NCBI RefSeq assembly: GCF_963921235.1
Contig: NC_086108.1
Location: 65,784,001 to 65,848,000 of the forward strand
Reading direction: 5' to 3'
Length of the DNA stretch: 64,000 bases
Source: Mobula hypostoma
Lineage: Eukaryota
Part shown: one piece after another, positions 1 through 64,000 of the stretch
Layout of the letters: each line of letters begins with the position of its first letter
Numbering within the stretch: position 1 is the first letter of the stretch
Notes under the pieces: model-generated
What the model saw: only the letters and a program-made list of their open reading frames with translations
Databases searched by the model: none
Told to the model about the DNA's origin: nothing
Position numbers and translations under genes: made by a program

Positions 1-3000
1 CTGTGAAACAGACATCGGTGGACCTGTACTTCTACCGTGCTGACTTTGGTAGGAATGCTGGGAAGTGCTGACTGCCATGCAGCTTTAACAGCGCCAGTGC
101 ATCGGGACCTCAGAGGTCTGTGAACTCCATGGGTTCCAGCTGCCAGGGTCATCTACTGTTCATTATGGACACCCTTTTAGGGCGATGTTTCCTGTGTGAC
201 TTGGGTGCTCAAGTGAGTGTTGCCTATTGATGAAAAGGCAAAGAGTGACGAAACCTCACTGGAAACTGTCAACGGCAGTAAGATCCAGACTTATGGGGCA
301 CAACAGGTGAATTTCTGCTTCAGTGGACAACGCTATACGTTGGGCCTCATCTGGCTAAAGTGCCTAGTCCTCTGCTCGGTGCAGATTTCTGTGTGTCCAA
401 GGACTATGAGTCGATCTTAAGAACTGCTGGCTTGTGGTTGTCAAGGACTTTGGGTTGTTACCCTGCTCCCCCAGTAAGCTCCCCACAACAACTCTGTCAA
501 GCACATGAGAGCTTACTCGACCGCTGGGTGAATTCCCAGACCTCACCAAGCCCATATTCCCCACTATAGTTGCAAAACATGGGGTTCAACACCACATTTC
601 CACAACTGTCCCACTAGTTCATATATGCATGTTTAGACTAGACCCAGAAAATCTGGCAACTGTGAAGGCTGAGTTACCAACATGTAAAGACTTGGCATTG
701 TATGCCAGTCGAATAGCCCCTGGGCTTCACCCCTCCATATGGTTCCTAAGTCTGATGGTGGTTGCTGCCCTTGTGGTGATTACCGATGCCTTAATGAGAC
801 CACTACCTTGGAGATTGTCACCCAGTCCTACTCATTCAAGACCTTTCGGCACGTATGATGGAAAGTCAATTTTTTTCAAAGTCAATCCAGTTAGGGGCTA
901 CTATTGGGTGCCTGTCTGTTCAAAGGATATTCCCAAAACAGCTGTGATAACCCCATTTGGCCTTTTTGAGTTTCTGTGTATGCTGTTTGGATTGAAAATT
1001 GCAGCACAGACTTTCCAATGGCTGATGAACTCTGTATATAAGACAGATTTTCTTTTTGTTTACCTGGATGACATACTTGTCGCCAGTGCGTCTAAATCCG
1101 AACACGTATCTCATCTCCATGCACTTTTCCAACACTTAAGCCGACACGGGTTGATTATTAACCCTGCTAAATGCCAGTTTGGGTTGTCAACCATTGACTT
1201 TCTCAGCTATCACATTTCTGCAGAAGGTGCAAAGCCCCTCCCGTCAAAGATAGCTTTCCCGTCACCCCATACTCCTAAAAAAACTACAGGAGTTTTTAGG
1301 CATAGTGAATTTCTATTACTGCTTCATTCCATGAGCAGCTGAACCTATGCTGCCCCTGTAGAGTGTACTAATCAAGTGTTTGACTGGTCAGGGGATATAA
1401 CCCAGGCATTTGATGATACCAAGCGAGTTCTTTCTAACGCGACCCTAATGGCATATCAACTCCCCAATGCATCCATAGCCATCATAACTGAAGCCTCAGA
1501 CTATGCTACGGGTGCTGTGCATGAGCGGCTAGTCAGAGGTGTGTGGCAACTGCTCACCTTCTTCAGTCAGCAGCTCTGTCTACCCAAAAGGAAGTACAGC
1601 ATGTTTGACCATGAGCTTCTCGGTCTCTTATCTGGCTGTCTGCTATTTTCATTTTCTTCCAGAGGGTCACCATTTCACAGTGTTCATTGACTACAAAACC
1701 CCTCGTGCACGTGATGGCCAAATTAGTAGACCCTTGGTCTGCATGGCAGCAATGCCACCTGGCCAATTTAACAATGGATGTACAACATATCAAGGGTAAA
1801 AATAATACCATGGCCAGTTGCTTCTCACAGCCAGCCACTGAGACTGTATACATAAGGGTTGACTATGCCGACATGGCAGCTGACCAAGTTCCTGACCCAG
1901 AGGTCCTGTCTTACTGAACAGCAGACATGAGCATGCAATTGGCTGACATTAAGTTTGGGAAGCTGGGGTTTCCCTCCTGTGTGATTTCTCGCCTTCCTCC
2001 TATTGTGCCTGCATACTGGAGAAAGACTGTTTTCAACTCCTTACATGGCCTCTCACATCTGGAGTAGAAAGCCTCACAAAAACTGCTTGCTCTAAAGTTT
2101 GTTTGGCATGGCCTCCCTCTTCCCCCTTCCCACGTTTTCACGCACCTTCTGACATTGAAACTATGCCACCAGATGGTCAGAGGTCATCCCTCTAGTATTA
2201 ACAACGGCCGCAGATGTGGCTTGGGCGTTCATCAGCACCTGGGTTGCTCAGTTTGGCACCCTATCTGATGTTTCCTCTGACTGTGGACCTCTGGGCTGCA
2301 ATGGCCCAGAACCTTGGCGTTAGGATACATCACATCATGGCTTATCACCTGCAGTCCAATGGCGTATGCAAGCAGTCTCACCGCCCCTTAAAGGCTGCTC
2401 TGCGGGCTTCCCTGACCGATGAGTGTTGGCATGAACATCTTCCATGGGACCTGCTGGGGCTCAGTATTGCTCCAAAAGAGAACCTGCAGTTATTCATGGC
2501 AGAGTCGGCATATGGGCAGCCATTACGAGTTCAAGGTGATTTCTTTCCTGATGCCATGACTGCCTGGTCAGTCTCTCAACAGCGTTCCTTCCTCCTTAGT
2601 AAATTCAATTCCTTTTCACCTACTCCTACCTCCCATCATAGCGTACAGCACCCTTGGGTCCCTGTTGATCTACGTTCCACCTCATTTGTTTTTTGTCCAC
2701 CATGACACACACCATCATCGCCTTAGGCCCCCTTATGATGGCCTATTCTACATTTTGGAACAGGGCGACAAGACTTTTATCATACATAAGAAGGCTAAAC
2801 CTGAGCAGATTTTGGTAGATCACCTTAAACTGGCCCAATAAGATTTGGAGTATTCCGCAGCCCTGCCCCTGACATCATAATGTGACCATGTGAGTGTTAA
2901 TGCACCTCTGCATGAGACAGAGGCACTTGCTGTTCCTTCACCCATGGAATCCAGGACCCAAGTGGGCTGGGGTGGGGGAGAGCTGTGTAGGGTAGCATAA

Positions 3001-3106
3001 TTCGGAGAAATGTACATAAATCACAACTGCCATTGAGTTGCAGTCTTGCTTTAAGAGGCTGGTCTGACATGATGACATTATTATGTAAAAGATTTTTTAG
3101 CATGTT

Positions 3107-3142
3107 AGTCCTGACGAAGGGTCTCGGCCTGAAACGTCGACT
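3107..3142 (+). ncRNA. Minimal type-I hammerhead ribozyme motif
   Basis: AGTC-CTGACGA-AGGGTCTCGGCCT-GAAACGTC-GACT: helix I AGTC/GACT, CUGANGA box, helix II, GAAA box, palindromic ACGU helix III and GUC cleavage triplet. Confidence 0.8.
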
Positions 3143-3199
3143 GTACCTCTTCCTAGAGATACTGCCTGGCCTGCTGCGTTCACCAGCAACTTTTATGTG
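3107..3199 (+). mobile_element. Short Penelope-like (pLTR-derived) insert carrying a hammerhead motif
   Basis: Absent from the other LTR copies. Flanked by a near-perfect 11-bp TSD, TTTAGCATGTT (3096-3106) / TTTAGCGTGTT (3200-3210). Homologous to 16951-17132 and 54678-54788. Confidence 0.8.
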
Positions 3200-3299
3200 T
3201 TTAGCGTGTTGTGTAGGTTTTGGAGTTATATAGTATGTGTAATGGGTTTCAGTAAACATAAAATGCTTCAAATTGTTTTATCTTTGGAAACCTAAAACA

Positions 3300-3470
3300 G
3301 TAACTCAAATAACCATATGTTACAACAGTGGTGATTAGAAGAGCATCTCGGAAGGCATAGCACGTCAAGCCTTGAAGTGAGTGGGCTACAGCAGCAAAAG
3401 ACTACAAACATACACTCAATGGCAACTTGATTACATATGGAGGTACCTAATACATCTGCCAGTGAGTGTA
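3300..3470 (+). mobile_element. 3' part of a Tc1-like non-autonomous DNA transposon (host of the Gypsy insertion)
   Basis: Matches 43393-43540 (ACTCAAATAACCAT...GAAGAGCATCTC...GGGCTACAGCA). Ends in a degenerate terminal inverted repeat (TIR) ...CAGTGAGTG followed by TA. Confidence 0.75.
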
Positions 3471-3499
3471 GATGTACATTGATTATCTAAGTCTTTGTC

Positions 3500-3827
3500 A
3501 GTCTAATAACATGAAGAGGATGTTTTCATAATGGGGAAGTCTAGGACCAGAGATCCTCAGAATATGACATCCCTTTAGAACACAGATGAGGAGGGATTTT
3601 TTTAGTCTAACTTCATTGCTGTGGATGGCTGTGGAAGCCAAGTCATTCAGTATCTTTAAAGTGAGGGTTGAAATGTTCTTGATTAGTAAGGGCATCAAAA
3701 GGTTGCAGAGAGAAGGCAGAAAAATGGCGTTGAGAAGGATAATGAATCTGACATGATGGAGTGGTGGATCAGACTTGATGGGCCAAAAGGGCTAATTCTG
3801 CTCCTGTAATGTCTTTATGGTCTTATA
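3500..3827 (+). mobile_element. Old CR1 LINE 3' fragment
   Basis: Similar to the CR1 ORF2 C-terminus and 3'UTR (GGGAAGTCTAGGACCAGAG...TCTGCTCCTG...TTATGGTCTTAT). Confidence 0.7.
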
Positions 3828-5879
3828 GTTTAGAATTATTGACTCAGACTTTGTAGATAACAACCAAGGACTGCTGCCCATAAAAATTTTCTATCTGTGC
3901 AACATAGATTTTCCTTAATTCAAAGTAACTTTTAATCTTGCCATTTGTGACAGCAGCTGAGAACTCTTCAATCAGTTTGAAGAAATCTCAGAAGTAGCAA
4001 ACCAGAATGTAGAAAACAAGTATCATAATTCATAGTAATATCAATTTCTAGAAACAGCATTAGTAATTGAATTAAGATGAAAGATGAAACGTGCTAGTTT
4101 GATCATATGAGAAATCAGGTAATGATGGACTGATTGCTCTGCAATCAAGCTTGACCTCACTTCTGTATGTAACATCGATCGATTTTGTATACAGTTTGTA
4201 CTTAACTATCCTTCCACACTTTGCAATTTACTAAAGAAATTTTCCTGGATTTCCTTTTATTTTGAAGAGATTGCTTAAATTTTTGTCATTAATCTGATTT
4301 TCTCTCTTCCATTAATGTAAATGTTCTAATTAATTTGCCTTTTCTTCTACGGATGACAGTTTGTCGTGAGTCCAGACGTGCACCCATCCTGTCTCCAATG
4401 TTGCGATGAAAACTTCTAAAAATTGTAGAATTTTAAAATGTCATCCTGATAGGAACTATTATTTTTTTCAGTGCCAGTGAGAGTGGATGAGTGATAGGAC
4501 AGGAAGGAGGTCAGTGATTATTAAACAGAAATTAAAACTAAGTAAACTATTAAACATCTGAGACCTCGAGCATAATACATTCAGTGAGAATAGGAGGTGA
4601 TGTTCACATCTAACCAATGATTTGTGGTCAATTTCATCTGCAATAACTGCAGTTCCATTCCCTGTGGAGCAAAAATGGATCATTGGCATCAATAATAGGA
4701 TCTCTGCATTTAATTGTGCAGGCATGGATGCCAGAAGTTGTTATCAATTTCACACAATAACACTGGTGGGTACAGATAGTTACACTATCAATGTAACTGC
4801 AACTCCAGGCTAATGTGTTATCACCCATTTCACCAATGAACATGTTGTAGTTCTATTAACTGTTCCCTTCCCCATTAGGTGTTATACACATTCAAATCTC
4901 AGCAGTATTTGTCAGCAGTCTAGGTAGATCACAGTTAAAACTCTGCCTCTCACATGCTCAAGCTTGGGCACACACATGCACACAACTCCGTAAGGGAGGA
5001 GGATTCTGATACTTTTTATTGCGAATCCAAACTTGCCAAGCCACCTGTGGGATCCTAATTGCACTCTCAAGGTTAGATGAGCACAGACCAGAGATCAAAT
5101 CTAAACCTTCTTAACGTCAGCTTTCTTTCTCCATTAGGGATTAATCATGAGCCTTCATATACTGTTGAAACAATTACATTTTGCACATATATGTTTCAAG
5201 AATAGTCTAAATGTCTTCAGTTATTATAACTTCATATTCATAAGACACTCCCATCAAGAAGTTTGGAATGATAACTACTTTCTTGTTGTATCACTTGGAG
5301 TACCTGTTAAAGTCACATCACAAACAAAACCCTTAAATTTTCCAGCTTGTCAGTCAATCAGTGTCAAAGGCTCTTGTTTCCCAACCCAAATGTACGAAAC
5401 ATACAGTGAAAGAGACAGAAGATAAGTTAACATATAAAAGCGTGAGTTCCATTCCAGTATAGTGGAACCTTCACAGTTCCCGACCAAAATCTCACCCTTC
5501 CACCCCTGCAGAACAGAAATCTTCTATTGGAAGCAAGAAGCGAAAAATGATTTGGAAATTACTGGAGTATCACATCTTATGACAGGTGTTATCAATTAGT
5601 ATTGTGTTCCCCTTTCTCTTTAGGCAGTGTTAATTTTGAGATGTAAGCTGCTGGAAGCTTAAATTGATAATGGCACTGTATTCAGCAGGGAAAATGGCCC
5701 TTTGGTCCCCGACTGTGTCAAAAATAAAGACAATTTAAATCGCACAACTGCCTGCATGAGGTCTACATCTCTCAATTTCCTGTCTATTTGTGTGCCTCAA
5801 AGTATTTGTTTCCAACACCCTCCCTGGCAACATGTTCCAGCAAATTCCACTTCCAATTTTAAAAAATACTCTGTAAATT

Positions 5880-7038
5880 TCCTATAATTTTCCCCTTCCC
5901 CACAACCACCCCCCCCCCCACCAACCCCACTTCCCAGCTTTAACACTCTACCCTGTAGTATTTGAGAATTCCATTATGGGAAGAAGACTATGACTATCTA
6001 CCCTATCGCTGCCTCTCATCATTTTTTATACCTCAATTTAATCATCCCTCAGCCTCTGACACACCTAAGAACACAATCCTATTTTGTTGAACCTGTCATT
6101 ACAGTTAATACTCTCTGATCTAGGCAACATCCTGGTGAACCACTCCCATACCCTTCCCAAAGCCTCCACAACTTTCCTGTAATGTGGTAATCAGAAATGT
6201 ATATACATTACTCCAAATGTGCCTAACTAAAGTTTTATATGGGTGTAACATGACTTTCTGAATTTTACACACAACAACCTGACCAGTAAATGAAGGAATG
6301 TTGTATCCCTTCTTTACCACCCTTCCTACTTGTATCGCCACTTTCAAGGTGTTATGGACTTGCATTCTGGAGTTCTTCAATGCTCCTAAGGATCCTGATA
6401 CGGACTGTATGGTTTCCTCTTAACTTTCACTTCCTACATTTCACTTCCCCACACTCCTACAGATTAAACTCGATCTGCCTTTTCCCTTTCTACATTTCCA
6501 GCTAGTATATATCCTGCTGAATCCTTTGACAAACTTTCTTATTATTATCCAGCATTCTGCCAATTTTCATGTTGTCTGTAACCTACATTTTCATCCAAAT
6601 CATTTATATATATTACAAACAACAGAGGACACAGTACCGGTCCTTGTGGGACACCACTGGTCACAGTCAGAACAGTAGCCCTCTATCACTACACAAGAGA
6701 TTCTGCAGGTGCTGGCGATCCAGAGTAACACACACAAAATGCTCGGTCAGATAGCAGCTATGAACAGGAATGAAGGGTTGGCATTTTGGGCTAAAACCCT
6801 TCAAGAGAAGGGTCTCAGCCCGAAACATCAACTCTTTATTTCTCCCCATAGATGCTGCCTAAGCTGCTGAGTTCCTCCACCACCAACCTCTGCCAAGTTC
6901 ATTTCAAACACATTCTTGTAAATCTCCATGGATCCCATCAGCCCATCATGAGCGGCCTTGTTGAAACTTTACTAAAGCCCATGTGTATATCATCCATTGT
7001 CATACCCTTATCAATCATCTTCGTCACCTCCTCAAAAA
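5880..7038 (-). mobile_element. Old CR1 LINE RT fragment
   Basis: Minus ORF 6120-6380 (LKVAIQVGRVVKKGY...YKTLVRH) resembles the CR1 RT C-terminal region. Confidence 0.8.
6691..6880. mobile_element. Older Penelope-type pLTR insert with two inverted arms and a degenerate hammerhead
   Basis: TTCTGCAGGTGCTGG...CACACAAAATGCT arm, followed by GAAGGGTCTCAGCCCGAAACATCAACT...GATGCTGCCT. Sits inside the CR1 fragment. Confidence 0.65.
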
Positions 7039-8220
7039 CTCGATGGTTTACAAAGAATAGAGTAAATGATGAGGAAAAAAACCAAGTTTAACTGAAGTCA
7101 ATTTATGTGCTTAAAGAGCAATGGGTGGGGAGGGGAATTGAAGGCGGAATTTATGGATTTGGAACTGGGTTGGAGGTTAACTACTTTTAGTATGAATTCA
7201 CATTGGAAGCCTGAAGTCAACTTGTTGGTCTGGTGGAGTTTGGGTTGTCACCTTCAATAAGACAATCACTCATTAAGGACAATATTAATTGAGGGACTGC
7301 GACCTTTGATGAGAGCAGGCAGATTTCCCAGAACTCACCAATGTAATCACAGCCAGAGTGTACCACTGGATTGCTTTAGTGTAATCCAACCTCAAGTCAC
7401 ATTCTATGTTTACACAAGGATGTTGTGCGAGAAGGATGATTAGAAAACTTGGAGATATATTTTTAGTCAATGGAGAAAAAATCGATAATGCTGTTCAGTT
7501 GCCTAACTTTAAAATTGACTGCCTTAAAGTGTAGGTCTCTGTGGCCAAATAAGAAAAATTGTTATGTATGGTGCCTTCCTTTTGCCTCAGAGGGTGACAC
7601 AATTGCGACGGTCAACTGGCAGACTATCCATCAATGACCCACAGCTGCACTGAAGGGAAGTGTGCAGTTCCCAGCACAAATGTAGAAGATATGTTCCTCA
7701 AATACATCTAAGCAGTGTTACTTCATCACGTTGCATGAGTTGCAGAGAGGCATTTGTAGCTGGGATAAGATGTCTGTATAATGAATGGATTTAGTAGTCA
7801 CAATTTTGCATTGATTATCAAAGCATTCCCATCCCAGGACCCTAACAGGTCACAATTAGAAACCTCTACATGATTTCCCATTTATTGGTATACTCTTGTA
7901 CAAGATAGGAACTCAAAGGATTTTCTTCCAGAGAAGCAAGTTAGACAACTTTGCCTCTAATGAAACCAGATGGGATAGGCAAATGTGTGTGTTCACTACA
8001 CCAGCTGAATTACAATGAGTGCAAGGACTCATTGATTATGGGAACACCACTATCTGAGTGTTCTTCATCTTTCTGTGCAGATACAGATGTGCACATGGTT
8101 GCATGGCAGCTGGCTTGACTTTTAGCAATTCACAGGTAGATAGATAGGGTCATAATCTTTCCTGGAGATAGGTGACCAAAACTGCACATAATGCTCCAAA
8201 TTAGGTTTCACCAACATCTT

Positions 8221-8913
8221 AGAAATATAGAAACATAGAAAACCTACAGCATAATATAGGCCCTTCGGCCCACAAAGCTGTGCTGAACATGTCCTTACCT
8301 GAGAAATTACCTAGGGATACCCACAACCCTCTATTTTTCTGAGCTCCACATACCTGTCCAGGAGTCTCTTAAAAGACCCTATTGTATCCACCTCCACAAC
8401 CGTTGCCAGCAGCCCATTCCACGCACTCACCACACCCTGCATAAAAAAAATTCCCCTGATATCTCCTCTGTACCTACTTCCAAGCACCTTAAAACTGTGC
8501 CCTCTCGTGCTAGCCATTTCAGCCTTGGGAAAAAGCCTCTGACTATCCACACAATCAATGCCTCTCATCATCTTATACACCTCTATCAGGTCACCTCTCA
8601 TCCTCTGTCGCTCCAAGGAAAAAAGGCCAAGTTCACTCAACCTATTTTCATAAGGCATGCTCCCCAACCCAGGCAACATCCTTGTAAATCTCCTCTGCAC
8701 CCTTTCAATGGCTTCCACATCCTTCCTGTAGTGAGGCGACCAGAACTGAGCACAGTACTCCAAGTGGGGTCTGACCAGGGTCCTATATAGCTGCCACATT
8801 ACCTATAGCTCCTAAGCTCAATACCATGATTGATGAAGGCCAATGCACTATATGCTTTCTTACCACAGAGTCAACCTGCACTGTAGCCTTGAGTGTCCTA
8901 TGGACTTGGACCC
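8221..8913 (-). mobile_element. 5'-truncated CR1 LINE (second subfamily), nested in an older CR1
   Basis: ORF 8311-8799 QLYRTLVRPHLEYCAQFWSPHYRKD and (GAAACATA)n tail at 8221-8240. Highly similar to 25335-26356. Confidence 0.92.
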
Positions 8914-8978
8914 AGTTGTATAATCTTGTACAACTTCAACATAACATCCCAACTCCTGTACTCAATATTTTGATTAAA

Positions 8979-10140
8979 TAGAATCAGAATCAGATTAATA
9001 TCACCGGTATACGTCATGAAATCTGTTGCTTTGCAGTACAGTATATTGCAATATATAATCATAAAAAAACTATAAATTACAATAAGAAATGTGTATTGAA
9101 GATTACATTAAGTCAGTAGTGCAAAAAGAGAGCAATAGAAAAAAAAAGTGTGGTAGTGTATATCGGTTCATTGTCCATTCAGAAATCTGATGGTGGAGGA
9201 GAAGAAAACGTTCCTGAATTGTTGAGTTGTGTCTTTGGGCTCCTGTACCTCCTCAATGATGGTAGCAATGGGAATAGGGCATGTCCAGTATGATTGAGTT
9301 CATTAATGATGGACCCTACCTTTTTGAGGCATCGGCTTTTGAGGGTGTCCTCAATGCTGGGGAGACTAGTAGCCATGATGGAGCAGGCTGAGCTTACAAC
9401 TTTCTGCAGCTTCTTCCAATCCTGTGCATTGGCCCCTATAAGCCAGGTGAGATGCATCCATTTAGAATGCATCTGCAGAAATTTGTGAGAGTCTTTGGTG
9501 ACAGTCTCCTGAAACTCCTAATGAAGTATAGCCACTGTCGTGCCTTCTTTGTAATTGCATCAATATGTTAGACCTAGGACACCCAGGAACTTGAAACTGC
9601 TCACACTTTCCACTGCTGATCCTTCAGCAAGGATTAGTATGTGTTTCCTCAAGATCCCCTTCTTGAGGTCAACTGACATTGAGTGTAAAGTTGTTGCAAT
9701 ACCACCCAACCAGCTGATCTATCTTGCTCCTGTATGCCTCCTTGTCAGCTTGCGAAATTCTGCTAACAATAATTGTGTCATTGGCAGATTTATAGATGGC
9801 ACTTGAGCTCTGCCTAGCCACACAATCGTGTGTGTAGAGAAAGTAGAGCAGTGGGTTAAGCATGCACCATCCTTGAGGAACACCAGTGCTGATTAGCAGC
9901 GAGGCAAAAATGTTATTTCTGATCTGCACCGACTGTGGTCTCTCACTGAAGAAGTCCAGGATCCAGTTGCAGAGGCCCAGGTTTTGGAGTCTGTAGATTA
10001 GAACTGAAGGTATGATTGTGTTGAATATTGAGCTGCAATCAATAAACGGCAGCCTGATGTAAGTATTGCTATTGTCCATGTGACCTAAGGCCAAGTGGAG
10101 AGCCAGTAAGACTGCATCTGTTGTAGACCTATTGTGGCAT
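8979..10140 (-). mobile_element. Rex1/Babar-type LINE, 5'-truncated
   Basis: RT pieces [18 protein letters not shown]...GVPQG...[11 protein letters not shown] (9669-10094) and KLQKVVSSACSI...HTGHALFPLLPS (9179-9472). (AGAATC)n tail. Confidence 0.88.
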
Positions 10141-10146
10141 TGGAAG

Positions 10147-10910
10147 CTACTGTGCCAAAGCTCTCTTTACAACCCTACACACCTGTGATGCCACTTTCAA
10201 GGAATTATTGATCTGTATTTCCAGATCCCTCTGTTTCACCGTACTCCTTAGTGCCCTACTGCTCATTGTCCTATCCTGATTTGTCCTTCTAAAGTGCAAC
10301 ACCTCGCACTTTTTCTGCATTAAAATCCATCTGCCATTTTTTAAACCCATTGTTCCTGCTGGTCCAGATCCCATTTCAAGCTTTGTTAATATTCTTCACT
10401 GTCCAATTCGCCCCCAATCTTGGTGTCATCTGCAAATTTGTTGATGCAGTTAACCACATTAACATCCAAATCATTGGTTATAGATAACAAAAGCAATGAA
10501 CCCAGTTCCCATGATGGACCTTGTCAAATGCCTTGCTAAAGTCCATGTAGACAACATGACTGTCTCCATTAACATTTCGAGTAACTTCCTCAAAAAACTC
10601 TATAAGATTGATTAAACACAACCTACCATTCACAAAGTTATGCTGACTATACCTAATCAGTCTCTGTCTATCTAAATACTATATCTTGTTCCTTAGAATA
10701 CCTTCCAATAACTTGTGCACTACTGATGTCAGGTTTACCAGCCTTTAATTTCCCAGCTTATGCTTTAAGCTTTTCTTAAACAATCGAACAACATTAGCTA
10801 TCCTCTAATCCTCCAGGATCTTGCCCATGGCTAAGGACATTTGCTATGAATACCTTTGCTATGGTTCCTGCAATGTCTCCACTAGCCTTCCAAAACGTCC
10901 GAGGGAACAC
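10147..10910 (-). mobile_element. Old CR1 LINE RT fragment
   Basis: KCEVLHF...QRDLEIQINNSLKVASQV, with FADDTK- and FSKAFDKV-like DNA on the minus strand. Confidence 0.8.
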
Positions 10911-11419
10911 CTAGGGCTAATTTGAGGAAACCTTGTAATCTGTAGGGTAAAGTCTAAGTCAAATGGCTCTCCATCCCCAAACAAAAAAAAAAACAGAAAT
11001 AGCTGATGAACTTAGTCTGTAAAGCAGCATCTGTGGAAAGAAGAAATAGTTAGCCTTTTGGGTCAGTGGCCGTTGCTCAGATCTCAATCATCATTCTTTG
11101 CTGTATCAGGAAACCAAATGTTTCCCAAGTCCAAGAAAAGTGCCCAAGATGTGATTAACATTCTTTGGGTTATTCATTGAATCCTTAGGTTGCAATATAC
11201 CATCAGAACCCTGCACAATAGTTGTTGAAACTGTAAACAGAGTTAAATACTTTGAGCATTTTATAAGCTGAATCATGAACTATTTATTTTCTGTAGTCTG
11301 GCAATATTGCATATGAGTTTCTGAAACAATGAACTTAGGAACAATAGAAACTGAAAGCATGCACCTAACAACTATCGGAAAGTTGAATGTGTCAGGGCTT
11401 TGGTTCAGGCTGATATTTC

Positions 11420-11590
11420 CTTCCTTCTTCTGGGGCAGCCTCCCACAATTAAGGATGGCCTGCTTCCACTCAAGTTTTGAGGTGACTGATGAGGCCAATA
11501 TGGGAACTACAGATTCTTCCACAAATGGCAGGAAGTGGCTGATGGAGCAAGTAGGTAGATAGTTTGTGAGGTGGTGCAACTATGTCTGCC
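11420..11590 (-). mobile_element. RTE-type LINE 3' remnant (continues at ~13694-13990 beyond the CR1 insertion)
   Basis: Resembles the elasmobranch RTE 3'UTR motif GGATG..TGCTTCCACTC...GAGGTGACTGATGAGGCCAAT. Recognised from memory only. Confidence 0.45.
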
Positions 11591-11596
11591 AATTGT

Positions 11597-13693
11597 ATAG
11601 AAACATAGAAACATAGAAAATAGGTGCAGGAGTAGGCCATTCGGCCCTTCGAGCCTGCACCGCCATTTATTATGATCATGGCTGATCATCCAACTCAGAA
11701 CCCCGCCCCAGCCTTCCCTCCATACCCTCTGACCCCTGCAGCCACAAGGGCCATATCTAACTCCCTCTTAAACATAGCCAATGAACTGGCCTCAACAGTT
11801 TGCTGTGGCAGAGAATTCCACAGATTCACCACTCTCTGTGTGAAGAAGTTTTTCCTAATCTCGGTCCTAAAAGGCTTCCCCTCTATCCTCAAACTGTGAC
11901 CCCTCATTCTGGACTTCCCCAACATCGGGAACAATCTTCCTGCATCTAGCCTGTCCAATCCCTTTAGGATCTTATACGTTTCAATCAGATCCCCCCTCAA
12001 TCTTCTAAATTCCAACGAGTACAAGCCCAGTTCATCCAGTCTTTCTTCATATGAAAGACCTGCCATCCCAGGAATCAATCTGGTGAACCTTCTTTGTACT
12101 CCCTCTATGGCAAAGATGTCTTTCCTCAGATTAGGGGACCAAAACTGCACACAATACTCCAGGTGTGGTCTCACCAAGGCCTTGTACAACTGCAGTAGTA
12201 CCTCCCTGCTCCTGTACTCGAATCCTCTCGCTATAAATGCCAGCATACCGTTCGCCTTTTTCACCGCCTGCTGTACCTGCATGCCCACTTTCAATGACTG
12301 GTGTATAATGACACCCAGGTCTTGTTGCACCTCCCCTTTTCCTAATCGGCCACCATTCAGATAATAATCTGTTTTCCTATTTTTGCCACCAAAGTGGATA
12401 ACTTCACATTTATCCACATTAAATTGCATCTGCCATGAGTTTGCCCACTCACCCAACCTATCCAAGTCACCCTGCATCCTCTTAGCATCCTCCTCACTGC
12501 TAACACTGCCACCCAGCTTCGTGTCATCCGCAAACTTGGAGATGCTGCATTTAATTCCCTCATCCAAGTCATTAATATATATTGTAAACAACTGGGGTCC
12601 CAGCACTGAGCCTTGCGGTACCCCACTAGTCACCGCCTGCCATTCTGAAAAGGTCCCGTTTATTCCCACTCTTTGCTTCCTGTCTGCTAACCAATTCTCC
12701 ACCCACACCAATACCTTACCCCCAATACCGTGTGCTTTAAGTTTGCACACTAATCTCCTATGTGGGACCTTGTCAAAAGCCTTTTGAAAATCCAAATATA
12801 CCACATCCACTGGTTCTCCCCTATCCACTCTACTAGTTACATCCTCAGAAAATTCTATGAGATTCGTCAGACATGATTTTCCTTTCACAAATCCATGCTG
12901 ACTTTGTCCGATCATTTCACCGCTTTCCAAATGTGCTGTTATCACATCCTTGATAACTGACTCCAGCAGTTTCCCCACCACCGACGTTAGGCTAACCGGC
13001 CTATAATTCCCCGGTTTCTCTCTCCCTCCTTTTTTAAAAAGTGGGGTTACATTAGCCACCCTCCAATCCTCAGGAACTAGTCCAGAATCTAACGAGTTTT
13101 GAAAAATTATCACTAATGCATCCACTATTTCTTGGGCCACTTCCTTAAGCACTCTGGGATGCAGACCATCTGGCCCTGGGGATTTATCTGCCTTCAATCC
13201 CTTCAATTTACCTAACACCACTTCCCTACTAACTTGTATTTCGCTCAGTTCCTCCATCTCACTGGACCCTCTGTCCCTTACTATTTCTGGAAGATTATTT
13301 ATGTCCTCCTTAGTGAAGACAGAACCAAAGTAATTATTCAATTGGTCTGCCATGTCCTTGCTCCCCATAATCAATTCACCTGTTTCTGTCTGCAGGGGAC
13401 CTACATTTGTCTTTACCAGTCTTTTCCTTTTTACATATCTATAAAAGCTTTTACAGTCCGTTTTTATGTTCTCTGCCAGTTTTCTCTCATAATCTTTTTT
13501 CCCCTTCCTAATTAAGCCCTTTGTCCTCCTCTGCTGAACTCTGAATTTCTCCCAGTCCTCAGGTGAGCCACTTTCTCTGGCTAATTTGTATGCTTCTTCT
13601 TTGGAATTGATACTATCCCTAATTTCTCTTGTCAGCCACGGGTGCACTACCTTCCTTGATTTATTCTTTTGCCAATCTGGGATGAACAATTGT
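11597..13693 (-). mobile_element. Young CR1/HER1-type LINE, 5'-truncated, with an uninterrupted RT frame
   Basis: 664-aa ORF 11695-13689 with KSPGPDGLHPRVLKE, YLDFQKAFDKVPH, GVPQGSVLGP and KFADDTK. 3' stem-loop and (GAAACATA)n tail. Confidence 0.98.
11695..13689 (-). pseudogene. CR1 ORF2 fragment (RT domain intact, endonuclease absent)
   Basis: ORF track shows complete RT motifs. The 5' truncation removes the APE endonuclease domain. Confidence 0.9.
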
Positions 13694-15099
13694 TATAGGG
13701 CTTGTCTGTGGATTTACTACATGCATCAAGTTTCCTAGGATTCAGTGTGAATGCTGAACTTGTTCAAGGAAGCTCTGAGCGCATCCTGCAATCTATTTCT
13801 CTTATTTCCTAGTAATCATCTTCCACAGCGGAGACTGGAGTAAAGGATAGTTTTTGGAGATTGATATTGGACATTGTGAACAACATGGCCTGCTCAGACA
13901 GCCTCATGAAATTGACTGGTTACTGCAGGGATGTTGGACTGGAAAATAATACTGACAATATTTGCATTTTTTTCCAGTGAACTTGGAGGACTTTGTGGAG
14001 ACATCAGTATGTCCAAGCAGTTTTATGTAATTCAAGGTTACTTAAAGCACCTTGCTAATTATTTTTGTTTGTCTATCTTGAACATAAAAGGTATTTTCTT
14101 GCAAAATTGCCTACCTTTTAAATTCTAAAAATATGAAATTCAGAGCTTATCAAAATCTCTCTGTACTGGTTGTTTTATTGGTCATAGGCTGTCTTAGCTA
14201 GTTGATAAAAAATAGTAAATTCCCTTTGAGAGACTAAGGAGATTCTGTTTCTGTCATCATTATCCCTTCTTAGAAACTAGAAGCAGTACTTTGCTCTTCA
14301 ATAACTTTTATCTTTAGCTATAAATTTGTGAAAATTAATATTCTACATTTTATGGTTTTCATCTCTTCAATTTAATCACTTTATGTAAAACAATGCAAAA
14401 AGTAGTACTTAAGGTATATGCAATGAAGCTGCAGGGGTTATAGTAATATGCTCCAACAAGTATGCCGAAATACAGATACAATAACTCACTTAATTCAATA
14501 AAACCATGAGCTGATCGGTATTTTCAAAGAAAATTACAGGAAGTCAAAGAATATCTACATTCCCTAAGGACTCTGAAGGACTGATATTATTTGAATCTGC
14601 ATCAGTAGCTGGATTTAAGAAGTTATTCTTAACCATTCTGATGTGTTGCTTGCAATAAAGATTAAAAATAACCTAACTGCCCAACTTCTATGGGTATCCT
14701 TTTGACTTTAATCTGAAAACGTTTTGCATCCTGGAAATGTTCAATGCCTTTGCTGCACCTAGAGAAGTCAAAACATAGAGATCTTTAAGTTATGAGAAAC
14801 AAACTTCACAACATTGCTATTTTAATTTCTGGATCTTCCCCGAGATCCTCATCAGGAATCTGGAGCTTCTCTTACGTTCTGCATGTAAAGCTTCAGTCCT
14901 CAGCTCAGTATAGGCTGCAGACCACTGCAATGCTTTCAATTTAACTTTTGGCTCTTCTTCCCCTTGAACTTGAGCAGTTGATGGGTGCACAGCATCAAAA
15001 AACAAACTTTTTTTTCCCCGAGCCATAATTTCTAAGGGCTTCTATTATGTTCATGTAGACAGCATTAAATCTCGTTCTAATAATCTGAGTACCTCACCA

Positions 15100-15212
15100 G
15101 ACCATAAGACATAGGAGCAGAATTAGGTCATTCAGCCCATCGAGTCTGCTCCGCCGTTCTATTATGGCTGATCCTGGATCACACTCAATCCTATACACCT
15201 GTCTTCTCGCCA
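15100..15212 (-). mobile_element. CR1 3'UTR/tail fragment
   Basis: ACCATAAGACATAGGAGCAGAATTAGGTCATTCAGCCC...ATGGCTGATC resembles the CR1 3' stem-loop. Confidence 0.75.
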
Positions 15213-15499
15213 TGTCTGTTTCAGAAGATCAGCATTTGGACATGATTAAGGATTTTTTGCACTACTTGAAGAAGGAGTCTATTTCAAATTTCAGGATGCC
15301 CCAAATAAAGGAATAAAGAGCAAAATATAATATATAAATAATATTGTTTATTTGAGATTCAAAGTCTTCAGAGGCTGATGGGTCAAAATGCTGGGTGAAA
15401 CTTCTTCCAATATTAACTACAAATCAATAAAACATACATAAAGAAATTTTTCCTCTCCAAATGTTCCACTGAAATATTGCCCCTCTTTTGAGGTAAGAA

Positions 15500-15830
15500 A
15501 AGCTGTAGTCAATGTGCACAGACCAAGCCCATGTTGAGCAAAGTGATTTTAAAAAAAGCACAGATAATCTGTTTTGGTAATGTTGAGTGTGGGAATTTTA
15601 AAAATTAGACAATTCCTCTGCTGTTCTTCAAAACTGGGCATGGATCGTTTACATCCACCCGAGAGAGCAAAGAGTGTCTTTGTTTAATGTCTCATCCAGA
15701 ACTTCCTACCCCTGGCAGTGCAGCAATCTCTTAGTGCTAATCTGGAGTGTCAGCCTAAACCTCCATGTTCTCATTCTAAACTTGAGCTAGATAAACCAAA
15801 TGAACTCTTGGTTTCCGAGAGCCTCGCTTA
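15500..15830 (-). mobile_element. Ancient Deu-domain SINE (SacSINE1/AmnSINE1-like)
   Basis: TTTACATCCACCCGAGAGAGCA...GTTTAATGTCTCATCC...CAGTGCAGCA...CTGGAGTGTCAGCCTA matches the reverse complement of the Deu-SINE core as recalled. Confidence 0.6.
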
Positions 15831-16950
15831 CTGGTGAATTTAATTAATGTTTGTCTCTAAAGCTGTTATGAATACTAATAAGCTGCTAAAATTCATCATT
15901 CCCACCTGTTGTTTTAAATTAAGTATTCTTCAATACTTATTGCAGCTGGTTTTTGAGATAAGGTGCAAATTCCCTTGTGTGAACGCAAATGGCTTTATTT
16001 GACAATTAATGTCACTGTACATGCAGAATTGGCAAGGTTTAGAAATAAAATAAAGAGTGGGGTCAGAATGATGTATTATACTTCATTTGACATGCAGGAA
16101 TTTTGTATCCCTAGTCAACAATCCTGTAGCTGGCAATTGTTAACACAAAGAACTTTCACAAAAAATGGATGGATGAAGGCACGAAGTTAAAATGATCTAA
16201 AGCACACTATAAGGAATACTTCTGAGTTGCCAATACTGCCAGTGAATGAATCACCTTTAACCTTACAGTCGTCATTTTTAGGGCTGATAATGCTAAGTTA
16301 GAGAGCAAAACAACATGAGGTGCAATTCACGTTAATTGTAGAGAGATTTTAATGATAGAGGTGGAGTTATACCAGGTGCATGGTGCTGAATGACAGATAG
16401 CTGTCATGTCAAAGTAGCAAAGTGACATCAAAAGATGCCCTCGCTGGAAATGGTTCACGTTTCTCTGTTCAAAAATTTCTCATGCTTATTGTTAACCTAT
16501 TTCATCTAAATTTCTTTCTATTTGTCTGCTAACCGAAAATTGCAGAACCTCGCATTTGCACATAATAAGCAATTTGACAGACGTTATAGTTACACAACGT
16601 AGAGTAAACCCTTATATTTCACCATTCACCAAAACTTTTACATTATGGATTTTGTAACTTGAAATTGTGGGATGAAATATATTTGTGAAAAAGGTGTTGT
16701 AAGCTTTCTTTTAATTATAGTGACACAGCTTTGGTAATGTTCTAGTCCGTTGTGTGGAAATAAAGAAGTTATATCATTCTTACTGATAAACCAGTATGTT
16801 GCTGAAATGCTGGCTCTCAGTGAGAGGATATTCATTTTCTGATCTAGGCTACATGAGCTGTGGCAATGCTAAGTCTGCCTGTGCTCTTTCTAATTGGAGG
16901 AAAGGTGAATTCCTCTAGGTAATCGGGCCGGACAACAATTCATGATGATT

Positions 16951-17132
16951 CAAACAACAGGAATTCTGCAGATGCTGGAAATTCAAGCAACACACATCAA
17001 AGTTGCTGGTGAACGCAGCAGGCCAGGCAGGACTAACTTAGTCCTGACGAAGGGTCTCGGCCTGAAACGTCGACTGCACCTCTTCCTACAGATGCTGCGT
17101 GGCCTGCTGCGTTCACCAGCAACTTTGATGTG
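16951..17132. mobile_element. Penelope-type insert with two inverted pLTR arms and a perfect 14-bp TSD
   Basis: AATTCATGATGATT at 16937-16950 and 17133-17146. Arm CACATCAAAGTTGCTGGTGAACGCAGCAGGCCA and its reverse complement. Confidence 0.88.
17040..17075 (+). ncRNA. Minimal type-I hammerhead ribozyme motif
   Basis: AGTCCTGACGAAGGGTCTCGGCCTGAAACGTCGACT, identical to 3107-3142. Confidence 0.8.
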
Positions 17133-17349
17133 AATTCATGATGATTAGAAGTTTTGTATAGGGGACGTTGGTCAATGTCACTTCTAAGCCACTTTGGCAG
17201 TTGAAGAGACTATTGACAATCAATCTATGAATGAATGAAACAAAAGAGAATTCATTATAATGGGTTTCATCTTTTCTAAAAAGAAATACTTCTGGACAGC
17301 AGTGTGAGGATATTTGATTTTGGAGCAATTACCTTAAGATAATATTCAT

Positions 17350-17725
17350 TTTGGGTTTATTATTAGTATCACATGTACCGAGATATAGTGAAAAGCTTCT
17401 CTTGCATACTGTTTACACAGATCAAATCATTACACCATACATTGACCTTTGAGATAAACAATAACAATGCAGAATAAAGTATAAAAGCTAGCAAAAAAGT
17501 GCAGTGCAGATAAACACTAAAGTGCAAGATCATAAGGAGGTAGATTGTGAGGCCAAGAGAGCATCTTATCATACTGTTTAAGAGTCTGATAACAGTGGGA
17601 TAAAAGCTGCCCTTGAGCCTGGCAGTATGTGCTTTCAAGCTTTTGTATCTTCTGCCCAATAGGAGAGAGGAGTAGAGAGAATATACAAGTTGGGTATATA
17701 GGTCTTACAGGTTTACTGAGACAGG
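17350..17725 (-). mobile_element. Rex/Babar LINE 3' fragment
   Basis: GRRYKSLKAHTARLKGSFYPTVIRLLN is the typical Rex ORF C-terminus. Confidence 0.85.
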
Positions 17726-18699
17726 GTTAAGTATAGATAGAATTCATATCAATCATATTCAGGAAACAAAATGGTCCCTGAGCTTCTTGGCCTATCACCT
17801 ATACATCTGCAAGTGACCACTGTTCCTATCAATACTCATTGAACTGTGAATATTAAATAATAAGAATAGGAAGATGCATAAAATTAAAATTATCATATAT
17901 CAGCAAAGAACTTGGTGAACATTGTCACATTTTCTCATTTACAATCAGTGGCCATTTTTTTTAAGGTTTCACCTGCTGTCCAAAATTATTGGTACTTCGG
18001 TGCTTTTCATGTCAATAAATACCTTTTCTCTAACATGTTTCTGAAAGAATATTTTAAAGACACTATTCATTTCAGTTATTATACTCACACAGATGTTTTT
18101 CAGTCTGAGTAGTGCTCTCTGGGATAAAAGATATTTCTGGCATATTTGCATATTACCTAGCTAATCTGAAGGAAACCAAAGAGAAAATAGTCTTTAAGGT
18201 AGCTGTTTAATTAATTAATAGTGGAGATATTTCCATACAGGAGTGATTAGAACAACAGTGAAACTGTAAAAGTAGGTTGACTACTCATGTATGACCTGAG
18301 GCATTGACTGTCAATGTAATTATTACAGTGCTTTTGATTATCTAGCATTCTCTGTGGGAAAGTCTTGCATTGTTCTTTCATGTTTGTACATATTCTTCAT
18401 TTTCTAAATTATGGTTGCTGCTAATAATTGAACGGATAGACAAATTATGATTTTTGCCCTCATTTAATAGTGATGACTTACTTAGGTATAAGTTAGCTAA
18501 ATGTGAATCAAAGCTGCAAAGAAGTAGAAAGGCTTAATTCCCAGTTTGTTGCCTAAGTGGATCTAGCTCAATTTAAATGGGTCTCAGTAGGACTCTTTTT
18601 GACTTTTGAATTCACTGTTCTTTAGTGTCCTTCGTTACAGAGCGGTTATGAATTTATATCACCTGCATTGTGTTAATGAACTGTTGAGGTCAAATAAAT

Positions 18700-19310
18700 G
18701 GGTTGATCAGCCTTGAAGGCAGGCACTTCTTCATACCTGGCCACTGCAGTCACTTGCAAACCAAAGGGGATTTGTGGTGGCGATTGTTCTGTCACAATCC
18801 GCGTGATTGCTTAGGGATATAGAGCAGTACAACGGTTCCGTCATCTCCTGCAGGACAAATTTCAAATCTACATTGTTGGGGCTCTTGGTGCCACTAGGTA
18901 GGAATGGAACTATGGAACTGAATGAGCCTGTCATATGTCCTGATCATTTCTAATATATTGGGTCCTCTTCCACCAAATGAAAGATATTCTTATATGGGTC
19001 TACCTTCTCTACCTTGTGGCCCTATATCTCAATAGAGGGTGAAATCTGCAAGTAATCCTTCCTCTGTCATTAGTCCATCATTATCAATATCCGTCACATT
19101 AGCTGAGGATGAGATTTGGCTGATTGTGATTACTAAAAGAAGTCTATACCTTGCATCCAACAACATTCCCTTTTCAGGTGAAAGGTGGACACTTCCGTCC
19201 ATCAGCAAAATGATTTGTTTTAGAGCCAGTTTTGAGACTACATCCTCATTGATGAGAACAATGATCCCTGTCCATTTATCACATCTGGATTGGTCATTTA
19301 GAATTTAGGA
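18700..19310 (-). mobile_element. Highly decayed RTE-like LINE RT remnant (tentative)
   Basis: Hand translation gives IIVLINED...VHLSPEK...DIDNDG...K*LQWPGM, in the same order as RTE motifs ADDIVL / GLxINxKK / ISNDG / RQLRWAGH. Many stops. Confidence 0.35.
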
Positions 19311-19569
19311 TCTAAATGTATGTGTAAATATAAATCAGTACATAACTGTGCATAGGGCACTTTCATAACCATTTTGTCAATTGCACTAGAATATGTGACG
19401 ACAGGTTGGTAAAATCATCAGTTATATTAATTGAGTATTGGATTTTATAACAACATGCATAGATTATAAAAATAAATTGTAAATGATAAATTTGTACAAA
19501 AAATTTATTAGGCCTCATTAATAGAGTGGGCAACTCCAGGTAGTTCAATATAAGGAAAGCATTAATGTT

Positions 19570-20074
19570 TGTAGCAGTTACTTGAAAACAAACCAAAGCT
19601 GCTGGGAGACTATTCGACACTGTATGACACACTTCCAAATAACAAATTTCCAAATCAAAAAAGGTACACTTGATCCTTTATTACAAAGTCACCAAAGACA
19701 AACATCTTGTATTGGTAAAAAATGAACAAACCTAAATTAGCGATTTTAGCGTTCAAATCAGCGTAACTAAGCATTCTAATTAGCACTATAACTAAGCGTT
19801 ATTAGTGAATGAACTAAATTAGCATATTTAAGCGAAGTTACCATATCAGTGAGTGGTCAAACTAATTTAGTGTTCCAATTAGCAATCGAATAGCAGTCAA
19901 CAAAATAAATATAATTCCTGTACCTCACCCCACTCCACTACTAACTAACTGATGTAAAGAGTGAATATGTAACTATATTCATTTGCTACTACATGCTCAA
20001 CTCACATGTCAGATTACTATAAAAATGCACCACAAAATGCAAAACAAACAGAAAATAGATACATGGCTCCTACG
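19570..20074 (-). repeat. 3' LTR of the BEL/Pao element
   Basis: GAAAATAGATACATGGCTCCTAC shared with 26388-26409. AATAAA on the minus strand near 19680 and internal CTAA(A)TTAG repeats. Confidence 0.8.
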
Positions 20075-23000
20075 TCACAGTTCTTTAATTATTACACTAT
20101 AGTAACTACAACTACATACTACAAACACAATATCTCCAAGGAGGAAATTGCGCCTTAACCCTGACCACTTCTGACATTCCTGTAACTGTGATAAATATTC
20201 CTTGACCGACCCACCATTTCCAAAACAAGTTTGACATGTCTTTCTTTTGGAACTTTCCTGGTGGTAAGGATGGTGAGGTCTTCTGAAGCAACAGATGGTT
20301 GGGTGTTAGTGCTTCCAAATCATTGGGATTGGAGGATGCTTTAGTAATTGGACAACCATTGATAATAGCCTCTACTTCACAAGGGACTGTGTGGAAACCA
20401 TCTTCATAAAGATTTTGTACCTCCATGGTGGAACTAAGGACCTTTTGCATAGACCTGATCAATCTCTCCCATGTTCCTCCGTGATGTGAACAGGACAGAG
20501 GGCTAAAAATCCACTTAAATCCTTTTTGAAGAAGGACACCACTGATCTGTGAATGATTCTACTTCTCAATGGCGTCTCGCAACTCATATTTAGCTCCAAC
20601 AAAGTTTGTTGCATTATCAGAGCGCAGTTCATGAACTTGTCCTCGTCTTGCTATAAAACGTCGAGGTGTATTAACAAAGGAATCTGTGTCTAAAGAAGAT
20701 GCTATTTCAATGTGAACAGATTGTGTATCTAGACAGATAAATATGACCCCAAACTTCTTCACTTGCTCTCCTTCTGCTCTTCATCTCAAAAGGACCAAAG
20801 TAGTTCACTCCTACGTGTGTAAACGTAAGTTCTTCTGGAGGGACTCTGTCCAGAAGCAGATCTGTCATGTGCTGGCATCCTGTGTGCAACCATTGACAAA
20901 CACCACCCTTATATAGGATTCTTCTTACAGCTGAACTAGCACTGGGAATCTTGTATTTTTGGTGCAACTTTTGGTTACAGCCACCATGTACAACCTCTTG
21001 ATGGACATACCTCAGAATGAGGTCTGAGATATGAAGATCCTTTGCCAGTATAGCAGAAAGTTCAGACTCTTCAGGCATGGCTGCCCTACTAAACCACCCA
21101 CCAACTCTCAATACACCATTTTTCAAGTACTGCACTGAGTTTGAAAATAAGGCCATTCCTTTCTACACTTTCTCCTGTTTACAAATGAGAATTCATCTGG
21201 AAATCTCTTTATTTGGCAAAACCCAATGATCTCTGTTTCAGCCTTTCTGAGCTCCTCCACTAGGAGCCAATATCGGCTGATCCGACCTTTGGCCTTCTCA
21301 GTCACTCTCTCTCCAAAGCATATCCTTGTTTTTCTGCATCTAAGTCAGACTGAGCAAGAGTGATGTTCACTTGCTTCCTCTTCTGACTAAGAAAAAAAAC
21401 AGGTTCTTAGTTCTATGACTTCAGGCCACTGCCTTCCTCAAATAGGTCCAAGATGAGAAGTGATGGGTTATACATGTTATTGTGTCCAGTTTCTCTTCAA
21501 CCTACATTGCATTCATTGTAACTCTCCCCTTGAGCTCAGGAACATCTAGCAGAAGTTCTCCAGAGCAATTGGGATTCACAGGGTGAAGAAGATACTGAGG
21601 CCCTGACACCCATGTCTCTTTCTTCATCAATGCTTTGACCTTCAACCCTCTTGAGGCCTCATCCACCAGTTTGCTTGAAGTGTTTCCATACCTCCACTGA
21701 GATGCTTGTGAGACGTTAAGAGTTTCTGAAACTCTGTTTGCAACGAAGGTTTAGAACCTGGAAGTTTCATTCTTGATGTACTTCAGCACTGAAATACTAT
21801 CAATCCAAAACACTGAGTTATGAAGCTATATGTGCAGCCCCTTCCTCCTCAATGTGTCCATACGGTTGACATTGTAGCAGTGGGGAGCTCCATATGAGGG
21901 ACACAAGCTGACCTCAACAAAGCTACTCTAGATTTTCCCATGATAAAAGCACTGTGAATCCGAGAGTGTGTGTTGTGCAACAATAGGTAGGTCACTGCTC
22001 CATAGCCATCTTCATTTCTGTCTGTAAAGAAGTGTATCTGTGCAGCAGTAACTTCTCCAAAATACAGGGGTTTCAAACTTCTAAACAACCTTGAAGTCTT
22101 CCAACAGGCAGAGTTCTCTCAGTCAGCTTGTCCACTCATGAACAACTGATGTTGGTACAGTGTCATCCTAGACAAGCCCTTTCTTACAGAGATCATGTAG
22201 GATCTTATTATCCATTAGCACCACTGGACTTAAGATTCCTAAAGGATCATAGATTGAACTAGCTGGAGAGGATCTCCCTTCTGGTGAGTGATCTATCTTG
22301 GATCATGATCTTAAACTTAAATGTATCAGACCGCATGCACCATTGCACACTCAGTACTCTCTCCACTGAAGGTATATCTTGATCCAAATCCAAATCCTTC
22401 ATGCCCTTTGCTCTTTGCTCTTATGGCATCACAACAGATACCACGTTCGGTATCACAACATATGTATGTTGCTTATCCACTTTGTCAGTCAAAAGCTGCC
22501 TTTAGCACAAATGGATATAAGGTCATGATAGCGAGACACTGATTTCTCCTCAGAGGACACTGACACAAGGCAGTCATCAACATAGAAGCAATCCACAATC
22601 TGCCAGCTGAACTGTTCTTCATTATCTTCTGCATATTGCCTAAGAGCAAAGCTGGCAAAGCTCGGTGATGAAGTTGTTCCGGAGCGATGTACCGCCTTTC
22701 TAAAGTCCACCATATCTTGGCTGAGGTCACCATCAGACCACCAGAGATACCTCAGCAGATCTGTATCTTCTACTGGTGCTTAAACCTGATAAAGCTCTGA
22801 TTCAATATCCGCTGTGATCACCACTAGTTCTTTTTACAATCTGGTTATGACTCCAATCAGTGAGCTACTAAGATCTGGTCCCTGTAAACACTGAACATTA
22901 AGTGATATTCCCTGAAAAATAACTCCATAGTCAAACACAATACAAAGTTTCCCTTTTCTGGGGTGATAAACACCAGACTTGCCCATCACAGCATTTCAGA

Positions 23001-25084
23001 TCCTCTGTAGGCACTCTTTCGGCATAACCTTTAGAGATGACACCCTTTAGAGCACGCTGTTCAGCAACCTTCCTATTATTTAGCATGTTAACCTCCTTTC
23101 TCAAAGGTAAACCAATCTGGTAGTGGCCATCCACCAGTTTTGCAGAATTTGCAACCACCTCCATGAACTTGTGGTCTTCCCTTGACAAAGCGAGTTGTTC
23201 ATTTTGGGAAGTCTGTCTTAAACTGCTGCTGCCAAAGCTCGTTCAAGTTCAAAACTGAGATCTTATTAACTATCAGCTGTGGCTGTGCACAGTTTCTTCT
23301 ATCACCATTGTCTTCTTTCAGTGGTCCGTTCACAGTCCAACCCAACATTGTTCTAATTGCATAAGGCCCATTATTAACACTGCGAGTCACTTCCAATGGC
23401 TCCAATGCTTTAGGCACATTTATCCCTATCAGCATCTCAATTTCTGAATCAGTCTCTGGCAAATGGACATGTTTTAGGTGAAACCATCCCTGGAGATCCT
23501 TCTGATGTGGAATGTGGACCCTACGTGGACAAGCATACTTTCCTGCATATGGATGTTACATAGTTCACTATAGTTTTCACCATCTTAGCCAGCCACACCA
23601 ATCATGAAACAGGGTAGCTACTCACAATCTTTTCTTGACCCATGGTGCGTAAGATAATGCGTGTCCCTCTTCCTGTGAGATTGAGTTTGTTCATGAGGCT
23701 CACCGTGCAGAGCACAAAATGACACCTGTACCTGGCAAGAAGCCTGAAAAGAGTTTATGCAAAATAGAGGCAACCATTATAGCCGTCAACACTACTTTTA
23801 AAGCCCTCATGAATGCATGATACTGCAATAGATCTCCATCAAAGATTTGAATCTTTCTTTTAGGCAAAGATGAAATGCTTTGCTGTTGTACCAATAAGGT
23901 TGTTATTTCTTTTTGCTTCCTTATATCAATAATAATGGTTTGACATCTCTGTCTGAAACAAGAGTGTTTCCATGATGTACGTGAATGTTCCCATGAACCC
24001 TTTAGATATGACATATGTTCAGCATGCCTCATTAGTGCAGGCAGAGAGTGAATACCCTGAACTACCGCTTGGTGGTTTTGTACGTGCATTTCAAACGTTT
24101 GAGGAACAAATTAATCAACATTGACATTAAACGTTTGTTTATTTTTCTTTGTGCATTTTCAATATAGGAACTCACAGCAGAGGACTGTTCTGCTAGAGCA
24201 CTTTCACCATTCACCACACTTGAAGCCTTTAGCACATTAACTTTGGTCACTTGTGTGGCAATCTCTTCCTCCAACTCAAACTGTTTCTTCTTTTTCTGGA
24301 ACTGTTCCAAGAAGAAAAGCTCTTGCTCTTCCAGCGCATGTTTGTCTTTCAATAATCGTTGACATACCTGCTTCTTCAACCTCTGATTTGATGCATGTAG
24401 AGGAGGTATTAGGTACAGAAGATGCTCTGCTTGCAATAGAACTTGGAGCACTGCCATTTAACACACTGCCTTGTGGGTCTACCTCATCCTGTGTGTCCTC
24501 TGCTCTATGTGTAGTGAAAACATGCCCTGGAATTTGAGAAACATCATCTGATGGAAGGTGAGCCACATACTTACTTGTTGCAGCAACATGAACTTCAATA
24601 TAACATGTTTGGGTCGACTATTGTTTTGTATCTCCTATGACTGCATTGCAATAGTGACCAATGTTTGAAAACACTGGTTCTATTTTTCTTCTTCGGCCTT
24701 GGGAAATAATGAGATTAACATGTGATGTTGCTTAGCAACAGTTTCACAGAGATTAGTCAAGTCCTCAAGACAAGATTGAACTTGTAAGGCATTTTCTTTA
24801 ATTTTCATAAGTTCATTAATTGATGGTATTACACCTTTAAATTTGCTCACATTTGTTTCATACTTCTTTTGAAGACTTTCAATTGGATTAGTCTTAGCTT
24901 TAGCAGTAATTTCCCTTTTGTAAGCCCCAACAGCAGAGTCATTGGCACCAATTCCATGCTTCGATACACTCATGTTACTTTCTCTAGTTGCATAACTTAA
25001 AATTAACTGCTTGTTCACCTGCAGCACTGGCGATATTCTACTCAATAAACGTAGTCAACAAACAAATTGTCTGCACATCCACAG

Positions 25085-26410
25085 TGCTTAATATAATTAG
25101 CTATATTGCTAATTTAGTTTTGTTAGTTTATTATCAATACAAGGTCGTTCGTCTTTTTGTGTTTCACAATAAAGGACCAAATGTACCTTTTATGATTTGG
25201 AAATTTATTATTTGGAAGCATGCCTTACAGTGTCAAGTACCCTGGCTTAGACTCTCAGCAGTTTTGATTTATTCTCAAGTAACCGTTACATTTTGTCAAC
25301 AAAGTAATAGTTATACCAAACAAACACCAGTCTATGGCAAAGGCCATAGTGACCAGTGGTGTGCCTCAGGGATCTGTTCTGGGATCCTTACTCCTTGTAA
25401 TTTTTATAAATGACTTGGATGAGAAAGTGGAGGGATGGGTTAGAAAACTTGCTGATGACACAAAGGTTGTGGGTGTTGTGGATAGTGTGGAGGGCTGTCA
25501 GAGGTTACAGCGGGACATCGATAAGGTGCAAAACTGGGCTGAGAAGTGGCAGATGGAGTTCAACTCAGATAAGTGCGAGGTGGTTCATTTTGGTGGGTCA
25601 AAAATGATGGTAGAATATAGCATTAATGGCAAGACTCTTGGCAGTGTGGAGGATCAGAGGGATCTTGGGGTCCAAGTCCATAGGACATTCAAAGTTGCTA
25701 CGCAGGTTGACTCTGTAACTAAGAAGGCATACGGTGTATTGGCCTTCATCAATCATAGGATTGAGTTTAAGAGCAGAGAGGTAATATTGCAGCTATATAG
25801 GACCCTGGTCAGACCCCGCTTGGAGTAATACTGTGCTCAATTCTGGTCGCCTCACTACAGGAAGGACCTGGAAACCATAGAAAGGGTGCAGAGGAGATTT
25901 AAAAGGATGTTGTCTGGATTGGGGAGCATGCCTTATGAAAATAGGTTGAATGAACTCAGCCTTTTCTCCTTGTAGCGACAGAGGATGAGAGGTGACCTGA
26001 TAGAGGTGTACAAGATAATGAGAGGCATTGATCATATGGATAGTCAGAGACTTTTTCCCAGGGTTGGAATGGCTAGCACAAGAGGGCATAGTTTTAAGGT
26101 GCTTGGAAGCAGGTACAGAGGAGATGTCAGGGGTAAGTTTTTTCACTAAGAGTGGTGAGTGCATGGAATGGGCTGCTGGTGGCGGTGGTGGAGGTGGAAA
26201 CGATAGCGTCTTTTGAGAGACTCCTGGATGGATACATGGAGCTTAGAAAAATAGAGGGCTATGGGTAAACCTTGGTAGTTCTAAGGTAAGGACATGTTCA
26301 GCACAGCTACGTGGGCCAAAGGGCCTGTATTGTGCTGTAGGTTTCCTATGTTTCTAATAAACATGCCAAAAAACACAATACAGATAGAAAATAGATACAT
26401 GGCTCCTACA
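25085..26410 (-). repeat. Rearranged 5' LTR of the BEL/Pao element (partly inverted, CR1-interrupted)
   Basis: 26357-26410 is colinear with the 3' LTR, whereas 25108-25290 is the reverse complement of 19570-19741. Confidence 0.7.
25335..26356 (+). mobile_element. 5'-truncated CR1 LINE inserted in the BEL LTR
   Basis: VTSGVPQGSVLG...LADDTK...QLYRTLVRPRLE and a CTATGTTTCTA tail. Same subfamily as 8221-8913. Confidence 0.93.
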
Positions 26411-27052
26411 ATGTCTAAAGTGGAACACACAACATACAGGAAAAAAAAGGTGGTACCAGAAATGAGAGGTAATAGCTATGAGAAGGCTTTTGAGATAATG
26501 GGATTATTTCTAAGGAAGCTGAAATGGATGAGAGAATATTTGATAACATTTCTTGATTGCATTCTATGCCACATAGATAAGTTGAGACAAGTCCTTTGCA
26601 TCTTTTAAAGACAAGTTAGATATTTATGATAGGTTTAAAATGAAAAGCAACATAGAAGTATTAGTTCCATGTTGATCAATCAAAAAATATAATCAATGGA
26701 AGTATATTGTTGATAATTGTATTGAAATTTTAATATTTCTCTGGTTCTGCATTTTATTCCTTGTTCATGGGCACTCAAATATTGTTTTGCATTAGTGTTT
26801 TCTCCAGATGAATGTTAATATTCATTAATCACATTTCTAGTTTATAAACTAGAGCTAATAGAAACATTACTGATTCAGAATAAATGAAGTTCAAGTCTGG
26901 GGTGTCTCACTTCCCTCGTAGGCAAAGCTGGCTAACCTGGTTGCCAGAAGGGCTACTATATTTGTGTCCAGACTTTATATATTAAAAACACTGAACGAGC
27001 AGATATCATTATGTCTCAAAGTACAGCAAATCCCTAATTTCAGGCTTGTATA

Positions 27053-27605
27053 TGTAACCCTCAGGTTCGACCGGTGGTGTTAGTCTTGGGAAGACAGGCT
27101 CTGGTCCCGCCAAACGTGTGAAATCTGAGGTACAAAACCCCTTGCTTGAGTGGATGCTGTGTGATGTGTTCCCCGGTTACAAATCAGTACCATGAAATAA
27201 CAAACAGTAAACCATGTGCAATTAAATGATTTAGCTTTATAATTCCTAATTTGACTAGAGGGTTAGTAAAGAAAAACGAAAAGAAAAGGACCTATTTTAA
27301 TGAAAAAGTCTAATGTGCACATTGGAGCTCACGGTTTCCCTTCCGGTTGTCCTCCATCGATATCCCCGGGCTTCGTCGACTTCCGGCCCCACTCCAAGTC
27401 CACTCCTTTCAGGCATCTTCTCTCTTCTTCTTCCACTGAACAAAAGACCCAGATCACCTCGTTCTCAGGCACACTAAAAGAAAAAGACCCTCCCTTCATT
27501 GGATGGCACACATTCCAAAGCCCCCCTTATCTCTAATCGTAACCCAAACACTGCTGCTACAGAAAACCCATTACATTAGCAGTGAAACCTTTTCCAGGCG
27601 TTACC
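27053..27605 (-). repeat. 3' LTR of Gypsy family B
   Basis: TGTAAC...GTTAC termini. Purine-rich tract (GGTGGCGGGAGAG on the minus strand) adjacent at 27606-27618. Confidence 0.93.
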
Positions 27606-30600
27606 CTCTCCCGCCACCAAATTCAGTCATGTCCTCATGATGTTGAGATAATTTGCTAACCCTTCCTGCAAAGCAGAAAGTCCAACCCAGGTGTAAAAGG
27701 CAGTGACATAGTTCCCCAAAGCGGTAGGGGCCACACTCTGTCCCCCAGTGCTACATAGGCCAGCCTATCCAGCGTTCTCCTGATTCTTTGAGACCTCTGT
27801 ACCCCCTCATCTACTTCTTCATGTTCCATCACTACTGGGGATACTTCTGGTCGACCTGGCGAGGCCTCCCCTGATCTATCATCCGTGCCCTCCTGCAACT
27901 CAGACCCCTCTGTCCCTTGGCTGAGCCCCGTTTCATCCTTGCAAGGACCCGCTGAAACCCAGGCATTCCACAGATAGCCCCCCCGCCCCCCCCCCCCGAT
28001 TTCACCTGACTCGGTGTGAGAAGGGTTAGGAATCTCCTCCTCAATCAGTGGGGAGTTAGCAAAAGGCAGCATATACCACACCCCCATTTCCTCATCCTCC
28101 AAATCAGAATCTCACTCAGGGGCGGGGGCCAGTCTAATTTCTCCCGCTGTTGGTCCTTCAGTCACTTTGCGATGCTGCACAGTTCTCTTACTAGGTGTAG
28201 GCTCCAGGTCGAGCTCTGGGTCAACCCTTTGTCCCAGAGGCAGAAGTTGGTTCCAATGGAGAATTTTGACAGGCCCATTCCCATCCCCTGGTTTCACCCA
28301 GAAAACTGGTACATTTGGCATCTGACTCTCCACTATGCTTATGCTTCCCGGGTAGCCCCAAATTCCTTATGAGGACTCAATCTCCTGGCATGGGTTGGGC
28401 AAACCTAACCTTTTGATCATACCTCCTCTTATTTCCTTGATTCTGCTTGGCAGCCACGACCTCAGCTAATTCATAAGCCTTTTTCAGCTCCCTTCTGATA
28501 TCAGACACAGACTTTTGATAAGTCTTTGGCGGTATGTCATCCTCGTCAGTCCTAAAGCAAGGGTCAATGGGCAACTTCGCCTTGTGCCCAAACATCAGAT
28601 AATATGGCGAGCCTGGTAGCTTCATTTCGGGTACAGTTGTAGCAGTGTTTAATATGTTGACTCCACCTGCTCTTCTTGCTGATCTCCAAGGTTCTGAGCA
28701 TGTCTAGCAAGGTCTGATTAAAGCCCTCAGGCTTGGAATCACCCTGCGGGTGATAAGGAGTAGTCCTCGACTTCTCTACTCCAAGCATGCTCAGTAACTC
28801 ATGGATGAGCCTGCTCTCGAAATCCCGTCCCTGATCACTATATATCCACCTGGGAAGGCCATAATAAATGAAATACTTCTCCCATAACACTTTGGCCACC
28901 GTAAACGCCCTCCGGTCCTTGGCAGGGAAGCCTGTGCATATCCGGTGTAGCGATCCGTGATGACTAAGACATTCGCCGTGTTGCTGGCATCTGGCTCTGT
29001 TGACAGGAAATCCATGCACACCAGGACCAGGGGCCCCGCACTCTGCAAGTGGGATAATGGAGCTGCCCTCGGAGGCAGCATCTTCCTCCGTATGCATTGA
29101 ATGCATCCCTGTCCAGCCCTTCATGTGTCCCTGTTCCTACTTCCTAGCCGGTACTTCAGGCTGAAATCATAGGCAGACAATGACCAATGGCCTGTGGCAT
29201 CCAATTTCGCTGAGGTCAGGATATAAGTTAGGGGATTGTTGTCCATCCTCATCTCAAATGTGGCACCATAGAGGTAGTCACTCAGCTTATCCACCACAGC
29301 CCTTTTCAATGCCAGAAACACCAACTTGTGAGTGGGATATTTTTTCTCAGGGGCGACAGACTCTGGCTGACAATCGCAACAGGTATCAACCCAATGCCCT
29401 GATACTGATACAGGATGCCCCCTAAGCCCTCTCTGCTGGCATCTGTATGCAGTACATATGGCAATTGGGGGTCTGCAAAAGCCAGCACAGGCACCAGGGT
29501 CAGCGTCTCATCAGCGACTGAAAGTCCTCTTCACATTTCGCATCCCATCAAAATAAATGCCAACAGGCTCCGAAGGGTTAAGATACTCTTTACCCTCCTC
29601 TTCTTTTGTCCCCCTCCCTTTCTTCCCCAAGGGAGGGTAATTGCACAGAAAATGATTTAAAGAGTGACTCACTTTCGCCTAACCCTTCATGACCCTCCGA
29701 TAGTAACCACAGAACCCAAGGAATAAGAACAAAGCACTCATAGCCGGGGCCCTTGGTCATGTGATCACTGCCTCCATCTTAGCCAGATCGTAGCTACTCC
29801 ATCCCGTGAAACTGTATGTCTAACATAGTTGATAGACATCTTGCAGAACTGGCACTTGTCCAGGGAAAGATTTAACCCTTCAGCTTTCAGGCGGCCCAGC
29901 ACCTTCAGTAGTCTTGCTTTATGCTCTTCCAAGGTGGATCCAAACACTATGAGGTCACCCAGATACACCAATACCTCAAGCAAGTTCATATTCACCCACT
30001 GCTTTCTCCATGACATGCTGGGACGTTGCAGGGGCTCCTGATATGCCATGGGGCATCCATTCGAACTGGAAGAATCCCAGTGGAAAAATAAATGCCGTCT
30101 TCTCTTCGTCATACTCACTCATGGGGAACTGGTAATATCCACTCCTCAAGTCCAGCACACTGAACCACTTTGCACCACTCAGACAGGCCAATGCGTCTTT
30201 GATCCTTGGAACTGTATACTGTTCACGGATGGTACGCCTGATCAGAGTCCTATAGTCCACACACATCCGTACCTTCCCATTCTTCTTCCTGGCCACTGCT
30301 ATTACGGATGTATAGGGGCTTCTGGACTCAGTGATGACCCCAGCTTCCCACAACTTACACAAATGCTGCCGACCGACTTCCACCTCTGTAGGGGCCAGTT
30401 GTCGCGACCTCTCTCTGAACAGGGTGTCCTTGATCACCTGGATAGTGTGATGAGTGCTTTTGGAACAACCACATCAAACTCGTCAGTGGAAAAGACACCT
30501 TTCAGCTTCAGCATCTTCTCTATCAAACTCCTCTTCCAACCTGCAGGCACTGGGGAGTCCCTGAAGTTGAATGACTCAGCGGTCATCTTTCCCCCTTTTT

Positions 30601-32348
30601 CAGATAGTTTCTCCCTGGATAGTCTCACAGGGACACTAGACATTACCCTCTCTGGGAACAGGTGTGCCGGGAGCATTCCCCACTTGAAGGAGACTTCTAT
30701 TTTCACAGTGTTCCTGATAATCACTGCCATCCTGCTCGCCTGTACAACTGAGGGCTTCTGCAATTCGGGCCTCACCAGTAGCCCAGCAGAAAATCCCGAC
30801 TCCTCCTCGTGATCTTCTGGAACATCCACTAAGAGGGCCTCACCCTCAGGCAGTTCAGGAAATTTGGGGGTCCCCATCACTGTCGCTACTTCCCCAGGCC
30901 ACAATTGGCTTTGACTGGGTGAACCACTCAGTCCCTTGTCTAACCTAGGTATCTGGCCCAATGCAGCCAAGCACTTCCTCAAAAGCAGCTCGAAACACCG
31001 GGTGAACGGACAATGTTCTCAGGAAGCTCTCTCCAGCTTTCTCCTTGTAGGCTCCCAGGAGCCTCCTCACAATAGGAGTGCTGCTCCCCACAAGAATTGA
31101 AATGCCGCCCTTCTTAACGGGGTCCAGACAAACTAGCGCTAATGTATCAAGAGCCTCAGCCAATCCCACATCAGCCTCCGAAAACTCCATCTTCACCGAC
31201 AAGTAACCATCATAGTGCACTGAATGGTATCAATGATAAATGCTTTAAATACTGGTTGTAAAATGAACGATACAGCAAAGTGACCTGCAACCCTGTGTCA
31301 AGTGTGGCTCTGGTATAAATGCCCTCTATCTGTAGCGATACACTGTAGCTTGGCCCCACTAAGCCTTCAGGAATGGTTTTTCTTTCCTTTAGTGTGTTCC
31401 TTGATATACCGCTGTGAATGTGTTCCCCTGATACACCAAGCCATCCCCTCACTGGGTCTCTTGTAAGTTTTCCCAATGACTCTCTGCTTAAGTACCTGCG
31501 GGCTCACTCTCCGAGGGGTTTCCCGTCGTTCACACAAACATGAGTGGCAGCAGTAGCAAGGGAGTACTGGGACTTTAGCGCTCTCACGACATCAGCAGCC
31601 CATCTCCTCAAACTTTCAATCAATTGCTGTTGTTTTACATCATCAGAGCACTGCCACTCTTCTAACAACCGAGAGGTCTGCTTCATCCAAGTCTCATACT
31701 CCTCTTCCCCTTTAGGAGTGGGCATTATTCCAGAGAATAAGTGGGGCCTACCGTAGCTGGAACTTTGGACCTGGACATTTTTCCATTTATTTGCCAGAGA
31801 GATAAGGGTGGATATGAACTCAGAATTCTCACTCTTCACTGGGGGACAGGGACTCATTAGACATTCCAAATCAGACCACTCCTTCCCCTCGCTAAGCAGA
31901 AATGAGAAAACCCTGTCTTTGAAGTCTCCACCTCCACCTACAGGAGACTCGACTTGAGATTCAGCCTGCTCCCCTACACTCTCCTCCTCCCAGAAAGTAT
32001 GGACAATCCTTGCCCCCCATCTCCTGGGTCCCCCATCGTACCAAGCAGTTCCACTGTTGTTAGGTCAGTGCTAGTCTGAACTAAAACAAGGTCTGTGCCC
32101 ACCATTTTATCAAATCTCCACCCCAAAATCAAAACTTTGCCTACAGCTTTAACAGTACTTAAAAGTCAAATTAACAATTCATCAGGAGTACAAACATCTA
32201 ACCCACTCAACACTCATGCATTTGTTACCGGTAACCCCGTGGATGCACACCACCACGCAACCCCAGCAGCATCCATACTAGCACAGACTTAAACACAAAG
32301 CCCACTGGTTTAATGCTCAGGGCAATCACACAGCATCCAATGAAATCA

Positions 32349-32366
32349 ATCCCGGACGAGCCCCCA
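32349..32366 (-). promoter_or_regulatory. Primer-binding site complementary to tRNA-Pro
   Basis: Minus strand reads TGGGGGCTCGTCCGGGAT, the canonical 18-nt tRNA-Pro PBS, 4 nt from the LTR end. Confidence 0.95.
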
Positions 32367-32370
32367 CAAT

Positions 32371-35300
32371 TGTAACCCTCAGGTTCGGCCGGCGGCATTA
32401 GTCTAGGGAAGGCAGTCTCTGGCCCCGCCAAACGTGTGAAATCTGAGGTACAAAACTTCTTGGTTGTGTGGATGCTGTGTGATGTGTTCCCCGGTTACAA
32501 ATCAGTACCACAAAAGAACAGACGGTAAACCATATGCAGTTAAATGATTTAGCTTTATAATTCCTAATTTGACTAGAGGGTTAGTAAAGAAAAACAAAAA
32601 GAAAAGGGCCCATCTTAATGAAACAATCTAATGTGCACATTTGGAGCTCATGGTTTCCCTTCTGGTTGTCCTCCATCCAGTTGGGATCACAGAGACATGG
32701 CTCCAGGGTGACCAGGGATGGGAGCTCAACCTTCAGGGATATTCAATATTCAGGAGGGATAGACATGAAGGAAGGGGAGGTGGGGTGGCGTTGCTGGTTA
32801 AAGAAGAGATTAACGCAATAGAAAAGAAGGACATAAGCCGGGAAAATGTGGAATCGATATGGGTAGAGCTGCGTAACACCAAGGGGCAGAAGACGCTGGT
32901 GGGAGTTGTGTACAGGCCACCTAACAGTAGTAGTGAGGTCGGAGATGGTATTAAACAGGAAATTAGAAATGTGTGCAATAAAGGAACAGCAGTTATAATG
33001 GGTGACTTCAATCTACATGTAGACTGGGTGAACCAAATTGGTAAAGGTGCTGAGGAAGAGGATTTCTTGGGGATGTATGCGGGATGGTTTTTTGAACCAA
33101 CATGTCGAGGAACCAACTAGAGAGCAGGCTATTCTGGACTGGGTTTTGAGCAATGAGGAAGGGTTAATTAGCAATCTTGTCGTGAGAGGCCCCTTGGGTA
33201 AGAGTGACCATAATATGGTGGAATTCTTCATTAAGATGGAGAGTGACATAGTTAATTCAGAAACAAAGGTTCTGAACTTAAAGAGGGGTAACTTTGAAGG
33301 TATGAGACATGAATTAGCTAAGATAGACTGGCAAATGACACTTAAAAGATTGACGGTGGATATGCAATGGCAAGCATTTAAAGGTTGCATGGATGAACTA
33401 CAACAATTGTTCATCCCAGTTTGGCAAAAGAATAAATCAAGGAAGGTAGTGCACCCGAGGCTGACAAGAGAAATTAGGGATAGTATCAATTCCAAAGAAG
33501 AAGCATACAAATTAGCCAGAGAAAGTGGCTCACCTGAGGACTGGGAGAAATTCAGAGTTCAGCAGAGGAGGACAAAGGGCTTAATTAGGAAGGGGAAAAA
33601 AGATTATGAGAGAAAACTGGCAGGGAACATAAAAACAGACTGTAAAAGCTTTTATAGATATGTAAAAAGGAAAAGACTGGTAAAGACAAATGTAGGTCCC
33701 CTGCAGACAGAAACAGGCAAATTGATTATGGGGAGCAAGGACATGGCAGACCAATTGAATAGTTACTTTGGTTCTGTCTTCACTAAGGAGGACATAAATA
33801 ATCTTCCAGAAATAGTAAGGGACAGAGGGTCCAGTGGGATGGAGGAACTGAGCGAAATACATGTTAGTAGGGAAGTGGTGTTAGGTAAATTGAAGGGATT
33901 GAAGGCAGATAAATCCCCAGGGCCAGATGGTCTGCATCCTAGAGTGCTTAAAGAAGTAGCCCAAGAAATAGTGGATGCATTAGTGATAATTTTTCAAAAC
34001 TCGTTAGATTCTGGACTAGTTCCTGAGGATTGGAGGGTGGCTAATGTAACCCCACTTTTTAAAAAAGGAGGGAGAGAGAAACCGGGGAATTATAGACTGG
34101 TTAGCCTAACGTCGGTGGTGGGGAAACTGCTGGAGTCAGTTATCGAGGATGTGATAACAGCACATTTGGAAAGCGGTGAAATGATCGGACAAAGTCAGCA
34201 TGGATTTGTGAAAGGAAAATCATGTCTGACGAATCTCATAGAATTTTTTGAGGATGTAACTAGTAGAGTGGATAGGGGAGAACCAGTGGATGTGGTATAT
34301 TTGGATTTTCAAAAGGCTTTTGACAAGGTCCCACACAGGAGATTAGTGTGCAAACTTAAAGCACACGGTATTGGGGGTAAGGTATTGATGTGGGTGGAGA
34401 ATTGGTTAGCAGACAGGAAGCAAAGAGTGGGAATAAACAGGACCTTTTCAGAATGGCAGGCGGTGACTAGTGGGGTACCGCAAGGCTCAGTGCTGGGACC
34501 CCAGTTGTTTACAATATATATTAATGACTTGGATGAGGGAATTAAATGCAGCATCTCCAAGTTTGCGGATGACACGAAGCTGGGTGGCAGTGTTAGCAGT
34601 GAGGATGATGCTAAGAGGATGCAGGGTGACTTGGATAGGTTGGGTGAGTGGGCAAATTCATGGCAGATGCAATTTAATGTGGATAAATGTGAAGTTATCC
34701 ACTTTGGTGGCAAAAATAGGAAAACAGATTATTATCTGAATGGTGGCCGATTAGGAAAAGGGGAGGTGCAACGAGACCTGGGTGTCATTATACACCAGTC
34801 ATTGAAAGTGGGCATGCAGGTACAGCAAGCAGTGAAAAAGGCGAATGGTATGCTGGCATTTATAGCGAGAGGATTCGAGTACAGGAGCAGGGATGTACTA
34901 CTGCAGTTGTACAAGGCCTTGGTGAGACCACATCTGGAGTACTGTGTGCAGTTTTGGTCCCCTAATCTGAGGAAAGACATCTTTGCCATAGAGGGAGTAC
35001 AAAGAAGGTTCACCAGATTGATTCCTGGGATGGCGGGACTTTCATATGAAGAAAGACTGGATGAATTGGGCTTGTACTCGTTGGAATTTAGAAGATTGAG
35101 GGGGGATCTGATTGAAACGTATAAGATCCTAAAGGGATTGGACAAGCTAGATGCAGGAAGATTGTTCCCGATGTTGGGGAAGTCCAGAACGAGGGGTCAC
35201 AGTTTGAGGATAGAGGGGAAACCGTTTAGGACCGAGATTAGGAAAAACTTCTTCACACAGAGAGTGGTGAATCTGTGGAATTCTCTGCCACAGGAAACTG

Positions 35301-35734
35301 TTGAGGCCAGTTCATTGGCTATATTTAAGAGGGAGTTAGATATGGACCTTGTGGCTACGGGGGTCAGGGGGTATGAAGGGAAGGCTGGGGCGGGGTTCTG
35401 AGTTGGATGATCAGCCATGATCATAATAAATGGCGGTGCCGAATGGCCTACTCCTGCACCTATTTTCTATGTTTCTATGTTTCTATGATATCCCCCAGGC
35501 TTCGTCGACTCCCGACCCCACTCCAAGTCCACTCCTTTCAGGCATTTTCTCTCTTCATCTTCCACTGAATAAAAGACCCAGATCATCTTGTTCTCAGGAA
35601 CGCAAGAAAAAAAGACCCTCCCTTCATTGGATGGCACACATTCCAAAGCCCCTGTTATCTCTAGTCATAACCCAAACACTGCTGCTACAGAAAAACCATT
35701 ACATTAGCAATGAAACCTTTCCCAGGGTGTTACG
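32371..35734 (-). repeat. 5' LTR of Gypsy family B, split into 32371-32678 and 35488-35734 by a CR1
   Basis: Both halves align colinearly with 27053-27605. The break falls at CCTCCATC/GATATCCCC. Confidence 0.92.
32679..35487 (+). mobile_element. Young CR1/HER1-type LINE, near-complete ORF2 (APE + RT) with one frameshift
   Basis: APE motifs VGITETW, VYRPP, MGDFN and SDH. +1 frameshift near 33070, 787-aa ORF 33038-35401, (TATGTTTC)n tail. Confidence 0.98.
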
Positions 35735-35841
35735 TGTATAAATGTGCTAAATTATTACCTGCTGATCTGGTTATACTTATAAATGTCGCTGTAATATGTG
35801 TTCTTAACATTGAAAGAACTGTCAACTGAATGTTAATTGGA

Positions 35842-36185
35842 CGAGGGATGATTGATAAGTTCGTGGCCTAAGGTAGAACGAAATGAGTTATACAGCTCTC
35901 ATTACCCGCACGTGCAGTTCAACTCTTTGAGTGAAAATGCAGAAAGTTTGAAGTTAATAACTCATCTCCTTCTACCTTAGGTCATGAGCTTATCAATCAC
36001 CCCTGCTGTGGACCTCTTCTGGAGGTCCAAGACGCCGTCTTCTACAAAGAAGGGATCCGTATGCTCCACGACCACTGGACTAAGTGTGTACATGTAGGAG
36101 GGGACTATGTTGAAAAATAAATGTGCTAGGTTTTCTAAAATTGACTCCTTCTAGCTTAGGCCACGAACTTATCAATCACCCCTGA
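35842..36185 (+). mobile_element. Mariner-derived non-autonomous element
   Basis: TIRs GATTGATAAGTTCGTGGCCTAAG / CTTAGGCCACGAACTTATCAATC. Internal transposase C-terminus FYKEGIRMLHDHWTKCVHVGGDYVEK* ending at 36120. Confidence 0.88.
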
Positions 36186-36485
36186 TATATCCCTTCTGGG
36201 TACTGATTGTGGCCCTGGGTCAGAAGGTGTGTGAGCTTGTAATTGTATTACAAATCCACTAGGTGGCAGTACACGACTGTGTTTACTTTCATCACCATCT
36301 CTCTAAGTCAGGCTAAAAATTTTCTGCAAAAGTCAGCCTGATCGTTCATTCCCTTACATTCCTAAGCAATGATCATGATTGCAGAAGAAGCCTGAGTTTC
36401 TTTTCCTGCACATTCCCCCATTAGAGCTCCTACTTTCAATCTGAAGGGTATAGATTTAAATGGGTCTATGAATCACTTAGTTTAT

Positions 36486-37472
36486 AAGTTCAAAGTAAAT
36501 TTATTATCAAGGTACATATATGTCACCATGAGATTCATTTTCTTGCAGGCATACTCAATAAATCCGATAACCATAGTCGAATCAATTAAATTCTGCACCA
36601 ATAGGGTGTGAAAGACAACAAACTGTGTAAGTACAGAAAGAAAACAAATAATAATCATAATAGCAAAATAAGCAATAAATATTGAGAACATGAGATGAAG
36701 AGATATTGAAAGTGAGTCCATGGGTTGTGGGAACAGTCCAGTGGGGGCAAGTGAAGTTGAGTGAAGTTATCCCCACTGGTTCAAGAGCCTGATGGCTGAG
36801 GGGTAATAACTGTTCCAGAACCTGGTGCTGTGAGTCCTGAGACTCCTGTACCTCCTTCCTGATGGCAGCAGTGAGAGGCAACCATGACTTGGGTGGTAGG
36901 TGTCCCTGGTGATGGATGCTGCTCTCCTGCAGCAACACTCCATGTAGATGTGCTCAGTAGTTGGGAAAGCTTTAGCTGTGATGGACTGAGTCTTATCCAC
37001 TACCTTTTGTAGGTTTTTCCATATCAGGTTGAAATGCAGCCAGTCAATATACTCTCCTTCACACATCTATATAAGTTTGTCAAAGTTTCAGATGCCATGC
37101 CAATTCCTCACAAACTTCTAAGGAAGTGGAGGCACTGCTGTGCTTTCTTTGTAATTGCATTTATGTGCTGGGCCCAGGACAAGTCCTCTGAAATGATAAT
37201 ACTGAGGAATTTAAAGTAACTGACACACTCCGTCTCTGATCCCTGATGAGGACTGGCACATGGACCTCCGGTTTCCTCTTCCTGAAGTCAATAATCAGTG
37301 TCTTGCCGACGCTGAGTAAGAGGTAGTTGCTGTGGCAACACTCAACCAGATTTTCAATCTCCCTCTACTGATTCATCACTGCCTTTGATTCGGCCTACAA
37401 CAGTGATGTCATTTGCAAAGTTAAATATGGCATTGGAGCCCGTGCTTAGCCAAGCAGTCATAAGTGTAAAAC
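36486..37472 (-). mobile_element. Rex/Babar LINE, 5'-truncated
   Basis: LQKVVDKTQSIT...HPSHGCLSLLPSGRRYRSLRTHSTRFWNSYYPSAIRLLN. Confidence 0.88.
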
Positions 37473-37479
37473 AAGATTT

Positions 37480-40400
37480 AATTTACTCCCATATCTGGTT
37501 GGAATACAGCAAGTATCACTGGAGCAATTTTTTGCAAATTGTTTGAGAAAATTCTACAGGATAGGACTTGTGTACATTTGGAATGAGAGGGGCTGACGAG
37601 AACAGTTAACATGGCTGTCTGCAAGGAAAGCCCTGTGACACAAATTTGATTAGAGTCTTTAGAGGAGATAACCAACAAGACTGATAGAGGCAGGGTGATA
37701 GATGTTTGCATGGAATTCAGTAAGGTTTTTGATAAGGTCCCATTGTAGAGTAATGTAATTGGGAGAAATGTACATAATTCATAACCACCAACATTGAGTT
37801 GGGGTTTTGCTTTAAGAGGCTGGTCTGATGTGATGACGTTGTTACTTAAAGGGTTTTTAGCACGTTTTGTATTCAATATTTTTTGATATTCAATAAATGA
37901 GTTTCTATGGCTTTCCTAAAACATAAAACAACTCTACCATTTTATTTGCAAAACCTACACTGGCGACTACAATGCTCCAGGATGATTCTAGAGTTATTGA
38001 ACATGTCACTTTGAAACTGCTGGAGTTTTTTGAGAAAAACGCCTCTGCTTGGTTTGCACAAGCTGAGGCCTAATTTGTTCCTTGAGAAATCTCTGCCGAC
38101 GACAGCAACTTCTACTACATGGTAGCATCGCTCAGAATTCTGCGGCTCCAAGAGGGGTGAGTCTACTGGAACATCCGCATGAACATGATGAATACTGATC
38201 ACTGAAAACTTTCCTTTTATAGACGTTTGGACTATCGGAGTCTGAACGCGCCAAAGTTGCTCTCCTTACCCAGTCTCAGTGATGCTCGGCCTTCTGAGCT
38301 AATGGACCACATGCTATATCTCCTGTGAAATCACCATCCTTGTTTTACTTTTAAAGAACTCTTCATGCAGCAAATGTCTGATCAAGATCATATAGCCCTT
38401 GCTTATGCACCCATGAAGTACTATAGGGAGTTTGCTTAAATGGCTGACAGTCTACACTCAGCTGTGCAGTGGTAGCTTATTCTTCCTCCCTTCTGTACCT
38501 CAATAAACCCGGTCAGCAAGGCCACCACCATAAGGACACTGGCAGTTATGAATCAGATGACACCGGGCCTGATTTTTATCACACGTGCTTTGGTACCAGC
38601 CACCTTGCAGCTTCAACAGTGCCAGTGCAGTGGGACATCAGAGGTCTGTGAACACCGCGGGTTCCAGCTGCCAGAGTAAACTACTGTTCATTACGGACAC
38701 TCTTTCAGGGTGACGCTTCCTGTGTGATATGGGTATTCAAGTGAGTGTGCTGCCAGCATCACCTACTGATGAGAAGGCAAAGAGTAACAAAACTCGCTGG
38801 AGGCCACCAACAGCAGCAGGAATCAGACTTATGGGACATGACAGGTGATGCTCTGCTTCAGTGGGTGACATTACACATGGGACTTCGTCCTGGCTAAAGT
38901 AGCTAGGCTTCTGCTCAGTGCAGATTTCCTGCATGCCCAAAGACCATTGGTCGATCTTAGGATGCTGGCTTGTGGATGTCAAGGACTTTGGGTCATTACC
39001 CGCTCACCTAGAAATTTCCCCACAACGACTCTTTCAAGTTCATGACCACCACATGCGAGTTTACTCAACTGCTGGGCAAATTCCCAAACCTCACCAAGCC
39101 CACATTCTCCACTACAGTCGCAAAACATGGGACTGAGCAACAAATTTCCACAACTGGCCTACCAGTCCATGCCTGCGTGCTTGGGCTGGACCCTGAAAAT
39201 CTGGCAACCATGAAGGCTGAGTCTGTCGACATGGAAATACTTGGCATTGTACTAGGATTGAATCACCCCTGGGCTTCACCCCTCCATATGGTCCCAAAGT
39301 CCGATGGATGTTGCCACCCACGTGGTGATTACCAGCACCTTAATGAGGCCACCAGCCAGTTCCACACATCCAAGACTTTACTGCATGTTTACCTGGAAAC
39401 TTAATTTTACCAAAGTCATTCAGGTTAGGGGCTCCAGGCCTGTGTGCCTGGAGGATATTCCCAAAACTGTGGTGCTAACCCCATTTGGTCTTTTTGAGTT
39501 TCTTCTCATATTGCTTGGACCGAAAAATGCAGCACAGACTTTCCAATAGCTGTTGGACTGTATTAAAAGACTTAGATTTTCTTTTCATTTACCTAGATGA
39601 CATACCTGTCACCAATGCATCCAAATCTGAACAAGCATCTCATCTCCACACACTTTTCGAGCGCTTAAGCCAACACAGGTCGATTAGTAACCCTGCTAAA
39701 TGACAGTTTGATTTGTTAACCATTGACTTTCTCAGCCATCGCATCCCCACCAAAGGTGTGAAAGCCCGCCCATCAGATATAGACACTATTATGGACTTTT
39801 CACTGCCCCACACCACTAAAAAAGCTACAGGAATTTTTAGGCATGATATATTTCTATCAATGCTTCATTCCACGAGCTGCTGACTTATGCTCCCCTTGTA
39901 TACTGTACTCAAAGACAATACCACTAATCAACACCTTGGCTGGTCGGTGGACATGACCTGGGCATTTGATGATACCAATTGAGGTCTTTCTAACGGGACC
40001 CAACTAGCACACCGGCTCCCCAATGCACCCATAGCTATTACTACTGATGCTTCAGACTATATTGTGGGTGCTGTTGGAAGCGTGTGGTAGCTGCTCGCGT
40101 CCTTCAGCAGACAGCTCTGTCTCCCCGAAGCGCAGTACAGCACATTAGGCCGTGAGCTTCTCAGTGTCTATCTGGCTGTCTGCTATTTTTGTTTGCTTCT
40201 AGAGCATCGCCATTTCACAGCATTCATTGATCACAAGCCCATCATGCATATGTTGGCCAAAGTATCAGACCCTTGGTCTGCACGGCAGCAACCCACTGGG
40301 CGTACATATCCGAGTTCACAACTGATATACAGCATATCAAGGGTAAAAATAATGCCACGGCCAGCCACGGAGGCTGTACACATGGGGTTGACTATGCTGG

Positions 40401-42930
40401 CATGGCAGCTGACCAAGTTACTGACCCAGAGGTCCAGGCTTACCGAGCAGCAGTCACAGCCTGCAGTTGGCTGACAGTAAGTTCGGGGAAGCTGAGATTT
40501 CTTTCCTGTGTGATGTCTCAACCAGTCGTCCTCACTCCACTGTGCGAGCAAACTGGAGGCGTACTCTTTTCGACTCCATACATGCCCTCTCACATCTGGG
40601 TTGGAAGACCTTACTGAAAATGCTTGCACTAAAGTTTGTTTGGCACGGCCTCAGAAAGAACAACGATGATCGGACTGCAGCCTGTGTGGAATGCCAGCAA
40701 GCAAAAATGAATCGTCATGTTCAGGCACCATTGGCGCCTTTTAAGGTCCCTGAGCGACGGCTTGACCATGTCAATGTGGGCCATGGTGGTGCTCTTCCCC
40801 CCTCCCGCGGTTACACACACTTTACCATGACGGGCCACACCACCAAGTGGCCAGGGTTCACCCTCCAGCATCGATGATGGCCGCAGACGTGGTTTAGGTG
40901 TTCATCAGCACCTGAGTTATTTGGTTTGGCATCCCATCTGATAGATCCTCTGACCATGGTCCCCAGTTCATTTCAGACCTCTGAGCTGAGATGGCCCAGA
41001 ACCTTGGCATTTGTACATCACACCATGGGGTAGCTGTTACGAATGCCAGGTAATTTCATTCCTGACGCTACAACTGCTTGGTCCGCCTCTCAACAGCATT
41101 CCCCTTCCTCTATAAATTCAATTCCTTTTCACCTGTTCCTACCTCCCAACATGGTATACAGATCTCTTGGACTCCTGTGGACCTATGTTCTACCTCATCA
41201 GTTTTCGTACACAATGATGCACACCAACATCCCCTTAGAACTCCTGTTCTGCATTTTGGAATGGGGAGAAAAGCCTTTTATTATAGATAAGAGGGTTAAA
41301 CCTGAACATATTTTGGTAGATCGCCTTAATCGGGCCCATCAAGATTTGGAGTATTCCATTGCCGTGCCCCTGCCATCACAACATAACCAGGAGCATGTTA
41401 ATGCATCTCTGGACAAACCAGAGGCACCTGTTGTTCCCCCACCCATGGAACATAGGACCCAAGCCAGGGGACTTGTCTGAACTCTGGACAGGCTTACAAT
41501 GCCGGTTTCAGTGAATTCTTGGGAGTGGGGGGGTGCCTGTGTAGGGTAACCTAATTAGTGGAAAGGTACATAATTCACAACCACCAACATTGAATTGGGT
41601 GTTCACTTTAAGAGGCTGGTCTGATGTGATGACACTGTTACGTAAAGGCTTTTAGTGCACTTGGTGTTCAATAAATGAGTTGCTGTGGCTTTTCTGAAAC
41701 ATAAAACACTTCCACCATTTTATTTGCGAAACCTACACCATGTGGTAGGGTTGCTCAGAAGGATAAGGCACATGGGATCCAAGGCAAGCTAGTTAACTGG
41801 ATCCAGGACTGGCTTGATGTTAGGAGGTGGAGGCAGAGGTAGTAGTGGAGGGATGCTTTTCTCACTGGACATCGGTGATCAGTGGTGTACCCCAGGGATC
41901 AGTGCTGTGACCTTTGTCGGTTATGACTGTGAATGTAGAAGGTATGACTATTTTTTGCTGCTTCTGTTGTTCTGTGTACTCTGTAGGTGCTGGAATGAGG
42001 GGCAACACTTGCAAATTGCCCCCAGCACATCCTTGGGTGTGCTGTTCGTTAACACCGCATATTTCAATGCACATGTCATAAATAAATCTGAATCAGAAAT
42101 CCGGACCTGAAGTTTGCAGATGACATGAAAATTGGAAGTGTCATTGGGAAAGAAGGAGAGATGATAGAAGGTTGTCTAAAGCTACAGCAGGATATAGCTC
42201 AGTTGGAAAGTTTGCTGGAACATTTGGTAGATGGAATTTAATCCTGACAAGTGGAAGGTGATGCATTTTGTGCAGGCAATCAATGGAAGGACATGTACAC
42301 TAAATAGTGAGGCCCTAAAAAATGCTGGCGAATAGAAGAGCATCAGGTTACAAGTCCATATTTCCATGAAAGTGGTAAAACAGGTAGATGGAGTGGTGAA
42401 GAAGACTTATGACATGCTTGCCTTCATTTGTCAGGGCATTGAATCTAAGAGTTGGGTGATCATGTTACAACTTTATAAAATACCTGGAGTTTTGTTCTTC
42501 ACCGCTATTGATGTGGTTGTGCTGGAGAGAGGGCCAAACTGATTAACCTCCCTCATTAGATGCTACCTGATTTGCTAAGTTCCTCCATAATTTTCTCTAT
42601 GTTCACCAGGATGTTGCCTGGATTGAAGGACTTCAGTTATGCGAAGAGTTTTAATGGTCATGAGTTGTATTTTCAGGAGGGAGGGAAGCCAAGGGATGAC
42701 CTGACCAAGTTATATAAAATTAGGAGAGGAATAGATAGGGTAGATAACCAGAATAATTTTCCATGGTTGGGCTATTAAAAACAAGATATAAATCTAAGGT
42801 GAGAAGGAAGAATTTTAAATGGAATCTGAGGGGAAATGTCTTTGCTACATAGAGCAGTGGATTAGTGTAGATAAACAAAACGATTGGCGTGGACATGTTG
42901 GATTGAAGGGCATGCTTTTGTTCTGTATGA
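37480..42930 (+). mobile_element. Old CR1 LINE split by the Gypsy provirus (37480-37743 and 41742-42930)
   Basis: The CR1 motif FSKxFDKVP|...KAHGIQG resumes across the insertion. FADD-like DNA at ~42110. Confidence 0.8.
37744..41737 (+). mobile_element. Complete decayed Gypsy provirus (family A) with short LTRs
   Basis: 5' LTR 37744-37959, PBS-like TGGCGAC at 37961, pol remnants (IYLDD, TTDASD), polypurine tract GGGAGTGGGGGGG and 3' LTR 41540-41737. TSD CCAT at 37740-37743 and 41738-41741. Confidence 0.95.
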
Positions 42931-43013
42931 CATTCTCTTCTCTGTGAAAACCATTCTTTGCACCAAGATAATCCATGCATTATTTACTCCACTGCTTGAA
43001 GTCCTTGTACTTA

Positions 43014-43538
43014 CACTCCATGGCCACTTTATGAGGTACTCCTGTATACCTGCTCATTAATGCAAATATCTATGCAGCTGATCATGTGGCAGCATAAAAG
43101 CATGCAGATACAAGAGGTTCATTTGTTCAGACCAAACATCAGAATGAGGAAGAAATGTGATCTAAGTGACTTTGATCATGGAATAATAGTTGGTGCCAGA
43201 TAGGGTGGTGTGAGTATCTCAGAAACTACGACCCACTGGGATTTTCACATACAACTTTCTCTAAGTTTACGGAGAATGGTGTGAAAAACAAAGAACATCC
43301 AATGAGCAGCATATCTGTTGGTGAAAACATTTTGGCAATGAGAGAGGTCAAAGGAGAATGGCTAGACTAGTTCAAGCTGACAGGAAGGTGACAGTTACTC
43401 AAATAACCATACATTACAACAGTGGTGTGCAGAAGAGCATCTCTGAGTGCACAACACATTGAACCTTGAAGTGGATGGGCTACAGCATCAGAAGACCACA
43501 AACATACAGGAGGTACCTAGTGAAGTGACCACTGAGTG
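43014..43538 (+). mobile_element. Tc1-like non-autonomous DNA transposon
   Basis: TA flanks. TIRs CACTCCATGGCCACTTTATGAGGTAC / GTACCTAGTGAAGTGACCACTGAGTG. Transposase N-terminal remnant KCDLSDFDHGIIVGAR*GGVSISET. Confidence 0.88.
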
Positions 43539-44074
43539 TATATTATCAAGTCTGAGCTCACCTATTCACCAGCCTCCTCTGCATCAGTGATAAAAGCTAT
43601 TCCAAATTTTCTGGCCACTGACATACAATTTCCACTAGCTTTTCTCTTACTGGCCTTCATGTCCTCTTTAAGTTCAGCTGTTTATTAGATCCACATCCTG
43701 ATCTCTTGATTTGATTCGCAAAACAGCTCCAGATGATGCAGTTCCCCTTCTGGTATTGTTGATGACTTCCTCATCACAGGGTACTTTTATCTTTCCCTTC
43801 TAGACTGCCATCATTATTCACTCCTGAGAAAGCCGTACTTAGATATCTACAGAATCTTTGTAAACTATCATTATACATTTTCTCTTTCACCCACACAGCT
43901 TTTGAACATGCTATAAACTACCAAATCAATGTCCATTTATCCCAACTGCATTTTCCCTTCATCTTTCTTGAACCCCTCAGCAGACTTTTAACACAGTTGC
44001 CCACTGCTATTTTTTTCTTCTCATGTTTAGCTGAGAACAACTATTGGTTCCTGTTTCAAGGTTACCTATTTACT

Positions 44075-44483
44075 TAGTAGTCATAGTCATACTTTATTAA
44101 TCCCGGGGGAAATTGATATTCGTTACAGTTGCTCCATAAATAATAAATAGTAATAGAACCATAAATAGTTGAATAGTAATATGTAAATTATGCCAGTAAA
44201 TTATGAAATAAGTCCAGGACCAGCCTATTGGCTCAGGATGTCTGACTCTCCAAGGGAGGAGTTGTAAAGTTTGATGGCCACAGGCAGGAATGACTTCCTA
44301 TGACGCTCTGTGTTGCATCTCGGTGGAATGAGTCTCTGGCTGAATGTACTCCTGTGCCCACCCAGTACATTATGTAGTGGATGGGAGACATTGACCAAGA
44401 TGGCATGCAACTTAGACAGCATCCTCTTTTCAGACACCACCGTGAGAGAGTCCAGTTCCACCCCACAACGTCACTGGCCTTAC
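44075..44483 (-). mobile_element. Rex/Babar LINE 3' fragment
   Basis: SHPLHNVL...PPRCNTERHRKSFLPVAIKLYN with an (AGTCAT)n tail. Confidence 0.85.
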
Positions 44484-46468
44484 TTGTCCCCAGAGAAACT
44501 GCTTAACTGGTTTCTTTTACCATAATCCCGTTTCTGATTTCATACCGCACCCCATTTTATTCTAAAGCTAAATTAGGCTGCTCACAAACTCAGCATCCTC
44601 TTTAGATATGAAGCTGAGTCTTAGATATGAAGCTTTTAATAAAATATTTCTTGCAATTGATAAACAAATTAAATATTCCCTTTTCCTTAATATTACTCCC
44701 TAAATATGAACATTTTGACAGTGAACATGACCTTGTTTATCCATAAACATCTCTGTGTAATCCTCAATGAGATTTTGAAGTTTGTCTCTCCTGTCTTGAA
44801 TCATAACAGAAGTAGTCTAGAATGCAAAACATTTTAATGCTTGTCAACAATCTCCCCACTGCCTATGGCCTTTCTTGAGTTGTGAGTTTGCGAGTTTGAT
44901 AGAAATTTTATGATTTGGCAAGGATTTTGCTCGCCTAAAAACAGCACTGCATGCAAAGTATCTCAATCTCAAAAGCACCTTTCCATTTCTTTAATTGACC
45001 CTAATGCTCTTTCTTTTGCTATCTTCTCTCCCTCAACTCTTCTCTGCTCCATACTGCCACCTAATACAGCACTCAGAACATGATACTGTCAGAAACTCTA
45101 GATCTATAGGCTTTCAATACTGCAGCCTAAACAGCCTGTTGTCAGTGATTGTTTGAAAACACTGGTTGATGATATTTGAATAGGTGACCCGTTTCTGCAG
45201 GATTTCGATTCATATTTAATCAAATATAGAACTGAAAAGCCTTTGTAGATGAAGTAACAGACAATCGGTTTTCCCCACCTGTGAGTTTGGCAGAACTTCT
45301 AACTGTGATTGTTGAGAGGTCCTGATGACGGTATTTATCCTTGCACCACACACCAGGCCAATCAATTTGGAAAAGTCCCTTACAAATTTGATCCGGTCCA
45401 CACCTATAACCATGGGATCTATGAATTTCAGAATGCCCAACCCTTCTGAAATCCCCAATGGAATTATAAAACTGAAACCATCTCCAAAGTAATTCCCTGC
45501 CTGATGTGTAACACACTCATGAGTAGAAACTGAGGAACATTTCCCACTGGGGAGTAAAACTGCAACACCTCCCCATCAAAGAATTTGCCCCTCTCCTAAC
45601 AAAAGCAGATTATCTTCCTGACTCATTGCTTCTCCCTTCTATCAACCCTATTCTCCAATTCACAATCCTTATTTTCTTCTTTGCATGCTCTTTGTCTTTG
45701 TTTTCAATCCCGGAATCTCTTTTCTCCTTATAAATCCGGTAACTTTCTAATCCCACTTAATATATCACCCCGGGCCCCCATTTCTTCTGATATGGGACTG
45801 CCCTTGACCTCTGCTTGACTCATAGAACATTCATGGTCTTGATTTTTTGTGTGTAATGCTTTAAAAAAAACGCTCCAGCTTTGATCTCTCAGAAACAGTT
45901 GAATTTCCCAAATTGTCAGAATCGGAATCATGTTTTTTGTCACTGGCATAAGTCATGGAATGTGCTGTTTTGTGGCAGCAGGACTGTGTAGAGGCATGCC
46001 ATGAAGAATGCCCAGTATAGCTAAAGCCTGTAAGAACATGCAATGATGCTGATATTTTGTGATATCAATTTTGAATTCTGCAAAAAATTTTAACTATATT
46101 TTCTACGTTTCCTCCACATCATTGTGGGTTGAAAGGCCTGTACTGTGCTGTAATGTTCTATGTTTAACTATCTTATAAGTTTTGGTTGCAAAATGTATCT
46201 GTCTTTCACAACAGCATCGTAAACTCAGACTACATTATCTTCTCAAATACAGAATATCTGCTAGTAAGAAAGATTAAAGTAGAATGAGCTGTAAGAATTA
46301 TTCTTAACACACAATTCATATTGCTGTTACCTAATTGTTTAATCTGTGTAATTGTATTTGTGGGTATCCTATCATGATCACTGTGATTTTGCTGTTCACA
46401 AGCATCATTCAGGATTTCTACTGTTGCCCTGTTAAAGGTCCAATTCAGAACAGTTTGAGTCAAATGTG

Positions 46469-47018
46469 TATAACGCCCTGGGAAAGGTTTCACTGCTAAT
46501 GTAATGGTCTTTCTGTAGAAGCAGTGTTTGGGTTATGGTTAGAGATAACAGGTGCTTTGCAATATGAGCCATCCAATGACGGGAGGGTGTTTTCGTGTTA
46601 TGTACCTGACACCAGGGTGATCTGGTTATTTTGTTCGGTGGGAGATGAAGACAGAAGATGCTGGAGTGGAGCCATGATCCGACGAAGGCTAGGGAGATCA
46701 AAGGAGGATTGGCGAAGGGGAAACCGTGAGCTCCAACTTGTGCACATTAGACTGTTCCATTAAAATGGGCTCTTTTCTTTTTTTGCTTTATCTTCACTAA
46801 CCCTGTAGTCAAATTAAGCATTATAAAGCTAAATCATTTAATTAGATGCAGTTTACTGTCTGATATTCCATGGTACTGATTTGTAACAGGGGAACAAATC
46901 ATGCAGCATCCAGCAAAAAAGGGGTTTCGGGGTGGACTCGCATCTCAGTCTCCCCCATTTGGTCGAGCCAGAGATTGTCTTCTCTGGACTTACGCAGCTG
47001 ACAGAACTTCAGGGTTTA
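46469..47018 (+). repeat. Solo LTR of Gypsy family B (opposite orientation to the provirus)
   Basis: Reverse-complement homology to 27053-27605 along its length. TGTG on both flanks (46465-46468, 47019-47022). Confidence 0.88.
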
Positions 47019-48436
47019 TGTGTTAGATGATGGCTCCAATTATTCCCAGCGTGTTAGATTTGTGTGTTTTACTCTCAAAAGAATTTTTTTTTCTTCTTAA
47101 GTTAAGAAATCTATATTGCATTAGCTACCTTGGTGGATTGCCACATTAGATCAAATGACAGAGAACAGGTGGGGGTATACCATAGAGGTTTGAATGCAAG
47201 GAGAAGAATTTGCCCATCTTTCTCGCACACGCTGACAACCTCCCCACCAGAAATTAATGCAGCACTCAGCTTTGGGTCCACGCAGCTGAGTTTTGGATGC
47301 ATTCTGGTTCATGAAGAGTGAGAGATGAGAGACCTGATAGAGCAAACAATAATAGTGTCCAAGCAAGTGAGCAAGGGTGATATCTCAGCCAAATTGGCTG
47401 AGTCAGGTGTAATGCTATAGATGTGGAAAGTCAATGGAGCTTTGGGATTCACAGTGTTTTGTGTCAAAAGCACAGGGCAGACCCAAATGGATAGAACTCT
47501 TTATTCTGTATAGAAACCCAACTGTTTGCATCAATATCGTAACATCAGATTTACAGTGATTTAGATCAATGATGATGACTCAGTGACATTGTCAGCTGAA
47601 TATAGCAATGGTAACGTTTTCACTAGCCAGATGAGCATAATGAAACGATATGGCAATATAAGATCTCACTTTCTTGGAGCAAAATAATACAATGAAATAA
47701 TCCATTTGAATTGTTTCAGACTATATATCAAATGTCATGATCAGAAAATAGCATGGCGTGGAGAGAGAAACATGGCACAGAACACTTTAAATCAGTTGGA
47801 TGTTTAAATAATTAGCAAAATGAACTAAACACAGCCCATAGTTAATCTGGAGAATTCTATATGCAACTTGGCTGTTGTATAAATTTTATGGTTACTCACG
47901 CATAAGGAGCAGAATATTATTTATAAAAGTGTGCCAATAGATAACTTGCCACATTGGCAGGTTAATTGTTCACCGTAAATGACCTGAGAGACCATTCATA
48001 AGAACTGTTCTGATGAGTGGTCTTCAGTCTGTAACATTGACATCATTTCTCTTCCCACAGATGTGGTCTGACCTGCCGACTATTTCAAGCACTTTTTTTT
48101 ATTTTAGGTTTCCAGCATCTGAGGTTTTTCTTTATTTTCACTGTATGTTATCTCGAGTACGTAGGCAAGTTATAGATTTGGTGGTCGTTGATAGGAATGA
48201 GAGAAGAATTAAATGGGATTGTTGTAAGTAAGTGCTTAATGGACAATACAGTCCCTTGAGCCAATAGGCCTTTTTTCAAGCAAGATTACTCGATGAAAAT
48301 TACTTCAGGGCTTGGAATGCTGCTTCTATTGTGGATAATTGCTAATCATGACAGTTAGTGTGATCTAGAGAAAGGATTAGCTATCACCCATTTCTGTTGG
48401 TTATGCTTAAGATTATTATCAATTTTTGTGTCCAAG

Positions 48437-49077
48437 GAAACATAGAAACATAGAAAATAGGTGCAGGAGTAGGCCATTCGGCCCTTCGAGCCTGCACCGC
48501 CACTTATTATGATCATGGCTGATCATCCAACTCAGAACCCCACCCCAGCCTTCCCTCCATACCCCCTGACCCCTGTAGCCACAAGGGCCATATCTAACTC
48601 CCTCTTAAACATAGCCAATGAACTGGCCTCAACAGTTTGCTGTGGCAGAGAATTCCACAGATTCACCACTCTCTGTGTGAAGAAGTTTTTCCTAATCTCA
48701 GTCCTAAAAGGCTTCCCCTCTATCCTCAAACTGTGACCCCTCGTTCTGGACTTCCCCAACATCGGGAACAATCTTCCTGCATCTAGCCTGTCCAATCCCT
48801 TTAGGATCTTATACGTTTCAATCAGATCCCCCCTCAATCTTCTAAATTCCAACGAGTACAAGCCAGTTCATCCAGTCTTTCTTCATATGAAAGTCCTGCC
48901 ATCCCAGGAATCAATCTGGTGAACCTTCTTTGTACTCCCTCTATGGCAAAGATGTAGCATACCATTCGCCTTTTTCACCGCCTGCTGTACCTGCATGCCC
49001 ACTTTCAATGACTGGTGTATAATGACACCCTGGTCTCGTTGCACCTCCCCTTTTCCTAATCGGCCACCATTCAGATA
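48437..49077 (-). mobile_element. Young CR1 LINE, short 5'-truncated copy with an internal deletion
   Basis: Near-identical to 11597-12365 but lacks a segment between CAAAGATGT and AGCATACC (~48955). Confidence 0.96.
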
Positions 49078-52000
49078 ACAATTTGCGTGTCAATTCATTC
49101 AATGTGATAAAGTATTCCAAGGGCACTATAGTGACAGAAGTCAATATAATAAGCTCACATCCAAAAGAAAGGTAAACAAATACATCTTATGAAAGATTTT
49201 AATGATGGAAAGAGCTGACGAGGAACTGTGGAAGTAGACAGGGCAGAATTAGAGTGGTAAAGGATGCATCAGTTTGTACATTCATGTTGAAAGTATTAAA
49301 CGTTTAAAGATGTCTGGTGTTCAGAATGAATCCATAGAATAATGGAGATCAGGTGCATGCGGTGAGTATGGACAGGAAAAAAATTAAATAATGGTAAGAT
49401 TTTGATATGGGAAATGATGTGCAGAGGGGAATATTAAATGAATTAATGGAAGAAGAAATACATTGGAGAAAAAACACAAAATATCTAGAAATTGGATTGC
49501 ATGATGTCTTCATTTTAGGTATTAATCGGATAAAATTTGGACAAAATTTTTCCCAGAGTAGATTGCTCTTTAAACAAGTCCACCTGCCCTACCATTAGTT
49601 GAAGCCAAATGCTTCACACTATAACCATTGTGGAATGGTCTCATTGAAACTATCTAATTGATTTTGATTTCAGTGAGCAGTGGTTAGAAGCTTTGATACG
49701 ATCAGATCTTTGAGGCCTGCCAGCGTCAGTTTATTTCATTCATACCCATAGGGGTTCCCTTTAACAGCTGGGATCTTTTCATATGCAGGAAAAGTTCCCA
49801 TTCACTCAATGTGCAGTTCTTAGTGGAACGTTGAAAGAACTTCCTTATATTGAATGTCCTGTTTAGTATTCCTGAGGGAATCTGCTTTGCAGGAAAATTT
49901 TCAGCAGTTGGCACTCCCCAGAGGAATGGATTCTGGGGGAGAGGGCTACTTCTTCTTTGTATGGCTGTTCAGTGAAGCGTGCTTTCTAACCACTACAGCT
50001 GAGCACAGGTAAAATGAGTGTTTTGCAAACACCAGGTAGTGGAGAAAAAAATAAGTTTTTTTTTGTCTGTGTTTGCCCTATAGTGCCTTGCATTACATTC
50101 CAAGCAAATGTGGAGACAAGAGTGTACTGCTTGCTGCATGAACAACAACAGGTGAAGCTTTTGGTTCTCATTACAAGCCAACTGATCCTCTCCACAAGGA
50201 CTTGTATCTACATTGCTCCACTGTACAGTGAATCACATTTATGGAGGAAGGGATGTTGGGAGCTTCCTGCCTTGACCAATCAGTCCCCTCACCTCTGTCC
50301 CTACCACTATTGGTATATGGAATACAAGAATTTCAAGCAATCCTTTCTAGTGGTTGTCTTGTACACATTTAGAGGAAAATGGGGATCTGACTTTTTCTCT
50401 CTCTCTCATGCCTACATCTTCCTGGCAGTCATGTGTATGTTACTGTTGTCCTCCTTCAAGGAGTAATGTGCCTTTAAGGGTGAATGGCTGCTCAAGACAT
50501 CGTTGATGTGTTAAATTGAGTGAAACCTTGTTTCAATGGCTGTTTCTAGATGCAAATCACACTGTCTCTGGTTTTGAGCTAAATCTACTATATTCTCTGG
50601 GGACGTGATTCATTGTTAGTGCTAAATGTAATCATCTTCAATTATTTTTGAGAAATCAGATTTCTAGGTAAAGTGGGAGCAAACAATTTTGAAAAAATGG
50701 TTAAAATATGATGTTTGAATCTCAACTCTGTCTGAACATGCCCAGTCTAAGAAAATCTTCAGTGGATGGAATGAAACAGTGGGAAATGAAATGTACAGAA
50801 GGGGCCAAAATTGATGATTTTTGTTTTTGTGGTGTTGAGTTGGGGAAAGTTTCCATGGAATTGGGACACAATGTCAAGCTGGCAGGAATATCACAGAGGT
50901 AGCATAGCATCAAATGAACTGTTGGATCCGTGTTCTGCATGCAGACTGTTCCCACTCCCGTGCACAGAGAAACTCGACATTTTTGCAAGTGAGGATTAAA
51001 TATTTGAGATTTTCTCTCTTTGTATGTTAGGGATTATTCTGTCTTTGTGAAGATCTTACTTTTTGATTCACTTGAAAGCTGCAATTATCTAAATCATAAA
51101 AAACTATTCATGTTTTGCTACATACATCAGGCCCACTCCTAAATGTTGGACATCCTGTTCTAGTTTGCTTTTCAGTGCAGTCCTGTATAAAGCTGTAACA
51201 ACCTTACATGGAAGGAAGATTTTTTAAAAAACTTATTCCCTTCACAGGTCTACCAGCAAATTCATATAAAATGAAAATCTCACAAGCACACTTTGTAACT
51301 GAGGTGGCTTGCTTGGTGGGGCTATCAGAAGAGTCCTTGGTTTTCTTGTGAATCACTTAAAATGTTGGCCTGGGTTCTCACCTTTTTATCTGTACTGTTG
51401 TTTATTGTGTAATCATCTTTCCCTGAGATAGCATTTGAAATAACTGCCTAAACTCCTTCCACCAAAGTTAGCTGACATTTTACACAATATTATGTAACAA
51501 AAGTAAAGTAAGTTCCTGTTAATTTTGAGAAGCGTTTTACTTCAGGAAACTTTGAAAAGGAAGAGGAGAAATTGTATAACATACTGGTAATTTTTGCAAT
51601 GGGTTGGGTAAAGCACAATTTGATTGATAACGGATTAAATCAATCACAAAAAGAATCAGGGTGGATGTAAAATTGGCTAATCATTGAACAAGAAACCATA
51701 ATTGTTAGTCAATATGTCCATTAAAAGCTTCTTAATCCTATCTTCATATCTTGTATTTAGAAAAGATAGTAATGAAGGTCCCTTGTCTTCTTTTTTTCAT
51801 CTAGTTTATCAGTTTCATTAACATCAATTGGTTTAGAAGTACTGTTTTACTTTATTCACATTTTTGATGTTGCTTTAAAACAGTTAGGTTGTGATTCATA
51901 CTATTACTAGGGCATTCACATGCATTATCTGAGTTGACTTAAACATTTCCACTGCTGTACCCTGAAAATGATTTACTGACTGCCCTTTCTGCATGGGTTG

Positions 52001-52559
52001 ACTTTCTCGTCTACATATTCTGTTCATCTTTTGTTTCCATTATCAGAGCAACCAGTTAAAGAGAAGGTGTTTCTGGCTCCCCCAATCTTGCCTTTTTCCT
52101 TGCATTCTGCCTTTTATATATACATGACTTTGTGTATATGTGAATTTTTCTAATACCCTGCAATTTTGTCTTTTCACCTGTGTCAGTGTCATGGTGCACA
52201 TGTGGGCACACACACCTGTGCATGAGCATGTCCGTCACTGTGCGTGTGTTTCCACCACTGTACACGCACTTACTGCATCTGGAAGAGCTCACACTTTCTG
52301 TGAAGCACTTATGCAAGTCCTTCTGGCAGAAGTCTGAGTCAGAAACATAAGCCAAGCCCCTGGACAAGTTCAATGACATCACAGTAAGCAGCTATAATAG
52401 GACTCGACACAGGTATCACTAAATGCCACCTATTCTTTGTTCTCTTCATTAAGAAAATCATTAAATAAAGCTGAAACACCTAACAATCAACTATTGTCAA
52501 TGGTTACAGCCTGGCACAAAGAGCCTCAACTGGTCTTTCCTACACAAGTGCAGCATAAG

Positions 52560-53000
52560 TACATTTCCTTTGGCCCATCAAGACACACCATCCATGAAGC
52601 ACCCATTCTCCCATCTTACCCATACCCATTTTGCTTCTCCCACATTCCCATCAACTTTTCCCTGGATTCTCTCACTTATCTTTACTAGGGCACTTTAGAG
52701 AGGCTGGTTAACCTTCATGTCTTTTAAGATGTTGGAGGAAACCAGAGGAACTGGAGGAAATCCGAATGGCGTCAGGAAGAACCTGTAAACTCCACACAGG
52801 TGTCTGCTATTCCTCACAATTGGCCTTCGGCACTCTTCATTGAATTTGCAACTCATGGTCATTTTCACGTCTTGTATTGCTCTGCTGCCACAAAACCACA
52901 GATTTTACAACCTACATCAATGATGATAAACCTGATTCTGATTCTGCAGAGGTCACATTTGAACCTGGCTCACTGGAACTCTGTGACAGGCAGTAACTCT
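52560..53000 (-). mobile_element. HE1-like SINE remnant with a nested LINE tail (~52800-52945, + strand)
   Basis: GGAGGAAACCAGAG...GGAAATCC...AAACTCCACACAG V-SINE-like core. The nested piece ends in (TGATTC)n. Confidence 0.5.
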
Positions 53001-54677
53001 GTGACAACAGAGCTTTAGGAATAATCGTTTACAAAGTACCTCCATATTTCAAAGCTACCATTCACTCATTCTGCATTTTTCTTCTCCGTCACCCTCTCAG
53101 TTTTTTCATTACATCTGTATTGTCAGATTTATTCTCCAATAATTTTTGGATGAAACAGAATTTTCACAGCTAAATACTGGGGGAGTGAAGAGAGGACTGA
53201 AGGGAAATTCCTTTGCTACATTTGTGGCATGATTACCATCACAGACCTGAGTCCTCCTAATGGCCCAAACTAACACTGACTCGCGCTCTGTTGTAAATTT
53301 AATCTCAAACTAATGCTTCTAACACAAAAAAACTACAAATGCTCAAGTATGAACTAAATGAAGTTTAGTAAATACATCAGAAAACACTAAAAACATTTAG
53401 CATGTTTGAAGGGGTATGGGCCAAATGCAGGCAAATATGGGACAAGCTTAGATGGGCATATTGGTCAGCCTGGACAATTTGGGCTGAAGGGCCTGTTTCT
53501 GGGCTGTGTTACTCTATGGTCCAAAGTCAGGCAGCACCTGTGGAAGGTGAAACAGAACTACCATTTTAGGCTGAAATACCAGCTGTGTGCTATATGAGAG
53601 GATCTGATAAAGGATCCTCAACTTCATAATTTTAATTTTTCTTAGGTCAAAAATCATCTATTTCTGCCTCTATACTTGATCCGCAATGATAGCAGAAGAG
53701 CTTCTAGAACAATATTTTATACTTAATCAAGGTAGAAATCCTAAGAAATTTAGTTGTCTCAGACGTTCTAGGAAATTGATAAAAAAAAAGCAATCAGGAA
53801 GTCAAAATGGATACAAGTTAAAAAAAATAAAAATTCAAAGACAAAAAAAAAGAGGAGTTTTTAAAAGTTGAGCTGTAATGATATTAAAAATGATCAGAAA
53901 CAATGGAAGTGTTGCTAAAATAACTAAGAGCTGGAATGCCAAAACACAAACTAACCAGAAAACTTGATCAGCAGAGCAATGTTTTAAAGAATGGTGGAAT
54001 TAAGAGTTGAAAGGAACTGGTTGTTACAAAGCAAAGTATAAATATTGGGAATAACAATTCATGAAAGCATATAAAACAAGCAAATCGCTCAAAATTAATG
54101 TAGCCATTTCTCAGAAAGCTGTCTAACTGCTCATTTGCATTGTGGTGGGGATGGTAGGTGGAGGCAAATACCAAAGTATTCGGCTCATTGCAGTGCAAGG
54201 ACCAGGAAATGTAATGTCCTGAGCCTCATCTGCATAATCTTTATCTATTCTCCAGCAAAAACTACAGCAAACATAACTGAATGACAGCCTGTTGGAGAAC
54301 ATGAGAAACTGTTCCTAGAATGCTTGTAAATGCCTTGGTGGGAAGTTTGTGTGTAGCAGTGGGAGAGGGAGGGGAATCCAAGATGGAGAAACCTGAGACT
54401 TTTTGACTTGAAAGAAAAAAATACTCAAAGATAGAATGAAGATCATTACAAAAAAATGTCATTGAAGATCATTCTATTCCATTGTATTGTATCTGAAATG
54501 GAAAGAACCAAATTACTGTAATTTTCTGACAATTAATTTGAACTTCGACCAAGGTACAATTTGAGCCTTTCATTTTATTATAAAACTCAAATATTTGCTT
54601 TCAAGACCCCAATTGTCTGCAAGAGATGTTTTTTAATTGAAAAACTCCATCTCAATTGAGTTCACATTCAAAACTTG

Positions 54678-54788
54678 AGCAACACACATAAAAGTTGCTG
54701 GTGAACGCAGCAGGCCAGGCAGCATCTCTACGAAGAGGTGCAGTCGACGTTTCAGGCCGAGACCCTTCGTCAGGACTAACTGAAGGAA
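54678..54788 (-). mobile_element. Short Penelope-type insert with a hammerhead motif
   Basis: Reverse complement of 3107-3199 with few differences. Confidence 0.8.
54742..54777 (-). ncRNA. Minimal type-I hammerhead ribozyme motif
   Basis: Minus strand reads AGTCCTGACGAAGGGTCTCGGCCTGAAACGTCGACT, identical to the other two copies. Confidence 0.8.
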
Positions 54789-55044
54789 GGCATAGTAAAT
54801 GAGAATCTATTTGTATAATAATTAGATAAATTGATGTGAAAGTGACAGTCATGGTTATAAACTTCATCAACACCAAAGGAGAGTTGATTGTGCATTGTAG
54901 TCTATTCTTTCCCATATTTGATGTTTCATAAAACAATAATAACGAAAGGTGTAAACTCAGCAGCAAATAAGAGCCAGGTTGCCCCCTGCTGGCTAGAAAA
55001 TGAATTATGTAAACTTGTATAATTCAGTTTGTATTGTCATTGAA

Positions 55045-55322
55045 AATCAGAATTAGATTTATTACTTCTGACATATATCGTGAAATTTGTTGTTTGGAGT
55101 AATGCAATGCAATAAATAAATTATAAGTTACAATAAGAAAAATATATAATATAAATAGTGCAAATAGAGAGCAAAATAGTCAGGTGGTCATGGGGTGTTT
55201 AGAAACCCGATGGTGGAGGGGATGTAGCAGTTCCTAAAATGTTGAATGTGCATCGTCAGGCTCCTGTACCTCCTCCCCCATAGTAATAATGAGAAGGCGG
55301 CGTGTCCTGGGTGGTGAGGATA
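55045..55322 (-). mobile_element. Rex/Babar LINE 3' tail
   Basis: Homologous to 8979-9300 (ATCAGAAT...GTGAAATTTGTTG...AGGCTCCTGTACCTCCTCC). Confidence 0.75.
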
Positions 55323-55619
55323 GTGATGGACATTCCAGTTTCATACAGATGGAAACAACTCACATCATGCCAATCTTGTTCGGAACCATTTGTGCTGCCT
55401 CCTAAATGTTTAAAGTCATCAGGTTAAAAAAAAACCTACTGTGGATTTATAGGAATTTACCAAACAGGATCTTCTATGCTGCAGAGTAACCACACACCTA
55501 ACTTGCTGATTGAGGAATTCCAGAGACAAAATTCATTCTTTTAAAACCAAATCAAGAAAGTGCTTTTCCTCCCTCAGATTTTTGGGCATAAACAGAGAAA
55601 AAAAAACTCAGCAGATGTG

Positions 55620-57030
55620 TCTCAAAATCTGTTAATAGTTTTTGAAGGGTAACCAAGGGGATTGATGAGGGTAGAGTGGTGGACATTGTCTATAAGAGCA
55701 TTAGCAAAGCCTTTGACAAAGGCCCCACATGGAAGACTAGTCTGGAAAGTTGGATCACATTGGATCCAAGCAGAGCCAATCAAATGTGTACATAATTGGT
55801 TTGATGGTGGAAGATTTGTTTTTTTCTCCCCCTGATTAGAGGCCTGTGACTCATGGTGTGCCACAGTGCTGGGTCCATTGTTTATTATTTACCTAAGTGA
55901 TTTGTATGAAAATGTACAAGGCATGTTCATTAAATTTGCATTTGACACAATGTGCTTTTTTTTGCTGGTGGGGGGAGGGGGGATCGTTGCTCGCTGCCGC
56001 TTACGTGCAGGAGGGGGCAGCTGGGCGGTACTTTGGGGTTCTTACGTTTAACTGTCGTTCATTCTTTGGGGCACTTCTCTGTTTTCGTGGATGTTTGTGA
56101 AGAAAAAGCATTTCAGGATGTATATTGTATACATTTCTCTGACATTAAAATTGGACCTTTGAAATAGGTGGTATTGTTTTAGTGAAGAAAGTTATCAGAA
56201 ATAGTAGGGCAATCTTGATCAGCTAGGTAAGAAGCAAATCAAACAGAGTCAAGTTTAATTCAGATAAGTGTGTGAAGTTGCACTTTGGGAGGTCGAAGCA
56301 GGGTAAGACCTTCATGGTGACTAATAGGGCCCTGGAGAGCGTTGTAGAATAGGGCAACTTAGGAGTCCAAGTACATAGGGTAGGAGTACAAGTACTCCTG
56401 TGAACATGGTGTCAGAGGGTGGTGAAGGTAGCAATTAGCATGCTGGCCTTCATTAGTCAGGGCACTGAGTACAGGAGTTGGATTGTTATGTTGCAGCTGT
56501 ATAAGACATTGGCCAGGCGGCACCTGGTGTATTGTGTTCAGTTTGTGCTGCTGTGTTACAGGAGTGACATATTAAGTTGGAAAGAGGGTAAAGAAGATTC
56601 ATGAGAACATTGCCAGGACTCAGGGGGCTGAGTTACAGAGAGTGATTGGGCAGTCTTTGTTCCATAAGAGTGTGGGAGGCTGAGGGTGATGTTGTAGTGG
56701 TTCATAAAATCATGCCGGGCATGGATAGTGTGACTGCACACTGCCTTTTCCCTCAGGATATTGTTTCAGAAACTCAAAAATATAGGTCTCTTAATTTTTC
56801 CCCACCCACCTTAAACCCGAGGGATGATGCAGCTGTGGAGTGGAAGGGATTGAGCAAGTACAATAACATTATGTAAAAGACTTTTGGACAGGCTCGCGGA
56901 TGGAATGAGTAAAAGGGTGTGGGCCAAATACAGGCAGATGTCACCAGCTTAGATGGGCATCCTTGTCAACATGGATGAGTTGCGCTGGGGGCCCAGTTCT
57001 GTGATTAGTTACTCCTTGATTCTATGACTA
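55620..57030 (+). mobile_element. Old CR1 LINE with a nested LINE 3' piece (~55950-56163)
   Basis: SKAFDKGPH-like DNA, VLGPLFIIYLSDL and MLQLYKTLARRHLVYCVQF. Confidence 0.8.
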
Positions 57031-57719
57031 AATTTGATCAGAAATTATTTCAATTATATTTTGCAAAGGAATGATTTCTTTGACCTGTTTTTTGAGCAGA
57101 AATAGCCTTTGCCCAATCTATACCTACACAAGATCTTGTTCAGATTTAAGCTTGAGTTAAAGGGTTGCTAATATTCAGAAGCCAAGTGGTTGATATTTCA
57201 TACTTATCTGGGAGAAAATTATGTCAGAACTTGGTATAAATTAAATTTGACTATATATGTATTCATCTTAGTTAATTATTTCAGAACTCAAGTAACTGCT
57301 CTCTGTGGACCTTCACGGTACCAAAAATAAAATTTTACATTTATATTATGATGTCAATGGCCCTTCTCATGAATATCAGAAAGGTCTTTGTTATATCAGA
57401 CAATATTAACATTTGAGGGTAAGAGGCAATAATACCAACCTGATTCTCTCTTTGCCAGCAACCTTATTTGTACTAGGAAGTCATCAAGTTCTTGGTGAAG
57501 GGAAGTTCAAATGAATATTTTAAAGTCGCTATCTGAACCTTTCATCAGTAAGACCAACTGCAGCATCCTGCTGCCTACTGAGTTATGCACTTTTGTCAGG
57601 ATTTTACCTCATTTTATGTTATTGATCCAAGAGTGTCTGAAATAGTGCTGTAAAGTTTCAGTGCTGTTACCATTAAAACAATGTGGACTTTCCAAGAAAG
57701 TACGGTGGGTGACCCAAAT

Positions 57720-58812
57720 ACAGAAAGAGGTTGGTGAAGAGATAACAGATTAATTGGTCATGATCTTTCAAGAATCACTTGATACTGGCGTGGTCCCGGA
57801 GGACTGGAAAATTGCAAATGTCACTCCACTCTTTAAGAAGAGAGGACAAGAGAGGAAATCATAGGCCAGTTAACCTAACCTCAGTGGTTGGGAAATTGTG
57901 GGAGTCCATTATTACGAATGAGGTATTGGGGTACTTGGAGACTAAAGATGAAATAAGTCAATGTTAGCAAGGGAAATCACAGATTAGGAATCTTTGAGGA
58001 AGTAACAAGCAGGGGGACAAAGGAGAGGGAGTAAATGTCATTTACTTGGATTTTCAGAAGGCATTTGATAAGGTGCCTCACATGAGGCTGCTTAATAAGA
58101 TAAAATCCCATAGTGTTACAGGAAATATACTGGCATGGATAGAGGAATGGCTGACTGGCAGGAGGCAGCAAGTAGAAATAAAGGAAGCTACTCACTGGTT
58201 GGCTATCAGTGACTAGTGGTGTTCTTCAGGGGTCAGTATTGGGACCGCTACTTTTCACATTGTTTGTCGATGATTTAGATAGTTGTATTGATGGCTTTGT
58301 GGCAAAGTTTTCAGATGATATGAAGCTAGGTGGAAGGGTAGGTAGTGCTGAGGAAGCAATGCAATTGCAGAAGGACTTAGACAAATTGGAAGAATGGGCA
58401 AAAAGGTGGCAGATAGAATGCAGTGTTGGGAAATGTATGATAATACATTTTGGTAAAAGACACAATAGTGCAGACTGTTATCTAAATGGGGAGAAAGTTC
58501 AAACATCAGAGGTGCAGAGGGACTTAGGAGTCCTTGTGCAAGACTTCCAGAAGGTTAATTCGCAGGTTGAGTCTGTGGTAAAGAAGGCAAAAGCAATGTT
58601 GGCATTTATTTCAAGGCAAATAGAATATAAAAACAAGGAGATAATGCTGAAGCTTTATAAGACAATAGTCAGGCTGCACTTGGAGTATTGTCAACAGTGT
58701 TGGGCCCCTTATCTTAGAAAGGATGTGCTGTCATTGGCGAGAGTCTAGAGGAGGTTCATGAGGATGATTCCAGGAATGAAAGGGTTAACATATGAAGAGC
58801 ATTTGGCAGCTT
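57720..58812 (+). mobile_element. Older CR1 RT fragment
   Basis: VTSGVLQGSVLGPLLF...KFSDDMKLGG...LHLEYCQQCWAPYLRKD. Confidence 0.9.
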
Positions 58813-58819
58813 TTTCATC

Positions 58820-59644
58820 ATGGTTAATTCACTAACCCTCTCAACCCCTCTCTCCTGCCTTCTCCCAGTAGCTTTTGATGCTAATCTGTCTAAATGTTTC
58901 TGCAGACTCTCTGCTTCCTCAACACTACCTAGGCCACAAACCCATCAATTCCATCATCCAAATTATTAACATGCAATATGAAAAGAAATGGCCCCAATAC
59001 TGACCCCTACAGAACACCAACGGCCATAGACAGCCAACTAGAAAAGGCCCTTTTTATTACCCAACTTTGCCTCCTGTCAATCAGTCAATTTCCTATCCAT
59101 GCTAGTATCTTTCCTTGAATACCTTGAACCAGCTCTTATCTTGTTAAGTAGTGTCATGTGTGGGACCTTGTCAAATGCCTTCTGAAAATCCAGTAAACAA
59201 TACACTGACTCTCCTTTGTCTTTCCTGCCTGTTATTTCCTCAAAGAATTTCATCTGATCTGTCAGGCAGGGTTTCTCCTAATGGAAACAATGCAGACTTT
59301 GTCCTATTTTATCTTGTGCCTTAATAATAGGCTCTAACATTTTCCAACCACTGAAATCAGACTAACTGGCTTATAATTTTTTCTGCCTCCCACCATTCTT
59401 AAAGAACTGAGTGATATTTGCAACTTTCCAGTTTTCCAGAACCATTCCAGAATCTGGTGATCCTTGAAAGATCATGACTAATACCTCCACAATTTCTTCA
59501 GCTACGTTTTTCAGAACCCTGGGGTAGTCTATCCAGTCCAGGTAACTTATCTACCTTCAGAACTTTCAGCTTCCCATGCACCTTCTCCTTAGTGATAGCA
59601 ATTACACTCACTTATGCCACCTGACACTCTTGAATTCCCAGCAT
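58820..59644 (-). mobile_element. Older CR1 RT fragment (continues at 62560-62810)
   Basis: Minus-strand GSVLGP, FQKAFDKVPH and PENWKVANIT DNA. Resumes after the young CR1 with the VFTVEE...IGLLEND linker. Confidence 0.82.
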
Positions 59645-62560
59645 ACATAGAAACATAGAAACATAGAAAATAGGTGCAGGAGTAGGCCATTCGGCCCTTC
59701 GAGCCTGCACCGCCATTTATTATGATCATGGCTGATCATCCAACTCAGAACCCAGCCTTCCCTCCATACCCCCTGACCCCTGTAGCCACAAGGGCCGTAT
59801 CTAACTTCCTTTTAAACATAGCTAATGAATTGGCCTCAACAGTTTGCTGTGGCAGAGAATTCCACAGATTCACCACTCTCTGTGTGAAGAAGTTTTTCCT
59901 AACCTCGGTCCTAAAAGGCTTCCCCTCTATCCTCAAACTGTGACCCCTCGTTCTAGACCTCCCCAACATCGGGAACAATCTTCCCGCATCTAGCCTGTCC
60001 AATCCCTTTAGGATCTTATACGTTTCAATCAGATCCCCCCTCAATCTTCTAAATTCCAACGAGTACAAGCCCAGTTCATCCAGTCTTTCTTCATATGAAA
60101 GACCTGCCATCCCAGGAATCAATCTGGTGAACCTTCTTTGTACTCCCTCTATGGCAAAGATGTCTTTCCTCAGATTAGGGGACCAAAACTGCACACAATA
60201 CTCCAGGTGTGGTCTCACCAAGGCCTTGTACAACTGCAGTAGTACCTCCCTGCTCCTGTACTCGAATCCTCTCGCTATAAATGCCAGCATACCGTTCGCC
60301 TTTTTCACCGCCTGCTGTACCTGCATGCCCACTTTCAATGACTGGTGTATAATGACACCCAGGTCTCGTTGCACCTCCCCTTTTCCTAATCGGCCACCAT
60401 TCAGATAATAATCTGTTTTCCTATTTTTGCCACCAAAGTGGATAACTTCACATTTATCCACATTAAATTGCATCTGCCATGAGTTTGCCCACTCACCCAA
60501 CCTATCCAAGTCACCCTGCATCCTCTTAGCATCCTCCTCACTGCTAACACTGCCGCCCAGCTTCGTGTCATCCGCAAACTTGGAGATGCTGCATTTAATT
60601 CCCTCATCCAAGTCATTAATATATATTGTAAACAACTGGGGTCCCAGCACTGAGCCTTGCAGTACCCCACTAGTCACTGCCTGCCATTCTGAAAAGGTCC
60701 CGTTTATTCCCACTCTTTGCTTCCTGTCTGCTAACCAATTCTCCACCCACACCAATACCTTACCCCCAATACCGTGTGCTTTAAGTTTGCACACTAATCT
60801 CCTGTGTGGGACCTTGTCAAAAGCCTTTTGAAAATCCAAATATACCACATCCACTGGTTCTCCCCTATCCACTCTACTAGTTACATCCTCAAAAAATTCT
60901 ATGAGATTCGTCAGACATGATTTTCCTTTCACAAATCCATGCTGACTTTGTCTGATCATTTCACCGCTTTCCAAATGTGCTGTTATCACATCCTTGATAA
61001 CTGACTCCAGCAGTTTCCCCACCACCGACGTTAGGCTAACCGGCCTATAATTCCCCGGTTTCTCTCTCCCTCCTTTTTTAAAAAGTGGGGTTACATTAGC
61101 CACCCTCCAATCCTCAGGAACTAGTCCAGAATCTAACGAGTTTTGAAAAATTATCACTAATGCATCCACTATTTCTTGGGCCACTTCCTTAAGCACTCTG
61201 GGATGCAGACCATCTGGCCCTGGGGATTTATCTGCCTTCAATCCCTTCAATTTACCTAACACCACTTCCCTACTAACATGTATTTCGCTCAGTTCCTCCA
61301 TCTCACTGGACCCTCTGTCCCTTACTATTTCTGGAAGATTATTTATGTCCTCCTTAGTGAAGACAGAACCAAAGTAATTATTCAATTGGTCTGCCATGTC
61401 CTTGCTCCCCATAATCAATTCACCTGTTTCTGTTTGCAGGGGACTTACATTTGTCTTCATCAGTCTTTTCCTTTTTACATATCTATAAAAGCTTTTACAG
61501 TCCGTTTTTATGTTCTCTGCCAGTTTTCTCTCAATCTTTTTTCCCCTTCCTAATTAAGCCCTTTGTCCTCCTCTGCTGAACTCTGAATTTCTCCCAGTCC
61601 TCAGGTGAGCCACTTTCTCTGGCTAATTTGTATGCTACTTCTTTGGAATTGATACTATCCCTAATTTCTCTTGTCAGCCACGGGTGCACTACCTTCCTTG
61701 ATTTATTCTTTTGCCAAACTGGGATGAACAATTGTTGTAGTTCATCCATGCAACCTTTAAATGCCTGCCATTGCATATCCACCGTCAATCCTTGAAGTGT
61801 CATTTGCCAGTCTATCTTAGCTAATTCACGTCTCATACCTTCAAAGTTACCCCTCTTTAAGTTCAGAACCTTTGTTTCTGAATTAACTACGTCACTCTCC
61901 ATGTTAATGAAGAATTCCACCATATTATGGTCACTCTTACCCAAGGGGCCTCTCACGACAAGATCGCTAATTAACCCTTCCTCATTGCTCAAAACCCAGT
62001 CCAGAATAGCCTGCTCTCTAGTCGGTTCCTCGACATGTTGGTTCAAAAAACCATCCCGCATACATTCCAAGAAATCCTCTTCCTCAGCACCTTTACCAAT
62101 TTGGTTCACCCAGTCTACATGTAGATTGAAGTCACCCATTATAACTGCTGTTCCTTTATTGCACACATTTCTAATTTCCTGTTTAATACCATCTCCGACC
62201 TCACTGCTACTGTTAGGTGGCCTGTACACAACTCCCACCAGCGTCTTCTGCCCCTTAGTGTTACGCAGCTCTACCCATATCGATTCCACATCTTCCCGGC
62301 TTATGTCCTTCCTTTCTATTGCGTTAATCTCTTTTTTAACCAGCAACGCCACCCCACCTCCCCTTCCTTCATGTCTATCCCTCCTGAATATTGAATATCC
62401 CTGAACGTTGAGCTCCCATCCCTGGTCACCCTGGAGCCATGTCTCTGTGATCCCAACTATATCATAATCATTAATAACAATCTGCACTTTCAATTCATCC
62501 ACCTTATTACGAATGCTCCTTGCATTGACACATAAAGCCTTCAGGCGCTCTTTTACAACT
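59645..62560 (-). mobile_element. Young CR1/HER1-type LINE with essentially the whole ORF2 and one 2-bp frameshift
   Basis: APE ORF 61531-62592 (LKALCVNARSIRNK, GITETW, YRPP, GDFN, SDH) plus RT ORF 59745-61460. A 2-bp deletion at ~61532 versus the 13481-13500 copy. (GAAACATA)n tail. Confidence 0.98.
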
Positions 62561-64000
62561 CTCTTAGTTTCTTCCACAGTGAAGACTGACACAAAATCGC
62601 TTTGTCTCTCATTACTACCTCTTCAACATCATTTTCCAGCAGTCCAATATCCACTCTCCTCTTCTTTACTCTATGTATCTGAAAAAGATTTTGGTATCCT
62701 CTCTTTATATTATTGTCTAGCTCAACTTCATATTTCATCTCATCTCTCCTTACAGCTTCTTTTTAAAGTTGGTTTCTGTTGGCTTTTAAAACCTTCCAAA
62801 TCCTCTAACCCAAAATTACAATGGCAAAGTAAGTTGGGGGTCTGTTGCACAGACTTAATGCACTTAGAACGAAACTCACAGATGGGTATTTGCACCCAAG
62901 CTCCTTACACACACACTGAACACAGAATCCTAACCAATTGTTTCTCATCTTTTCTGTTATATGCAGATCAGAACTGTCCAAAGTACTACACAAGACCAAA
63001 TGACAGTAGATTAACATCCACAATGGAAATCTACACTTTGCAATTCTCCCTTAGAAATGAAACAAAACTTGTTTTAAAAAGATTTCCTCGTAACCTACTT
63101 CATCAGTTCTAACGCACCAAGTATAAAGCTTTGGAAAACTGTGATCCTGATCTCTCACCTCATTTACTGTAGTATTAAACAACATGTGGCCTCTTCATTT
63201 CTTCTAATAAACTACAGGATATACATTTATTTCTCTTATTAAAATAATTTCTCTAGGCCTAGTGAAGGAAGAGCAGAGGTTTGAGGGAATGGACATACAT
63301 GGACCCAGTGTGGAGAGGAATGCCTCTGGCAAAGCAGAGCGATGCAGGTCTGAAGTGGAGAGCGGGAATCTGGGACAGTAAGAACAACAACACAAGGAAT
63401 TTGCAGTGAAAGGTTTCAGGTAAAGCAGGTAAATGGCCGGTGTGAATATAGGCTAGTTTTAAATTAACATTTTGGTTAGCATATACTTTTTTTTCCCCAA
63501 GAACTAGAAAAAAAAGAGTCCATTTAGCTCAACTCCTCCGTTGCGATGAGTGGGAACCTTTCCGTACTAATCCCATCTCCCAGCACTCGGTCCATAGTCC
63601 TCTGTGCCAAAGCAATCAAAGTGTTCAATTCGACCATTAAATGCCTTGATGACCCAACTCCAATCACTTTCTCAGGAGAGTACTCCAGGTAACCTCTCAC
63701 TTTCTGGGTGCAGCAGGTTCCCCCTCATATCCCCTTAAAATGTCTTCCCCATTTCCTAAACCTATCTAATACCCCGGTTCATATTTTTACTGTTGTGCTG
63801 TATGTATTTAATTTTGGCAGTTCTGTAAGAGCAGTCTGTTCTGTTTTCATGCTTGTTTGGGTTACTCAAGATAAGAGATGTGGAGAATTGTGTGCCATCC
63901 AATTAGGATGGTCGATTAAGGGGAAGTTTCTCTGGTGAGGGACACTAAGGTTGGGCTTGGGGCTTTTGTTCGAAAGGAGATGAAGAGAGAAGATGCTGGG

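Follow-up and report, generated by a model that had tools for sequence, protein, structure and literature searches.

A minimal hammerhead motif inside a Gypsy-type LTR very likely belongs to the truncated 3' tip of a Penelope-like retroelement

The window analysed here is a stretch of 64,000 nucleotides, in which a short insert with a hammerhead motif splits the 3' LTR of a decayed retroelement (Table 1). A preliminary description of this DNA had assigned the host LTR to a Gypsy element, and this assignment holds. The host element has a reverse transcriptase (RT) recognised by Pfam RVT_1 (E 6e-17), and in a sibling of this element an integrase zinc finger (E 3e-9) lies downstream of the RT. 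An RT followed by an integrase is the domain order of Gypsy elements. The insert was also described as missing from sibling LTRs, and a second sibling LTR, at about 41540-41737, likewise aligns to both flanks and not to the insert. The insertion into the LTR postdates the insertion of the LTR itself. The length of about 93 bp given earlier is correct, while the 11-bp target-site duplication is imperfect; the last three bases of its left copy also match the inserted element's own upstream sequence. As a separate observation, the window contains at 37744-41737 a decayed Gypsy-type element with both LTRs present, which has about 75% identity to the host of the insert.

LTR retrozymes are defined by a type-III hammerhead integral to both LTRs (10.64898/2026.07.22.740005). 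We rejected this identity for the insert, the motif of which is type-I, missing from the sibling LTRs and bounded by its own target duplication.

The 36-nt motif recurs with zero mismatches at 17040-17075 (+) and 54742-54777 (-), as previously noted, and none of 100 shuffled sequences contains a match. Positions in the element are counted below from hammerhead C3 (window 3111), which places the predicted cut after +27 (window 3138). The copy at 17040-17075 belongs to an inverted twin, the minus-strand arm of which comprises element positions +51 to +130 and is tailed, the plus-strand arm comprising -6 to +88 and being short. This twin is flanked by a perfect 14-bp duplication (16937-16950 and 17133-17146), and for the third copy no target duplication was found in the flanking sequence inspected. 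Several decayed copies had been reported in the window; these amount to one decayed hammerhead-bearing copy and the minus-strand arm of the twin. Apart from 24 codons in this inverted arm, the window contains no coding sequence of a Penelope-like element (PLE).

Table 1. Features at the insertion site and related features elsewhere in the window
Feature	Position	Strand	Basis
3' LTR (TG...CA, preceded by purine tract) of the decayed Gypsy-type host, split by the insert	2986..3299	+	80% identity to sibling LTR 37744-37866; RT upstream at 509-1339
Target-site duplication, left copy	3096..3106	+	10/11 identical to 3200-3210; single copy in sibling LTR
5'-truncated Penelope-like element insertion (93 bp)	3107..3199	+	94-95% identity to both L063 pLTRs; target duplication sets bounds
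Minimal type-I hammerhead motif	3107..3142	+	Sequence; fits the descriptor in PMC4209133
Target-site duplication, right copy	3200..3210	+	Pairs with 3096-3106
Decayed copy, older subfamily of the same Penelope-like element	6807..6874	+	75% identity, E 3e-7 within the window
Second copy, inverted twin	16951..17132	.	Minus-strand arm 16951-17030 and plus-strand arm 17038-17132
Sibling Gypsy-type LTR with empty target site	37744..37959	+	Alignment to both insert flanks, insert missing
Third copy (element -16 to +95)	54678..54789	-	95.5% identity to L063

The boxes CUGANGA, GAAA and GUC, a helix I of AGUC and GACU and a palindromic ACGU, all named in the preliminary description, are present in the sequence. 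Helix I pairs 3107-3110 with 3139-3142, the core box lies at 3111-3117, helix II at 3119-3130, GAAA at 3131-3134 and ACGU at 3134-3137. The core C3-A9, G12-A15.1, U16.1, H17, helices I and II and the palindromic helix III stub are all in place, and helix III can form solely between two copies. Lunse et al. reportedly described hammerhead dimer cleavage in 2017.

Minimal hammerheads are found in the pseudo-LTRs (pLTRs) of metazoan PLEs, mostly in solo truncated copies (Cervera and De la Pena 2014, PMC4209133). The motif shares with them the type-I layout, a helix I of 4-5 bp, an unpaired base between A9 and 10.1, the palindromic 15.2-16.2, the location in a pLTR and the presence of thousands of solo truncated-PLE copies. 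It differs in that helix II is just 4 bp long and that the commonest variant has a G-U in place of the G10.1-C11.1 pair, which is reported there as highly conserved although it stands outside the descriptor. The copy at 3107 and the intact masters L051 and L063 all have U at 11.1, closing helix II with a G-U wobble.

A scan of the whole window with Rfam returned no matches at E up to 1. We read this silence as the models missing a motif that has no helix III and not as evidence against a hammerhead. Folding energy gives no signal for five stretches (z -0.31 to +0.31) or for the monomer (z -0.37). The predicted minimum of the monomer (-10.0 kcal/mol) would pair core G5-G8 with bases at the cut site, the hammerhead-like fold being predicted at -6.0 kcal/mol. 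For the dimer the predicted minimum is a non-hammerhead duplex (-28.3 kcal/mol against -9.5 kcal/mol for a hand-built hammerhead dimer, in what is a rough model).

Searching the 3.48-Gb assembly revealed near-identical copies across many contigs. Most of 30 loci fetched extend 5' of the 93 bases, some into the C-terminus of a GIY-YIG endonuclease, and walking upstream from copies led to RT plus GIY-YIG and then to complete elements. The search for an autonomous PLE with RT and GIY-YIG that had been proposed earlier is thus answered by the locus L063, a partial tandem in which two hammerheads 3,516 bp apart, one per pLTR, flank an open frame of 1,043 codons (1968-5096). The association of the minimal type-I hammerhead with PLEs, stated in the preliminary description, is confirmed by this element of the same genome. 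The window copies have 94-97% identity to its pLTR tip. The 93-bp insert corresponds to the 3' tip of the pLTR, from 4 nt before C3 to about +88, with the short, untailed class of 3' end.

The L063 protein matches RVT_1 (E 4e-5) and GIY-YIG (E 1e-3), both matches being below the Pfam curated cut-offs, and it contains the motifs DKG and RYIDD, a CX4CX2C linker and CCHH. A CX2-5CxxC linker between RT and endonuclease lies at residue 910 of the frame and is present in 92 of the 120 relatives listed. Relatives number 1,069 among 8,000 scored candidates, and the closest named one among them is a Chiloscyllium punctatum protein (72%). By the structural features tested, which are an open reading frame with RT then GIY-YIG, tandem pLTRs, truncation, inverted arms, a tail and a target duplication, the element is an endonuclease-positive PLE. 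PLEs are described as forming partial tandems and inverted arms and as bearing a tail at one of their ends (PMC8557442, PMC3846280). The clade is probably Neptune, as judged by motifs rather than by a tree with named references. Neptune-clade PLEs (PMC8557442) resemble the element in their single frame with RT then C-terminal GIY-YIG, CX2-5CxxC linker, CCHH, partial tandems, inverted 5' arms and optional tail of 30-40 bp; the linker is also reported in Nematis and is thus common to both clades.

Another complete locus, L051 (G000:C12:173174500-173184400), consists of two tandem units with a period of 3,515 that are 99.4% alike and carry three hammerheads. In both units the open frame departs from the RT-endonuclease frame at an identical point before the endonuclease, giving 935 codons against the 1,043 of L063. 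Since this frame shift is common to both units, the tandem likely derives from an RNA that was defective beforehand or from a local duplication. A third candidate, L040, with hammerheads 3.3 kb apart, was rejected as a full element because it consists of two separate insertions with other DNA between them.

The family had been called abundant and young, and the counts agree. Exact genome counts are 32,886 for the 36-mer, 4,891 for its C11.1 variant and 58,714 for a 32-mer downstream, with 0 for reversed controls. The first of these is greater than the 4,000-9,000 motifs reported for coelacanth and Xenopus (PMC4209133). A 400-kb set of evenly chosen places contains 12 young-type and 29 hammerhead-covering matches, which suggests, as a rough extrapolation, some 100,000 young-type and 250,000 hammerhead-covering copies in the genome. 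Individual copies were studied in a sample consisting of the first 100 of the 58,714 copies anchored by the exact 32-mer, all within the first 4.9 Mb of one contig; this anchor misses a young variant, as 0 of the 12 near matches in the 400 kb are exact where 6.8 were expected.

In this sample the 5' ends range from +50 to beyond -875, and 27 copies reach the endonuclease-coding end. The 3' ends form two groups, 61 short (near +82 to +101) and 39 tailed (near +122 to +141), and the distance of about 40 nt between them corresponds to the PLE 'tail'. An inverted 5' arm is present in 42 of the copies. At all 27 distinct loci where both ends of a twin are measurable, one arm is short and the other tailed (p 9e-10), and the inverted twin of the window follows the same rule.

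We consider it very likely that the insert represents the 3' tip of a Penelope-like retroelement that is endonuclease-positive and has full-length copies in the genome, and likely that it arose by truncated copying of uncleaved RNA. The preliminary description had instead proposed an ORF-less family that moved on its own. This does not agree with the presence of an autonomous element, with the subfamily variants that the short copies share with it or with their ragged 5' ends. Haplotypes are common to 22 short and 33 long copies (4 copies with indels were dropped), and the three window copies represent three different haplotypes, each also found among long copies. Of 22 short non-inverted copies 15 lie between target duplications, as do 5 of 462 mismatched controls, so the short copies are real, independent insertions. 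Their haplotypes are shared with long copies and their 5' ends are ragged, and truncation of the autonomous element's products explains them better than a separate lineage does.

The copies of 93-140 bp could instead form a separate non-autonomous family, SINE-like or a retrozyme monomer, which arose from the pLTR and is mobilised in trans by the Penelope protein. In about a fifth of the sample (19 of 100 copies) the 5' end lies no more than 8 nt from C3, a pile-up that a separate short master would equally give; most short copies have target duplications of their own, and vertebrate retrozymes are described as PLE derivatives (10.64898/2026.07.22.740005). Such a family seems improbable to us, since the short copies have neither private diagnostic bases nor a fixed 5' end of their own, their ends grading into longer truncations, and since the pile-up is also seen in older subfamilies.

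The locus L062 is of interest in this respect. On its minus strand, at 3369-3680, three head-to-tail units of 104 bp that are 99% alike, each with a complete hammerhead, adjoin a truncated PLE body at its 5' end. Such a tandem speaks for a separate family, but this array runs into the PLE body and is not free-standing. It is a retrozyme-like array arising from the pLTR, and a natural candidate for dimer cleavage. Non-LTR retrozymes resemble the insert in their type-I hammerhead, PLE origin and noncoding short copy (PMC7229834, 10.64898/2026.07.22.740005), but they are defined as tandem units each with a hammerhead (10.64898/2026.07.22.740005), whereas the insert is solo and identical to the pLTR tip. 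We rejected this identity too, the window copies being solo or inverted twins and the L062 array the one such array found elsewhere. A further locus pair, L113 and L158, consists of short copies 2.8 Mb apart with a common 5' end (+36) and left flanks that are almost identical, which suggests a segmental duplication rather than two insertions.

Returning to the truncated copies of the autonomous element, their 5' ends mark the points at which copying ended. Of 58 non-inverted copies, 12 have their 5' end between -8 and -1, an excess over neighbouring positions (p 1e-7), and the interval from +26 to +32 around the cut site contains no end at all. In a broader set of 113 copies, which overlaps the first, 29 ends fall between -7 and -3, with the mode at -3 and none at -8. 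The pile-up at the 5' edge of helix I recurs in older subfamilies. With ends at the edge of helix I and none around the cut site, the template is not the cleavage product.

The short copies might nevertheless be cDNAs of the 3' self-cleavage product or of released circular monomers, the hammerhead then driving the spread of the family. PMC4209133 put forward such a route, and the motif is complete. Between subfamilies the 36-nt block is also more conserved (80-86%) than the sequence on either side (43-53%), although the copies were picked on the block and its value is biased upward. We regard the route as highly improbable. Besides the empty interval around the cut site, the window copies contain the motif's 5' half, U occupies 11.1 in the variant that dominates genome-wide, an older subfamily has a changed core position, and ribozyme-dead RNA of an anole element inserted normally in vitro (PMC11167929).

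The two non-consensus positions were inherited from masters and occur in amplified subfamilies, U11.1 in the dominant young one and A6C in an older one. U11.1 was considered as mere CpG decay and rejected, because the intact tandem masters carry U, which outnumbers C by about 7 to 1, and because other CpG positions are changed in 37 of 536 cells. At non-CpG positions in 67 copies, changes in the core number 1/402 against 28/1,809 in the comparison, a marginal difference (p 0.048). In the older subfamily (L103, L176, L004, L070, L185, L201-L227), 5 of 7 unselected copies have a C at core position 6. Genome-wide, A6C counts 242 against 124 for an A6T control, which is weak by itself; 30 A6C copies fetched comprise 8 young-type, 15 old-type and 7 unclassed. 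Natural A6C hammerheads are reported to cleave slowly in magnesium (PMC3088659, PMC7151607), manganese being favoured over magnesium by the position-6 C variant (PMC7151607).

The best studied comparison is PAc, a Poseidon element of the green anole, which is reported to prime internally at two sites, to use mainly uncleaved RNA as its substrate and to have a ribozyme that is assisted by protein (Frangieh et al. 2024, PMC11167929). Core mutations in PAc had no effect on insertion, and cleavage needed protein (PMC11167929). By analogy, the departures from consensus seen here would agree with an element whose insertion tolerates such mutations. In both elements the hammerhead precedes two start sites of reverse transcription, from which the tail results, with no sign of a cleaved RNA template. 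PAc belongs to a different clade, and its frame starts inside helix II (PMC11167929), whereas the first in-frame ATGs lie here 88 and 166 nt after C3. The 5' pile-up, the twin rule and the non-consensus ribozyme positions fit uncleaved RNA as the template. The element's own enzyme would likely have nicked the LTR and copied just the last 93 bases of uncleaved element RNA; published PLE biochemistry suggests that GIY-YIG makes the nick and that priming occurs internally, at either of two sites that follow the hammerhead. The hammerhead, being part of the pLTR, is a passenger in this process. On its own, a copy like 3107-3199 is probably inactive, since forming helix III takes either a second copy or the protein of the element.

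In each of the four subfamilies seen, helix I is preceded by a pyrimidine tract that ends in CAG. Such a tract fits the consensus of a splice acceptor or of an initiator-like start. The inference we prefer is that the RNA begins at the edge of helix I and that priming at the first pLTR runs off after 90-140 nt. Alternatively, the cDNA could be trimmed back to a hairpin; the ends stop at the edge of helix I, but the DNA hairpin predicted there is weak (-3.3 kcal/mol). The 5' ends scatter across some five bases and are blurred by chance junction matches; a start site, a splice acceptor and a hairpin-protected cDNA end are all compatible with them. In Drosophila virilis Penelope an intron ends at helix I (PMC4209133) and a start site lies within the pLTR (PMC8557442). 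We found no common sequence between target duplication and element, as a spliced leader would leave, in the short copies inspected. Among 22 sequencing runs, no RNA run with the element was listed. GT-AG joints were seen in 0 of the 15 joints listed, out of 26, from four runs of guessed type searched in contig form, which does not preserve RNA ends; this counts neither way.

We tentatively suggest a fuller reading, one that we hold to be possible but somewhat short of an even chance, in which the roughly 100,000 copies record a Neptune-type cycle. The transcript would start at, or be spliced to, helix I, and a protein dimer would prime once at each of two sites, leaving one short and one tailed arm per twin. 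Priming at the first pLTR would yield run-off copies of 90-140 bp, which would be among the commonest products. The ribozyme would stay uncut and the motif be retained chiefly as a structure for starting or recognition and less for cutting, since subfamilies with a weakened core (G10.1-U11.1, A6C) were still amplified.

The finding itself changes little, since this kind of element has been known since 2014. Its practical value lies in an intact, young and very high-copy Neptune-type PLE in a cartilaginous-fish-like genome, in which the mechanics of insertion can be read statistically; the only reconstituted PLE in the literature compared is a Poseidon element. The 5' pile-up, the strict rule of one short and one tailed arm per twin and the natural ribozyme variants offer direct tests of the role of the PLE hammerhead in vivo. 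PLEs are reported to have expanded in whale shark introns (10.1101/443036). Among the papers listed in our literature search, none was devoted to an elasmobranch PLE hammerhead; the supplements of the 2026 retrozyme preprint (10.64898/2026.07.22.740005), for which one chondrichthyan was sampled, may name this PLE family. Two scans of metagenomes for related loci gave 137 and 88 pattern matches, none of which was confirmed.

The window also contains other mobile elements. A young LINE is present in four copies with 96-99% identity (11597-13698, 32679-35439, 48434-49085 and 59647-62458), and at 33032-35401 it has kept an open frame of 789 codons with an RT (E 1e-32). On the minus strand, 28564-29136 is an integrase-core fragment of another element (Pfam rve, E 5e-5, below the cut-off).

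What the first reader, a model, noticed from the sequence alone, without database searches (positions are those of the whole stretch)
16937..17146. 182-bp fold-back element: intact hammerhead enclosed by a ~38-bp inverted repeat, with a perfect 14-bp TSD
Seen: the left arm CACATCAAAGTTGCTGGTGAACGCAGCAGGCCAGGCAG pairs with ~17095-17132. A second short inverted pair, AGGACTAA-C-TTAGTCCT, overlaps hammerhead helix I, and the antisense arm has lost its own hammerhead by an internal deletion. Established: Penelope insertions often carry an inverted 5' pLTR. Inference: a transcript would form a long hairpin with the ribozyme in the loop, and the short hairpin would compete with helix I. The perfect TSD implies a recent insertion.
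Basis: partly seen in the sequence, partly recalled or inferred. Interest (0 to 1): 0.7.

Follow-up and report, generated by a model that had tools for sequence, protein, structure and literature searches.

The report
Dead Penelope fold-back insertion, ray genome
This 182-base hairpin-shaped insert is a tiny, dead leftover of a very common Penelope-like jumping gene, laid down in the head-to-head pattern already known for such elements, and its ribozyme motif is predicted not to fold, so it is ordinary.

Summary
The anatomy is real: a 14/14 TSD, a 182-bp insert, 38-nt arms (97%) and a 9-bp junction palindrome. An empty site in a related species proves the TSD. The insert is two head-to-head end-pieces of a hugely amplified Penelope-like (PLE) terminal repeat, with a 42-nt tail on one arm only. 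That is the published PLE layout. It is not very recent: a sister species about 1.9% diverged carries both junctions. The hammerhead is the minimal, dimer-type form with a G·U at 10.1-11.1. It has no partner, and helix I has p=0.001 in the hairpin. Fold-backs recur at other positions: 3 of 6 window relics, and 11 of 15 listed joints. Most likely origin: two cDNAs primed from the two target nicks and joined through a 3-nt microhomology. Copies of this exact junction could not be counted, because no genome is held. The parent ORF and transcription were not shown. This scan reported the same pattern before on other DNA.

The parts
16937..16950 (.). left target-site duplication (14 bp, AT-rich; reads ATT at the 3' end on both strands)
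   Evidence: single copy at the empty site in organism C (table 8, record 26)
16951..16992 (-). 42-nt PLE 'tail', present on the left arm only; its end is the family's outer terminus
   Evidence: 512 and 273 contigs of X1 leave the stretch at 16951 and 16952 (table 7)
16993..17030 (-). left arm: inverted, truncated 3' part of the pseudo-LTR (38 nt)
   Evidence: (I1)
17028..17046 (.). 9-bp head-to-head junction palindrome with 1-nt centre; 17028-17030 is the 3-nt microhomology with the left arm; 17031-17037 is the inverted head piece
17038..17132 (+). right arm: 95-nt sense pseudo-LTR piece without tail; 94.7% and 95.8% identical to solo copies at 3105-3199 and 54685-54779
17039..17076 (+). minimal type I hammerhead motif: helix I 17039-43/17072-76, core 17044-50, unpaired A17051, helix II 17052-55/17060-63 (G·U at 10.1-11.1), GAAA 17064-67, palindromic ACGU with no loop 3, predicted cut after 17071
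   Evidence: read from the sequence against PMC4209133; folding
17133..17146 (.). right target-site duplication

Best explanation
A dead-on-arrival, extremely 5'-truncated two-armed insertion of an endonuclease-bearing Penelope-like element, made once at this site. Inferred mechanism: the PLE protein, acting in trans, nicked both strands 14 bp apart in AT-rich DNA, and each 3'-OH primed reverse transcription. The left nick primed from the outer (tail) start and that cDNA stopped after about 80 nt, just before the hammerhead region. The right nick primed from the inner start 42 nt upstream and ran 95 nt through the hammerhead. The two antisense cDNAs were then joined head to head. Most simply, the right cDNA folded back for about 10 nt and annealed to the left cDNA through 3 bases; alternatively a longer palindrome later lost 51 nt between the same 3-nt repeats. 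The hammerhead is a passenger of the pseudo-LTR, has no partner and is predicted misfolded. Shown: anatomy, TSD, empty site, sharing with a sister species, recurrence of fold-backs. Inferred: enzymology, order of steps, inactivity.
For: Empty site: one contig of organism C joins 16936 to 17133 with no letters between (record 26). The layout matches published PLE insertions: an adjacent inverted pLTR, a tail on one inverted pLTR only, 8-10 bp TSDs and palindromes at the inverted junction (PMC3846280 passages and Discussion; PMC8557442 passages). A purified PLE protein cleaves and extends both strands, prefers ATT, and starts at two sites that bracket the tail (PMC11167929 parts 1-2). Here the TSD ends in ATT on both strands (6 of 5887 local 14-mers do; post hoc, one case). 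The right arm ends where other sense copies end: 1 and 7 nt further in the two window copies, and about 6-7 nt further in two exonised Mobula copies read from protein. That fits independent priming on the right. Fold-backs are recurrent: 3 of 6 relics in the window are head to head; 11 of the 15 listed joints link left-arm to right-arm positions, each at a different place (799 joints not shown). One junction in organism B has the same three-part build (table 5c). Single minimal hammerheads showed no cleavage in PMC4209133. Helix I p=0.001.
Against: No RT/GIY-YIG ORF of this family was found, so PLE membership rests on layout and motif. The number of copies with this exact junction is unknown (no genome). 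Some other fold-back junctions have 6-14 times single-copy depth in X1, which could mean such units sometimes spread. The ATT symmetry is not repeated at the two old fold-backs, where TSDs are unclear. Nearest-neighbour folding ignores tertiary contacts and protein help, and it also gives p=0.001 for an ordinary solo copy, so it discriminates weakly. Arkhipova et al. favour self-priming on an antisense template rather than dual priming.
Confidence: 0.85

Rival explanations
1. A self-propagating fold-back mini-element: the 182-bp unit, once formed, is transcribed on the minus strand (tail at its 3' end) and re-copied by PLE protein as a MITE-like parasite.
For: The minus strand keeps the tail and the 3' pseudo-LTR end in sense orientation. 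Several other fold-back junctions have 6-14 times single-copy depth in X1 (table 5).
Against: One copy in 64 kb. Listed junctions fall at many different positions. The right arm ends at the family's inner terminus, which a re-copied transcript has no reason to respect (inference). Multi-copy junctions can also arise repeatedly at microhomologies (1-3 shared letters).
Confidence: 0.07
2. A regulated ribozyme switch or small-RNA source: the hairpin RNA is made, and the short palindrome toggles hammerhead cleavage.
For: A strong hairpin is predicted on both strands. The core letters are intact. The missing 51 nt prevent complete antisense masking (all helix I and II pairs p=0.0 in a model of the undeleted form).
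Against: It is a dimer-type motif with no partner nearer than about 14 kb. It has G·U at 10.1-11.1. Helix I has p=0.001 with the junction piece and 0.004 without it. Core conservation is expected from age alone: arms differ at 1 of 44 sites, flanks by 1.9-3.8% between species.
Confidence: 0.04
3. The fold-back arose by self-priming on an antisense template (Arkhipova et al. 2013), or wholly after insertion by rearrangement of a longer palindrome, and not by dual target priming. The end product is still a dead PLE scrap; this rival concerns only the route.
For: Junction palindromes are read that way in PMC3846280. The 48-kb relic has a 17-bp-arm head palindrome with no long left arm. The 6.7-kb relic has lost its centre.
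Against: A single self-primed molecule does not by itself explain two different family termini (tail end and inner end) abutting the two TSD copies; both-strand priming has been shown in vitro.
Confidence: 0.25

Closest known systems
Complex inverted insertions of EN+ Penelope-like elements, e.g. Pen2a_Av and Pen2_Av of Adineta vaga (PMC3846280; passages and Discussion read), general layout in PMC8557442 (passages read)
   Same: Head-to-head inverted pLTR pieces, tail on one side only, one TSD around the whole unit, palindrome at the inverted junction, microhomology-bounded loss of sequence, AT-rich target.
   Different: No ORF at all: both arms are under 100 nt. TSD 14 bp against 8-10 bp; tail 42 nt against 30-40; junction palindrome 9-bp arms. 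Host is a ray-like cartilaginous fish with very high copy density.
Minimal hammerheads (min-HHR) of metazoan PLE pseudo-LTRs (PMC4209133, parts 1-2 of 4 read; review PMC6765202, passages read)
   Same: Type I core, 5-bp helix I, unpaired base between 9 and 10.1, palindromic 15.1-16.1 with no loop 3; a 3'-splice-site-like sequence ends at the 5' end of helix I in the family, as reported for D. virilis Penelope.
   Different: G·U instead of the conserved G10.1-C11.1; helix II only 4 bp; no tandem partner; enclosed by a hairpin.
PAc (Poseidon of Anolis carolinensis) in vitro system (PMC11167929, parts 1-2 of 4 and passages read)
   Same: Two start sites bracketing the tail, both-strand priming and ATT preference would produce exactly this footprint.
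   Different: Different element and host; that paper does not discuss inverted insertions or TSDs in its main text. The clade of the ray element was not determined.
Non-LTR retrozymes (bioRxiv 10.64898/2026.07.22.740005, parts 1-2 of 5 read)
   Same: Short, non-coding, PLE-derived, carries a type I hammerhead.
   Different: Retrozymes are head-to-tail tandems with two or more hammerheads; this is head to head with one.

Membership tests
EN+ PLE inverted insertion | Inverted, 5'-truncated copy directly adjacent, head to head | tested here: met
EN+ PLE inverted insertion | 30-40-bp tail on one end only | tested here: met
   42 nt at 16951-16992, left arm only; slightly above the published range
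EN+ PLE inverted insertion | One TSD around the whole unit, single copy at the empty site | tested here: met
   (organism C, record 26)
EN+ PLE inverted insertion | Palindrome at the inverted junction | tested here: met
   9-bp arms, 17028-17046
EN+ PLE inverted insertion | Same repeat flanks an RT + GIY-YIG ORF elsewhere in the genome | tested here: inconclusive
   No such ORF among the 48 ORFs of 120 aa or more in the window, read by eye; protein searches gave only two exonised pieces or nothing; no genome held
PLE minimal hammerhead | Core CUGAnGA / GAAA / UH, helix I 4-5 bp, extra base between 9 and 10.1, palindromic 15.2-16.2 | tested here: met
   sequence; isolated core folds helices I and II at p 0.79-0.99
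PLE minimal hammerhead | Conserved G10.1-C11.1 pair | tested here: not met
   G·U in all 3 close copies; G-C in the older 6.8-kb relic
PLE minimal hammerhead | Self-cleavage as dimer or with protein | not testable with these tools
   needs an assay; the dimer hammerhead fold scores -12.9 against a minimum of -31.7 kcal/mol in the model
Canonical hammerhead (Rfam) | Match to an Rfam hammerhead model | tested here: not met
   0 matches at gathering score; none of 3 matches with E up to 10 is a hammerhead
Non-LTR retrozyme | Two or more consecutive head-to-tail units, each with a hammerhead | tested here: not met
   one motif on +, none on -
MITE / DNA transposon derivative | Inverted repeats at both termini | tested here: not met
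   the left arm starts 42 nt inside the left end
Propagated mini-element family | Many dispersed copies with the same junction | tested here: inconclusive
   1 in the window; one search gives no count for this junction; no genome

The most novel reading that the evidence does not exclude
The insert is a clean in vivo footprint of symmetric dual priming by a PLE dimer: ATT at both primer ends, and the two arms starting at the two reverse-transcription start sites. Its turn lies at a programmed point, the first base after a branch-point / pyrimidine / CAG splice-acceptor-like (also initiator-like) sequence at the foot of helix I. On this reading some such fold-backs re-mobilise as 180-bp units. 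Ray genomes, with very many young copies and empty sites in sister species, would then make the unsolved origin of PLE inverted repeats directly testable.
Probability: 0.15. Interest if true: 0.5.

Novelty: new member of a known kind. Interest (0 to 1): 0.17.

Why it matters
As a single locus it matters little: it is a tidy, species-dated example of a published insertion pattern. Its use is as one data point on how PLEs make inverted repeats, which PMC8557442 calls still undefined. A genome-wide tally of TSD ends, arm termini and turn points in this family would test dual priming against self-priming. It also shows that a perfect 14-bp TSD is a poor clock in slowly diverging genomes.

Tried and rejected
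Whole-genome count of the junction: no genome held. Family and junction patterns in metagenome contigs and the family pattern in viral contigs: 0 matches each; uninformative, since these collections are not expected to hold the host genome. Expression: no RNA holder listed. Run X10 is only guessed to be RNA; its low-depth contigs at 15527-15903 and 18182-18406 are not used either way. Summed depth over the insert is about five orders above the flanks, but the tool says this is no copy number, so none is given. Parent ORF: searches with two window frames found 2 exonised pieces among 14 candidates and 0 of 8. Host gene, to learn which strand is transcribed: frames at 18734-18943 and 19032-19308 gave nothing usable (0 of 182 candidates; only two Pfam matches below cut-off among 9 proteins; Atlas 0.78). 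The 3 hits are bacterial-type repeat proteins with no tblastn match to the window and were rejected as chance. The 187 frames listed were read by eye only, not scanned. Rfam mir-3926 match (E 0.23, 20 bits against a cut-off of 82): rejected. Bacterial promoter scan: not applicable. A hot spot of turn points at 17038-17049 was considered and not claimed, because the stretch laid cannot show joints upstream of 17038. TSDs at the two solo copies: none longer than 6 bp. Lünse et al. (dimer cleavage) is not held and is cited only through PMC6765202. Searches (listings only) showed no paper on this ray family; one search showed no paper on the effect of G·U at 10.1-11.1 beyond two listings. Most subscription papers and Repbase/Dfam were not searchable. 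No supplements were read.

Full report
Observation. The sequence is as described. A 14-bp direct repeat (16937-16950, 17133-17146; 14 of 14) encloses 182 bp, and arms at 16993-17030 and 17095-17132 are 97% complementary over 38 nt. The region folds at -103.3 kcal/mol, z = -10.9, with 0 of 200 shuffles as good. Exact 14-mer repeats 20-400 bases apart occur at only 2 loci in the window. The junction palindrome has 9-bp arms (17028-17046); 3 of 2000 random windows match that.

Anatomy. The right arm (17038-17132, 95 nt) is a sense piece of a dispersed repeat with two more close copies in the window, at 3105-3199 (94.7%) and 54685-54779 (95.8%). Read on the minus strand, the left part (16951-17037) is the same piece with one extra base at its head, 51 nt missing between two 3-nt repeats, and a 42-nt extension; there is 1 mismatch in 44 shared nt. 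So the insert is two head-to-head ends of one element, with a tail on one arm. The family is very abundant: tens of thousands of contigs were laid on the 3-kb stretch in each of three DNA-type runs, with depth peaking over the insert. Two protein models named for Mobula species contain exonised sense pieces, so the host is probably a ray (inference).

Empty site and age. In organism C (run X9) one contig joins 16936 to 17133 with nothing between, i.e. a single TSD copy and no insert (record 26). This proves insertion with a 14-bp duplication. In organism B (run X5, another study) flank contigs run 29-30 nt into both ends of the insert (to 16979; from 17103). B differs from the window at 49 of 2640 flank bases (1.9%) and C at 75 of 1988 (3.8%, gaps not counted). 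The insertion therefore predates the A/B split or was polymorphic across it, and most simply postdates the split from C. Contigs drop variants, so a filled allele in C is not excluded. A 14-mer stays perfect with p 0.57-0.76 at such distances. 'Recent' holds only on a between-species scale. X1 may be the source sample and is not independent support.

The hammerhead. All core letters are present on the + strand, with helix I of 5 bp, an unpaired base before helix II, helix II of 4 bp, and a palindromic ACGU in place of helix III and loop 3. This is the minimal PLE hammerhead of PMC4209133 (parts 1-2 of 4 read), where a single motif showed no cleavage and dimers cleaved weakly. In PMC11167929 (parts 1-2 of 4) the motif cleaved only with protein and was not needed for insertion. 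Pair 10.1-11.1 is G·U here and in both close copies, against the conserved G-C. Rfam finds no hammerhead. In the folding model helix I has p 0.35-0.44 in the right arm alone and 0.001 in the whole insert, where five pairs of the short palindrome have p 0.77-0.998. But helix I stays at 0.004 when the junction piece is removed, and one ordinary solo copy also scores 0.001. The model supports 'misfolded', not 'switch', and it ignores tertiary contacts and proteins. The minus strand has no hammerhead.

Fold-backs are routine in this family. Of 6 related relics found in the window, 3 are head to head: this one; an older one at about 6690-6890 with the tail on the left arm only (self-inverted score 48, best of 1000 shuffles 29); and a very old one near 47980-48136 with a 17-bp-arm palindrome at about the same place. 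In one search, 11 of the 15 listed joints link left-arm positions 16971-17012 to right-arm positions 17040-17049, each different; 799 joints were not shown. One junction in B has the same three-part build (table 5c). Against a pure one-off picture, some of those junctions have 6-14 times single-copy depth in X1. The count for this junction is not given, and no genome is held, so 'unique' is not shown.

Mechanism. Published: PLE insertions often carry an adjacent inverted truncated copy, a tail at one end, a TSD around the unit and a palindrome at the inverted junction (PMC3846280 passages and Discussion; PMC8557442 passages; PMC2377424 passages). A purified PLE protein nicks and extends both strands, prefers ATT, and starts at two sites bracketing the tail. 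Inferred here: each nick primed one cDNA, the left from the outer start and the right from the inner start. This explains why different family termini abut the two TSD copies, and other sense copies end 1-7 nt beyond the right arm's end. The TSD ends in ATT on both strands (6 of 5887 local 14-mers), which fits but is post hoc and was not repeated at the old relics. The cDNAs were joined either by a 10-nt fold-back of the right cDNA annealing through 3 bases to the stalled left cDNA, or as a full palindrome that later lost 51 nt. The two routes give the same sequence; I put them at about 60:40. Self-priming on an antisense template, favoured in PMC3846280, remains a rival.

A side lead. In the family, the sequence upstream of 17038 ends in a branch-point-like word, pyrimidines and CAG (loose-end consensus of 258 X1 contigs, agreement 0.58). 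This resembles a splice acceptor and also an initiator (motifs recalled). PMC4209133 maps an intron end to the foot of helix I in D. virilis. This copy and the 3.1-kb copy start within 1 nt of that point; the 54.7-kb copy runs at least 11 nt further. The data laid cannot test a hot spot.

Not shown. The parent ORF and clade were not found. The host gene and transcribed strand were not identified. Transcription is untested.

Comparison and verdict. It works like, and by layout belongs to, the known inverted insertions of EN+ PLEs; the ORF link is untested. It is not a retrozyme (no tandem), not a MITE (asymmetric ends) and not a canonical hammerhead. Searches (listings only) showed no paper on this ray family. 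My reading was recorded before the look-up. Earlier notes of this scan describe the same fold-back pattern in this and other genomes; they are unchecked and are not counted as support. New member of a known kind; interest 0.17.

Noticed in passing
window 6690-6890: Older subfamily of the same repeat as a head-to-head fold-back, tail on the left arm only, centre lost; no clear TSD.
   Followed up: yes
window 47978-48136: Very old copy with a 17-bp-arm palindrome (2 mismatches, 1-nt centre) at the foot of helix I and a possible 8-of-9 TSD.
   Followed up: partly
window 10998-11084 (-): Decayed solo relic of a related repeat.
   Followed up: partly
run X10, joint 17007 to 17049: A different fold-back junction of the family has depth 2593 in a run guessed to be RNA, against 3-4 for unique flanks. 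It could be a fold-back in a highly expressed transcript or a library artefact; it is not this copy.
   Followed up: no
P0002, P0003: Two Mobula protein models, one named STARD3 N-terminal-like isoform, include about 36 residues read from the sense repeat: exonisation or annotation noise.
   Followed up: partly
window 18737-18848 (-): Exon-like segment bounded by acceptor-like and donor-like sites; gene not identified.
   Followed up: partly
window 17318-17721: A second high-copy repeat 200 bp downstream of the insert, with high depth in all four runs.
   Followed up: no
window 35989-36184: Exact 17-bp direct repeat 179 bases apart; looks like a duplicated DNA-transposon end (resemblance recalled, not tested).
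   Followed up: no
window 11597-13698, 32679-35487, 59646-62458: Three young copies, 97-98% alike, of a LINE with long RT reading frames (CR1-like by recall); decayed LTR-element frames at about 0.5-2.7, 20-25, 28-32 and 39-41 kb.
   Followed up: no
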